This document shows positions 1 to 64,000 of a DNA stretch of 64,000 nucleotides, one piece after another; position 1 is the stretch's first letter, and each line of letters starts with the position of its first letter. Under the pieces are notes generated by a model that made no database searches, was not told where the DNA came from, and saw only the letters and a list, made by a program, of their open reading frames with translations. The DNA is from Centroscyllium fabricii (Eukaryota). Location: assembly GCA_051313645.2 (NCBI GenBank), contig JBNRSN020000017.1, forward strand, positions 63,674,001 to 63,738,000. Reading direction: 5' to 3'. A program made the position numbers and the translations under genes.

Positions 1-130
1 AGGGGAAAAAGTTCCTTTCTGTCTGCCCTATCTATGCCCCTCATAATTTTGTACACCTCAATCAGGTCCCCCCTCAGCCTTCTCTGCTCCAAGGAAAACA
101 ACCCCAGTCTGTCCAGTCTTCATAACTGGA
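1..130 (-). mobile_element. CR1-clade (HER1-like) LINE fragment cut by the window edge
   Basis: Near-identical to the reverse complement of the LINE sequence around 29500-29630 and 36060-36190. Confidence 0.85.
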
Positions 131-850
131 ATTGGTTGTCCATATAATGTCAATGATTCAAAGGCTTTGTATGATGCAGGGAGAGGTGTGGAAGAGAGCT
201 GAGACTTTAGTCTGCATTACTACTGGTTTCTGCACCAGATGGGTTAATGTTCAGGTCAATCTGTGTGAGTATGAAGTTTTGATCACTTCATTTTTTTTAT
301 AGAAAACATTTTTGCCCAAGGAATTGAGATGTTGGAAGTGGTTTTTGCTGGTCAGCAATTGGCTCTACACCACATGGCAGGCATTCAACAAGGGAATGTA
401 TTCTGTTCACTGATTTAAAAGCTTAGTTTTAAAACTTAAAGTGTGCATTGTATCTCTCAAACCAATCCTAAATTGATCTGCAATGCTGACTTAAATAGTG
501 ACTCATTATACAGAACTAGATTTGTGTGCTTCAATACAGCAATAAGGTATGTTAGTCTAAAGCATTAACTATTATAAACTGGTCACTTTTTTTCCTTAAA
601 GATTTAGTGCTTTTTTGGTAGAATTGTTATTCCAGTCATGTTTTAACTAAAGGTGGGTGAATTGTTTTACTTCTCTGGAGCAAGGCTGAGCACTACTCCA
701 GTACATTTTTGGCTATGGTGATCCCAGTTGGACAATTCTTGGAGGATGCTCATTATGTGCTGATTCAGTTTAATATGTGAAACTTGGCAGATTTTCCACA
801 ACCACACCCCTCCATTTGTTAGGTCAGGCTAAATGTTGACAGCAGTTTAC

Positions 851-1299
851 AAGAAAGACAAAGACTTGCATTTCTATAGCACCTTTCACAACCACCGGAT
901 GTCTCAAAGCACTTTATAGCCAATGAAGTACTTTTTTGGAGTGTAGTCACTGTTGTAATGTGGCAGCCTTATTGCACATAGCAAGCTCCCACAAACAACA
1001 ATGTGATGATGACCAGATAATCTGTCTATGTTGATTTGAGGGATAAATATTGGCCAGGACACTGGGGATAACTCCCCTGCTCCTCTTCGAAATAGTGCCA
1101 TGGAATGTTTTCACATTCACCTGAGAGCAGACAGGTCCTCGGTTTAACATCTCCGAAAGATAGCACCTCACAGTGCAGCACTCCCTCAGCACTGCATTGG
1201 AGGGTCAGCCTAGATTTATATGCCAAGTCCCTGGAGTGGGACTTGAACCCACAACCTTCTGACTTGGGCAAGTGGACTACCTGCTGAGTCACAGCTGAC
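851..1299 (-). mobile_element. tRNA-headed SINE, DeuSINE/SacSINE1-like, near full length
   Basis: Minus strand starts gtcagctgtgactcag...GGTTCAAGTCCC (B box) and ends tgctatagaaatgcaagtctt, similar to the L2-type tail at about 32790-32810. Confidence 0.75.
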
Positions 1300-1347
1300 G
1301 TGATACAAGAATATCTGCTCCACTATTCATAACTTGCTTTCATGCAG

Positions 1348-1421
1348 GCTCTTCAATGAACATCTGAGCTTTTTAACACGATGGGCTCCTCAATGAACAT
1401 CTGAGCTTTTTAACAAGATGG
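1348..1421. repeat. 37-bp tandem duplication
   Basis: gctc(t/c)tcaatgaacatctgagctttttaaca(c/a)gatgg twice. Confidence 0.9.
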
Positions 1422-1473
1422 AAAGGTCACATGCTGCACAATGCCCTTCCAGAGCTTGACCTTGGTTTAAAGC

Positions 1474-1624
1474 CATGATGTGGAGATGCTGGTGTTGGAC
1501 TGGGGTGGACAAATGTAAGAAGTCACACCAGGTTATAGTCCGCTTTATTAGAAATCACAAGCTTTCGGAGCACTGCTCCTTTGTCAGGTGTTGGACTATA
1601 ACCTGGTGTTGTGACTTCTTACAT
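1474..1624 (-). mobile_element. Penelope-like fold-back insert, family A
   Basis: TSD ttggtttaaagc at 1462-1473 and 1625-1636; element end plus an inverted partial copy; hammerhead-like motif at 1555-1590 on the minus strand with a CTGACAA core mutation. Confidence 0.8.
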
Positions 1625-2234
1625 TTGGTTTAAAGCGTCATCCAAAGGGTGGCATATATGCCAATCCAGCACTTTGTCATTGTTGTACTGCGTAGCAACC
1701 TAGATTATCTGCATGGGACCTGGAGATTATTCCCACCATCTGACTTGAGTGAGTGTTAACAACTGAGCATAGTTGACTCTGTTGGCTATTTCCCCTTGAT
1801 TTTGGGCCATTTTGCTTGGCTTCTGAGCCCATTTTATCCCAGAGGTTTGACATTAAAAGCTGCTGCAGCAAGCTGAGAAGTCCTGGCAAGTTTTGGAAAT
1901 TAAACACTTTCTTAGAGCTCTGAGGAGAAAATTTAGATAACTTTAAATTTTAACACACAAGGAACATTTTGGGAAAAGTACTTTAGATCCAGACAAATCA
2001 GCTGGAGAAGTGGTGTTTCCTGCATACCACATCTGCTTGTGATAGTGAAGGTACAAGACATTTCCATACACATTCACACATTTAGGATGGCTTCATTTAT
2101 GTGAGCCCAGCAAAGGCAGATGCAGTTGTCGGGAGCCCCCACCTGAGGATGGTAGGAGGTGTGATTGATCCATCCCCAGGTATGCAGAGCTGGGGGAGCA
2201 TCACATCACTTTACATATTTAGTTGAATAAAAGG

Positions 2235-2385
2235 GAAGTACTGCAGATGCTGGAAATCAAATCAAAACAAAAATGCTGAAAACACTCAGCAGGTCAGCTA
2301 GCTTTTGTCAGGTCGATGACTTTTTTGTCAGATCTGTAAGAAGGTCATCGACCTGAAATGCAAGTTTCTCTCTCCACAGATGACT
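2235..2385. mobile_element. Penelope-like fold-back insert, family B (degenerate)
   Basis: tactgcagatgctggaaatc end; inverted caggtcgatgac / gtcatcgacctgaaa hammerhead stem II remnants. Confidence 0.65.
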
Positions 2386-2520
2386 AGCTACAGGTAAACT
2401 GATCGTAAGGAACATGGGCTATGCTTATGGGTGTGATCAGTAATGCTGAACCAGAAAGAATATTTAATGCAGACTAAAAGATTTGTAGTGCCTACCAAGA
2501 GCAATATTTCAATTAAGCCA

Positions 2521-2657
2521 AATGCAAGAAGTCACACAACACCAGGTTATAACAGTTTTATTTGAACTGATTTCAAATAAAACTGTTGGACTATAACCTG
2601 GTGTTGTGTGACTTCTTGCATTTGTCCACCCCAGTCCAACACCGGCACCTCCACATG
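2521..2657 (+). mobile_element. Penelope-like fold-back insert, family A (truncated before the ribozyme)
   Basis: TSD tcaattaagcca at 2509-2520 and 2658-2669; inverted arms. Confidence 0.8.
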
Positions 2658-3169
2658 TCAATTAAGCCAAACACAGCCATTCTGTTTTTTCTATAACCAC
2701 TGGTTTTGGATTAGGTATGGTGGCACAACTTTGCCACTTCATTTGTATTATCCAGTGGCCATTAATGCTATGCTTAAGTAAACTTTAGTTCTGAGAAGTT
2801 GGTACAATTACTAATTGCCAGCAATAGATTTCTGGCTTGCACACTGATTAACAGCCAAGATCTATTCTTGATTAGATTAAATTAAATGCGTTGGTATGAA
2901 TCAGATATTTGTATATACTGGTGCTTGTGCCAAAAAATTCAGTCTGGTTTCTTGACCTTATTTGGGAAAGGTTGTCTAAATTACCTAGGAGTATTTGGAA
3001 TGTGTGAAGTACAGGTCAAGCATTTCACTCTGCACCAAGTGTAGAGCTTTTTTTTTGTGTGGGCACGTGCTGAAATGCTGGATTTTGCTGTAGCAGCAAA
3101 GTCATTTTATTCATTGTTTGAAGCGCTGCATTTATGCAGAAAGATGGCAGTGTGCGAAGTCTTGGCTTG

Positions 3170-4165
3170 GTGGTCAAGGACTAGTGGATTGGTGCTGGGG
3201 CCTCGACTATTTACAATCTGCATTAATGACTTGGATGAAGGGACAGCGTGTAATGTAGCCAAGTTTGCGGATGATCCAAAAATGGGTGGGAAAGCAAGTT
3301 GTGAGGAGAACTCAAGAACCTGCAAAGGGATATAGACCGGCAAAGTGAGTGGGCAAACATTCGGCAGATGGAGTATAATGTGGGAAAGTGAGAGGTTATA
3401 CACTTTGGCAGGAAAAATAAAAAAGCAAACTATTTAAATGGTGAGCGATTACAAAATGCTACAGTTCAGAGGGACCTGGGGGTCCTTGTGCATGAAACAC
3501 AAAGTCAGCATGCAGGTGCAGCAGGTAAGCCAAAAGGCAAATGGAATGTTGGCCTTTATTTCAAAGGGGTTGGAGTATAAAAGCAGGGAATTCCTGCTAC
3601 AACTACAAAGTATTGGTGAGACCACACCTTGAGTACTGCGTAAAGATTTGGTCTCATTTTAAGGAAGGATATACTTGCATTGGAGGCGGTTCAGAGACAA
3701 TCCACTCCGTTGATTCCTGAGATGAGGGGCTTGACTTATGAGGAAAGGTTGAGCAGGCTGGGCCTATATGCATTGGAATTTAGAAGAGTGAGAGGTGATC
3801 TAATTGAAGCATAAGATACTGAGGGGGCTCGACAGTGTAGATGCAGAGAGGATGTTTCCCCTCGTGGGAAAATCTAGAACTTGGGCATAGTTTCAGAATA
3901 AAGGGTCGCCCTTTTAGAACTGATGAGGAGGAATTTCTTCTGCGGGTTGTAAATCTGTGAAATTCTCTGCCCCAGAGAGCTGTGGAGGCTGGGTCATTAA
4001 ATACATTTAAACTGGAGATCGACACATTTTTGCAAGATAAGGGAGTGAAGGGTTATGGGGAGTGGGTGGGGAAGTGGCTTTGAGCCGGAGATCAGCCATG
4101 ATCTTATTGAATGGCGGAGCAGGCTCAAGGGGCCTATTCATGCTCCTATTTCTTATGTTCTTATG
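3170..4165 (+). mobile_element. CR1-clade LINE 3' fragment (decayed RT, tcctgctcct-type tail)
   Basis: GLVLGPRLFTICINDLDEG...KFADD RT motif with frameshifts; 3' UTR gatcagccatgatcttattgaatggcggagcagg. Confidence 0.9.
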
Positions 4166-5507
4166 ACTCGCTTGGGGGCAGGGGGGAGGGGGGAGGGGGG
4201 GGGGGGCGTGGCAGTAGTTGGTAATTGCGTAGATAATTTAATATACAACTGATGACCCCAAAATTCAAATGAGGCAAACGTTCATGGGTGCGTGACTCCA
4301 GTTGGGCAGGACTGATTTATTTACTGGCTTGCTATTTCAATAATTCCTTGAGTCTTTATACCATGTGATTTTTTTTTCTCTCAAATGTTCCAGAAAGTAG
4401 ATGGTATTTTAATTTCCTCAGCTATGTGATGTTGAGGTTCTTTGTGCCCAGAGCAGAAATGATTAGAGACAGAAAAAAAGTAGGTTTAAAAAAACAACTG
4501 CCTGTGGTTTTTAATGAGGTAATGTGGTGCTGCAAGCAGTATTATTGAAGATTCTGCTGCTCGGTATGAGGCATTAATTCTACATCCAGTCCAAATTTCA
4601 CTAGTGAAGATTCGATTGCCTTAAGTGTCTTCCAAAGAGCTGGCTGTTATCGATCACTATATGCCAGAGCTGACTGGTGCCAATGCAATTGGGTCCAACT
4701 GCTCTGGAAGTAGCTGGTGTAGAATACTATTGGATATCTGGCCAATGCCATCTTACAGAAGCAGGAGGTAGACATTGGGAATAGCAAAAGTTGCTCTGAG
4801 TGTATCCAATATTGCAACAACACAAATTAAATGCCTAAATTTGTCCCTTAACTGCTGGTACTAAGCATTTAACACTTGTTTTACATTGATCCAAGAAATG
4901 GATTTTCTTATATTTGAGGCAAGCACAGTGCATTAGCATGCTGTCCTCTCTCTACTAGAACCTGGTTTTAATTCCAACCCAGGGTGATGGGAATTGGTAT
5001 TTCTGTTTAGCTCTTGTATTTTCTTATCATATCTTTCTATCCCTTCCCAATCACTTTTTTCCCCTCTTTCCCCTCCTTCCCCCCCCCCCCCCCCCCTCCC
5101 CAATTGCTGACACACAATATTTTGCTGAGGGTTTGATTCAGTGGGCACTGGGTATCATTATTTATGTAGCACCTTGAAGCAGTGTCAGCAGAATATTGCA
5201 CCCCTGGGGACATAACAGCAAAACTAACTCCTGTTCTTGCCGAGCTCCCATAGATGCATCCAGTACAGATTCCTACAAAAATTCTATTTCTGGTCACACT
5301 TTTTCCAATTCTATTGAGGCCAGTTGTAACATCTTGATCACCCTGAGTTAGGATAAGCTAACTTGAGACTGGGGTTGGACCTGGGATCTTTTGAATCACT
5401 AGCTCATCTACCTACTGGATTGAATGGAGGAGTCACTCTTGGGTTAGCTCTAAGGGAAGTGAGTTTAGGCAGACTTAGCCCAATTCCGATAATTGGACCA
5501 ACTGTGC

Positions 5508-5878
5508 GAAACATAGGAGCAGGATTCGGCCCTTCAAGCCTGCTCCGCCATTCAATGAGATCATGGCTGATCATCCAAACCCAGTACCCTGTCCCTGCCT
5601 TGTCCCCATATCCCTCAATCCCTATCGAGCCTGCACCGACACATATCCCACCCTTTCCCCGCAACCCCACACATTTAATCCCCCTAACACTAAGGGTCAA
5701 TTTATCCTGGCCAATTAACCTAACCTGCACATCATTGGACTGTGGGAGGAAACCGGAGCACCCGGAGGAAACCCACGGGGAGAATGTGCAAACTCCACAC
5801 ATAGTACCCGAGGCTGGATTTGAACCCGGGTCTCCAGTGCTGTGAGGCAGCAGTGCTAACCACTATGCCACCGTGCGA
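5508..5878 (-). mobile_element. V-SINE (HE1-like) with an alternative CR1 tail
   Basis: tRNA head gcacggtggcatagtggttagcactgctgcctcacag...gggttcaaatcc; V-domain gtgggtttcctccgggtgctccggtttcctcccacagtcc; tail matches the LINE end at 20884-21005. Confidence 0.88.
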
Positions 5879-6131
5879 CCAAATTTTGGCACTCATTGAC
5901 ATCACTAAACTCAAGTGGCTGCTGTGGAAATGGAAACAATTTTTTCGACTAGTACATCAATGTTAGAATTGAAATTTAATGTGTTCTGGATCATTGAAAG
6001 TTCAAAATTTTTGTGTATTATGACTCCTTTTAGTAATCAAGCACCAATTTACAACAGGGAAGATTAAATTTAAAAAAAATAAAAAAATTTAATCTGTCCG
6101 TTCATGATAATCATGGTGATCTGAAGACCAT

Positions 6132-6762
6132 GGCCTGTATTTTGCGGCCTCAATGGCCACGCAAGTTCTGGATTTTCACGTGCGAAGTGCATGCGTGAAA
6201 ACCCAGAACTCCCAATCGTACAAGAATCTTCACGGATCCAACACATCCCCGGGAGAAGGACCTCCACGGGTGGAGATTTGCCTAGCGAATGCCTGTAAAA
6301 GTTGTACACCTGGTAAGGTGTGGCGTATGGCCTGCTTTTACCAGCGTAAGAGTTTAAATGAACATTGACATTTTTCTGTTCATTTGAAATTTTTATTTAA
6401 GCATTTAAAAACCTATACAATAAGATAAGGTTATTTTTAGCCCCTTTAAAATATTAATTCAAAAAATTTAATGTGTTAAATTTAAATAGCATTTTAATTG
6501 ATTTAAACTTTTTAATTTGATGTGTACAGGTAATTTTTGGGATATTCCCATTCATTGCTTAGGGCATCCCCATAAGCATGAATGGGGATTCCCTTTCATT
6601 CATTGGGCCGCCCCATGTTATCCTAGATGCTTGCGAACGTTGGCCTCTACCCGCAGGTACTTGGAGAGGTCCAGGACGCGCGAGTCTCTGGGCACGCGGG
6701 CAATTTATTTGCGGGTCGGAGGCACTTCCCCGCAGGAAGCCTCTGGCTACAAATTCAGGGCC
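6132..6762. mobile_element. MITE, probably PIF/Harbinger-like
   Basis: Imperfect TIRs ggcctgtattttgcggcc / ggctacaaattcagggcc; CpG-rich ends and AT-rich core. Confidence 0.6.
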
Positions 6763-6876
6763 AATGTTCTTTTTCTGTACCTGGTTGTAGAGCTGGTGTG
6801 ACAGTTTGATTTCAATACTGTGAATTCTTTACCAACTTGCATGATTATAAATAGGTGATTTTGTTTTAGTTTCATA

Positions 6877-7772
6877 GGGCGCAAAATTGGTGCCTTAGCG
6901 CTGAAAAATGGGCGCTACAGGTTTTAGCGCCGGGCGCTACCAATTTAGGGCCGTGCCCAAAATTCACCCAGTGATTAGCGCCGGCGCTAACTGTTAGCAC
7001 GTGCTAATTTGCGATCGGCAATCGTCGTGCATATCCGGGTGCAACGCCTGCCCACTGGGCTGTGCCTGAAAATCGCCTTTGCGCCAGCCCCCTGGTGCAG
7101 CACTGCCAGCGCCAGCTTTGGCAAGCGTTGCTGAGGGTCTGAGTGGCTGCTGCAGTGCTGCTAAAAGGGCGACCCTCCCTTTCATCAGTAGCCTCTTCGG
7201 CCAGATGCTGAGGGAGGCGAGTCAGCCCGAGATCGGGCAGCTGCTGAGGGGGGGGTCAGGCGGCCCGAGTTCGGCCAGATGCTGAAGGGGGTTTGGGCGG
7301 CCCGAGATCGGCCAGATGCTGAAGGGGGTTTGGGCGGCCCGAGATCGGCCAGATGCTGAAGGGGGTTTGGGCGGCCCGAGATCGGCCAGATGCCGAGAGG
7401 GGTCGGGTGGCCTGAGATCGGGGAGATGATGATCGGGGTCGGGCGAGATCGGGAAGATGCTGAGGGGGGTTGGCAGAGATCGGGGAGATGATGAGGGAGG
7501 GGTGCTGACACATCATGCACTGCTTCCCCTACCCCCTTTAAGACCTTTCCGGCTCCAGAATTCATGGGAAAGCAAGGAGCTGTTGAAGGAGCGCTGCGCC
7601 CGTGATCGGCAATTAGCGCCACGAAATTGGGCGTTTGCACCTGTGCAATGCTAGATTTAGTGCTAAAATCTGCAAGGCTGGCGCTGAAGCGAATATTGGG
7701 TGCTCCGGCGCTAATTTTAGCATTGCGCCCATTTTAGCGCCCCAAATCGTGCGCTCACCAATTTTTGCGCCC
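6877..7772. mobile_element. PIF/Harbinger-like MITE with an internal minisatellite
   Basis: TIR gggcgcaaaattggtg / caccaatttttgcgccc, 3-bp TSD ATA, many subterminal TAGCGCC/GGCGCTA motifs; related to 61235-62314. Confidence 0.8.
7195..7500. repeat. 37-bp GC-rich minisatellite
   Basis: The unit cggcccgagatcggccagatgctgaagggggtttggg recurs at 7261, 7298, 7335 and 7372, with degenerate flanking units. Confidence 0.92.
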
Positions 7773-8337
7773 ATAGTTTATCCTTATCACGATTTAAGTT
7801 TATCTTTATTAAGTTTTCCAAGTGAATCATTATTTTAGTGCTGTATTCAGTAACTTCAAACACCAGGAGATGAAAATAAGCAGAATCTTAAACATTTTCT
7901 TTTGTGGAACAAAATTGTGACTTTGCCAAGAGTTGATGCATTGACTTTATTAAAATCTTTGATACTGCATTTTCCTAATTCTATTGGCTTAATCGACCCT
8001 TTGCATTGGTGACTTGCCCAACTTCTGGATATGTTGAGTGTCAAATCTACAAAGATTCCTAGGTCTGGTTCAACTTTAACCATAACTCTTTTAATACCCT
8101 TCACAGTATGTGTTGCCTCTATTTTCATTCCCATCCGCAGTTCTTTATTTGCCTGAATTAAATTCACCTGCCATTGTTCTATCCATCCAGTTACATATAT
8201 TTGCCCTGGCTAGTATTCTCTAACCAAGATTTTTCTGCCATGTTCTGTGACTCAAAACTATTTACTTTATATTGGAACTTTATATTGGAACTTTTTATTT
8301 CCTTTCTTATTCTCATTAGCATGCACTTGTTTATATT

Positions 8338-9053
8338 CGTCCGGATTTTCCGATGGCCCCCGAGGCCAAACGTGTGAGTATGGAGCAGGTACTCATGCGT
8401 GTGGCCCTCAGAAGTGATGGTTCTGTGCGTGCACCGAGCATGTGCACAGAACCTGGGGGGGGTCAAAAGCTGGAGCGCGTTGGCCTGCGCACCAGGAGGT
8501 GCGCAGTGCACCCGATTTTTTGATTTTTTTTGCAAGTTTTTTATCTGGGTAAATATCGGAAATGTTATGGCTGAAAATATCAGCCGCAACGACTCATTTT
8601 TAGCAGAAGTCTCTATTTTATACAATTTATGTATTTCTTTCACAAGTTTTTTATTTTTAATTAATTTTTTAGCCCAGTTAAAAACAAATATTTTTTCAAA
8701 TTTTATTTTTTGTTTAAAATAGGTAATTTATGTTAGTAATGTTAAAAAATGTGGTTTTAAAAAATATATATATTTTCTTGTTTAGTGTGGTTTTTGGGGC
8801 TGTTGCATTTCATAACTTTGACAGATGTCTGTCAAAGTTATGAATGGAGGATCCTTGGCAGTGATTGGCTCCCCGCAAACCACGTGGTCCCGCGCGGAGC
8901 TTCCCCACTAACTATGACATTGAGTTGCCTCAGCGCGGCGCTTCGAGCAGGCCAGAAAATCAGGATTTCAAATCCCAGAAGAGGACAATGGCAGGTGCGC
9001 TCCGTAAGTGTAGGTTGGAGGCTTGCACCTGCGGCGAGGCTAATCTTTGGGCC
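8338..9053. mobile_element. Harbinger-like MITE related (inverted) to 57956-58646
   Basis: Shared segment gattggctccccgc..accacgtggtcccgcgcggagc and gcaggtgcgctccgtaagt; ends ...tttgggcc. Confidence 0.7.
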
Positions 9054-10687
9054 AATTAAATGCCATTTGCCACTCTTCAGCCCAACATCTCCAGATCCCA
9101 TTATATTTGGTTTAGCTATTTCAAATTTGTCTTGAAAACCTTTTCCCAATTTGGTGCCCTCTGCAAACCTAAGACGGGATATTTTTATTCCTGCCCCAAG
9201 GTTCCAGCTCATTCCTGTACACCATAAACAGCAGTGATTCCTCACCATGTTAACCCAACTCCATTCACAACCACACCTTTTCTTCTCTGACCCAGCTTAT
9301 TTTCAGTCCATTCCAGAACCTTCCCCTCTATTCCATGCCTTCCTCATTTTGAGGACTAATCACTTGCATGGCACAATGTCAAAAGCTTTGCAAAAACTCT
9401 ATCTCCTGGCATCCTATAAATATATCGCCCACGAATAATTTTTTATGTGGAAACCATCACCTAAAGCTGTCCTGCATCGCAGCCAACAACGTTGACATGT
9501 AAAAAAAAATTGGCAATCTCATTCATGTCTAACATTAAACACCTTTTTATTTAAAAAAAGAAAAAAATCCCTATCCTGTTTGACTGCAGTTTCACACTAC
9601 ATAGAGCTGCCAGGCTGCTGAATTTAATGGTGTGCTCCACAAATGCACGATTCTTTCACTTAACATTTCAAAACTTTCTATGTAATTTCACCAAAGGAAC
9701 AAAATCAAGTTAACCTCTTGAAGTAAGGAAAGAACAGTGACTTTTTTTGAAGCCTTTACTGGAGGAAAAAAAGTTCTCGTGCAAATTGCACAGATTTCAC
9801 CATTTGACTTCTGCCTTGTTGCAAACATTCTCAACTTTAAACTGAACATTTACTTTGAGAGCTGTTGTATAAAAGTGTTCTTTCGGAGCGGGGTGTGGAG
9901 GGGGGGGCAATTTCTTGGCCCCGTTCAAGTGCTATTCCCCCCTCTCCCATCATGCAGTTTTTTACATACCAATGTTTTCATGCAAGTTATGCTGTGTATA
10001 AATGTACTACATTACAGTTTCTTAAAGAACCCACCACATGTGAATGCCTGTGCACCAGTGGTTTAAAATCAGCCAGAACCTACTTGATTCTGTTGTGAAG
10101 CTGAATCCTAAATTGAAGTTTTTGCATTGCCATTTTCACAATTAGCAGCCTACTAATGTTTCAGCCTTGTGTGGGTGTGGATTCCCTATTGTGGAGGGGA
10201 GTGATAACGATTGAATGCTCGGTTACTGTCCTGGTACAGTACAACATTGATGGCCTCTTTGGTGTTTCAAATGATTGAACTTCAACTGCTGGTCAGATGT
10301 GAATCCTAAATTGGCAGACTATCCATTTGAGAATTACCAACACGTGTGGCAGTTTGTTTCTAATCCACTTGAGCTCTGGTTACAATTTGTGTGACTGCAT
10401 CATCAGCATGTGCTTGGCTTTTCTGTAGTTTCTATTTGGAATCGTGTCTTAAATCTGACCACATTGTGTCAAAATAGGATTCCTGCCTCCTTGAGCAATG
10501 TTTTTTGAATACAGGGGCTGACTCAGATAATATTTTGTAAATGACAATCTCCATTACAATTCAGGTCACAGCAGTCTATTCTATAGCACACACTTTAAAC
10601 TTATGATGTGGAGGTGTTGGACTGGGGTGGACAAATGTAAGAAGTCTCACAACATCAGGTCATATAGTCCAACAGCTTTATTAGAAA

Positions 10688-10724
10688 TCACAAGCTTTCG
10701 GAGCGCTGCTCCTTCATCAGGTGA
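10688..10724 (-). ncRNA. Minimal type I hammerhead ribozyme motif
   Basis: Minus strand reads TCAC-CTGATGA-A-GGAGC(AGC)GCTCC-GAAA-GCTT-GTGA. Confidence 0.75.
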
Positions 10725-10871
10725 AGTGAAGAGGTGCAAAAATAGAACACTGCCAGATGATTACAGGTAATCTTTCCAACTGCCCTTTATCACACGGCAG
10801 AGAGGTCATCACAGCATCATCTGGCAGTGTTCCCTGACTATATATGCTGTGCCTATATGCATCTCTTCACT

Positions 10872-10908
10872 TCACCTGACGAAGGAGCAGCGCTCCGAAA
10901 GCTTGTGA
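10872..10908 (+). ncRNA. Minimal type I hammerhead ribozyme motif
   Basis: TCAC-CTGACGA-A-GGAGC(AGC)GCTCC-GAAA-GCTT-GTGA: stem I TCAC/GTGA, intact core, 5-bp stem II, palindromic AAGCTT in place of stem III. Confidence 0.75.
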
Positions 10909-11149
10909 TTTCAAATAAAGCTGTTTGACTATAACTTGGTGGTGTGACTTCTTACTTTAAACTTACTTCAAACTCAGACAGCTTCTGAATAATGAAATGA
11001 CACTTGCATGTACCATGTGTTTTGCTAACCTGGATTGTGTGAATGTGCCACCTAAAATACAGCTCCACAAAAGGGACATAACCTTCCAATGCACTAATAT
11101 TTTATTTAAACTTTGTTTGAAATGTACAACTGAGTAGAAAATGCCAAAT

Positions 11150-11392
11150 ATCTCTTCCCTTCCCTGCCTTCCAGCCTGTTGCTGATCTTTCCTTTGTTCT
11201 TTCAGCCCACTCCCCCTTTCCCCAGCCCCCCAAGCTTTAAAATCTATCCCCTCTCCTGGTTTCTCCAGCTCTGAAAGGTCATCGACCTGAAACGTTAACT
11301 CCGTTTCTCTCTCCACCGATGCTGCCTGGCCTGCTGAGTTTCTCCAGCGTTTTCTGTTTCAGATTTCCAGCATCCGCAGTATTTTGCTATCA
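11150..11392 (+). mobile_element. Penelope-like 3' end, family B
   Basis: Pyrimidine-rich tract, then ctgaaAGGTC(ATC)GACCT-GAAA-CGTT-aact (hammerhead with a core deletion), ending gatttccagcatccgcagtattttg. Confidence 0.7.
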
Positions 11393-11594
11393 GAAAATGC
11401 TGAATTTTTGCCATGTAAATATTGTGCTGATTGTGACTTATCCATTACCAGGCACGGAATAGTGGATATGGCAAAGTACGATGACCTCCATGGTCTTCCA
11501 AAAGTAGTTGAAATCTAGATTATCTAATTGATGCCAGCCCAGCTCCTCCTCCCCTGAAGTCTATGCAAATAGATGTATAATTGAAGTTGCACTT

Positions 11595-11733
11595 CACCAG
11601 GTTATAGTCCAACAGTTTTATTTGAAATCTCAAGCTTTCACAAGATTTCAAATAAAGCTGTTGGACTATAACCTGGTGTTGTGACTTCTTACATTTGTCC
11701 ACCCCAGTCCAACACCGGCACCTCCCCATCTTG
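11595..11733 (+). mobile_element. Penelope-like fold-back insert, family A (short)
   Basis: Inverted caccaggttatagtccaacag arms plus the gtccaccccagtccaacaccggcacctcc tail. Confidence 0.8.
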
Positions 11734-12354
11734 AATGAGGTTGCCATGGATTGGCTGTTGTCAGCTTGTGAATAACTTTATGGCTTTCCTTAGACTTTTG
11801 TTTCTTTCCAAATCTTTAGTGAAAGAATAGTTTGTAAAAGGAGCTGAAGGGTAGTGGCAGCAGTTGCTGGAGGAAAAGGTTGCAGGAGTGTGAAGTATGT
11901 ACTGGTCAGCTGCTCAAGGGTGTAGAGGACCTCCTTGCATTTTGTTTCTTTTTTAAAATCTTATCAAGTTGTCTTAAACATTTGAAAACTACATATCCCC
12001 CTCACAATTGTTATCAACTCCAGAATAACTCCCTACTGTCTGCTGATCTTCCCTTGGCACTAATTGAAGAACAGTCAGGAAGCTGTGTCTTGGCCAACAT
12101 TTATCCTTCAAAAAACATCACCCCGGGCGGCGGGGGGAGAAAACCCAGATTAACTTGCCAATTATCTAATTGCTGTTTGGGCCTTGCTGTCTGCATGTTG
12201 GCTGTTGTTTGCCAACAAAATAATAACTGCACCTCAAAAGAAAGTAATTGGTTGCAGACAATAGTAATCAGTGGAGAGCTGTTCCAAATTTCTAAACTGC
12301 ACTGTTCACATTTTGCTAGGCATCCAGTGTCCAGTCTGAAATGCTGTTTTTTTT

Positions 12355-12560
12355 TTTTATATGGGATGTGGGTGTCGCTGGCAAAGCCAGCATTTATTGC
12401 CCATCCCTAATTGCCCTTGAGAAGGTGGTGGTGAGCCGCCGCCTTGAACCACTGCAGTCTGTGCGGTGGAGGTATTCCCACAGTGTTAGGGAGGGAGTTC
12501 CAGGAGTTTGACCCAGCGACGATGAAGAAACCGTGATACTTCCAAGTCAGGATGGTGAGT
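12355..12560 (-). mobile_element. LINE 3' end (CR1-group, third tail type)
   Basis: Reverse complement matches 39600-39815; ends ...gacacccacatcccat + A-rich tail. Confidence 0.7.
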
Positions 12561-12739
12561 CTATTGGCAATGGCAATGCAAAAGTTGTTCTATTGCTCAA
12601 AGTCTCTTCTCCCTCAGCTACTTCCAATTTAGGACAAAACACTTCTTAAATGTATTTAATACCTGTGAAGACCGAATATGTTGAACCTGGAAAATGTTGG
12701 GATTTATATGAAGTACCCTTGCATGTTTGGGACCAAGCT

Positions 12740-13049
12740 GGCACGGTGGCATAGTGGTTAGCACTGTTGCCTCACAGCACTAGAGACCCGGGTTCAAATT
12801 CGACCTCGGGTGACTATCTGTGTGGAGTTTGCACATTCTGTGTCTGCGTGGGTTTCCTCCGGGTGCTCCGGTTTCCTCCCACAGTCCAAAGATGTGTGTG
12901 TTAGGTTGATTGGTCATGATAAATTGGCCCTTAGTGTTAGGGGGATTGAATATGAGGTTATGGGGATAGGGTGGGATATGTCGGTGCAGGCTCGATGGGC
13001 CGAAATGGCCTCTATCTGCACTGTAGGGATTCTATGATTCTTCTATGAT
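12740..13049 (+). mobile_element. V-SINE (HE1-like), full length
   Basis: tRNA head with A/B boxes, V-domain, tail gggccgaaatggcctctatctgcactgtagggattctatga. Confidence 0.88.
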
Positions 13050-14267
13050 CAGATAATCTTTGACACTGGGAATTTAAAAAAAACCTTTAGAAATGGGCTG
13101 GTGCTAGTAGTATCAATAATCCATTTAGTATAGCATACTAGTTATCCTAGGACACTGAGGGAAAGGAACTTGTATTTTTGTAATCTATTGGTTTAGCTGG
13201 TTGAACAAACATGAAGTGACAATTCAGTAGAGTAAGTTCACTGACTTGTAAAGTAATATAAAACACAGTAAAGGGAAAAGTGAAGGGTAAAGGGAAACTT
13301 AAGGTTTCTTTTTATTAATTGTCATGCCAATAACATTTTAAATAGTGGGTCATCTGCTTTCAATGATGACACAATTTCCTTGCAGCAAAGGGGCTGTGTT
13401 AGCTCCCAAGTGATGTATTGATGGCTATTAATAGTTGTATGGGAAGTAATTGTCCTGCACCTATAATGTTCTCAATGGTTTCAACAAAACATGAAATAAT
13501 TGTTGAAGGATATGTTGATGGCGTAAAGTGGGAGAAGGCTCATGTGGAGCATTAACACTGCCATAGATCTGTTGGGCCCAATGGCCTTTCTCTGTGTTGT
13601 CAAATTCTGTGTCATTGTTAAAGCATAGATGACTTACTCAAAAAGGTTTCACTGAACTGTTGGTCCAAAGCATTTAAACCATAAAATATATTTGTTTTAT
13701 AATGTGCACAAATTGCTTTCTTTATCCCCATCTGTGACCATGAATCTGTAAACATACCACAAATGAATCAGGGACTTTAGTCATTTGAAACATGTAAATG
13801 AGGAGCTCCTAACAATGATGGTGGATAAATATACCAATCGCATGTGGAACTGAGTCAAAAGACCAAAAGATCCAAGGTTCATCCTTGGTCTGTGCTGCAT
13901 TACCTGAGGTCAGACAGCAAAAGCAGTTGTAGTACAGTAACTGGTTTTGGCATCTTTATTGAGCTGGGATGGGGGGGGTGGGGTGGCTAAGATCAACCAG
14001 GGTTCCTGCCACTGGGCTTCTTGCAAAGATGCCATTTTTTCATCCTCTGCACTGACTTTCCTCAATCTCAGTGCTGTGACTCTTAATCTCTGGGATATTA
14101 ATGATGTCAATTCGCCTTGCCCAGACTCCCCAGTTTCATTTTCATCCGAAACCTTTCCTGCCATATAACCCAGCCACCCCCTTGACATGCAGCCTATGAA
14201 AACCTCTGCCCATTGTGGATATGTCAGGAATTTGAAAGGTGCTGCCAATCTACCCTCAATTATAATA

Positions 14268-14700
14268 CAGGTTGAACACTGGTAATCCGGCACCTGATGG
14301 TCCGGCAGCTTCAGCGGTCCAGCACGATTGGAAACTGGCGCTCTTCATTTTGTGGAGCAGCCGCTCGGCGGTGCCGCCATTTCCCACGAAGAGTGAGTGA
14401 GCGCCTCGGGCGTTTGTTTTTTTTTTAGGCTGTTCTTTTTTTTTTAAATGCAAGAAGTCACAACACCAGGTTATAGTCCAACAGTTTTATTTTAAATCGT
14501 CAGTTTTTTTTTAGTTTGTGTTCTGTCCCCGGGCTCCCTCCTGGGGAGTGTTCTACCTGCGCGCACCGGGCCCTGGGGCGTGTTCTACCGCGCGCTCCCC
14601 CCCCCCCCCCCCCCCCCCCCCCGAACCTTGTGGTTTGGAATTTTCAGTGATCTGGTACCGGCCTGGTCCCGAGGGTGCCGGATTAACAGTGCTCAACCTG
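14268..14700. mobile_element. Tc1/mariner-Tigger-like MITE containing a family A fragment (about 14447-14497)
   Basis: TA TSD; 27-bp TIR caggttga(a/g)cactg(g/t)taatccggcacc. Confidence 0.85.
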
Positions 14701-15327
14701 TAGTGTGTACGTAATTGGATGGGGTATTGGCCTTTGCTTCCATTTTGTTTCCAAATTTGGATGAATTCCTAGACCTGTTTGAATAAACCAGGTATTTGAG
14801 GCATAATCATGTTCGGAATCGGCACACAAGGCCACATGTCCTCCTGGAATTGCATGCTGCAATACACATGCTAGTTTACTAGCAAGCAACCTACTTGTTC
14901 TTTACACCTCTCAACTTTAACAATACCCATATTATTTCCTCTTGGGACACTTAAACTCTGGCAAACGATGAGTTTTGAAATTGCATTTGTAGTTAATTTT
15001 AGTTTCTTTCATCAGACTGTTCTACTTTATATACTTTATCAGATTGAGACATTTTTGCTCAGTCTTGGTCGTCTTCCAATATCTGCGGCCATGGTAAAAG
15101 AGGGCAGATGGAAAGGAGTATGTTTTCATTTGAGATCACTGTTGGCTAATGCTTCTGAATTTCAAAAATGTCAGCAAGTAACACTCGTGCCTGAGGAAAC
15201 TATTGTACAGGTTTCAACGTTTAATCTTGTGCTAATTGGTTTGGGTAAAGTTTGGAATCGAGCGTTTTACCATGTTGACTCCAATGTTTGCATTCAAAGA
15301 TGTTGTGCACGGTACTTTTTTGCACTA

Positions 15328-15774
15328 CAGGTTGAGCACCGTTAATCCGTTACCCGAAAAACCGGCAGCTTCGAACGTCCGGCAATTTCCCCGGCTGCGC
15401 CGCGCATGCGCAAAATGGCCACCGCGATTGATGCTTCGGCGAATGATCTGCGCATGTGCCGCCGAACAGCAAGCGCATGCGCAGGTCATTCACAATGGTC
15501 TCTCCGAGCCGATAGCGGGCTGGGCCGGGACTCCCCAAACGCGGGCTGGGCCGGGATTCCCCGAACGCGGGCCGGGACCATCCGAACGATGCTGGGCCAG
15601 GACTCTTCAAACGATAAGCGCATGCGCAGACAACTCTAACTGGCCGCCGGCCTTTCGCGGCGACCATTTTGAATGGTCTGCGCATGCCCTCTCCGAAGCT
15701 TCAATCGTTCGGGATTTTCACTTTCCCAGCACGGGCCTGGTCCTGCCCGTGCTGGATTAACGGTGCTCAACCTG
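15328..15774. mobile_element. Tigger-like MITE, CpG-rich
   Basis: TA TSD; perfect 21-bp TIR caggttgagcaccgttaatcc. Confidence 0.88.
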
Positions 15775-16257
15775 TACTTGCATCAATACAGGAAATCCTT
15801 TTGATTACCTCATCCAAGGCTCCAGTATTTTGGACTGTAGTGATTTGGAGAGCAGCTTTACATGAGCTTTCCAATTAGATTTTAGAATTGAATACATGGA
15901 CACTCTTTTTAATCCTTTTTGATGCTCATACTTGATAAGCAGTTTTGGAGGCAATGATATTGGAGAACTTGTGGTAATGGATCTAGTTCAGAGCTTTCTA
16001 AACTGCAGCCTGTGGTCCAGTTTCTAGCCTTCAAGGACTAGCAGTCTGGCTCACTTAAGCCCAGGTAACTCACTACTTTTCGTTTTGCAGTGGATAATAA
16101 CGGCCAACTGACAGCGTTCAGTCATTACCCCTCTGAAACTGACCAGGATTTAGCGCATGTGCATCTAAATGCGGAAATCCTGACATTACGGTCGGTCATT
16201 CATTGCTCCGACATGGGCTGTGCTATGGACACCCCGCCCACCCCATAGCCGGCAATC

Positions 16258-16960
16258 AATTCAATTCAATTCAAATTGCTTTATTGGCATGACAAGATAC
16301 AACAAAGCACAGAAAAAGAACATATACAGTTGGACATACAAATGCATAACCAGACGTATTGAATGAATAACTATGCATACACATACACATAAAAACCTGC
16401 ATATAGATCTAAAAACATATACAATTGGACATACAAATGCATAAACAGACGTATTGGATGAATAGCTATGCAAACACATACATATATACCCGCATATAGA
16501 TCTTGTATGCTCTTCCTAGCTTCAATGGTCACTGGTTCTCCCTCTGCTTATGGCAAGCTGTGACCTAGTTTGCCGCTAATTTTATGCAGTCCCTCTGTTC
16601 CCCCAATAGATATGGGAGTTTTTGGTGGTCGTTCAAATTTTGGGAAGAAATTTCCCCTTATTCCCTGATAGTTTTTGCAAGTTGTGAGGAAGTGCAGCTC
16701 TGTCTCCACCACTCCCTGACTGCAGTGGGAGCACAGCCTTTCCTCTCTGGGCAGCCAAGTCTTTCTGTGCCTTTTTCGATGGCTAGGCTGTGCTCGCTAA
16801 GTCTGTACATGTCAGGGTTTTTCTCAGTTTGCTATCTTTCACCATGGTCAGGTAATCAGCCATGGTGTACTGTCTGTTTAGGGCCAAATAACAATCTAGT
16901 TTGTTTTGGGTTTTTGTCATTTCTGTCCAGTAATTCAAGTATTTTTCTTTTTGTTTAGTA
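16258..16960 (-). mobile_element. RTE-X-like LINE 3' fragment
   Basis: Minus strand reads MYRLSEHSLAIEK..TWLPREERLCSHCSQGVVETELHFLTTC (CCHC knuckle); tail gtcatgccaataaagcaattt followed by gaatt repeats; ~95-bp tandem duplication in the 3' UTR at 16321-16503. Confidence 0.75.
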
Positions 16961-17121
16961 ATAATTGTGTTGGGTCGGATTCTGAGTGCTAGGATGTCAA
17001 TGAATCCAATGGAACCGATGGAAACTGAACATTTTCATGCTAATATCTCTGTTAAATATCCCATTAAATGTTAAGCATTGTAGAAATAGGTGTAACTGGG
17101 GTTTTAATAGCCTGAACAGAG

Positions 17122-17590
17122 GGTGACTCGCTTCCATATTAAAAATGAGTTCTCAGGTGACCGATGAGTCCAATGTGGGACCTACAGTCTTTGTCCATGA
17201 GGGTCCTGACGTTCCAGGTCCCAGACTTAATTTTAAAGGGTGGAAGATGCCTGTGCGTGAATTCTTTTACCGTGGGGTGGGAGTTGCACACCAGCTACCA
17301 CACGGGCTTGACAGAGCAAGGTCTTGGTCCAATGGCAAGGGGATCCAAGACGATTGGAGACCAGGCTCTGCTACATCGGCCTAGCGTGCACAAACATACT
17401 CCTACTGTCCTCCTCCCTCCTTCCCGCAGGTCCTCTCTGACTGGGTTTCATAGGATGCATTGTGGTCCTCCTGACCTCTCTGTTGGCCTGTGCCGCACCT
17501 TCCCTGTGCCCCGACCCCGCTGCGCCACTCCTGGGCCTTGACCTCACTGCTGGGCTTGTCCTTGGTCCTGGCCTCGGACATGAATGATGT
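17122..17590 (-). mobile_element. Internally deleted RTE-clade element (5' end fused to 3' end)
   Basis: Minus strand reads GTWNVRTLMD (endonuclease N-terminus) joined directly to KDCRSHIGLIGHLRTHF* (RTE C-terminus). Confidence 0.75.
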
Positions 17591-17910
17591 CTCTCTCTCA
17601 GGATCCAATTTCACATTTTTAATAGCATATTGCCTGCTAAACTACCATTTTGGCCCTGAAAACTAATTTTTATATTTGTGGAATGTCAAATGTCTCCAAT
17701 ATGATGAATTGCTTTTTTTAAAAAAAACATTAAGTTATTATTTTTATAAGCTCTAGACGATAAAGGTGCCACATTTCCTAGGAAGTCTATTTAACGTGCC
17801 TGACCTTTTGAAAGGACATGCTTGAGACCAGGAACGTCGCGTACAGGCAAAGTTAATGTAACAATAGACCTTGACAACAGTGACTTAATTTTTTTTTTTT
17901 CTCTTTTCAG

Positions 17911-17938
17911 ACCGTGAGGATCAGTCAATTCTTTGCAC
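17911..17938 (+). CDS. MYH10: MYH10 exon, 28 nt, (D)REDQSILC(T)
   Basis: Polypyrimidine tract + ttcag acceptor, gtaagt donor; the translation is the myosin II motif preceding the P-loop and is phase-compatible with the next exon. Confidence 0.96.
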
Positions 17939-18893
17939 GTAAGTACATATTTTATTTGAATGATGTTTTAAAAATTTGCTGCGTACCAACTATAGCTAGA
18001 TGAAGAGCATCTATTGATGGATATTATTATAAGGGGTGAAAAATAACACTTCATTTTGAATGCTTGTGTGCGCCAAAGGCGAAAATTAGTAATGGTGAAT
18101 ACTGCTATTCATTAAGTTTGCGTTGATTCTCGGGTATTGGTGTAACGTATCCAGGTTTTGCTGCTGATAAAAAGCTAGATAGGAAAGTCAGATGTGAGGA
18201 GGACGCAAAGAGGCTGCAGAGAGATATAGACGGTTGGCTGGGCAAGAACATGGCAAATGGAATAAAATGTGGGCAAGTGTGAATTATTCCACTTTGGTAG
18301 GAAAAACAAAAAAGCAGAATATGTTTTGAATGGTGAGCCTGGGAAATGTTTGCACTCGAGGAACCTGGGCGTCCTTGTACATGAATCACAAAGTTAACAC
18401 GCAGGTACAGCAAGCAATTAGGAAAGCAAGTGGTATGTTGGCTTTTGTTACAAAGGGATAAGAGTAAAGAAGTCTTACTGCAATTATACAGGGCATTGGT
18501 GAGGCCACACCTGGAGTACTGTGTACAGTTCTGGTCTCATTACCGAAGGAAAGACGTACTTGAGAGAGTGTAGCGAAGGTTGACTAGGCTGGTTCCTGGG
18601 ATGATGGTTCCTGGGATGACGGGATTGCCCTATGAGGAGAGATTGAGTAGACTAGGCCTCTATTCATTAGAGTTTAGAAGAATGAGAGGTGATCTAATTG
18701 AAACATATAAAAATTTTAAGTGACTTGACAGGGAAAGGTTTTCCCTGGCTGGGGAATCTAGAACACTGGGTCACAGTCGGAGAATAAGGGGTAGTCCATT
18801 TAGGACAGATAAATTTCTTCATTCGAAAGGGTTGTTAATGTTTGAGCATCCACAGCGCGCTCGTAGAGAAATCCAGTCATTGAGTATATTCAA

Positions 18894-19299
18894 ATGCAAA
18901 AAGTCACAACACCAGGTTTTAAAGTCCAACGTTTTATTTTAAATCACAAGCTTTCGGAGCTTTTGCCCCTTTGTCAGGTGAAAGAGAAACTAAAGTCAAA
19001 GATCACACACATGGGGGAGGGGAGAAATTTGATCCCATACATCCAACCCTAGAGCACACAAGCATATTAGCATACCTTATGCTAGTATGCTAATATGCTT
19101 GTGTGCTCTAGGGTTGGATGTATGGGATCAAATTTCTCCCCTCCCCCATGTGTGTGATCTTTGACTTTAGTTTCTCTTTCACCTGACGAAGGGGCAAAAG
19201 CTCCGAAAGCTTGTGATTTAAAATAAAACGTTGGACTTTAAACCTGGTGTTGTGTGACTTTTTGCATTTGTCCACCCCAGTCCAATACCGGCACCTCCG
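18894..19299 (+). mobile_element. Penelope-like fold-back insert, family A, ~185-bp near-perfect palindrome
   Basis: TSD cattgagtatattcaa at 18878-18893 and 19300-19315; arms about 18892-19075 and 19085-19269 with a 9-nt loop. Confidence 0.9.
19179..19216 (+). ncRNA. Minimal type I hammerhead ribozyme motif
   Basis: TCAC-CTGACGA-A-GGGGC(AAAA)GCTCC-GAAA-GCTT-GTGA; stem II kept through a G-U pair and a different loop relative to the 10872 copy. Confidence 0.75.
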
Positions 19300-20883
19300 C
19301 ATTGAGTATATTCAAGACAGAGGTTGATAAATGTTTGGAAACAAAGGGAATTAAAGAACATGGTAGTGCGGGAAGGTGGAGCTGAGGTAGACGATTAACC
19401 ATGATCTTGTAGAATGGCGGAGCAGGCTCAAAGGGTCAAATGGCCGACTCTAGCTCCAATTTCATATGTTCAATTGATTTTAACTTTCGGTGCCAGGTAA
19501 AGAATTTTCTTGGTGCTTTAAAGGTTTATTCATAGTCCATTCCTGTAAACTGTGGGGAATGACATTGTTTATATCTCGGGGGTATTTGACTAAACTCAAA
19601 TTATTCTAAGCTAGCTTCTATTGGGCCACATTTGAAAGGTCATGCCTTCAAAAGAACATTCTTGCATTGGATGGGGTTCAGAGAAGCGAGCGAAGGATGA
19701 TTCGAAGATTTGGGGGACTCATTATGAAGAGAAACGAGGAGATAAACCTGATTGAGGGTGTGATATGATCTCTATTAAATGTTGAAGTGTCAATGTGGAC
19801 AAGTTGTTTTAGAATGCGAGCACAGAACTAGAGATGGGTTTAAAATTACCAAGCCCCACTAAAGATTAGAAGACATTGTTTTTGACCTTTTCCTCTTGCT
19901 CCTCTCCCCACCACCACCAAACAAGGTAATGGATATGTGGCACTGGCTCCCAGTAAAAGCTGCTGTTGTTGATTAAAGCAATCTAAAAGTGTTGTCCGTG
20001 TCCAGGATTGAATAATGATGGTGAATTAATATCCTAGACTTTGATGGATTGCCTTTTTAGGGGTCCGAGTGTATAATTGTAGATTTTTGTGAAGAGATTG
20101 CTCCTTGAATCCATGATCAAGTAAGATTGTACATGGTTGGTGGCAGGAAGAGGCTTTTGTTTGAATAACCTTTCCTCATTGCATGCTCGTGTTATAAAAC
20201 ATGACCAAGACACTTACTTTCGAGTTTGAAAAAGCTTCAGATTGGCTGTGATTATAATAGGTTGTGCAGGGCACCATTTGTGATTTAAGATACTTTGCAA
20301 CTTCCTGAATCATCTAAATGAGTGTGGGGGGGAACGGTACTTCCTGAAGTTTCATTTTAATTTGTCAAACTTTTTTTTAGGTGAATGTAGTTATGAAATT
20401 CTTTATATAATAAAATACCACAAAAATTAGTTCATACAGTTTAGGCTTTTGGATCTGTTTTTTATTCATCTAATCCATCCCATGTTCCTATTTTTGCAGG
20501 CGATCAACTAACATTTACTATTTTTGCTTTCAAGATTACTTCAGAAAAAGTTGAATTCATGCTTTACTTCTGCTTTATATGAAGAAAGTTATCTGAATTA
20601 CTTCTAATAATGGCCTGCCACAGATTGGAGGGAGCTTCACCTCGCATTTATTTTCATTTAATGCACCAACTGTGAGAGGGCAGGCTTGCAATGAGCAAGT
20701 CCTGATGGTGACCAGTCTTGTTGTCAGTCTTTTAAAATAACCCATTCATGTACTCAAATGCATGCCCAGAGCTGTAGCCTGAAACCAAGTGTGTCTCTTC
20801 AGCTGGGAACCAAGAGGGGTTAAAATTCAACTCGGCAAGAGCACCAAACCAGTGGTAGTGGATTAGGCAGCAGGGTTTATACC

Positions 20884-22692
20884 ATAGAAACATAGAAGAT
20901 AGGAGCAGGAGTAGGCTATTCGGCCCCTCGAGCCTGCTCTGCCATTTAATGAGATCGTGGCTGATCATCCAAACTCAGTACCCTGTCCCTGCCTTCTCCC
21001 CATATCCTGTGATCCCTTTAGCCTCAAGAAATATATCCAACTTGTTCTTGAATATATTTAATGATCTGGCCTCCACCGCCCTCTGGCAGAGAATTCCACA
21101 GGTGCACCATTCTCTGGGTGAAGAAATTCCTCCTCATCTGTCCTAAATGGCTTAACCCTTAGACTATGATCCCTGGTTCTGGACTCCCCGGCCATCGGGA
21201 ACATCCTTCCTACATCTAGTCTGTCCAGTCCTGTTAGAATTTTATAAGTTTCAATGAGATCCCCTCATTCTTCTAAACTCCAGTGAGTATAAGCCCAATC
21301 GACCCAATCTCTCTCTCTCTCCTCGTACATCATTCCTGCCACCCAGGTATCAACCTGGTGAATCTTGCTCCCTCCATGGCAAGAACATCCTTCCTCAGAT
21401 AAGGCGACCAAAATTGCACACAATGCCCGAGGTGCGGTCTCACCAAGGCCCTGTGCAGCTGCAGCAAGACATCCTTGTTCCTGTACTCTTAACTCTTTTG
21501 CCACGAAGGCCAACATACCATTTGCCTCCTTAATCGCCTGCTGCACCTGCATGCTTACCTTCAGCGACTGGTGCACAAGGACACCCAGGTCTCATTGCAC
21601 TTTGCTTTCTCCCAATCTATTGCCCTTGAAATAGTAATCTGCCTTCCTGTTTTTGACACCAAAGTGGATAACCCCACATTAAATGCATTTGCCATGTTTC
21701 TGCCAATAATCACCCAGCCTGTCCAAATCGTACTGGAGTTTCACAACATCCTTCTCACAGAATACCCTCCCACCCAGCTTTGTCGTCTACAAATTTGTAG
21801 ATACTACATCCAATTCCCTCGTCCAGATCATTAATATATATTGGCCCAGAAATTGCAGTGGAGCCTTCGTGCGGGTGCAGAACCTGCTTAACGCACTTTA
21901 ATTGCCCATATTCAGTTTTGCTTTTTTGCACTGAGAAATTCCCATTAGCCCAGCCTGTCAGAGCTCCATGCGAGTTTCATGGGCATCTGAAGGGTGTAAT
22001 TAGTGCGAGGTGGCTTTTGAGACCACGTGAATGGAAGCAATTCTCCGTTCAAAACTTCCAGAGAAATCTGTGCGAGTTTTGAAGAGATTCCCAAAAGACA
22101 TCTAAACACAAAAATAAAATTTTACAAACACCACATTTTTTTAATATTACCCCAACTAACACAAATAACCTATTAAAGAAAAAATAAAAATTTGCAGAAA
22201 TTTTTTTCTACTTCCAACAGGTCTAAAAAAATACTTACCTGTCTTTAAAGTTATCAACAATTAAAAACCTGAAAAAACAATTAAAATTAATACAATACGC
22301 ACTTACCAGATAAAAACAGGTGTTTACGACTCCTATTTTCCAGCGTTGAATTTTCTGCTCTTGGTCCATAGAAAAACTTTAAAAAAATATCGGAATGACT
22401 GGATAATCCCGTAGTTCGCTGCTTCCTGCGCTGGACCTCTCAGGAAGCAGCGACCCCCCCCCCAGGCTGGGCGGCACAGGAAAACCCGAAGCGTGCGCTC
22501 CGGCTGCTTCCTGCGGGTTTAAGCTCTGGTGCGTCGCACCAGAGCTTAAACCCGATATGTGCTGACTGCAATTTCTGGACCATTGTGAATAGCTGGGGTC
22601 CTAGGACCGATCCTTGCGGTACTGCCTGCCACTCGGAAAACGACCCATTTATTCCAACTGTTTGCTTTCCATCTGCCAACCAGTTCTCTATC
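20884..22692 (-). mobile_element. CR1-clade LINE fragment split by a MITE at 21843-22581
   Basis: Minus-strand RT remnants (VPQGSVLGPQLFT) and 3' UTR with tctatgtt-type tail repeats. Confidence 0.88.
21843..22581. mobile_element. PIF/Harbinger-like MITE, 739 bp
   Basis: TIR ggcccagaaattgcagt / actgcaatttctggacc; 3-bp TSD ATT; clean insertion into a LINE; inverted sister copy at 30223-30967. Confidence 0.88.
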
Positions 22693-23540
22693 CGGGTGGC
22701 TCATCTGCTACCGGCCATTGTGTCCATGCCAAAGTTGTATTTTAGCACCATTCGCTCTAGGCCCAGCCCTCGGGTGGAAACCTTTTTCCTGGTATTTAAA
22801 GCACAAGAAATGCTATTACACAAGTTCAGCTTAATCACTTTTTTCTTATAAATTAAATTTTTTGTGACTAGTAACGTTACAAACCTTGTTTCTAGTAATA
22901 AATGCTCATCTTAAGCCGCATTGCCAGCTAGAAGAGTTTAAGACATATTTGGTGTCATTTTATTGGCTCCCCTTTTTATTGCTCGGTTTTGCAGACTACT
23001 CGTGCTTCATTAGTTGTTTTGTGTTAGTTCCACCTTGGAAGTTTTACCTGATTTCCTTATTAGATTTGTAGATTCTGTTCAATTTTACCTTGTTTTTGAA
23101 TAAGTAATTTAATTAGCTACCAAATATTTGCGCTTGTATATAATGTTGAAGTCACGCAACCAACTACACCAGCATGCGGCTGTAACAGTTGTTTGCTGTT
23201 AACAGAATGCTAATCTTTCCACTTTAACACATCTGTTGGTGACTCATAATGCCATTGCCAATTAACCCCAATGCTTTTGCATCCAGTGGTTTTCATGTCT
23301 GATTGTGGTTTGGTTAAGTAAACAGTGTGCATGCTTTAAATAGTAATGTCAGTGTTAATGTTTTATCTCGGGAATTTGGCAACTCTTAATTTCTAAAGTA
23401 TCTGCATAAATGTTGCCTGTGTCTACATACATAATTGTATTAAGCATATACTGTTGCACAAACATTGGCAGCATTACCTGTGCTAACTATTGATGCCAGC
23501 ATATTGTATAAACCTTGTTGAGATTATAACTATATTTTAT

Positions 23541-23837
23541 TAATAATAATAATAATACAACTTTATTGTCATTATACAATGTACAAGTACATGAACAACG
23601 AAATGTGATCTTGCAAGCTCCCAAGAGTCCAGCAAAGCCGCTGCGTCTGTGCGCGCCGCCATTCCATCTTTCCATCATTCCGACAATCTTCAGCCAACTG
23701 CCTCTCCCCGAGGCTCCTTTCATGACCTTCTGCACCTGGTATTCCCTGGAGGTCTCCCATCCAAGTACTAACCAGGCCTGGCTCTGCTTAGCTTCCAAGC
23801 CTTGCCAGTGGCCCTGTCCCTAGTCCCAGGAACAGGG
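23541..23837 (-). mobile_element. 5S rRNA-derived SINE (SINE3-type), copy 1
   Basis: Minus strand ggaagctaagcagagccaggcctggttagtacttggatgggagacc..gggaataccaggtgc matches the 5S internal promoter; tail atttcgttg...aatgacaataaagttg(tat)n. Confidence 0.88.
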
Positions 23838-24545
23838 TTCTAAATTCACCTAATTTGGCCAAATTATAAAGGCATGCATATATTTTTGTTTGTAGTTTCC
23901 AAATTTACGAAAGTGACCCAAAGACTTTGGGTGTTCTTGTCGAGGAATGCAATTGGTAAATTGCCTTGGTTTTTGGTTTAGGAGGGAGAGGGTTATTTAA
24001 ACATTGCCGTACAAGGGCGTATGGTCTAAACTGGCCTTGGGTGAATTGAAATCCCAAATTGTGGCTTTGAATGCCAAAAAACAGTGGATACAACACATTT
24101 TTGTAGACTAATTCTGGCCTGATTCCAGGTTCCTGCAGTGTAGATATCTACAGGAAATTATTGCTTTCAAAGCAGCACAAGAAGTGGCCTTTATGAAAAG
24201 AATGTGACCTGGTGTTCAGTCATGCATCAAACAACACAACTGAAGAGTCAACCTGATGATGAGTGATCTTCTGTGGTTACTCCAGCATTTTCAGTTAATG
24301 AGCATGACCAAACTGGCTAATGGACACCTGGGTGTCATCTTCGCAATGCCAGCTGCCATAGTTGTCATAGCCATTGTCGTGATTTCTTTCTAGCCATCCC
24401 ACGGTGTAGCTCATGTTGAACTGAAATTACTGCTCAAGGGAAATTTGTTACTTATTGATCCAGAGCAGTTAAGTGTGTTACAAGAATTGTAAAAAAAAAA
24501 TGCAGTCATCAAGTAACTTATGGCAGAGCTAGATTGATGGCTGTA

Positions 24546-24880
24546 CAGGTCCACAACCCCTTATCTGTAATTCCGAAATTCAAAGCTCTGAACCGAAGTT
24601 TTTTCGTGGAGCGTCACTCGTGTGCACGACATGACCAGAGTTGTGCCAAACATGACCCGACGCTTGACCCACGCAGGTGTGAGGCGTCAGTTGTGTCTCA
24701 GCGCTGCTACCAGTCAGTCACACGTGCTTCTGCTGCTCTGATATTTTTTGTTATTTTGTGATTTTTGAGTTCAATTTCACTGAAAATGTCAGGGCTGCAG
24801 ATACCCCTACCGTTCTGAAATCCAAAAAATTCTGAAACACATCTGGCCCCAAGGGTTTCCAATAAGCGATTGTAGACCTG
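24546..24880. mobile_element. Tigger4/MER46-like MITE
   Basis: TA TSD; TIR caggtccacaaccccttat / ataagcgattgtagacctg. Confidence 0.8.
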
Positions 24881-25499
24881 TACTTAGTTGTGAAAGCAAG
24901 CTTTTTGATATTTCCTTGTCTCAGTTCAAATTTCTAACTGGAGTAGGTATAACTGTTGACCCATATATGGGCTCTTCAGTGAATTTCTGCTAGGCAGTTG
25001 ATGAGTTCTGCCTAGTGGAAACACTGATGAATATTGATTTCATGTCTTTTTTTCCTCACTGATGCATTAAGTTGAGAATTTATCAATGTTTCTAGGATTT
25101 GAGTTCTAAGTATTGCAGAGAAATTTAAGGATTTTACTGTAATCTAGTGAAAGCGTCTTTGTTCTACTTCAAACTAGTTCATTTCTAGCCTGAGCTACAT
25201 CTCCCAGTTATGGTTCTGTCAGGAGAGTACAAGGAGTTTTGCGCTATTTTAAGCTTCTCGCCAGCCTAGAGAGTTGTATAGTTTGTGTGAAAGATCACAC
25301 TCCTATTAGGGAGTTGGTGCTTGCCTGTGGAAGCAGTCCTTTGCATTGGCCCAAGAAAAAGTATCTGAGATCCTGAATCGTAACAGGCCTGTTGAAACCT
25401 TCAATTTAAAAGTTGTGGGGTGTTGGTTCACCGGTCACTCTGCGGAGCTGCTGATTTTGGTCATGCCATGTGGAAGGAGCCATTGAGAATGGAGGTTTC

Positions 25500-25722
25500 T
25501 CATGCACCCGCACGACTAGATTTCAGAACAGCTTCTTCCCCAGGGCTGTCAGCCTCCTGAACTCTAAAAAGAAACTCCGGTACCTGCACGCCTGATAATG
25601 TACTTCACTGTATGCAATTTGCATGTAATTTATTTATTTTATTTGCACTACTCTCAGGAGAGTCGAGTCTTCCTCTCGTTGTATTGTACTAGTACTCTGC
25701 AATGACAATAAAACTTGAATTG
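25500..25722 (+). mobile_element. Rex1/Babar-like LINE 3' end
   Basis: Translates RTTRFQNSFFPRAVSLLNS; tail tcgttgtattg...caatgacaataaaacttgaattga. Confidence 0.8.
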
Positions 25723-25820
25723 AGATGGGGGAAGGAAACTTAGTCTTCTCAACCCTCAAGTAGCTACTGGTGATCAGTGTAATGGATTCCAAATTGGGTA
25801 CAATAGTCCTTTATTTCAAA

Positions 25821-25907
25821 CACAAGCAAGTATTAATACTTTTAGTATTTAAGCACTAATTTACACAAGCGAGTATTAATACTTTTGGTATTTAAGCACT
25901 AATTTAC
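25821..25907. repeat. 43-bp tandem duplication
   Basis: cacaagc(a/g)agtattaatactttt(a/g)gtatttaagcactaattta twice. Confidence 0.9.
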
Positions 25908-25954
25908 AAACTAAAACTATTACCCCGTTCCTCCTCTGGGTAGAGCACGTAATC

Positions 25955-26940
25955 AGAGTCATACAGCACAGAAAGAGGCCCTTCGGCCCATCGCGTCCGC
26001 GCCGGCCATCAAGCCCTGTCTATTCTAATTGCATTATCCTGCATTTGGTCCGTAGCCTTGTATGCTATGGCATTTCAAGTGCTCGTCTAAATGCTGCTTG
26101 AATGTTGAGGGTTCCTGCCTCTACCATCCTTTCAGGTAGTGAGTTCCAGAGTTCAACCACCCTCTGGTTGGAAAAAGTTTTTCCTCAAATCCCCTCTAAA
26201 CCTCCTGCCCCTTACCTTGAAACTACGCCCCCTTGTTATCTACTCCTCTACTAAGGGGAAAAGTTCCTTTCCATCTACCCTATCTGCCCCTCATAATTTT
26301 GTACACCTCACAGGTCCCCCCTCAACTTTCTCTGCTCCAAGCAAAACAGCCCCAGCCTGCCCAGTCTCTCTTCATAGCTGAAGCGCTCCAGCCCAGGTAA
26401 CAACCTGGTGAATCTCCTCTGCACCCTCTCCAAAGCAATCACATCCTTCCTAGTGTGGCGACCAGAACTGCACGCAGTACTCCAGCTGTGGCCTTACCAG
26501 CGTTTTTTACAGCTCCATCATAACCGCGACGATAACAAAAATACTGCAGATGCTGGAAATCCCAAACAAAGTGCTGGAAAACTGCTGAGTTTTTCCAGCA
26601 TTTTCTGTTTTCCATCATAACCTCCCTGCTCTTGCCTTCATTAGCCGAGGCATAGAATATAGGTATCCCATATGCCTTTTTATCCACCTTATCCACCAGT
26701 CCCGCTACCTTCTGGGATCTATGTACATGCGCACCAAGATCCCTCTGATCCTCTGTCTTTCCTAGGGTCTTACCATTCATTGTGTATCCCCTTGCCTTGT
26801 TAGTCCTACCAAAATGCATCAGCTCACACTTTTCAGGATTAAATTCCATTTGCCACTGTTCTGCCCATCTGACCAACCCATCTATATTGTCCTGCAGGCT
26901 GAGGCTTCCCTCCTCTCTATTTACCATCCCACCAATTTAC
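25955..26940 (-). mobile_element. CR1-clade (HER1-like) LINE 3' fragment
   Basis: ORF 26439-26927 contains WQMEFNPEKC..DLG; reverse complement of 28930-29930. Confidence 0.92.
26526..26610. mobile_element. Penelope-like fold-back insert, family B (minimal), nested in a LINE
   Basis: TSD tccatcataacc at 26514-26525 and 26611-26622; tgctggaaaact / agtttttccagca inversion. Confidence 0.78.
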
Positions 26941-27561
26941 GTATCTGGGTAGTCCAGCTGCCCCTTCCGGTGCTGCATCTCAACCTCTTACAATCAGAAG
27001 CTGCTTCATGTGTTCTTGTACCCCTTTCAGCCACGTGACCCCCAAACCATCAAAAATGTTGTGGTTAGCTCGTCCCCAGTTTCACCTTCACTTATTGGGC
27101 AGTGTGTATACTGTCTGCTTTCTGATTTGGTTGCTTGATCAAGGTAAACATTTGTTTCCTTTTGGCATATCAGAAGAACATGAGATGTCTCATTCACAGC
27201 CCAGATGTTTAATGTGATCAGGGGCAATCTGTTTACCAGTTGTGCTTTCCCCATTGTTTCAGGTAATCAGATACTAGCAAACTTCTTTAACTGATGATGA
27301 TCTGCAAATTCAAATCGTCTGTGTTCTGAGTCGGCAGCTTTTTGGTTTAAACTAGGTCTATTTGACTACATTAAGGCAGGATGATAAAGTAGGCAGCAAA
27401 AGATGTCATTTTCTAAATTCTCACACTAGATAGGTTCTGGTGGAAGTTTTACAGCTAGTTGGCCATTTGAACGATTGCCTGCAATTAGTACCTGACCTGG
27501 AAGAATCCGAAGAAACTTTACTAAAATCTGTGTGTTCACCCAAAATTAACTTTTTTCCTGA

Positions 27562-27684
<123 letters not shown>

Positions 27685-28185
27685 TAAAATTCTCCATAAA
27701 ACTGTTGTTGTGGCATTAATCCCAGTTAATTGTATGTTACAGGTATGGTTGTTTTAACATTTCTTGATGCTAATGCATTAATGGTGATATGTGGCTTGTG
27801 ATAATTGCATAATGCAACCAATTAATTGGCAATATGATGTTACGGTGTATTCAATGCCAAGGTCTAGTTGCTTTTTATGATGCATATAGATCTCTTGCTT
27901 ACAGCTTCAGCATAGTCCTTGTAATCTACCTTTTTAATAACTATACAATGGAATAAACTATTGTGAAACAACTTGCATTCTAGTGTGCTGTGCTCGGAGA
28001 TGAGTGTTTTGCCTCATGGAATTTTAAAACTAAGTTTTCAGAAAGTGAACATGTTCCTTAATATGGAGATAACCACTATGAAATTATCTGAAAACTCAGG
28101 ATTGTTCTACTGGAACCATGCAACCAGCTGCTTAACACACCACAACCTGTTGGTGGCTGAATAGCTCTTATGCCAACTGTATTGC

Positions 28186-28345
28186 ACACGGGGATAGGGT
28201 GGGATATGTGTTGATGCAGGCTCGATAGGGATATGGGGAGAGGGCAGGGGTACTGGGTTTGGATGATCAGCCATGATCTCATTGAATGGCGGAGCAGGCT
28301 CGAAGGGCCGAATGGCCTACTCCTGCTCCTAGTTTCTATGTTTCT
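28186..28345 (+). mobile_element. 5'-truncated V-SINE with the alternative CR1 tail
   Basis: Same chimeric junction gcaggctcgat|aggga..gatatgggg as 5508-5878. Confidence 0.75.
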
Positions 28346-28929
28346 AAAATGAAGAACAATTTTTAGTTATGAAAACAAAGAGCTCTTGGTGTTTTGGAGC
28401 TCTGTGATCTCTCCTACCTTTTATGTTCCATCTTTCTAAAATAACAGGAGAGTTATAATGAGCTCCTTTCTGCATTAGTCACTGCACATGTCCCAACCGG
28501 CATTGCGAGGATGGTGGTAGCAAATGTTTGACATTTCTACACTAACAAAAAAATGTCTGAAAGCCTATCTGTTTTTCCCCGGGGGAATTTGTGCAATTTA
28601 AAACATTCTGAGCCCTTTTTGCCAGACTATTGTCTACATGCACTTTGTCGACTTTTTTTCCATTCTAAATTCCTGTGTCCACTTTCTTCATAAAACAAAC
28701 TGCCAATGTCAACGCTATTTTGTATTGCACCATCCCATCAGTGTACCTAAACATTTCCCAGCATGTTTTGCAGAAATTCCTATGTTCCAACCAGCTGCTC
28801 ATTTCTGCTTCCCAAATTGACAACTTTTGCTATTTTAATTATAATAAAGTATCATGGTCTCCTTACCCATTCTTGGAATAGTAAATACACAAGTGTATCC
28901 CACTTACTGGCAAGCTAATCTCTTGACCA

Positions 28930-29930
28930 GTTTTTGTGACTGGAAGCCTGTGTCCAGCAAGGTACTGCAGGGATCGGTGCTGGGTCCCTTGCTGTTTGTA
29001 GTCCATGTTAATGATTAGGATAATTGGATGTAAATGGTATGATCAGTAAGTTCGCTACATGAAAATTGGTGGGATGGTGGATAGCGAGGAGGGTTGGTCA
29101 GATGTGCGGAGCAGTGGTAAATGGAATTTAACCCTGAAAAGTGTGATGTGATGCATTTTGGGAGGACTAACAAGGCAAGGGAATACACAATGAATGGTAA
29201 GACCCTAGGAAAGACAGAGGATCAGAGGGACCTTGGTGTGCATGTACATAGATCCCTGAAGGTAGCAGGACAGGTAGATAAGGTGGTTAAAAAGGCATAT
29301 GGGATACTTGCCTTCATTAGCCGAGGCATAGAATACAAGAGCAGGGACGTTATGATGGAGCTGTACAAAACGCTGGTAAGGCCACAGTTGGAATACTGTG
29401 TGCAGTTCTGGTCGCCACACTATAGGAAGGATGTGATTGCCATGGAGAGGGTGCAGAGGAGATTCACCAGGATGTTATCTGGGCTGGAGTGCTTCAGCTA
29501 TGAAGAAAGATTGGGCAGGCTAGGGTTGTTTTCCTTGGAGCAGCAAAGGTTATGGGGGGACCTGATTGAGGTGTACAAAATTATGAGGGGCATCGATAGG
29601 GTAGATAGAAAGGAACTTTTTCCCTTGGTAGAGGGGTCAATAACCAGGCGGCATAGTTTCAAGGTGAGGGGCAGGAGGTTTAGAGGGGAGTTGAGGAAGA
29701 ACTTTTTCACCCAGAGGCTGGTTGGAATCTGGAACTCACTGCCTGAAAGGATGGTAGAGGCAGGAACCCTCAACATTCAAGAAGCATTTGGATGAGCACT
29801 TTAAATGCAAAAGCATACAAGGCTACGGACCAAATGCAGGAAAATGGGATTAGAGTAGGCAGGGCTCAATGGCCGGCATAGATGTGATGGGCCGAAGGGC
29901 CTCTTTCTGTGCTGTAAATCTATGACTCTA
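28930..29930 (+). mobile_element. CR1-clade (HER1-like) LINE 3' fragment with a 224-aa open frame
   Basis: ORF 29121-29795: [44 protein letters not shown], typical CR1 ORF2 C-terminus. Confidence 0.93.
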
Positions 29931-30222
29931 ATTGCTGCTCAAGCGGTCTTCTCTGATCCAGATAAGTGGATTGGTACATAAATGTGGGCGCACAATTTGT
30001 ATCCATCTCCCCAATTAACAATCCCTACACTAAATATTTGAGACATTTGCAAGATGTGATTAATACAAATGCAAGTTCTCTATTTTCTTTCGAGGTTAAT
30101 ATTACCTGAGTGTGCAGTTTTGCCTTTGCTGTCAGTGTTCTTGCATTGCAAAGCTGGGCAATTGTGCTCTGGGTCAACTCTAGGTAGCAATAGATGAAGA
30201 AAGCAGAAACTTTATAAATAAT

Positions 30223-30967
30223 GGCCCAGAAATTTCAGTCTGCGCATATCGGGTTTAAGCTCTGGTGCGAGCGCACCAGAGCTTAAACCCGCAGGAAGCA
30301 GCCAGTAGCGCAGCTTCGGGTTTTCCTGTGCCGCCCAGCGGGAGTTTCGCTACTTCCTGCGAGGTCCAGTGCAGGAAGCAGCGAACTACGGGATTATCCA
30401 GTCATTCCGATATTTTTTTTAACTTTTTCTACGGACCAAGAGCAGAAAATTCAACGCTGGAAAATAGGAGTCGTAAACACCCGTTTTAATCTGGTAAGTG
30501 TGTATTTTATTGATTTTAGTTGTTTTTTCAGGTTTTTAGTTGTTAACTTTAAAGACAGGTAAGTTTTTTTTTTAGACCTGTTGGAAGTTGAAAACTTTTT
30601 CTGCAAATTTTTATTTTTTCTTTAAAATAGGTTATTTTTGTTAGTTGGGGTAATGTTTAAAAAATGTGGTGTTTGTAAAATTTTATTTTTGTGTTTAGAT
30701 GTCTTTTGGGAATCTCTCCTTTCAAAACTCGCACAGATTTCTCTGGAAGTTTTGAACTGAGAATTGCTTCCACTGATTGGCTCCCTGCCAATCAGGTGGT
30801 CTCAAAAGCCGCTTCGCACTAATTACGCCCTTCAGAACTCGCACGGAGCTCTGACAGGCTGGGCTAACGGGAATTTCTCTGCAAAAAAGCAAAACTGAAT
30901 ATGGGCAATTAAAGTGCGTTAAGCAGGTACTGCACCCGCACGAAGGCTCCACTGCAATTTCTGGGCC
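30223..30967. mobile_element. PIF/Harbinger-like MITE, 745 bp (inverted sister of 21843-22581)
   Basis: TIR ggcccagaaatt; TSD AAT on both sides. Confidence 0.88.
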
Positions 30968-31231
30968 AATAGTTCAGTCTATGAAGAGGTACCATTTAAA
31001 TTGACTTAACTGAAATCTGTACTTCATAGTGGCCATCACTATACAAATAGATGAATTCAGTTCACCAAAATCTGTTTAATTCCATGAGCAAAATCTGATT
31101 ATTTTTTTTGTGCTTCAATGAAATGCTTCTGCAAAACTTGGGGAGATGTGCCCAGCTGTTTTGAAGTTGATGCATATTTGCAGTTTATGCATATTTCCTA
31201 ACCATACTATTTATTTGTTTGCGACAAGCAG

Positions 31232-31261
31232 CCCGAATCGCCTAAACCAGTGAAACATCAG
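31232..31261 (+). CDS. MYH10: MYH10 alternative loop-1 microexon B1/N30, PESPKPVKHQ
   Basis: aagcag acceptor, non-canonical CAG|gcaagt donor; 30 nt, phase 0-0; matches the known NMHC-IIB B1 insert. Confidence 0.95.
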
Positions 31262-32409
31262 GCAAGTGTTGAATGCTGTTCGGTTTAACTCTTTGCAGCA
31301 TGTGATTGACACCTTTTCCAGTTTATTGATTGTTTTATTATTTTGAATCTTTGCACTTGCCTTTTCCTTTACAATTGCTTGGCAAGCTCTTACAGGGAGT
31401 GATTAGGCAGCTTTTCACAAGTATACAAATGGCTACTTGTTTTCTGGTCTCTTTCTAAAATCTGCATTCTGAAGTAAAATTATTTAAATCTGTTATTTGA
31501 GTTGCTACTTTTTAATAATTGGACCCTTTATTTTCAAGGTACAATTTTCATAAGTGTTGACGATTTGAACTGAGTGTTAGACTGAAGACTGTTGAACACT
31601 TCATACAAAATGTATGTGTAATTTTGACCTAAGCTGATTTATGATGTTTTCGGTTCTGAAAACTTGTCATAACTTTGGTAGGAATATTTAATAGTGAACC
31701 TGACACTTCCTTATTTGAAGTAATGATTTTTGAATGCGATTTCCTGCAGAAAATGACACCACGTAGTGCAATGATCTATGTGGCCTAATAGTTTAGACGA
31801 ACACTTGGATTAGATGGTTGGCTCTTTGTGCGGCACATTTCTAGATTTATTTAAAGCAAGTGGTTTAGAAGAAATGAATGATCATTTCAAAAAGGATGCC
31901 CTGAGGAGGGAAGTTATTGTCTGGCCTGTATTCACTTCTTGAATATGTTGTCTTCCCTCTAGTGCTGATCCTAGTCGTGGATATCCTGTTCGTCTCTAGA
32001 AATCGGTGCTTCCTGTTGGAGAGCCTGCATTGTTCAGCTGAAAACTATAAATTCTGTAATCTACTTCCCTTAAATTCCATGCAACAGGGTTGGCACTCTA
32101 TTCCTTTCCTGTGTCATCGCCCCCCCCCCCCTCACAAAATACATCATTGCCAACAGTGGCAACCTGCCAGTCATAATTTAATTGGTAATAATTCAAAACT
32201 GTTCAATGTTAAAATGGTTAGTGTGGCACTCCCATTTCTACAGTAGAAAGTTATAAGGTGCAATAGTATGCAAATTAGTGTATTTACTAACCATGTGTGA
32301 TGGTTCCCTCATGTTGTTCCACATGGATCAAAATTCAGAGTAGTTTATCCATCTTGTCTCTTGGAGGATGATTACAATTCCTACTACTGACATGATTTTT
32401 TTTTTCTCC

Positions 32410-32812
32410 AGTTAAAACCTTCTGTTGCTGAAACTCTCATCCATTCTTCTTTCCTCCAGACTCTACTATTCTCATGCTTGCCAGGCTGGCCTGCTACATT
32501 CCACCCCATAAACCAGAGATCCTAAGGTCTGCTGCCCAAATCCAAACCCGTTCCAGCTGCTGTTCACCCATCACCCCTTGTGCTTGCTGACCTACACTGG
32601 CTCCCAGTCCGCCAACCTCTTGATCTTTTGAAATTCTCATCCTAGTGTTCAAATCCCTCCTATGGTCTTGCCCTGAGGCCAATCACTCTAACTTCCTCCA
32701 GCCCTACAATCCTCCTGATATATCCTCCTTTGTCTCTGTGTCTGCTTACATTTCTACAAAGCACCTTGGGGCATTTTCCTATATTAAATGTGCTATATAA
32801 ATGCAAGTTGTT
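32410..32812 (+). mobile_element. Old L2-like LINE 3' fragment
   Basis: Decayed ITPxLADLHWLP..FEILILVFKSL motif; tail gtgctatataaatgcaagttgtt. Confidence 0.65.
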
Positions 32813-33189
32813 TCTGGAAATGTGGGTATCCAAATGCTGTATTTAAACCCCAGACCTGGTTAGATTCCTACAACAAAAGATTAAGACCAGTGAGTTGTTC
32901 GGGGAGAAGAGGGAGGGTAAAAACAATCCTTATAGTTCTACCCATACCTTGCTGTTTTCTTCATGGCATGGGGTGGAATAGAAATTTATTTAGGCTGAAG
33001 ACCATCTAATGTGTAAAGGAAACATAACTGATTTAAGCATATCATTTTGGAATAATTTACACTTGTTACTTCATTGGTTGTCTTAAGCCCATTGGAAGTG
33101 CAAGAATACTGTGCAGAGTTTGTTTCCTTATCTGAGAAAGGAAAAAAAGGGGATTGGATTAAAAAGACTAGGAACAGAGCGGAACGACA

Positions 33190-36100
33190 GTTTAAAAGGA
33201 CCAGGAGCAGAGAGACTGGCAGGAAAGCAATGGGTGGCCACTGGGTGGAATGGGGGTGGGGGGTGCAGGCAGGTGGTGCAGGAGTCCCCTGCGGTTGTCC
33301 CCCTCTCGGGCAGTTGTGCCATATTTGATGCTGTTGGGGGGGCGGCAGATGGCTTCCTGGCGCCCGGGGTGGTTCTGCGTAGGTGGGAGAGCAATAGTGA
33401 TGGGGGATTCTGTCATAAGGGGAACAGATGGGTGTTTCTGTGGCTGTAGATGTGACTCCAGGATGGTTTGTTGCCTGCCTGGTGCCGGGGTCAAGGTTGT
33501 CACTGAACGGCTGCAGGGCATTCTTAAGGGGGAGGACGAACAGTCAGAGGTCGTGGTTCACATTGGTACCAACAACATGGGTAGGAAGAGGGATGAGGTC
33601 CTGCAACAAGAATTTAGGGAGCTAGGTAGCAGATTAAAGAACAGGACATCGAAGGTTGTAATCTCTGGATTGCTCTCAGTGCCACGTGCAAGTGAGTATA
33701 GGAATAGTCGGATAGAGCAGATGAATGCGTGGCTAAAGAGTTGGTGCAGGAGGGAGGGATTTAGTTTCCTGGATCACTAGGTCTGCTTCTGGGGAAGGTA
33801 GAACTTGTACAAGTCGGACGGATTTTACCGGAACGGGACCAGTATCCTTGCGGGGAGGTTTGCTAGTACTGTGGGCGGGGTGGGGTTTAAACTAACTTGG
33901 CGGGGGGGGTGGAGTTTGCTGGAAGTGTGGGAACCTGGAGGGGATTGGTCGGGGTGGGTTCCGGCCCAGCCAAGGGCCTGGGAAGCCCATGCAATTTTCA
34001 CTTAATTGATCAATTCAATCCCCACGTGCAGGGAGCTGGTGATAATTGACTCAATCGAGTCTAGAGCTCCAGCAGGCTGCGAGGAGCTTGACACAGTTCC
34101 AGGACTGGTTGTTGACTGTTTCCATGGAAACACTCTACTGTGACATCACCGTGGAGTGGAACGAATGGGAAAGGCCAAGTGCTGGTGACTGACAGGTGGG
34201 CGGGCAGGATCCGAATTTTTTGACCGCTCGCAACCGGCTGTCAGCAAATCTGGAAAGGTAAGATTTCTAAGTTTTTGGTCACAGCTGGTCTTGACCCAAG
34301 GGAGTGACTTACTCCTCCAGGGTGCTGAAGGCCTGGGAAGCATTTTGCTGTAGGTCCTTCAACACCTTGAAGGAGTAAGTTAGTAAGACAACTGTGCTCC
34401 TGCTGGGTTTTCACCAGCAGGGCTAGGGTGGGAAGGGGGTGAAAATTCCTAAGGGCCCTTAAAATGGCATTACAGGTGCCAATTAAGGGTCCTTAATGAG
34501 TGGACAAACCATCACCGCTGGTGGGAAAGATACGGGGTGGGGAGACAGGGCGGGAGAAAATGTAAAAGCGGCGGGGATCCGACGGCGGGGTGGGGGGGGG
34601 GGTCGCGACCCACTGGTTCCACTATTTTGCCGTCTGACCTGCCGAAAACCCCGCCTCACGGGAGATGAAAATCCCCCCCCCCCATAGTAGGGGGGGATGC
34701 ACAGCCAAATATAGAAGAAAAAACAAGTCAGCCTGGCAGGCAGAGAAAATATGTGGAGATAAGGGAGTAGGAAAAGGCTGGATGTCATTTATTTTAATGC
34801 AAGGAGTCTGGCGAATAAGGTTGATGAATTGAAGGTGTTGATGAACACATGGGAGTATGATATTGTTGCTATCAGACGTGGTTGGGGGAGGTGCAGAACT
34901 GGCAGCTCGATATTCCGGGGTATGGAATCTTCAAGCGAGACGGGGTGTAAAAGAGGAGGGGGTGTCGCAATATTAATGAGTCAATTACTGCTGTAAAGAG
35001 GGATGATATATTAACAGGTTCCTCAAATGAGGCCATATGGGTAGAACATAAAAACAAAAAGGGGACAAGCACATAGTACCATTATTGAAAAAGGCCAGCG
35101 GGGATAAACACGAACTTTTGGCCATGTGAGCCTAACATCAGTGGTAGGGAAATTATTGGAAAAAATTCTGATACAGAATTAGTCTCCACTTGGAGAGGCC
35201 AGGATTAATTAAGGATAGTCAACATGGCTTTGTCAATGGCAATCATGTCTGACCAATTTGATTGAATTTTTCGAGGGGGTGACTAGGTGTGTGGATGAGG
35301 GTAGTGCAATGGATGTGGTATACATGGATTTTAGTAAGGCTTTTGATAAGGTCCCGCATCGGAGACTGGTCAAGAAGGTAAGAGCCCATGGGATCCAGGG
35401 CACCTTGGCACATTGGATCCAAAATTGGCTTAGTGGCAGGAGGCAGAGGGTGATGGTAGAAGGTTGTTTTTGTGACTGGAAGCCTGTGTCCAGTGGGATA
35501 CCGCAGGGATTGGTGCTAGGTCCCTTGCTGTTTGTAGTCTACATTAATTTAGATATGAACATAAAAGGTATGATCAGTAAGTTTGCAGATGACACGAAAA
35601 TTGGTGGGGTGGTAAATAGCGAGGAGGGAAGCCTCAGTCTGCAGGATGATCTAGATGGGTTGGTCAGATGGGCAGAACAGTGGCAGATGGCATTTAATCC
35701 TGAAAAGTGAGAGGTGATGCATTTTGGGTGAACTAACAAGGCAAGGGAATACACAATGAATGGTAAGGCCCTAGGAAAGACAGAGGATCAGAGGGACCTT
35801 GGTGTGCGTGTTCATAGATCCCTGCAGGCAGCAAGATAGGTAGATTAAGCAGTTAAAAAGGTATATATGATATTTGCCTTCATTAGCCGAGGCATAGAAT
35901 ATAAGAGCAGGGAGGTTATGATGGAGCTGTACAAAGCGCTAGTAAGGCCACAGCTAGAATACTGTGTACAGTTCTGGTCGCCACACTATAGGAAGGATGA
36001 TTGTTTTGGAGAGGGTTCAGAGGAGATTCACCAGGATGTTACCTGGGCTGGAGTGCTTCAGCTATGAAAGACTGGACAGGCTGGAGTTGTTTTCCTTGGA

Positions 36101-36495
36101 GCAGAGAAGGCTGAGGGGGGACCTGATTGAGGTGTACAAAATTATGAGGGGCATAGATAGGGTAGATAGAAAGGAACTTTTTCCCCTTAGTAGAGGGGTC
36201 AATAACAAGGGGGCATAGATTCAAGATAAGGAGCAGGCGGTTTAGAGGGGATTTGGGGAGGGACTTTTTCACCCAGAGGGTGGTTGGAGTCTGGATCTCG
36301 CTGCCTGGAAGGGTGGTCAAGGCTGGAACCCTCAACATTCAAGAGACATTTGGATGAGCACTTGAGATGCCATAGCATACAAGGCTACGAACCAAGTGGT
36401 GGAAAATGGGATTAGAATAGAAACTGTGATGGCTGGCGCAGACACAATGGGCTGAAGGGCCTCTTTCTGTGCTGTGAAACTCTGACTCTATGATG
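33190..36495 (+). mobile_element. Long decayed CR1 (HER1-like) LINE: ORF1 SGNH esterase, endonuclease remnant, RT, 3' UTR
   Basis: ORF 33250-33780 has VMGDSVIR and VVVHIGTNN esterase blocks; FNARSL remnant near 34790; ORF 35258-35710 has YMDFSKAFDKVPH and KFADD; internal deletion near 35075; stops and frameshifts. Confidence 0.92.
33900..34685. mobile_element. MITE-like insert with G-run/C-run ends inside the LINE
   Basis: Interrupts the LINE between ORF1 and ORF2; colinear similarity to 53195-54007. Confidence 0.7.
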
Positions 36496-36995
36496 TACTT
36501 GCCTTGGAAGCGATGCAATGAAGGTTCACTAGATTGATTCCTGGGATGAGAGGGTTGTCCTATGAGATGACATTGAGTAGATTGGGCCTATACTCTCTGG
36601 AGTTTAGAAGAGTGAGAGGGGATCTCATTGAAATATAAGATTCTGAGGGGGATTGACAGCGTTGGATGCTGAGAGGTTGTTCCCCCTGGCTGGAGAATCT
36701 AGAACTAGGGGGCATAGTCTCAGGATAAGATGTCAGTCATTTAAGACTGATGAGGAATTTCTTCCCACAGAGGGTTGTGAATCTTTGGAATTCTCTACCC
36801 CCAAGGGGCTGTGGAAGCTGAGTCATTGAGTGTATTCAAAGCTGAGATCGATAGATTTTTTGGACTCTCGGGGAATCGAGGGACATGGAGATCAGGCAGC
36901 AAAGTGCATTTGAAGTCTAAGATCAGCCATGATCTTATTGAATGGCAGAGCAGGCTCGAGAGGCCTTAGGGCTGACTCCTGCTCCTGATTATGTA
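36496..36995 (+). mobile_element. CR1-clade LINE 3' fragment (tcctgctcct tail)
   Basis: Similar to 3670-4165. Confidence 0.85.
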
Positions 36996-37331
36996 ACACA
37001 TCAGAGTATATTTCCGTTATTACTTAACAATATGATAAATGTTGGCCTCCCTCGAGGTGGTCAGATTCAATTTTGGATTTGCTTTAATCTCTGTCCTATT
37101 GAGCTATGGGAAGAGATGGGTTTAAAAAATGAAAAGCTTCTGTCAGGATTTTGAAATTATAATTAGCTTTTCATTTTATTAAATCCTGTGCATATAGCAT
37201 CGTTTCACCCTTTAAAGTTAGCATGCTTTCTGTTTCTGGTACAGATCAGAAGTAATTAAAGTAAAACTTGTGTTGCCATGTCACTAACATTTTATTTTGG
37301 TATGCTATCTGTTTCTGCCCATTGACTGCAG

Positions 37332-37352
37332 AGTGGAACGTCACTGTTGTAT
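37332..37352 (+). CDS. MYH10: MYH10 second loop-1 microexon, 21 nt, SGTSLLY
   Basis: Branch-like CACTAAC at 37282-37288, ctgcag acceptor, gtgagt donor, phase 0-0; resembles the SGSLLY extension of the 16-aa loop-1 insert recalled from tetrapod NMHC-IIB. Confidence 0.85.
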
Positions 37353-39534
37353 GTGAGTAGCATGTAGTTTTACGTCCCTGCTGTTCCGACTGTGCTAACA
37401 ATTTCATGGTCAACCACGCGTTGGGCACAAGAAACAGGATGCTATTGTTCTCATATGCAGCCGACGAGATCTTTTCTCCAACGGAGTTTACATTGAAACT
37501 GCAGCGAACAATAGCATCAATTCTTGATTATGCTATGCCTTGCTTCTCTTGCATTGCTTTGCATGATTTTACTGCTCATCTGCTGAAACAAAAGCAGTAC
37601 TTTTTTTTCTTTGTTTTAAAAAAAAAAAAAAAAAAAATTATTGCTGGTCTGAACTCCAGAAGGCATTTTCAACAAACTTGCATTAAATAAAAAATATCTT
37701 GTACTCTTCCTAAAATCATTAAGTTTATCCTGTTTATGCAATGCCAAACTACTGGAAGAGATGTAAACCGATATTTTGTAAAACTGTCCTTTTTAGATTT
37801 GAAGCCTAGCACTTGGCGCTTCTAAGATGATGGTACTCTTCCTACTCGAGTATCAAGTTTACTTGGAGCTGATCTGCATCAGCTGCCATTTTTGCATCAG
37901 TACCAGTGCACTAGAAAACTGAATCATGGTGCATTATAATCTAGCAACTGCTTTTAAATGATTTTATATTTGCTTAAAAAGTGAGAGTTTTACTTTGCAA
38001 AGAGCAGACTTTTTTTTTCTGGCGTAAAATCCTAAGCAACTTTATTGCACAAAAAAATAATTATTCTGAACAGTTTTATTTACAGCTTTGGTTTGTGATG
38101 GACCTGTAAATATAAAATAACTTGACCTTTTCCAGTGTTTTCTCAGAGCTGCTGGCAGGAATTTAGCATAGGGACAAGAAATTGCAGGAGTCACTGGTGC
38201 AGTATGTCGGGAATTTGCTGGTTTTTATCTAACTCATCTAAAGTAACTTCTCCACGTTCTGTAAATACCTTGTATGTTTGTTTAAGTAGCTTCCTTCTGG
38301 AGAATACAAGTTCTGGAATATAATATCTGCCATTCAAAAAATGTGAATCTGGATGTGCTAAATGTGCAACGGCAGGATAAGAGATTATACTGTGAAGGAC
38401 ATCTTTGGTTTCCTGCAAGTATTTATTTGGCAATTCCTCCTCTGCATTTCAAAAGTTGATTTAAGTTTGAGATACCAACATTTATTAAACATGCTCTTGA
38501 CCAGTTTCTGTGCAGCTGGAAATCCGAATCGGCTGTAAAGTTCAAGGGAAAGCTGCTTTGCTCTGCTATATCTGTTTGACTGATTGGAGACAGACTTTTA
38601 ATGCATTCTCTCTCTTATCCCTTCCGGATGTTTATGGCTCAGTAAATAGATCTTGACTCTGTCTGCATGATATAGAGAATAAGGAATATGCACAGTTTAT
38701 ACTTGGATATTTTCCGGTGCTATTAAAAACAAACATCATGGGGATATTTGTCCAATAAATATTACATTACAGCCCAAATATTTGCAGTTTGAAAGACTGG
38801 GCTTTGTTTTTCATCACCTTATTTGAAATGTATAAAATTACTTTCTGAATTTATTACTGTTTTTTCTAAAGGCTTGCTTATTGCTAAAATATGTACACTA
38901 GGTCTTGTGTAATTTCAAGGTTTAAAAAAAATGGTTCCAATATAATCGCATAGTAAAAAGTACAATGAATTGCCATCAAATGCAACAATGCAAGCAAGGT
39001 CAAAGTGGCATTTGCATGTGGCAGTATGCTCAATTCTTGACATGAGGATAATGCTTGAGGGGGCTAAATAGTCACAGATTGAAGATTTTTGTTCGAGATC
39101 TGAGGCTCGGGGCTCCAGCTATAGACAGTGGTAGGACTGCCTTCTTCCTTTTGAGACCACCAAATGAGTGAGAAACCTCGTAGATAGATATATAAATAAA
39201 AAATGATCAATTAGGCCAGTTGCAACTTAACTGGAACTAAATGAATCTCAAGATCACCCACAACAGATGAATGTAAAAATATTCATCCATGAAGTCTGTG
39301 TTGTGTCACTCACTAATCTAGACAAATGTGGAGGGCTTGTCTCAGTTGCTGAAGACATGGCCACTGCTTAAGTACTCAAAGGGAGTAATGTAGCCTGATT
39401 CAAGTGGGGAAGTCATAATGCTTTGAACTGTTTACAGAAGCAGGCAGATCCAAGCAAGCTGTATGTAGGGCAGCTTGATTTGATATATAACTGATCATAG
39501 TTGACTTGATAGTGAGTCACTTCCCAAACCTGCA

Positions 39535-39815
39535 GTCTCTACCACCTAGAAGGACAAAGGCAGCAAGCGCAAAGTGACACCACCTCCAAGTTCCCTTCCA
39601 AGTCACACACCATCCTGACTTTGAAATATATTGCTGTTACTTCGTTGTTGCTTGATCAAAATCATGAAACTCCTCCTTAACAGCACTGGGAGTACCTTCA
39701 CCACATGGACTTCAGTGGTTCAAGAAGGCAGCTCATTGCTACCTTCTCGTGGGCAATTTGAGATGAGCAATAACTACAGACTTGCCAACGACACCCACAT
39801 CCCATGAATAAATAA
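39535..39815 (+). mobile_element. LINE 3' end (third tail type)
   Basis: Matches 12355-12560 inverted; ends cccacatcccatgaataaataaaa. Confidence 0.7.
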
Positions 39816-42514
39816 AACAAAAAGCAGTTGTGAGTAACATCTTTTTCCTTTCTATCCAGGGGATCCTGAGAGCAGTTATTGTGCTGCTCCCATCACCGCC
39901 CTGGCTAGGACAAACTCTGCATAGACCTGGGAATCATTCCAAGCGCGCTTCCTGGTTATGTCTCAATGCGACATTGCATTAACTCCCCAAACCACTGGGA
40001 AAAGCCTAAACCCCTCTCATTTAATGTGGACCCTTGTGCCATTGAGCATCTTTCCAGACTGATCTGAAAATCCTGCATATAATTTTACCTGGCCTCTTTA
40101 CGTCACATGCCCCCATGATGCAGGTTTAAATAGATAACCTATTGGATTCAACTGAAAAGTGAAATGATCCCTGGAAGTGTAGAGGTTGCTGAATCATTGC
40201 CATAAAAATTAACTTATTTCCCTCTCTAGTGAACTGCATACAGTAAGCCAAGTTATTCAGTGTTATTTCAAATTTCCCCCTTAAAGTAAACTTTTCATTT
40301 TGAGTTGTAACTGCTAATGGCAGGAAGTGATCTCCGTGCACTGAGATTTTTCAGAACTTGAATTTTCAATCAAGGCTCTGCTGTCCCATATAAAAAAAAT
40401 TCTAGTAGTCTGACCCAGTTCATGAAACTTTAAACCATTAAGGTTGCTAGATTGATGGAAATAAACTTTGAAGTAAGGAGTTACAAATCTGTAGAAGTGG
40501 TGCCATGGCAATTTTTATATTTTGCATAATAGGTGTTATAAATTCATTGAATGCCAGGATTATTTTGTTCTTTGAACTTTTTCATCTCTGTTGGGTGAGG
40601 TTTTTGGTCCATTCTCTAAACTGGATATTGTACAGTATGAGGCACAACCAAGACATGTAGCTTATGCCACTTAAACTGCATTGCCTACTGGCTGGCTGCA
40701 GTGTGAAGCTAATGGTTGTGGAGAAACCCATGACCTTTACTAGCCCACTATTTTAGTTGATAAAGTGCAATTGGCAAACCTATAATTTGAGAACCAATAG
40801 TAGTTTGCCTTGATTTTTGTGAAAAGTTAAGTCCTATATCTCCAATTACATTTAACCAGCCTTTGTGTTGGACACTGCCTTGTGAAGCTAATTGCACCAA
40901 ACAGCAACTATCAACTCTACTGTCCATGAAAACTTGAGACTTAAAGGAGTTTCACAAATTGAAGATCATACAGATGAGTGAAAACATGTAAAATCTATTA
41001 TATACACAGCTCTGGAAATTGTCGTCTGTGCAATAAATGTTGGACCTAATGGGGTCTCTATCATGTTCTGTTCACTATGCAAGCTCTAAACTGTGCATCT
41101 TCGCTGTTCCTTCACTTAACAAGTGTTAGTGGTATTCCTTTTGGATGATTTACTGGAAACTACTTATCGCAAGCAACCCTCAAATGTTTGAACTTTAGTT
41201 ATTTTGCTTTCCAACGATGGTCAGATGAAAGATACCGAAATTTCTGTCTTGAAGAGTGGGTGCAGTGAATTAATCCTGGAAGACCCCATCGTTTTTCTTC
41301 AATGCTGCCCAATCTTAAAATATCGGGCTCCAATTTCCTTTTTTGAAAGAAAAAAATGAACGATGTAAAGTTTGTTTATTTACTTTTGAAGTCTTCAATC
41401 ACTCGTGTGTCCAGCAAAAACAGGCTGTAGTCAGTTGGAGCTTATGGTTCTAAACATGAATACATGACTGTTTCTGAAGGTAAACTAATCAATATTTCCA
41501 AAATGGAAGGTGATGTCAGTCTGATGTGCTTGCATGGGGCTCAGCTTGTGAAGTGTTCTAGGATTGAATAGAATAGCCGGGAAATGAAAAACCAAATTAT
41601 CCCACTTTTAAAGCACTTGTGCAGCCTCTTCTAACTGTCACAACTTTTATGTAAATATTAATCAAAATGCTTTCTGCTAACACACTTTATTTTGGCTTTG
41701 TATAGTATGTATGGACATGCATTCATGAGCCTGTCTAAGAATACTTTTGTAGTTAACTTACAAGTCAGACATGAAGTGTTCCTCATGGTTTCCACTTGGG
41801 AGGGAAGGGTGGTTACTGCTGAGTTGAATTCATGTAAAGAATTCTTGGCATCTATCTCGTCAGTATATCGCACATGTTTAATTATGGGAATGTGCTTTCT
41901 CCCAACCAATTAGTGCTGGAGGCAGAATACAAACTTGCATTCTCAATTTTTGAATGCATCATTGTAATGGGAAAATACAATTCAATTCTCTTAACCAGTG
42001 GGGCAACTTCAGCCCTGCTCATTAATCTCAAATAAAATGGTGCCATAGTTCTTCTTAAGCTAATGTACCCATTTGATAAATGTTCTGGAATCAGATAAGT
42101 GATGATGATGGCAATAAATTGGATAGATGACCCTACTGATGGTCTAAAAGCTAAACTTGACTAGAATCAATGAATGTGGAGATTTTATAGAATGATTCGT
42201 TCTCTAGAAATTTCCTCGTGAGGATTAGCTTGCATTCAAAAACTAATTTCCCAATTTTGCACTACATGCAACAATGGTCACCTTGGAATCCAAGTCATAA
42301 GAAAATGTAATATTCTGACTGGTCTAATATTACACCTCACTGTTCCAGGTAATCTGGAGCCCCCACTTCCTTGCCCTTGCAGTTTGGCTACATCTGTCAG
42401 ACTGGTGTGTGTGCTGAAGGAATTATTTTCTGTGGCCTGGCCAAAAGTAAATCCGAAGCAGTTGGATCTATTTTAATACTTCACCAACCCTCCAATATCT
42501 GCATGGTTTCCAAC

Positions 42515-42563
42515 TTGTGCTTTTAGTTTTACAAGCCCTTGTGCTTTTAGTTTTACAAGCCCT
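42515..42563. repeat. 24-bp tandem duplication
   Basis: cttgtgcttttagttttacaagcc twice. Confidence 0.88.
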
Positions 42564-43090
42564 TTAACGAATAGTTTCCATCAATCCGAAGCAGCCTTGC
42601 ACAATCTGTGACGTCACCAGAATTAAATTTAGCTAACTGATGCAAGACCAGCTGGAGGTTATGGTCATTGCGCCAGTTGCATGATTATTGCAAGCTGTGT
42701 AAAGTAGATATTAAGTTGACTTTTAATCTATCTTGTTGGAAGTCTTTGACATTCAAATCTAACTGAAATTTGGATGTTGATGAACCGACTTGGGCAGAGC
42801 TTAATTTTCCCTGACCCAGAGAGCAGTGGGTTGGGGTAACATAACTAGTCTGCTTGCTCCATGTTGCCATCAGGTGCTGGTCTCTAACATTCTTGTCGTA
42901 AAACACTGTAGCTGATCAAATATGTAGAAAAGCACTGCAAACGTTGCAAAAAAAAACCCAACCCAAAACAACAATTTGCCTGCCTTCCACTAATTCAATT
43001 GTCGATGGGCAGTAATTTGGGCCACCATGTTGGTGTGGCTTTGGTGAACTATTTCATTACTCTAAAGATTTCTTTTGTCCATTTTTTTAG

Positions 43091-43198
<108 letters not shown>

Positions 43199-43269
43199 TG
43201 AATTTCGAAGGTGACAAACTTTTCCTAACTAGCAGCCCTCCCTGATATTTTTATCTTGCGCATGCATTT

Positions 43270-43615
43270 TGTTGGTTCAAGCCCCACTCCAGGTCAAGCG
43301 CACATCACCTAGGCTGATACTTAAGTGCAATGCTGAAGGAGTGTTGTAGGTGCCGTCGCAGATGAGACAGGCAAATGGAAAAGATCCCAAAGGCACATTT
43401 TTCAAAGATACAGGAAGCTAGCTGTGTCCTTGCATCCTTTCCTCAACAGACACCACCAAAACTGATTATCTGGTCATTCATCATCACTGTGGGACCTTGC
43501 TGTATACAAATTGGCTGCCATGTTTACCTAGAAGATGATGACTACATTTCAAAAGTAATTAATAGGGTGTAGAGTACTTTAGAATGTTTGGAGAATGTGA
43601 AAGGTGCCATATAAA
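43270..43615 (+). mobile_element. Degenerate DeuSINE/SacSINE1-like copy
   Basis: ggttcaagccccactccag head and body similar to the reverse complement of 851-1299. Confidence 0.65.
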
Positions 43616-43617
43616 TA

Positions 43618-44195
43618 AGAACATAAGCAGGAGTAGGCCATACGGCCCTTCGTGCCTGCTCCGCCATTCAATAAGTTCATGGCTGATCCGAACTTAGATT
43701 CACGTCCACTTCCCTGCCCGTTCCCCATAACCCCTTATTCCCTTATCAGCTAGGAAACTGTCTCTTTCCGATTTTCCGATTTGAATTTATTTAATGTCCC
43801 AGCTTCCACAGCTCACTGAGGCAGCAAATTCCACAGATTCCCCACCCTCAGTGAAGAAATTCCTTCTCATCTCAGTTTTTGAAAGGGCAGCCCCTTATTC
43901 TCAGATTATGCCCCCTAGTTCTAGTCTCCCCCATCAGTGGAAACATCCACCTGATCAAGCCCCCTCACAATCTTATGTTTTGATAAGATCGCCTATCATT
44001 CTTCTGAACTCCAATGAGTAGGGGCCCAACCTACACAACCTTTCCTCATAAGTTAACCCCCTCATCTCCGGAATCAACCAAGTGAATCTTCTCTGAACTG
44101 CCTCAAGAGCAAGTATATCTTAAATATGGAAACCAAAACTGTACGTGTATTCCAGGTGCGGCCTCACCAGTACCCTGTATAACTGCAGCAAGTCT
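43618..44195 (-). mobile_element. CR1-clade LINE 3' fragment
   Basis: Starts aagaacataagcaggagtaggcc (tail on the minus strand); similar to 3600-4165. Confidence 0.85.
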
Positions 44196-45539
44196 TTCTG
44201 GTTGGCTTTCTATTTGAGGCAGGAGATGGGGCAGATGTTGTCTGATTTTCTTTAAAAATGATCATTTTGAATGTGAATTTAATGCATTGACCTACTTGCC
44301 TATTAAATGAAGCCCAAAAGCTAATTGTTCTGTTACTTGGATCAATACAGCAAATATTGTGAAGTTTAACAAAATGCTTGTCCAGTGTTCAGAATGTGTC
44401 TTGGGTCAATGGCGTCTATAGGGTTAATGGCAACATGTACTTGGAAGTATCTGTTAACAACAATCAAATATAATTGTAGACTTTCCAGATAGTTATATGT
44501 AGTTGTGGTTCTCAAATTATATTTAAGTAAAATAAATGCAGTTAATAGGCAAAGGATTTCGTTTTGCAATTTTTTAAACAAGTGTGGAAAGTAAACTGAA
44601 CCTTTTCTGAATGCTCCTGCGGTTATAAATTTTAATATTGCTACTATATTTTGCCTGTCTGGGTGCTGTTTATATAGGTGTGACTTGTACCTGGGCACAT
44701 CACTAATTGCTCCTGCACCTCTGTTAACTTCTAGTCCTATTGGGTAATACAATACTGTAAAATGACTACCTGTATATAATGCAGGACTGCTGCAGCCTTA
44801 TTATTTGTGTTGTCAGTTGACAAGTACATATCTCTCGTGTCTGCATGAAGTTCTGGTGAGGTGGAGAAAATTAATCATTTCAAGTAAAGCTAGTCCAGGA
44901 AGCGGTCTAAAATTTCACTGGTATTGTCTCCCTTCAGTTGCTTTTGGTCCATAATTTGGCATCTATGTACGTAGCCAGAGAATAAACCCATTCAAATGAA
45001 AACTTTACCCTTAATAATCCACGTTTACACTATTGGGTTATGCTGCTGTCCTATCAATTGAAAGTCTCTCATTGATCTTTGGGGGCTACAATTTTTCTTG
45101 TAGCTTTAGTCTTCTGCCTAAAATGCCCAATTGTGCAAGTTATGTGGCTAATCTCAAATTTCTGAGACCTGGCCTATAATCAAGGCTGCACTTCAGTTCT
45201 GGTATTAGTCAGGCTTCAATCACCCATGTAGTTTGATTTTAGTATATAAAAGCTATTCGCCTGGCCAAATTTGGCCTGTGAAAAGCTAAACTTCCTGGCC
45301 CAAACTGTTGTATTACTTTTCAGAGTATAAACACAAGAACTTTCACAAGTAACAGTCACAAATGAAAAGGAAATTGCGGTTGTAGAGTGTAAGGAAGGTG
45401 CTTCCTCATTATGAGGGATAGTTAGAAAGATAATTGTCACTGGACTGCTCTTGTATCTCCTGTGCTCTTGTACCAGCCAATTTCCTTTAAAGGGGCTATG
45501 TCCACATTCAGTTTGACAGTTCTGCAGCATTGAGGTGCT

Positions 45540-45770
45540 GCAAACAGACAAGCATCACCGAGGTGTACGACTGCACCCAGGCTCTCCCATGACTCCCAGC
45601 ATGCAGGGAGGTTCTCTTCCCTTCCAATGGGCGGAAGAGACCTCACCAGGACACCAACGCAACCTGGTTGCACATTGCACAGGAGGGCACAAGCAGGGAT
45701 GTCATCAGGAGGACTAGGCTGCAGTCATACAAGCCTTTCAAAGGTCTCAATAGATCATGAAACGTTACTG
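45540..45770 (+). pseudogene. Decayed Myb/SANT-like coding remnant, probably from a Harbinger transposon
   Basis: Fragments APRLSHDS and TWLHIAQEGTSRDVIRRTRLQ..K.F..L resemble the APRFS / WxxIA / RtxxQCrKrfnDL trihelix pattern; frame broken. Confidence 0.5.
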
Positions 45771-45879
45771 CCAAGCCACACTTAACCTCATCCTGCTGTG
45801 CCACTCATCACATCCCCATCAATCTGCCTTCCCTACCCTACTCCTGTACATCCTTACACCAACTTAGCTTGCACCTCCT

Positions 45880-45950
45880 CTCACTGGCCCCCTCTGTTCT
45901 CACTGGCCCCCTCTGTTCTCACTGGCCCCCTCTGTTCTCACTGGCCCCCA
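45880..45950. repeat. 19-bp tandem repeat, about 3.5 copies
   Basis: ctcactggccccctctgtt repeated. Confidence 0.9.
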
Positions 45951-47779
45951 TGTCCAATCATTCAAACTAACACACAAGGGCACTTGTGTGCTTTAGCCAA
46001 TGTTCGTGTAAAGTTTCTGTTCATGTTCTGTCAAGCATTGACATCCTTACTTTCACCACTTTGCCTTTGGAGGGATTTGTGTGCACCTTTTGAAAGTGTC
46101 TTAGTGAGTTGCAGTGAATGGTAAGACATAATGCACCCCCCACCCATCACCTGCAATAGTGATGTGTGAAAGGAATGGCTTGAGCATTTAGGGATGCTTT
46201 ATGGTGTTGGTATGGGGTGGTGCCAACCTGGCGTATCCTGTTGCAGCCAGGATGTTCAGGGTTAAATGAAGCAAATCTGGAGATGGTGAGGCCATCACTG
46301 GTGTCCTGGGCAGCTATGTACACGGGTGATGTCTTGTGTAGCATCAGTTGATTGCAGAGAAATTAGTGTGAATGTTGGTGCTGCTGGTGCTGCTGGCGTT
46401 GGGGCTGATTTGTGGTGCGATTCTGAGGACCTGATGCTGATGGAATAGATGGCAGGAGCAATCTGCCAATGGTGGGAGAGGTTGTTCCAATGAGGTGACA
46501 CTGGATAGAGAGTTTGCTCCAAACACTTGCAACCTGCATAAAGCTCAGTCTGCCTTCCAAATGCAGAAGGCAACAGCTTCTAACCTTGGAAAGTGAACAA
46601 CTATAAAATGGAAGCTTTCGTAGACCATTTGCAGCTGCCAGGTTAGGGAATCATTCCATGCTGACACAACACCCGACTACTTAGCTGACGTGATCACCAC
46701 GCTCTGGAAAACTCATGGAAAAGCTGGTAAAATGGTGTTTAACTACCTTTTAACAAGCTTTTAAGTATCTAAATTGTCTGACCTGCTTGGTGTCTGGTCT
46801 GTTTGGGGATGACGGACCCGGCACTTGGGAAACTGTCCAAGGGGGCAGGGATACCAACCCACTGTCAATCTTTGAATTTTGACAGCGGACCCGCCTCCCA
46901 AATCGCACTCTGAGCGCCGGCAAAATTCTGGTCCCAAGGTGGAGAAAGTAACGAGCAGTTTTAAAACTACAATGTCACCTCTAATGCAATCTGGTCATTC
47001 ATTCATACTGAAGAAATGAAAGCTGGATTTGTTTTTTAAAAAATCTAACATTTTGCAAGGTATAATTTTAGGTTCTTTTTAATTCACAAGACTCATCAGG
47101 CTGTTTTGGTGTGTGCTTCTCAAATATTAGATAGCCATGCATGTGACACATGGCTTTTAAGAAAATAATAATTTTGGGAGAAAAACCTTGACCTTAACAC
47201 CACTATGAATGTTTCAAATATTTTGACATTAGTCATTGTTAATTATACTATTCAAATTGGAATATTAAATTTTGTATGCTATATTTAGCTGTTTAGCTAT
47301 TTGCATCAATATTCATTAATGTCCTGCAAATCTAACTGATCCAGCAATGCACACATACCAGTTTGAGGTTATTAATTCTATGTGGGCAAGCTATTTAACA
47401 CACTTTCAGAATCTTCGTATTCAACTTTGCCGTTCACAGTCTCCAATCATTCTGATCATGTGGTAATGTACAGCTGATAACTGTCACTAATCTGACTAGC
47501 TTTGGACTGAAATTAATATCCTGGATTGCAGGAGGCAAATTTTTAATGTATCTTATCTTTGCCATATTTGGAGTTCTGCATTACAGAAAGATTTTTTCTT
47601 TAAAATATTTGAAAATGATGGCATTTCACACTTCTAAAGCTATTGGTAAGGGAAAGTTTTTTAAATCCTTGGTCTGAAGCAGCACATCTGCAAGTTATTT
47701 AACATCTTTAAAGTGCTGTGGTCTGATCCCCATGGTGGTATTTTTATACTCAAACCCGAGTGATATTGTAGCAGCTTCC

Positions 47780-48590
47780 ACAGTGGAAGTGTCTACTGCT
47801 CCAGCGACAGTTCCTTGGGGGCGGTGAGGTGGGGGACGACGACATTTGGTTGCTTTGTGCCTCCCGTTGGTGCCCTAAGGAGGTGCAAAGCAGCCAGTGC
47901 CTGGACATGGCAATGTTTGCGCCGCTCGCAAAATTGACTAGACGTTTTGCGGCAGCGCTAACCACTACTGCCACGATCTCCTGCGCCCACAGATCGTGAT
48001 GTCAGTCGAGCGTGCAATGACCTGGTAGCGCCCCGGACCGGATATTGAGTGGTGCCCCCTGCCTTACCGCCTGCCGCTAACAACGTTAGGTTGAAGAGTG
48101 TTTTGCAGTCGGGAAGGGACTGGGGGAGTGCTATTTAAAGGCGACCGCTTCCTGCCTTTTTTTTTGTCGGTGACATTTTTGCACCATGCATTCGGAGACA
48201 CACTTCTGGAGAGATTCAATGCTGTGAAGGAGTTTTGGGTACTGAGCAGCACTTTGCAGGTTCATTTTGATTTGACCATGCATTGATTTGGAGGAGACTA
48301 CGGAGGCTGCACTCCCCTCTTTCCCTGTGGGTCTCCGTTGTTCTTTCCAGCAGTTTTGATGTACAAGTCTCTCCAGGCCGAGATTCAAGGCTGCAATGAG
48401 CAGGGTGTGGGTGGAGAGCAAGATCGACCCTCCGCTTTAAGAACTGGCCGGCGCCATTGTCTGTTCCATTGCTAACTGACCTCACATGAGCTTCGCCAAC
48501 GCTCTGAGTTAGCACCCCGCTCCTTGGCGTTGGCACCTTGAGAGGTGTGTAGCACCTAATTTAGCGCTCCAATCACCTCCAGGGGCGATG
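47780..48590. mobile_element. CpG-rich degenerate Harbinger-like remnant
   Basis: TAGCGCC / TTAGCGCT motifs as in the MITEs at 6877 and 61235; termini not resolved. Confidence 0.4.
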
Positions 48591-49179
48591 GAAGCCAAGA
48601 TGTTCTCAAACGGAATCTGCTCGGTGATCTGAAGCTGCATGTAATGACTTCCAGGTCTGTTCGACTCCTATCTTCACAAGCCAATAATATATTGGCAGAA
48701 GAATCTTCAAATAATAAAAAACAAGACTTTCTCTCTCATGGCTATATCTACGCATGAATGTAAAGCCTTCCAACCAGAATTGCAAAGATATCGGATGTTC
48801 TTGGGATTTCCAATGTAATGTTATTTACTCCCCAGTAACTTACTTTTGAGAAGAAAATTCCTAATTGGGGGATGCTGGAGAACATTAATGTTTCACTGTT
48901 CCATTTTGTCTTTTTGCCATATTCTGCATCCTTTTCCATTTCTGTTCCTGATCAGAGGATTCTAAACTCTTGCTACAGTAATGGAGTGAGTTGACCATTT
49001 GCAAACAAATGGTAATTTTGAATAGGTGTTCCTATGAGTAAGATGCTTGTCAATGGCTCTTCACAGACTGAGCTGCCACCCTCCAATGCCATAACCACTT
49101 GTTAATATTGATGTCTATGTTTTAAAACAAGTTACATAACCTAAACACACAATGCTGGGTTATTCATCTGTGGAGACAT

Positions 49180-49335
49180 TTTTCTCATCACCTCAAAATA
49201 GCTGATAAGGGAATAAATGGTTACAGGGGACAGGCAGGGAAGTGGACATGAGTCGAAGTTCAAATCCGCCATGATCCTATTGAATGGCGGAGCAGGCCCG
49301 AGGGGCCATGTGACCTACTCCTGCTCCTTATGTTC
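49180..49335 (+). mobile_element. CR1 3' UTR fragment
   Basis: gccatgatcctattgaatggcggagcaggcccgaggggcc...ctcctgctcct. Confidence 0.8.
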
Positions 49336-50157
49336 TCAAATCTTCTAGCCTTGGCCCTTGAGTAAAACCTGTAATGTCTGCACTATAGTGTCAGATTTCA
49401 CTTTGTGGCTTGGACAGGGAAGGATTTCAGGCATAAAGTTCTGCGTGGGGAGTGCAAGTTGTAAAATCAGCTCCGATGTTCTGCAGTAAAATGGTACCGG
49501 GATTGACCACTGTAATGGCAAGGTTCTGAACGCCAGAGACTGGGTTCTGTGCTTGATCGTGTAGATAACTTTACAGTTGACCCAGATCTGGATATTGTTC
49601 CTGCTAAGCAAGATTACTTCCATCGTCATTTAACTAAAACATCCCTTCAATTTCAGTTCAGTAGTTCTCCCTCACTGGCATCCGCCCAGCAGCTGAGCTT
49701 GTCTCCTGCTAGTTGACATGGGATATGTATTTTGTGTGCTGTGGGGGCAGTTCAACTCTTTGCGGGTGGCAAGTTGAGCTGCACGGGTACTCTGATAATT
49801 GCTTAAGTGAGTTGAATGGCTCAATCGTAGTAAGTATTAAAATAAATGTGCCACAGCTGCTTTATATTTCCAGTTCTCTTAACCAATCCTATTTTGGCCA
49901 ACTATGAGCTTTGTCGGTTGGAATTTCAACACTTCTTTGGTCTTAAGAGCAAAGCAAAATACATATTCTTTCACAAATCTTCAGCCTGTACGCTTTGTAA
50001 TAGTAACCAGATGGAGTAGAATTGAAAGATAATTTTGTGTAAGAAACAGTTCACTGTTAGAGAGCACAGTACATTTATACCCTTTATATTCTTTAACATT
50101 GCTTTGTCCTGCAGATGTCACAAATTTAAAATATTAGTCAAATGGAATTTAAAAAAT

Positions 50158-50522
50158 AAAATATTTATTCATTGATGGGATGTGGGTGTCGCTGGCTGGC
50201 TAGGCCTGCATTTAGTGCCCATCCCTAATTGCCCTTGAGAGGGCATTAAGAGTCAACCACATTGCTGTGGGTCTGGAGTCACATGTAGGCCAGACCAGGT
50301 AAGGACGGCAGATTTCCTTCCCTAAAGGACGTTTGTAAACCAGATGGGTTTTTGCAACAATCGACAATGGTATCATGGTCGCCATTACTAAAGAGTATTT
50401 AATTCCAGAATTAAATTGAATTGAATTTAAATTCCACCAGCTGCCGTGGTGGGATTTGAACCCATATCCTCAGAGCATTTGACTGAGCCTCTGGCTTACT
50501 AGTCTAGTGACATAACCACTGT
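50158..50522 (-). mobile_element. tRNA-headed SINE with the third-type LINE tail
   Basis: Minus-strand head gtggttatgtcactagactagtaagccagaggc...gggttcaaatccca; tail shared with the LINE ends at 12355 and 39535. Confidence 0.75.
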
Positions 50523-51794
50523 GAATCCAACGCACTCAGCCAAATAGGAAGCCAAAAAGTATTGGGCGATGTACGGAGCGCTCAGAGCACCTAGTTCATG
50601 GGTAGGCTTTTGGAGGTAGACTGCCTCTGCTTTCCTTGAGCTCAAACCCAATAGTGAAAAGGAAACTTGGATATTTCAGCTTCCCAACACCACTCTCTGA
50701 ATCTCAATGCAATGCCACAAGGATACAGTGATAACTTGCCAATGCAGCTGGTGGTCAGGAGCGGGGGGGACTCTGGATGTTAGCCATGCCATGAAAGTGG
50801 AGGTGTGGAGCAGACCGGATGGAACGATTTTTTAAAAAGTTGTGACTTCCTAATGAAGCTAGAGCGAACACGCAGCTTCTGTTGACTCTGGTGCCTGGGT
50901 ATCTAGGCCACAGTCCTTGCGTGATGTAGAACAGGAGGCTAGGATTAAATTGGTGCAAATTTTCATGTACAGTAGTGTCTCGGTGGCATTATGTGGGCTG
51001 TTCAGACTGTTGTTCAGAAGGTACCCTTGGTGAAAATGTGTTCAAAGTTTAAAATTGAAACTTATAGATGAGCTAAAAAGGCTGCCCTCTTCAAGTCAGT
51101 ATTTTTGATGTAATTTATTAAAATTTTTAAGCTGTGCCTAAGCGCATGGCTTGTGTATGTATTTAGCTGTTTGCTCTTGGATTTTGACTAGGATTTATGT
51201 TAAATCCGCACTGTTTGTACATTGAGATTGACCTATATTTCTGTACTGAATCTGTTTGCAAAAGTGAGGCTGGGAAGAATATTGAAGTTTTGTCTTGATT
51301 ATCCCATCTGTGGAATGGGACAAAATGTGACAACAGTTGGGAAACATTACAGCTCAAACAACTTTGCATAGAAATGTTTTTCCAGGGAATAAATGTCAAG
51401 TTGGAATTTGGAATTATTTAATACTTGTGGGAAATTAAATGTGCAGTTAACCAAAAATTACTGGAAACTCGTTATAAAAATTATCACAAGGATTTTGTGC
51501 CAAATTGGAATCCGATTCAGTCGTTGCACTCTGCCCTTTGCGTGGACACGCTCGCTCTCCTTCACTGGAGTGCTCTTGCTCTCACCTACCCTCGGACCCT
51601 ATTCTCTGCTCTTCCCCTGCCCCCGCCCCCCCCAAAAAAAACTTTATCCATTCCCCCCTTGAGTTTTCTGGTGTATATAGGGTTCAGTAAAACCAAAAAG
51701 TCTTTGGAGCTTTACATAATGGCTCTTGATTTATGTTGTTTAAAATAAACAATCCATTTACAGTGCAGAAATGTGATTGCAATCCTCAAGATAT

Positions 51795-52081
51795 TAATAA
51801 TTCAACTTTTTATTGTCCTTATACAATGTACAAGTACATAAACAACGAAATGTGATCTTGCAAGCTCCTAAGAGTCCAGCAGAGCCGCTGCGTCTGTGCG
51901 TGCCGCCATTCCATCTTTCCATCATTCCGACAATCTTCAGCCAACCGCCCCTCCCCGGGGCTCCTTTAGTGACCTTCTGCACCTGGTATTCCCTGGTGGT
52001 CACCCATCCAGGTACTAACCAGGCCTGGCTCTGCTTGGCTTCCAAGCCTTGCCAGTGACCCTGTCCCTAGTCCCAGGAACA
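51795..52081 (-). mobile_element. 5S rRNA-derived SINE, copy 2
   Basis: Colinear and highly similar to 23541-23837. Confidence 0.88.
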
Positions 52082-52852
52082 AGATTTCAAGTTAGTAACA
52101 GATGCGCATTCATATGCTATACCAATACTAGTTTTGGCAACACTTTGTGGAAGGTTTTTTTAAATGCTTGTTTCATGTAGGGAATTTTTAAGCTTGTAAA
52201 AGGCCACATTTGACCCTTTTTTTAATAAAAATAAAAATAAAAAAAATAAAAATCCAGAAATCATAGGACTCGAGTCAATCGTGAGTGTTGGCAGCCCTGA
52301 GATTTTTAGATCTGAAAATCTGCTTATTCTTTCTATTGCTCCAGTTAATAGAATCTTGTCGAAGCAGAATGAAATTGTCATCTATAGTAATGAGTTGAGC
52401 TTAAATTCCCACAGATTTGAAAAATGTCTTCAGATAGTAAACATCCAATTAATGAGTTTAGGGCAATTTTAAACATTTATTTCTCTCGGCCTCTTTTCCT
52501 CTGCCACAGGATTTCTCCGTATTTTAGATCTGTCTAAATATTGTGCTAATTTGTACTCCCACTTGTCAGTTTCTGATGATTGTGTGTTCCAATGAAATAG
52601 TCTATGTAATTGTAGGCAGGGCTTGTTCGGCCTCTGTGGTTTTACCTGGGAATCTGTTAGGTTATTTAAATGTCTGGAGGCCATTTAATTTAGTAATGTT
52701 TGGAAATGTTAAACATTCCAAAAGAGTTCATTAAGTGACGTGATTACAACTTCACTTAATTGAAATTCAGTGCACCTTGCTTGAGTTCAGCCTTAAATTT
52801 GCTATATTTACAAAAGTACTAATTCCAAGTATGTTATGCGACTTGTGCTTAA

Positions 52853-53062
<210 letters not shown>

Positions 53063-53194
53063 TAACATTATCCTAAACTCTCTTTGGATATTTAAGAAAT
53101 TCTTTATTCATCAAACGAATATGCCAATCAGCTCGAACCAGCTATTAATCGTATAGCCAATGCTTTGAATTTAGCGCTGCTTTATTTGGAACCC

Positions 53195-54007
53195 GGGGGG
53201 GGGTGTTCGCAAAGGTGTGGGAAACGGGCGGGTTTTGGGCGGATCAGGTTTCTGACATGAATGTTCAAGGACCTGGGAGCCCCATGCAATTTTGGCTTAA
53301 TTGGCCAATTAATTGCCCGTGTCAGAGCCCCTGCCAATTGACTGATTCCAGTCAGAAAGTGGTGGCACGGCAGCTGACAGCTGGCGGTTTGATTGACAGG
53401 GCTAAGGACTGTTAGTTTCTATGGAAACAGTGCATTGTGACATCACCATGGAGTGCAACCAATCTCAAAAGCCCAAGTGGGTGGAGTGACAGGTCTAAGG
53501 ACACGCTGGAAAGCTCTCGCAGTTAGGGGCCGTCTCTGAAGCATTTCCATTCATCTGTCAGCTAAGTTTGTGGAAGGTTTTTTCTACAGCTGCTCTTCCC
53601 CCAAGGGAGTCACACCTCCCGGGGTGTTGAAGGCCTCGAAGGCATTCTGCTACAGGTGCTTCAATGCCTTGAAGGTGTAAGTGACCAAGCCTAATGTGAT
53701 CCCGCTAGGTTTCAGGATGGTAGGGTATGGGTGGGAAGGGCTTCACAATCGCGAGCGGCCCTTAAAATGGGATTACCCATGGTAATTAAGGGCCCTTATG
53801 AGCACAACGATCAACCCCGCCGGTGACGGATGGGAAAGATTCGGGCCGGCTAGAGACGCCGGATGAAAACTGCAAAGCAGTGGGGATCTGGCGGGAGGGG
53901 TTGGGGAAACACCCCCCCCCCCCCCCCCCCGGTTTCGGGATTTTAAGCCCCACCCTGCCGGAGACCTGCCCTCACAGCCTTCCAAAAATCCCATCCCCCC
54001 CCCCCCC
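53195..54007. mobile_element. MITE-like insert, sister of 33900-34685, inside the U12 intron
   Basis: Shared blocks cccatgcaatttt, gtttc(c/t)atggaaac, tgtgacatcacc, ggcccttaaaatgg. Confidence 0.7.
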
Positions 54008-54234
54008 AAAGCAACTGAATGGGAAAGTGATAAATTGCCCACAAATTGAGAAGGTTGTTAAGACATATAGAACATAGATTATACAGCACTGTACAGGCCC
54101 TTGGGCCCTCAATGTAGTGCTGCGCTTAGTCCGTCTCTGATTTTTCCTGTCCCTCCCACCCCCCCCCCTCTTCATTCCCCTCCATGTACCTATCTATCAT
54201 CATTTTAAAAGCTCCCAGACTGTCCGCATCCACT

Positions 54235-54700
54235 TATGGGGTCCTTAGCTTTATAAATAAAGCACAAAAGCAAGGAAGTTATGCTAAACCTTTTTATAAA
54301 ACACTGGTTAGGCCCCAGCTGGTGATATTGTAGCCAATTCTGGCCACCACTCATTGGAAAGGATGTCCAGGCATTGGAGAGGGTGCCGAGGAGATTTACT
54401 GGAATGGTACCAGGGATGAACAGTTATGTGGAGAAGCTGGGATTTTTCTCCTTGGAGCAGAGGGTTAAAGGGAGATTTTGTAAGTGGTGTTCAAAATAAT
54501 GAAGGGTTTTGATGGAGTAAATAAGGAGAAAAAAGCTTCCAGTGGCACAAGGGTTGGTAACCAGAGGACACAGATTTAAAGTAATTGGCAAAAGAACCAG
54601 AGGCGACATTGGGGGGGGGGGCGGGGGGAACTCCGCAGCGAGCCATGATCGGGAATGCTCTGCCTGAAAGGGCGGTGGAAGCTGATTCAATAACTTTCAG
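54235..54700 (+). mobile_element. CR1-clade LINE fragment
   Basis: Decayed YKTLVRPQL..QFW..ERV.RRFT coding sequence. Confidence 0.8.
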
Positions 54701-54838
54701 TGATTTTTTGTTGCTGTAAATGAAATCCATAGTTAAAATTAGCTGTGTCTCATCCTGGGGGGCGGGCACGGGGTGAAGAGGGAGAGTAGAAATTCAGTAT
54801 CATTTAGAAATCTCATAATTTTCAAAATGTTTGAAGAT

Positions 54839-55141
54839 GGGTGGCACGGTGGCATAGTGGTTAGCACTGTTGCCTCACAGCGCTAGGACCCGGGTTCAAA
54901 TCCAGCCTCGGGTGACTATCTGTGTGGAGTTTGCACATTCTCACCGTGGGTTTCCTCCGGGTGCTCCGGTTTCCTCCCGCAGTCCAAAGATGTGCGGGTT
55001 AGGTTGATTGGCCATGATAAATTGACCCTTGGTGTTATGGGGGTTAAATATGTGAGGTTACGGGGATAGGGTGGGATATTTGTCGGTGCAGGCTCAATGG
55101 GCCGAAATGGCCTCTATCTGCACTGTAGGGATTCTATGATT
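54839..55141 (+). mobile_element. V-SINE (HE1-like), full length
   Basis: Highly similar to 12740-13049. Confidence 0.88.
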
Positions 55142-55234
55142 TAGGGGAATAGGTTATTAAATTTCAATTTTAACTACTTGCATGAAAATACACTTGGTTT
55201 AATTAGTGTTTGGCCACTGTTTTTAGAAGTTTAT

Positions 55235-55521
55235 GACCCATCTTTAAGTTTAGATGATTTGTGCATTGCCGTGTTTGTGGCCAAGCTCGCAGTCGGGGAA
55301 CAGCATATCGACCGTTTGGAGCGAGATCGGCCGTTTGCAGGGGGGAGATCGGACGTTTTTTTCCTCCGCACGGCATCAACAGCACGAGATCGGAGTAGGA
55401 ATGTGTTTTTTCTGCTGCAGCTTCAAATTATTTAAGAAAAAAATTATGTTGGCGCAACCCTGGACTTCGGTTTTTGGAGCTTTTTGGTTTTTGGAGTTGC
55501 GGATGAGGGATTGTGTACCTG
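55235..55521. mobile_element. Partial Tigger-like MITE
   Basis: CpG-rich body ending ggatgagggattgtgtacctg|ta, like the right TIR at 24860-24880; left TIR not found. Confidence 0.5.
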
Positions 55522-55585
55522 TACTGCAATTCACTAAATATGTTTTAATAGTTGAAACTTGTTTAGAGATTATCCTTGACTTTGA

Positions 55586-55702
<117 letters not shown>

Positions 55703-56918
55703 TAATGTTGCGAAGAATATTCTCGCTCCACCTCCCCCAGCTTACAAAACTAGTCAAATGTATGAATTTAGGTCGGGTATAATACAGTTTGGTGAATACG
55801 ATGCTTCTATCCTCCCCCAGCTCTATTTGACTGGAAAACTAAGTTCAGGCATGGTTCAAGAAGAATATAAAGCAGCATTTCTTTCCAAATTTCATTGGCA
55901 ATGAGACATCTGGGATTGATCTTAACTTCAGTTAAGGCTTGGGTCTCTGAAGTGGTTGCAAAATACACACGTTGGAATTTTTTTTCAACCTCTGATTAAA
56001 ATTGGGTGTTGATGTTATCCAAAGTTGATTTGCACAAAATTTGCGCACATAATGTGGAAAGCATCAACACTGCTTAATTTTTTTCAATACATATATTTTG
56101 GCATTCGTAAGAGAACTGGAACAATTTCGTTTTGACCCATTGTCTAAATGCCACAAGTGATTTCACAGTTTTGGCACAGCTTTGTTTAATCACTTCTTCA
56201 ATCATACTCTATTGGAATTCGTGGATGGGGCAGAATGACTTTTGTGTTATGCTTCCATTTGTACCAGTTTGTTCCCCTAATTGCTTGGTGGGTAGAAGCA
56301 CTGACCAGTGCTCCACTAAACCATGCAGCCCAGAAGCGAGCAGTTTTAATTCCCTGTCTCTGCTGGGGTAACAGTTGGGCTCCTCCGATTAGCCTTGGCA
56401 CCCTTGACTTGCGGCAGAGGAAACATTAGCCCAAGGTGTTCCCCCCCCCCCCTCCTGATCACAATCAAGTGATTTTTTTTGTTGCTGGGAAGTGTTCATT
56501 GGCTGAGCACAGGCTACAGTTCAGCTGTGATGGCCTCCATGGTCAAATAAGTTGTTAATGTTCACTGTTGGAGGCATAGCTACATGGCTTGGGTATTGTA
56601 AAGCTGACTGCGTTTGTGGAGCTACAACCCAGCAAGAGTCTTTCCATTTAGGAAAGAAGGTGAACAGCGTTTGTGGGGGGGAGGGAGCGGAAGATACTAT
56701 TTTGAGGCTGCCTTTATTGAGCTTAAATCCATTTCCTGCAACCTATTCACCTTTTTTTGGAATTTTGTTTTTGATGCTTCTAATCCTCTCTACCTAGTAC
56801 ACCAATAAACTTCTCTAGTTTAGTGTAGTTCTACTTGTGCTTTTTGTATTTTACAATGTATTTTCAGTTTCTGGCATGAAATCAATGATCTTTTTTAAAC
56901 AATTTTTTTTACGAACAG

Positions 56919-57062
56919 CTGATTTGCTTCTTGAAGGATTTAATTATTATCGTTTCCTATCCAATGGTTACGTCCCTATCCCTGGACAGCAGGAGAAGGA
57001 TAACTTCCAAGAAACCATGGAGGCAATGCACATCATGGGTTTCTCCCATGAGGAAATTTTCT
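56919..57062 (+). CDS. MYH10: MYH10 exon, 144 nt, [47 protein letters not shown]
   Basis: aacag acceptor, gtaagt donor, phase 1-1; in frame with its neighbours. Confidence 0.97.
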
Positions 57063-57955
57063 GTAAGTTACTGCGTTTGCTATATTATTAATAGCCAATC
57101 CATACGCAAGTATACATAAGGTTATCGGTTAGATTTTATGGTCTCAAAGGTGAGAAAACAAACTTTTGATGGACTTCATTTTTTTTAAACTATGAAAACG
57201 CGAAGGTAATAAATTGGGATAATATCGTGTGGTGGCTGGTTAACATACAGAAAGCATCTTAATAGAACTTGCTGAGGCCATTTAAAAAAAAAAAAAAAAA
57301 AAAAAAAAGTTTTCAGTACACATCAGAAAAATGACTAATAGCACCTTGCCGCAGAAAAAATCAGCAGTCGGTGTACGAGTCAAACAAAATTATATATAGT
57401 ATGCATGTATAGACTGGCATCTGTAATTGCGATTTGTCAATTTTAGTGGTTTTCTTGCTGATTTTTATTAAGTTTGTTTGCAGGGCCTTCCCAATTTGAT
57501 GTAAATCTATACAACCAATGCAATCATGAAAAACATGCACCTCCAATTTTTAGTGTAATATTCTTGTGGACTTTAAAATTCATTTTCTGAGATCAAATAT
57601 TTAATGAAACAAGTAAATCACAGTTGAAACATTGGACTGTGCATACTGCTTGCTCATAAGGGCATTGAGAAAAGAGAGCGAAAAGGTTCAAAGTCCCAAT
57701 TAATTTCTATCCTTTTTTTATCTGTGCTTCTGATTCTCGGGCATATATTGACCACCACACTGGTTCACTTAACAACTGGAAGAGATGTATTTTCCTATAC
57801 ATTGCATGAGATGGATTTTGAGAAGCATTTAACATATTTCTGGTGGTCATAACCTCAGCTTAAGCATACTTGGAGAATTTGTCTTGTCATTCACCTGCCC
57901 CCTCAGAACTCCAAAATTTGACCATCGGAAGTAATTTCATTGCTAGGAAAATATT

Positions 57956-58646
57956 GGCCCAGAAATTAGGATCGGCGGCTTGCCGCGAGTGCAAGCCTCC
58001 TAAGTTGACTTACGGAGCGCACCTGCCATTCTCCATTTCTGGAACTTGAACTGCTGATCCTAGGCCCAGCCGCAAGCACCACGCTGGTGCAACTCGGCGT
58101 CGGAGATAGTGCGAGGCTCCGCGCGGGACCACGTGGTCCGCGGGGAGCCAATCCGAGCAAAGAATGCGCCATTCATAGGTTATGAAATACAAGAGCCCCA
58201 AAATCACACTAAACATTAAAATAAATAAAAAATTAATCACATTTTTAAATATTACTAAATTAGCTATTAAACTCAAAATTTTGAAAAAACAGTGTCTAAA
58301 AAAACAACTTGCCTGTCTTTAAAGTTTAAAAAATGAAAAACCTGTTGTTTTGTTTTTTGGTTTTTTTTAATGCTTAAATTGAATAAAATAGACTTACCTG
58401 ATGAAATCCACTCCTTGCGCTTGAAAAAAAGGAGCCGTAAATATTTAAATACTTACCCTGAAAAAAAATTCACTGCGCAGCTAAAGCTGCGCAGGCCAAC
58501 ACACTGGGGCTCCCAACCCCTCCAGACCCGGCATCGGAAGTGCTGGTTCTGTGCGCATGCACGGTGTACGCCAGGAACCAGCACTTAGGGCTGCACGCGC
58601 AAGTACCCCCTCCGTACTCGCGTGTTGCGGCCCTAATTTCTGGACC
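57956..58646. mobile_element. PIF/Harbinger-like MITE
   Basis: TIR ggcccagaaattagg / cctaatttctggacc; flanks ATT/AAT. Confidence 0.8.
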
Positions 58647-60285
58647 AATGTGAATTTTGGGTTGGTACCATTTGTTCTACTCTAAACCCCATCCAATATT
58701 AAATTGCTGAAAGCCAATTAGAAATGGTATTCTATTTCTTCATCTTCAAGCTAAAGACTTAGATTAGATTGCTTTTTTTTGTTACTTTTAAAATACAGCA
58801 AACAACTATTCTACTAGAATTTGATTTTGACCAATTTACAAATTAATCCACGTTCTGACTAAATTCATTCAGAAGCGAATTTTTGCTTTTCAGTTTAATG
58901 TGTTGCTGGCTCCATTCTCTGTTCAGTTTCTCTTCTCTGTTCAGTTTCTCTAACGCCACACCTGCAGTGTAATGTAGTAATTATAGTTGTAGTAATGCAG
59001 TATGGTAAACTGTGTAAGGAATTGCAATCAAAGGATATCGGATGGATCATTAACCCTTTTTAATACAATTTTGATTGGCAATTGAACTTCACTGTTTGCC
59101 ACCCACCACAGTGGGGCTGCGGTACACTACTGAGCGAACTGGTTAATCTTGTCAGTCATCAAAAATAAAGCCTCAAACACAATTATGAGCTAACACTTCA
59201 TTATGAATACATCTATGATAAAGCTATAACCATCATTAAGCAATTAATTACAGGTACTTGGGTAGATATTAATGGACCGTCTAAAAACATTAAAAATATA
59301 GTTTGAGTACATCACTATCTTGGCTTTAGCCAATCTTTGCTTTAACAGTCCAAGGTTATAGTGCACTTTAGAAGATTACTTTCAAAGTCTCTTTCATTAC
59401 ACCAGTATTAAACTGCCAGCATCAAACAGTGCTACACTTGGATGGTATACAAACTTGTTCTTCTGGGATCAGCTGTGGTACAGTTGGGCAGATGTGTCTC
59501 CCCCTGGAACATTCAATCACTCTGGGGACATCAGATTGTCCGTCTACTTCCATAGTTATTTGTATTCTTTCCATCGTTGGTCCTTGTTTCTCATGCTGGT
59601 TTAGCCAATGTTACATGTCTATTACCTTTGGATTGCTACACATGGCTCTGTTGTCACTGTGTGGTGCATTACACAGTTGCTTCTGTCAAGATATACCTGA
59701 ATACAGACCATATGATTTTGAAATATTGTCAACCTTCAGCGAGGTTGAAAAAAGCTTTAAATTTCCAAGTGTCCTCTTATTATTGAGGGTGTTGTACGGT
59801 TTCGTTAACGGTGCAAACCTACTATGACTAGATATAGATCAGTGCAAAGTGGTTTTGCTTCACTGCAATCGGTGTACATGTAGTCTGTCTGACACCTGAG
59901 CAAGGAGATGGTAATCCTGCTCCACTTCATTGTGGAGAAAGTTTGGGCCTTGATGTCCAATTTGCACTCTGTGCAAATTGAATACTGCTCCTCCCCAATA
60001 GTAAGCTTATAGTGTGACTGCACTGTAAGCCTAGTCTACATCACAACTAGTTTGCTGGTTAAAGCAGACAACATGAAGATGGACCCAAGAAATTTGTGGG
60101 AAAGATTGACACCAGGCAACTCTGAAACCTGGTGAATATTGCTCCATCACACTCATTACTAGAAAGATTAAAAATTTCCAATAGCTGGATATTTTGATGG
60201 ATATTTCCTATAGTGTGGCATTTTGATGGGTATTTGAGAAATTCTTTCCTCTGTTAATTGTTCTGATATGTTATCTTGCTCACAG

Positions 60286-60381
60286 CAATGCTGAAAGTGG
60301 CTTCATCAGTACTGCAGTTTGGTAATATAGTCTTCAAGAAGGAGAGAAATACAGACCAAGCATCTATGCCAGACAACACTG
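60286..60381 (+). CDS. MYH10: MYH10 exon, 96 nt, [31 protein letters not shown]
   Basis: cacag acceptor, gtaagt donor, phase 1-1. Confidence 0.97.
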
Positions 60382-60603
60382 GTAAGTTTATTTAATGGGT
60401 TCATTGTCTTTTAGTTATCATCTGTTCCAACATAAGTGGGTATTAAGCCATTTGCCATTATGTTTAATATACAGACAAAATTTCTCGTGTCACTAAGCTG
60501 GATCTAAGTAATACAGTGGCAGCAAATGTAACATTAATATGGCACAGGATAGCCACAAAGATTATCTTTAATCTCTTCACACATTCACCTAAGCCAGCTC
60601 AAC

Positions 60604-60900
60604 AATAATAATTCAACTCAACTTTTTTATTGTCATTATACAATGTACAAGTACATGAACAACGAAATGTGATCTTGCAAGCTCCCAAGAGTCCAGCAAA
60701 GCCGCTGCGTCTGTGCGCGCCGCCATTCCATCTTTCCATCATTCCGACAATCTTCAGCCAACCGCCCCTCCCCGGGGCTCCTTTCGTGACCTTCTGCACC
60801 TGGCATTCCCTGGTGGTCACCCCTCCAAGTACTAACCAGGCCTGGCTCTGCTTAGCTTCCAAGCCTTGCCAGTGGCCCTGTCCCTAGTCCCAGGAACAGG
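60604..60900 (-). mobile_element. 5S rRNA-derived SINE, copy 3
   Basis: Colinear and highly similar to 23541-23837. Confidence 0.88.
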
Positions 60901-61234
60901 CCTCTTCTAACCTAGTTCTGGAGGCCCCATTACCAGAAGCCTAGCTGAGTTAGGTAAAACAGCACAGACTAGGGATCAAACCAACTAGCTGTCGTCTCTA
61001 AGTGTCAAATACTTAAACTCACCTGAGCAATGAAGGGAGCTTTACAATATAAAAGTTCTGTTGGTTTGTACATGAAATGAAGAAATTTGTCAGCAACGAT
61101 GGAATCAATTTGTGAATTGGATACAGTCCAATATCAAGATTACACAAGTCCAGAAACCAACAGGTAATTGCATAAATATTGATGCGTTGTAGCATAGGTA
61201 GATAGAGCAGATTTGCCCTTTTTAAAGAGACATG

Positions 61235-62314
61235 GGGCGAAAAATTCATCCGCGCACGGATTGGGCGCTAAATTTGCCGATGTGCTCTAAATTAGCGCTG
61301 ATGCAGCCGATATTGGTGCTAGCGGTGGCCTTGCTGATTTTGGCACTAATTCACGCCTTGCACAGCTTCCAGGTGGCCAATATACAGCCGCTAATGGCCG
61401 TTCCCAGGCGCAGCCTTCCCTCACTAACTGCTTGCTTTCCAATGACCTCTGCAGCCGATGAGGCCTTAAAGGAGAAGCAAAGCAGCAGCTGTTCTCTGTG
61501 CTCTCTGATCAATTGCCGCTGGGGGGTCACCCGACTCCTGCTCGGTGGGTGTTACACTGGAAAGCTGAGGGGGCTCTGACTTGCTGTAGATAAATTCAGG
61601 AACAATGAACACTAAACACAGCGTGATTCCTCACAGACCGCAGAATCGGGGGCCGGCTCTCTGATCAGTTGCCGGGTGACCCACCGAGCGGCAACTGATC
61701 AGAGAGCCGGCCCCCGAATCTGTGGTCTTCTGTGAGGAATCACATTCTCAAATTCTCAACGCTGATCAATGAAGGAGAGGTCACCGAATCTGTGGTCTTC
61801 TGAGAGGTATGATGCTGTGTTTCGTGTTCGTTCTTCCTGAATTTATCTACAAATCAGAGCCCCCTCAGCTTTCCAGTGTAACACCCACCGAGCGGGGGTC
61901 GGGTGACCCTCGAGCGGCAACTGATCAGAGAGCCGGCCCCCCTCTCCGCGCTCATCAATTGGCTGCTCAGGCCGACTCCCCTCATCAGCTGGCTGCACTC
62001 TGACCGAAGAGGGAGGGTGGCCCTTTTAGCAGCGCTGCAGCGGCCACTCAAACCTGCTGCAACACTTGCAAAAGCTGGCGCTGATGGCGCCTTTCCACCG
62101 CCCCCCGCACTAAGCCCAATATCTGGCGCAGCCCGCCGGCGGGTGTTGCCCACGCATTGCCACGGCGATTGTTGATCGGCAGGTGGTGCAGCGCTAACGT
62201 TTAGCGCCGGTGCTAACCACTAGGCCAATTTAGCGCCCGGCGCTAATTTGGGTGCTACATCGGCGCTGCCCAATTAGTGCAGATTTTTGGCGCTATGGTG
62301 CCAATTTTTCGCCC
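61235..62314. mobile_element. PIF/Harbinger-like MITE with a long internal palindrome
   Basis: TIR gggcgaaaaatt / aatttttcgccc; TSD ATG; subterminal TAGCGCC arrays; related to 6877-7772. Confidence 0.82.
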
Positions 62315-62317
62315 ATG

Positions 62318-63135
62318 GAATTCAAAAGCCGAGAAGTTATGTTAACCTTGTATAGAACCTTGGTTAGATCACACTTTGAGTACTGTGTGCAGTTCTGGTC
62401 TCCGTATGATGAGAAGCAGCAAGTGCAAAAACTATTTAGAAGGATGATGCCAGAATTGAGAGGGTAATACTATCAGGAAAGACTCTGGCTATTTTCTCGA
62501 AGAGAAGGCTGCGAGGTGACTTAACAGAGGCCTTTAAAATTATGAAGGGGTTCGATAGGGTAGACGTAGAGATGCTTCTACTTGTGAAGGAGTCCAGAAC
62601 TAGGGGCCATAAATATAAGATAGACACTAATAAATCCAATAAAGAATTCAGGAGAAACTTCTTTATTCAGTGGAGTGATGAGAATGTGAAACTTCCCACC
62701 ACATGTGGTTGAGGCAAATAGCAAAGTTACATTTGGGCCTAAGCTAGATAAATAATTGAAGGTGATAACAAAATACTGCAGATGCTGGAAATCCGAAATA
62801 ACAACAGAAAATGCTGGATAAGCTCCGCATTTCAGGCAACATCCGTAAGAGAAATGGGAGTCAAAGTTTCGGGTTGGGACCCTTTAGGTAATAGTCTCGA
62901 TAAAGGGTCCCGACCCGATATGTTGACTCCTGGTGCTCTCACGGATGTTGCCTGAACTGCTGAGATTTTCCAGCAGTTTGTTATTTTAAATAAATGAAGG
63001 TAATAGGAGTAGAAGGATGTGTTGATGGGGTTAAAGAAGTAATGTGGGAGGAGGCTTGTTTGGCGCATAAACACTGGCATGGACCAGTTGGGCCTAATGG
63101 CCTGTTTCTGTGGTCTGTGGTGTAAATCCTATGTA
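62318..63135 (+). mobile_element. Old CR1 LINE 3' fragment interrupted by a family B insert
   Basis: [29 protein letters not shown] translation; tail gggcctaatggcctgtttctgtg. Confidence 0.82.
62764..62987. mobile_element. Penelope-like fold-back insert, family B
   Basis: Imperfect TSD aaataa(t/a)tgaaggt at 62750-62763 and 62988-63001; inverted arms each with a GGGTC(CC)(G/A)ACCC-GA stem II remnant. Confidence 0.78.
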
Positions 63136-63640
63136 AAGAAAGATGGCCAGTATCGAACCATAGAGGTTTACAGCACTGGAGATGATTTGGCCGACTGTCT
63201 ACCAGTTTTTGCTGGAGCTATCCAAAATCCTACTGTCTTCCTTTCCCCAAAGCCCTGTACCTTTCTTTGTTTCATATGTTTATCTAATTGTCCCTTTACA
63301 ATTGTTCCTCAACTGCTTCATGTGGTAAAGTTTTCAGGATTTAATAAATCTGAAGAAATTTCTCCTAAACCCTTTTCTCACTCTTGGAGGCTCATGCATG
63401 AATAATGGACACTTGGTTGGTGGTGGGGGGGGGGGGGGTGGAGAACTAAAAACTGAATGGAGTTTCTCCAGTAATCAGTTATTAAATCATTCGGGGATTA
63501 TACAAATGCTGCTTAGATCGTATGTGGAATATATTTTTGACTGCATGCCTGTTCAAAAAGGGATTTATATTTTAACTTGCACAGAATATAATGTTGCCAC
63601 TTGTTTAGAGAACTTTGTAAATTAATGAATGTTCTCTTAA

Positions 63641-63784
<144 letters not shown>

Positions 63785-63820
63785 TAAGTTAATTGAAGCT
63801 CTTTTTGTGCCGTATTATAA

Positions 63821-64000
<180 letters not shown>

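Follow-up and report, generated by a model that had tools for sequence, protein, structure and literature searches.

The question raised by this locus is what kind of element left a series of short, related and self-complementary inserts in the introns of a myosin II gene, and by which route they came to be folded back on themselves. Within the window, that is, the whole 64-kb stretch of DNA that was analysed, blastn recovers six related inserts and no seventh, and nhmmer finds 11 arms at E<=5e-11, the next match being at E=0.69. The six inserts claimed by the first-pass annotation are all in their places in the 64 kb, none being added by either search, and five of them are head-to-head fold-backs sharing the architecture it had described. 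The inserts are considered, with a rough probability of 85%, to be dead, Penelope-like element (PLE)-derived sequences in what is probably a cartilaginous-fish genome, most likely very short pLTR pieces from insertions aborted very early, in which the cDNA folded back. Their layout is as follows:

1474..1624, minus strand: Insert 1, a tailed sense arm (1474-1590) on the minus strand joined to a short tail-less plus arm (1589-1627), the final 3 nt of which are common to the target-site duplication (TSD).
2523..2657, plus strand: Insert 2, a tail-less inverted arm, a 5-nt loop and a tailed arm (2568-2656); it begins 3' of the cleavage site and therefore has no ribozyme.
2623..2656, plus strand: AC-rich tail, example copy, restricted to one arm.
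2584..2641, plus strand: 9-bp stem, 2584-2592 with 2633-2641, in which the body pairs with the tail on the sense strand.
10604..10953, arms on both strands: Insert 3, in which the minus strand bears the tailed arm and the plus strand the tail-less one, around an unpaired centre of 54 nt; its arms are the most diverged of the set.
11583..11730, plus strand: Insert 4, a tail-less inverted arm that retains just the 3' half of the ribozyme, a 12-nt loop and a tailed arm (11644-11730).
14446..14498, minus strand: Insert 5, a solo 53-nt fragment within a TIR element at 14266-14702.
18894..19299, plus strand: Insert 6, a near-perfect fold-back with the tailed arm on plus; its 9-nt centre includes a hairpin of 7 bp along with a short duplication.

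The first evidence of retrotransposition lies at the ends of the inserts. Exact TSDs of 12-16 bp had been claimed for four inserts and were found in four of the six:

1462-1473 and 1625-1636: 12-bp exact TSD of Insert 1.
2509-2522 and 2658-2671: 14-bp exact TSD of Insert 2.
10592-10603 and 10954-10965: 12-bp exact TSD of Insert 3.
18878-18893 and 19300-19315: 16-bp exact TSD of Insert 6.

Repeats of at least 12 bp arose by chance in 2 of 3000 random pseudo-inserts. The bases of the TSDs are AT-rich (40/54, 74%, vs 57% across the window; binomial p=0.008). Insert 4 is also tailed, but its left end may be placed at either 11583 or 11595; an exact TSD is absent from it, the best repeat being 5 bp. 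Insert 5 has no tail, no ribozyme and no credible TSD, its best repeat being a T-run. All four TSD-bearing inserts carry a one-sided tail of 32-39 nt, and the overhangs of 39, 36, 35 and 32 nt agree with the earlier estimate that the inverted copy stops about 30-45 nt short. The claim that the tailed copy is preceded by the inverted one stands for the five fold-backs, although for Inserts 1 and 3, whose tailed copy is on the minus strand, this order is valid only when read on that strand. The 9-bp stem between body and tail is present, in full or in part, in the remaining tailed arms too, and the tail-less end falls within it. An assembly fold-back artefact is ruled out by the TSDs, the diverged arms and the one-sided tails.

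The ribozyme is reached by only three of the six inserts (1, 3 and 6), in five arms:

1556..1590, minus strand: hammerhead remnant of Insert 1, with a G8A core and a stem I of only 3 bp (CAC, and not the TCAC first read there).
10688..10724, minus strand: minimal type I hammerhead of Insert 3, core CUGAUGA intact, N17 at 10692.
10872..10908, plus strand: minimal type I hammerhead of Insert 3, core CUGACGA intact, predicted cut after 10904.
18944..18981, minus strand: hammerhead of Insert 6 with the G8A core change.
19179..19216, plus strand: minimal type I hammerhead of Insert 6, core intact, predicted cut after 19212.

Three cores are therefore intact and two carry G8A; the latter (C3 at 1587 and 18977 on the minus strand) read CUGACAA, the change falling at a CpG. 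A strict descriptor of the minimal type I form, written for this analysis from PMC4209133 and comprising the CUGANGA/GAAA/NUH core, helices I and II, the bulge, G10.1-C11.1 and the palindromic 15.2/16.2 positions, matches three arms in the inserts and nothing in 150 Markov-shuffled windows. At the level of sequence, the minimal type I hammerhead motif of these inserts is considered real. The loose CTGANGA..GAAA pattern is matched 13 times in the window against a chance mean of 6.15, and only 3 of these matches come from the insert family, so that the loose motif alone is weak evidence. Hammerheads had been ascribed to the longer copies and do match the full descriptor there, but they are rarer than was implied, given the three inserts concerned and the two mutated arms. 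The predicted cuts after 10904 and 19212 (CUU) were correctly positioned, and the third intact core, on the minus strand, adds N17 at 10692. Other parts of the first-pass annotation fared less well. The hairpin said to be kept across variants amounts to one A-U to G-U change, with 0 of 18 pairs changed on both sides, and covariation analysis found that all 84 of 84 helix cells pair, with 0 two-sided and 2 one-sided changes among seven related rows, an alignment of no power. Nor did the covariance models of Rfam match any hammerhead family, at E<=5 in the whole window and E<=10 in two isolated arms; such models may not cover minimal forms that lack helix III.

The combination of an inverted copy, a one-sided tail, a TSD and a minimal hammerhead is the published signature of PLEs, which supports the earlier proposal of truncated or non-autonomous ribozyme-bearing PLE insertions. 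It has been described that PLEs contain a 5'-truncated copy in inverted orientation, with a tail of 30-40 bp on one side (PMC8557442; the tail also in PMC11167929), that TSDs flank inverted pLTRs (PMC3846280), and that their minimal type I hammerhead has a bulge before stem II, G10.1-C11.1 and a palindromic 15.2/16.2 (PMC4209133). PLEs have also been reported in whale shark introns (10.1101/443036). EN+ PLEs (Penelope/Poseidon, Neptune) share with the inserts the head-to-head inverted 5'-truncated copy, the tail at one end, the TSD, palindromic junctions and AT-rich targets (PMC8557442, PMC3846280). Unlike them, the inserts total 135-406 bp and have neither an ORF nor a direct pLTR pair; blastn in the window found no direct or partial-tandem pLTR, the arrangement typical of full-length copies, in the six inserts, all of which are too short to show one. 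The TSDs of 12-16 bp also count against a PLE when compared with the 8-10 bp of rotifer PLEs, whose pLTR measures 193-218 bp (PMC3846280).

The metazoan PLE hammerheads of PMC4209133 likewise have a U-rich leader, a 4-bp helix I, CUGANGA-H, a 5-bp helix II and an AU-rich trailer, together with G10.1-C11.1, GAAA, the palindromic 15.2/16.2 and NUH. Among the rows compared from its Fig. S3, which include no cartilaginous fish, a lamprey Poseidon has a stem I (UCAC/GUGA) identical to that of the inserts, and a turtle row reads G-C-U-U and then AAAUAAA, as they do. The helix II of the inserts lies at the short end of the range, and their hammerheads stand in fold-backs instead of tandems. The Poseidon PAc of Anolis carolinensis, compared by description, also has a hammerhead followed by an AC-rich stem-loop region, two preferred ends bracketing the tail and AT-rich targets; its ORF begins at stem II, while in the inserts the frame of the only ATG within the core runs into a stop codon at the cleavage site (PMC11167929 for PAc). 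An ATG is also seen at the tail end of Insert 1. The class itself is already known, since publications already cover inverted copies, tails and the minimal hammerheads of PLE terminal repeats.

At the coding level, the earlier statement that no RT or GIY-YIG sequence is visible was borne out. No GIY-YIG domain was matched by Pfam in 320 stop-to-stop ORFs of at least 60 aa plus three exons, a search that shorter or frameshifted remnants could escape, and the sole RT match (RVT_1 at 35219-35707) belongs to an unrelated LINE 16 kb off. LINEs are abundant in the window. A linked ORF is not to be expected because the copies are truncated; since no link to an RT/GIY-YIG ORF was made, the PLE assignment is a structural one. 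The reading frame that stays open across the tail yielded no candidate as a protein query, a weak test in which the element supplies only 29 of 41 residues, and exact 20-mers had 0 matches in genome contigs of bacteria and archaea.

Folding predictions bear on the activity of the genomic copies. The predicted probability of stem II is 0.91-0.94 in isolated arms but 0.0 when the whole insert, or a prefix that stops just 3' of stem I, is folded, and in any read-through transcript the antisense arm emerges first. Self-cleavage by the genomic copies is unlikely: in most of them the motif is missing or its core is damaged, tandems are absent, and the fold-back is predicted to sequester the rest. 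This serves as a warning that a hammerhead located inside such a fold-back insert is unlikely to be active.

The origin of the inverted repeats and the one-sided tail of PLEs has been described as unresolved (PMC8557442), and self-priming has been proposed for their palindromic junctions (PMC3846280). For the present inserts the architecture, the TSDs, the microhomology, the motif and the predicted sequestration are observed here, whereas the enzyme, cleavage and the succession of steps given next are inferred. A PLE RT/GIY-YIG protein encoded elsewhere would bind the RNA stem-loop 3' of the hammerhead and nick AT-rich DNA with a stagger of 12-16 bp. Priming of cDNA at the tail end from one nick would be followed by a halt in synthesis after only about 90-220 nt, whereupon the 3' end of the cDNA would fold back and copy itself, giving a head-to-head palindrome with a small loop. 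The other nicked strand would then anneal through 2-4 nt of microhomology at a CAT|TTG site, some 35 nt in from the end of the tail, and would prime the opposite strand, yielding the arm without a tail, and repair would generate the TSD. The hammerhead would merely be carried along from the master RNA, in which its activity probably depends on dimer formation or on help from a protein; in the genomic copies it would decay, zipped up by the antisense arm.

Microhomology of 3, 4, 2 and 3 nt is present at all four tail-less ends (chance 1e-5 to 5e-4). In the sample of five fold-backs, the ends of the arms lie at most 12 nt apart in three, a result equalled by 15 of 945 re-pairings; the summed offset of the arm ends is as good in 45 of 945, and with hand-read arm lengths P is about 0.03-0.05. 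The arms of Insert 6 match within 1 nt after about 157 nt, differ by one substitution in 184 columns and two small indels, and have private variants in common. These shared variants and the matched arm ends favor cDNA fold-back, which is given slightly better than even odds of being the main route to the inverted arm. Against a pure fold-back stand the offsets of 45 nt (Insert 1) and 71 nt (Insert 3), the divergence of the arms of Insert 3 (8 of 121 columns plus five indels, one difference being common to the arm of Insert 1) and a difference between the arms of Insert 4 at a site variable among inserts.

The same observations give some room to a dimeric PLE RNP that primes cDNA at both nicks from two templates, either separate RNAs or the pLTRs of one tandem RNA, with one cDNA per RT start site and the two truncated cDNAs joined mid-insert. 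This route is possible, if clearly the less probable. The PAc protein is a predicted dimer that cuts both strands and extends them, with two start sites that bracket the tail (PMC11167929); the microhomology at tail-less ends fits equally well, the arms of Inserts 3 and 4 differ at sites variable among inserts, and two of the five fold-backs show the 45- and 71-nt offsets. Independent truncation, however, predicts uncorrelated arm lengths, yet three of five agree within 12 nt, and the arms of Insert 6 end within 1 nt of each other at a centre made of a small hairpin and a duplication.

The masters could, instead of autonomous PLEs, have been a short non-autonomous family, SINE- or retrozyme-like, that consisted of a hammerhead and an RT-binding stem-loop and relied on a PLE for mobilisation in trans. 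Non-autonomous pLTR-derived elements have been described (bioRxiv 2026.07.22.740005, PMC3846280), and no ORF was seen for the inserts in the window. The two longest inserts (3 and 6) are alike from stem I on (local score 97) and not upstream (score 16, as high in 193 of 1000 shuffles), where they match neither each other nor anything else in the window, as would a conserved module with exchangeable upstream sequence. Only about 100 nt are visible upstream of the ribozyme, which is within ordinary pLTR length, and two PLE subfamilies would hence account for the difference equally well. Non-LTR retrozymes, reported in one chondrichthyan, resemble the inserts in being non-coding, PLE-related and endowed with a type I hammerhead (PMC7229834, bioRxiv 2026.07.22.740005). 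Their defining head-to-tail tandem, however, is absent from all six inserts, which are head-to-head and TSD-flanked, and the 5' end is different in every copy, as truncation predicts. Such a family is rather unlikely.

Under the preferred PLE fold-back reading, the inserts are useful material in that both junctions, the centre and the TSD are kept within 135-406 bp, and the microhomology at 4/4 tail-less ends and the matched arm lengths become predictions for whole-genome counts. A bolder and doubtful extension is that a tiny self-silencing palindrome is the dominant PLE product in this lineage, a module of about 130 nt (hammerhead plus tail-pairing stem-loop) being the whole cis-element, located behind unrelated upstream sequences. 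If true, thousands of expected genomic copies would record the second half of PLE integration: microhomology priming at the second nick would decide where the tail-less end falls, and cDNA fold-back where the centre does.

The remaining explanations survive poorly. Ordinary LINE or SINE 3' ends inserted by twin priming are very improbable: 5' truncation, inversion and 12-16 bp TSDs are LINE-like, and LINEs are plentiful in the window, but neither a poly(A) nor a microsatellite tail is present, and blastn shows no similarity of the inserts to its LINE copies. Moreover, the segment inverted by twin priming is a more 5' one, and the 3' end is not duplicated in the process. A MITE, or a fold-back DNA transposon bounded by terminal inverted repeats, suggested by the inverted ends, the TSDs and the non-coding content, is already largely refuted and has only a slight chance of being right, because the ends are asymmetric by 32-39 nt, TSD length varies (12-16 bp), the centre is particular to each copy, a DNA transposon has no use for a hammerhead and a genuine TIR element of the same window has symmetric 29-nt ends. 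Co-option by the host as an intronic ribozyme or miRNA-like hairpin regulating the myosin gene is scarcely credible: the inserts lie in introns of a transcribed gene whose sense strand carries two of the intact cores (10876, 19183), and the long hairpins score on Rfam miRNA models, but every such score is under its gathering threshold, as for generic hairpins, a CpG mutation affects two of the five cores, a tandem partner with which to dimerise is absent and stem II is predicted at 0.0 in context. The gene itself is recognised from its exons:

17910..17938, plus strand: host exon, DREDQSILC, AG/GT bounded, part of the myosin II gene context and not of the element.

Myosin_head was matched by Pfam on exons downstream of this one.

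The six inserts starting at 1474, 2521, 10604, 11595, 14447 and 18894 contain 11 arms (an arm being one copy within an insert) and a combined span of 1240 bases. Both blastn and a profile search returned this identical set and nothing more in the 64 kb, in agreement with the six copies of the first-pass annotation. Five of the six display a head-to-head layout, with 3' ends toward the target-site duplications (TSDs) and truncated 5' ends joined centrally. The fold-back architecture proposed earlier thus stands for these five, and the shortening of the inverted arm was measured in the four TSD-bearing inserts, whose one-sided tail excess is 39, 36, 35 and 32 nt. The exact TSDs claimed for four inserts were recovered (12, 14, 12 and 16 bp); a TSD of 12 bp was reached by 2 of 3000 random pseudo-inserts, and TSD composition is 74% AT vs 57% in the window (p=0.008). 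No exact TSD was found for insert 11595. Positions 11576-11594 and 11731-11744 may be its degenerate 14-bp TSD, with 3-4 nt deleted in the left copy, in which case the tail-less arm there would be ~20 nt shorter than in the other inserts. The six inserts are confined to the first 19.3 kb, leaving the other 44.7 kb free of them (uniform-placement P ~0.007, post hoc).

On structural grounds, these inserts most likely derive from Penelope-like elements (PLEs). Membership is based on structure because no PLE ORF was found within the window, as had been noted for RT and GIY-YIG coding sequence, and indirect searches for one gave no match either. The signature described for PLEs consists of copies that are inverted and 5'-truncated, a tail of 30-40 bp being present at a single end (PMC8557442), and the inserts are alike, with a tail of 32-39 nt. 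A 34-bp repeat is given for D. virilis (PMC2377424) and a 31-bp tail for rotifer PLEs, whose TSDs are of 8-10 bp compared with 12-16 bp here (PMC3846280). The Anolis protein, assayed in vitro, cleaves AT-rich DNA and extends both strands, and two start sites bracket the tail in a stem-loop that is AC-rich (PMC11167929); the AC-rich tail of the inserts is similarly paired with the body via a 9-bp stem. The longest tail end terminates in CATCATG (1474-1476, minus strand), with an ATG that may open the ORF of the master (the source element); a protein search related to this ATG gave no match. Elements of this kind are already known: PLEs have been described from all vertebrate genomes surveyed in PMC4350176, elephant shark among them, and have been reported in whale shark introns (10.1101/443036), and retrozymes from one chondrichthyan (bioRxiv 2026.07.22.740005; PMC7229834). 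A sequence-level description of the insert family was not found in the literature searched, and repeat databases may well hold it.

The hammerhead motif was sought with a descriptor following PMC4209133 (helix I, CUGANGA, optional bulge, helix II from G10.1-C11.1, GAAA, palindrome, UH, helix I). Since three intact motifs matched it (core position C3 at 10876+, 10720- and 19183+) against none in 150 Markov-shuffled windows, both strands, the motif is not due to chance. The earlier assignment of hammerheads to the longer copies therefore holds in part, as the ribozyme is reached in only 3/6 inserts and its core is broken in 2/5 arms; relaxing G8 added two motifs (C3 at 1587- and 18977-), both CUGACAA, a CpG transition. 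G8 is essential in the Anolis element ribozyme, which lost cleavage with G8C (PMC11167929). The motif agrees with the published consensus, U-rich leader and AU-rich trailer included, and position 17 is often U in the alignment of PMC4209133. A search of Rfam gave no hammerhead family match. Pairing is kept in 84/84 informative cells with no two-sided change, the seven related rows being too few for covariation. The two longest inserts are alignable from helix I on and not upstream, which suggests that the module was constrained in the master elements, or that two subfamilies exist. At 10838-10871 (+), TATATAT is followed 21 nt on by TCACT, immediately 5' of helix I; this resembles the TATA/initiator spacing described for the rotifer PLE terminal repeat (PMC3846280), and is a weak likeness as it is found neither in the other arm nor in 18894.

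At the tail-less ends, the TSD extends the element by 3, 4, 2 and 3 nt in 4/4 cases (chance 1e-5 to 5e-4, by base composition assumed), a pattern that annealing of the second nicked strand at this point by microhomology, followed by priming, would produce. The inverted arm would arise from the cDNA folding back, a route near the one proposed in PMC3846280, in which self-priming takes place on an antisense template. Fold-back of the cDNA is favoured because arm ends lie <=12 nt apart in 3/5 fold-backs (equalled by 15/945 re-pairings), and because insert 18894 has nearly identical arms and a centre with a 7-bp hairpin and a short duplication. These same observations count against priming on two templates, which nevertheless explains better the asymmetry of 1474 and 10604, as well as the arm differences within 10604 and within 11595 at sites variable also between inserts. 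With n=5 cases, fold-back and two-template priming may both be in operation.

The window consists of vertebrate genomic DNA and holds myosin II heavy chain exons across 17910-64000 (+), those matching Pfam Myosin_head being on the plus strand, and insert 14447 is a single 53-nt fragment within a TIR element.

Exons and TIR element
14266-14702, TIR element hosting the 14447 fragment, 29-nt inverted ends
17910-17938, +, exon DREDQSILC, AG/GT-bounded
near 27575-27670, +, further exon, AG/GT-bounded
near 31230-31261, +, small exon PESPKPVKHQ, myosin II heavy chain gene
near 37330-37352, +, small exon SGTSLLY, myosin II heavy chain gene
43091-43183, +, Myosin_head exon (Pfam)
52853-53062, +, Myosin_head exon (Pfam)
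55586-55687, +, Myosin_head exon (Pfam)
56819-57088, +, Myosin_head exon (Pfam)
63821-64000, +, Myosin_head exon (Pfam)

We take the host gene to be non-muscle myosin IIB (MYH10-like), the sequence test having covered the myosin head only; the two small exons presumably resemble alternative loop-1 inserts of MYH10. Because the myosin exons are on the plus strand, the six inserts are most likely intronic and transcribed on that strand; for the first five, the upstream exon is beyond the window. Ends like those of the TIR element are visible near 15327-15777.

Self-cleavage by these genomic copies is predicted to be unlikely. Each strand holds one sense copy, a tandem partner is absent from these inserts, and the head-to-head layout means that the antisense arm is transcribed first from either strand. 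Minimal hammerheads are described as having no activity as monomers and low activity as dimers (PMC4209133), and the Anolis hammerhead required protein (PMC11167929). Equilibrium prediction put the helix II probability at 0.0 for whole inserts as well as for prefixes stopping just after the cleavage site, and at 0.91-0.94 for the isolated arm. Long hairpins can undergo ADAR editing.

Other repeats accompany the inserts. Among 120 matches listed for the LINE ORF fragment at 29121-29792, the closest named eukaryotic relatives come from sharks, rays and skates, for example Stegostoma (68%), Hypanus (65%) and Chiloscyllium (60%), ahead of turtles at ~50-54% and birds mostly at 43-52%. The host is thus probably a cartilaginous fish. 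In a long degraded LINE at 33196-36420 (+), ORF1 is GDSL/SGNH-like (Pfam Lipase_GDSL_2) and an RVT_1 region is also present; 3' fragments like this LINE are numerous across the window. Three near-identical ~270-bp repeats (~23560-23830, 51800-52080 and 60610-60900, minus strand) have a 5S rRNA-like head (Rfam 5S matches under threshold) and an AT-rich tail, and look like a 5S-derived SINE; they matched a loose CTGANGA..GAAA pattern and were rejected as hammerheads by the full descriptor. Finally, 21839-22591 and 30213-30974 form an inverted pair of a ~750-bp non-coding repeat, ~90% alike; this repeat carries terminal inverted repeats of its own as well as internal palindromes, and elements that look related lie near 8330-9050 and 57950-58650.
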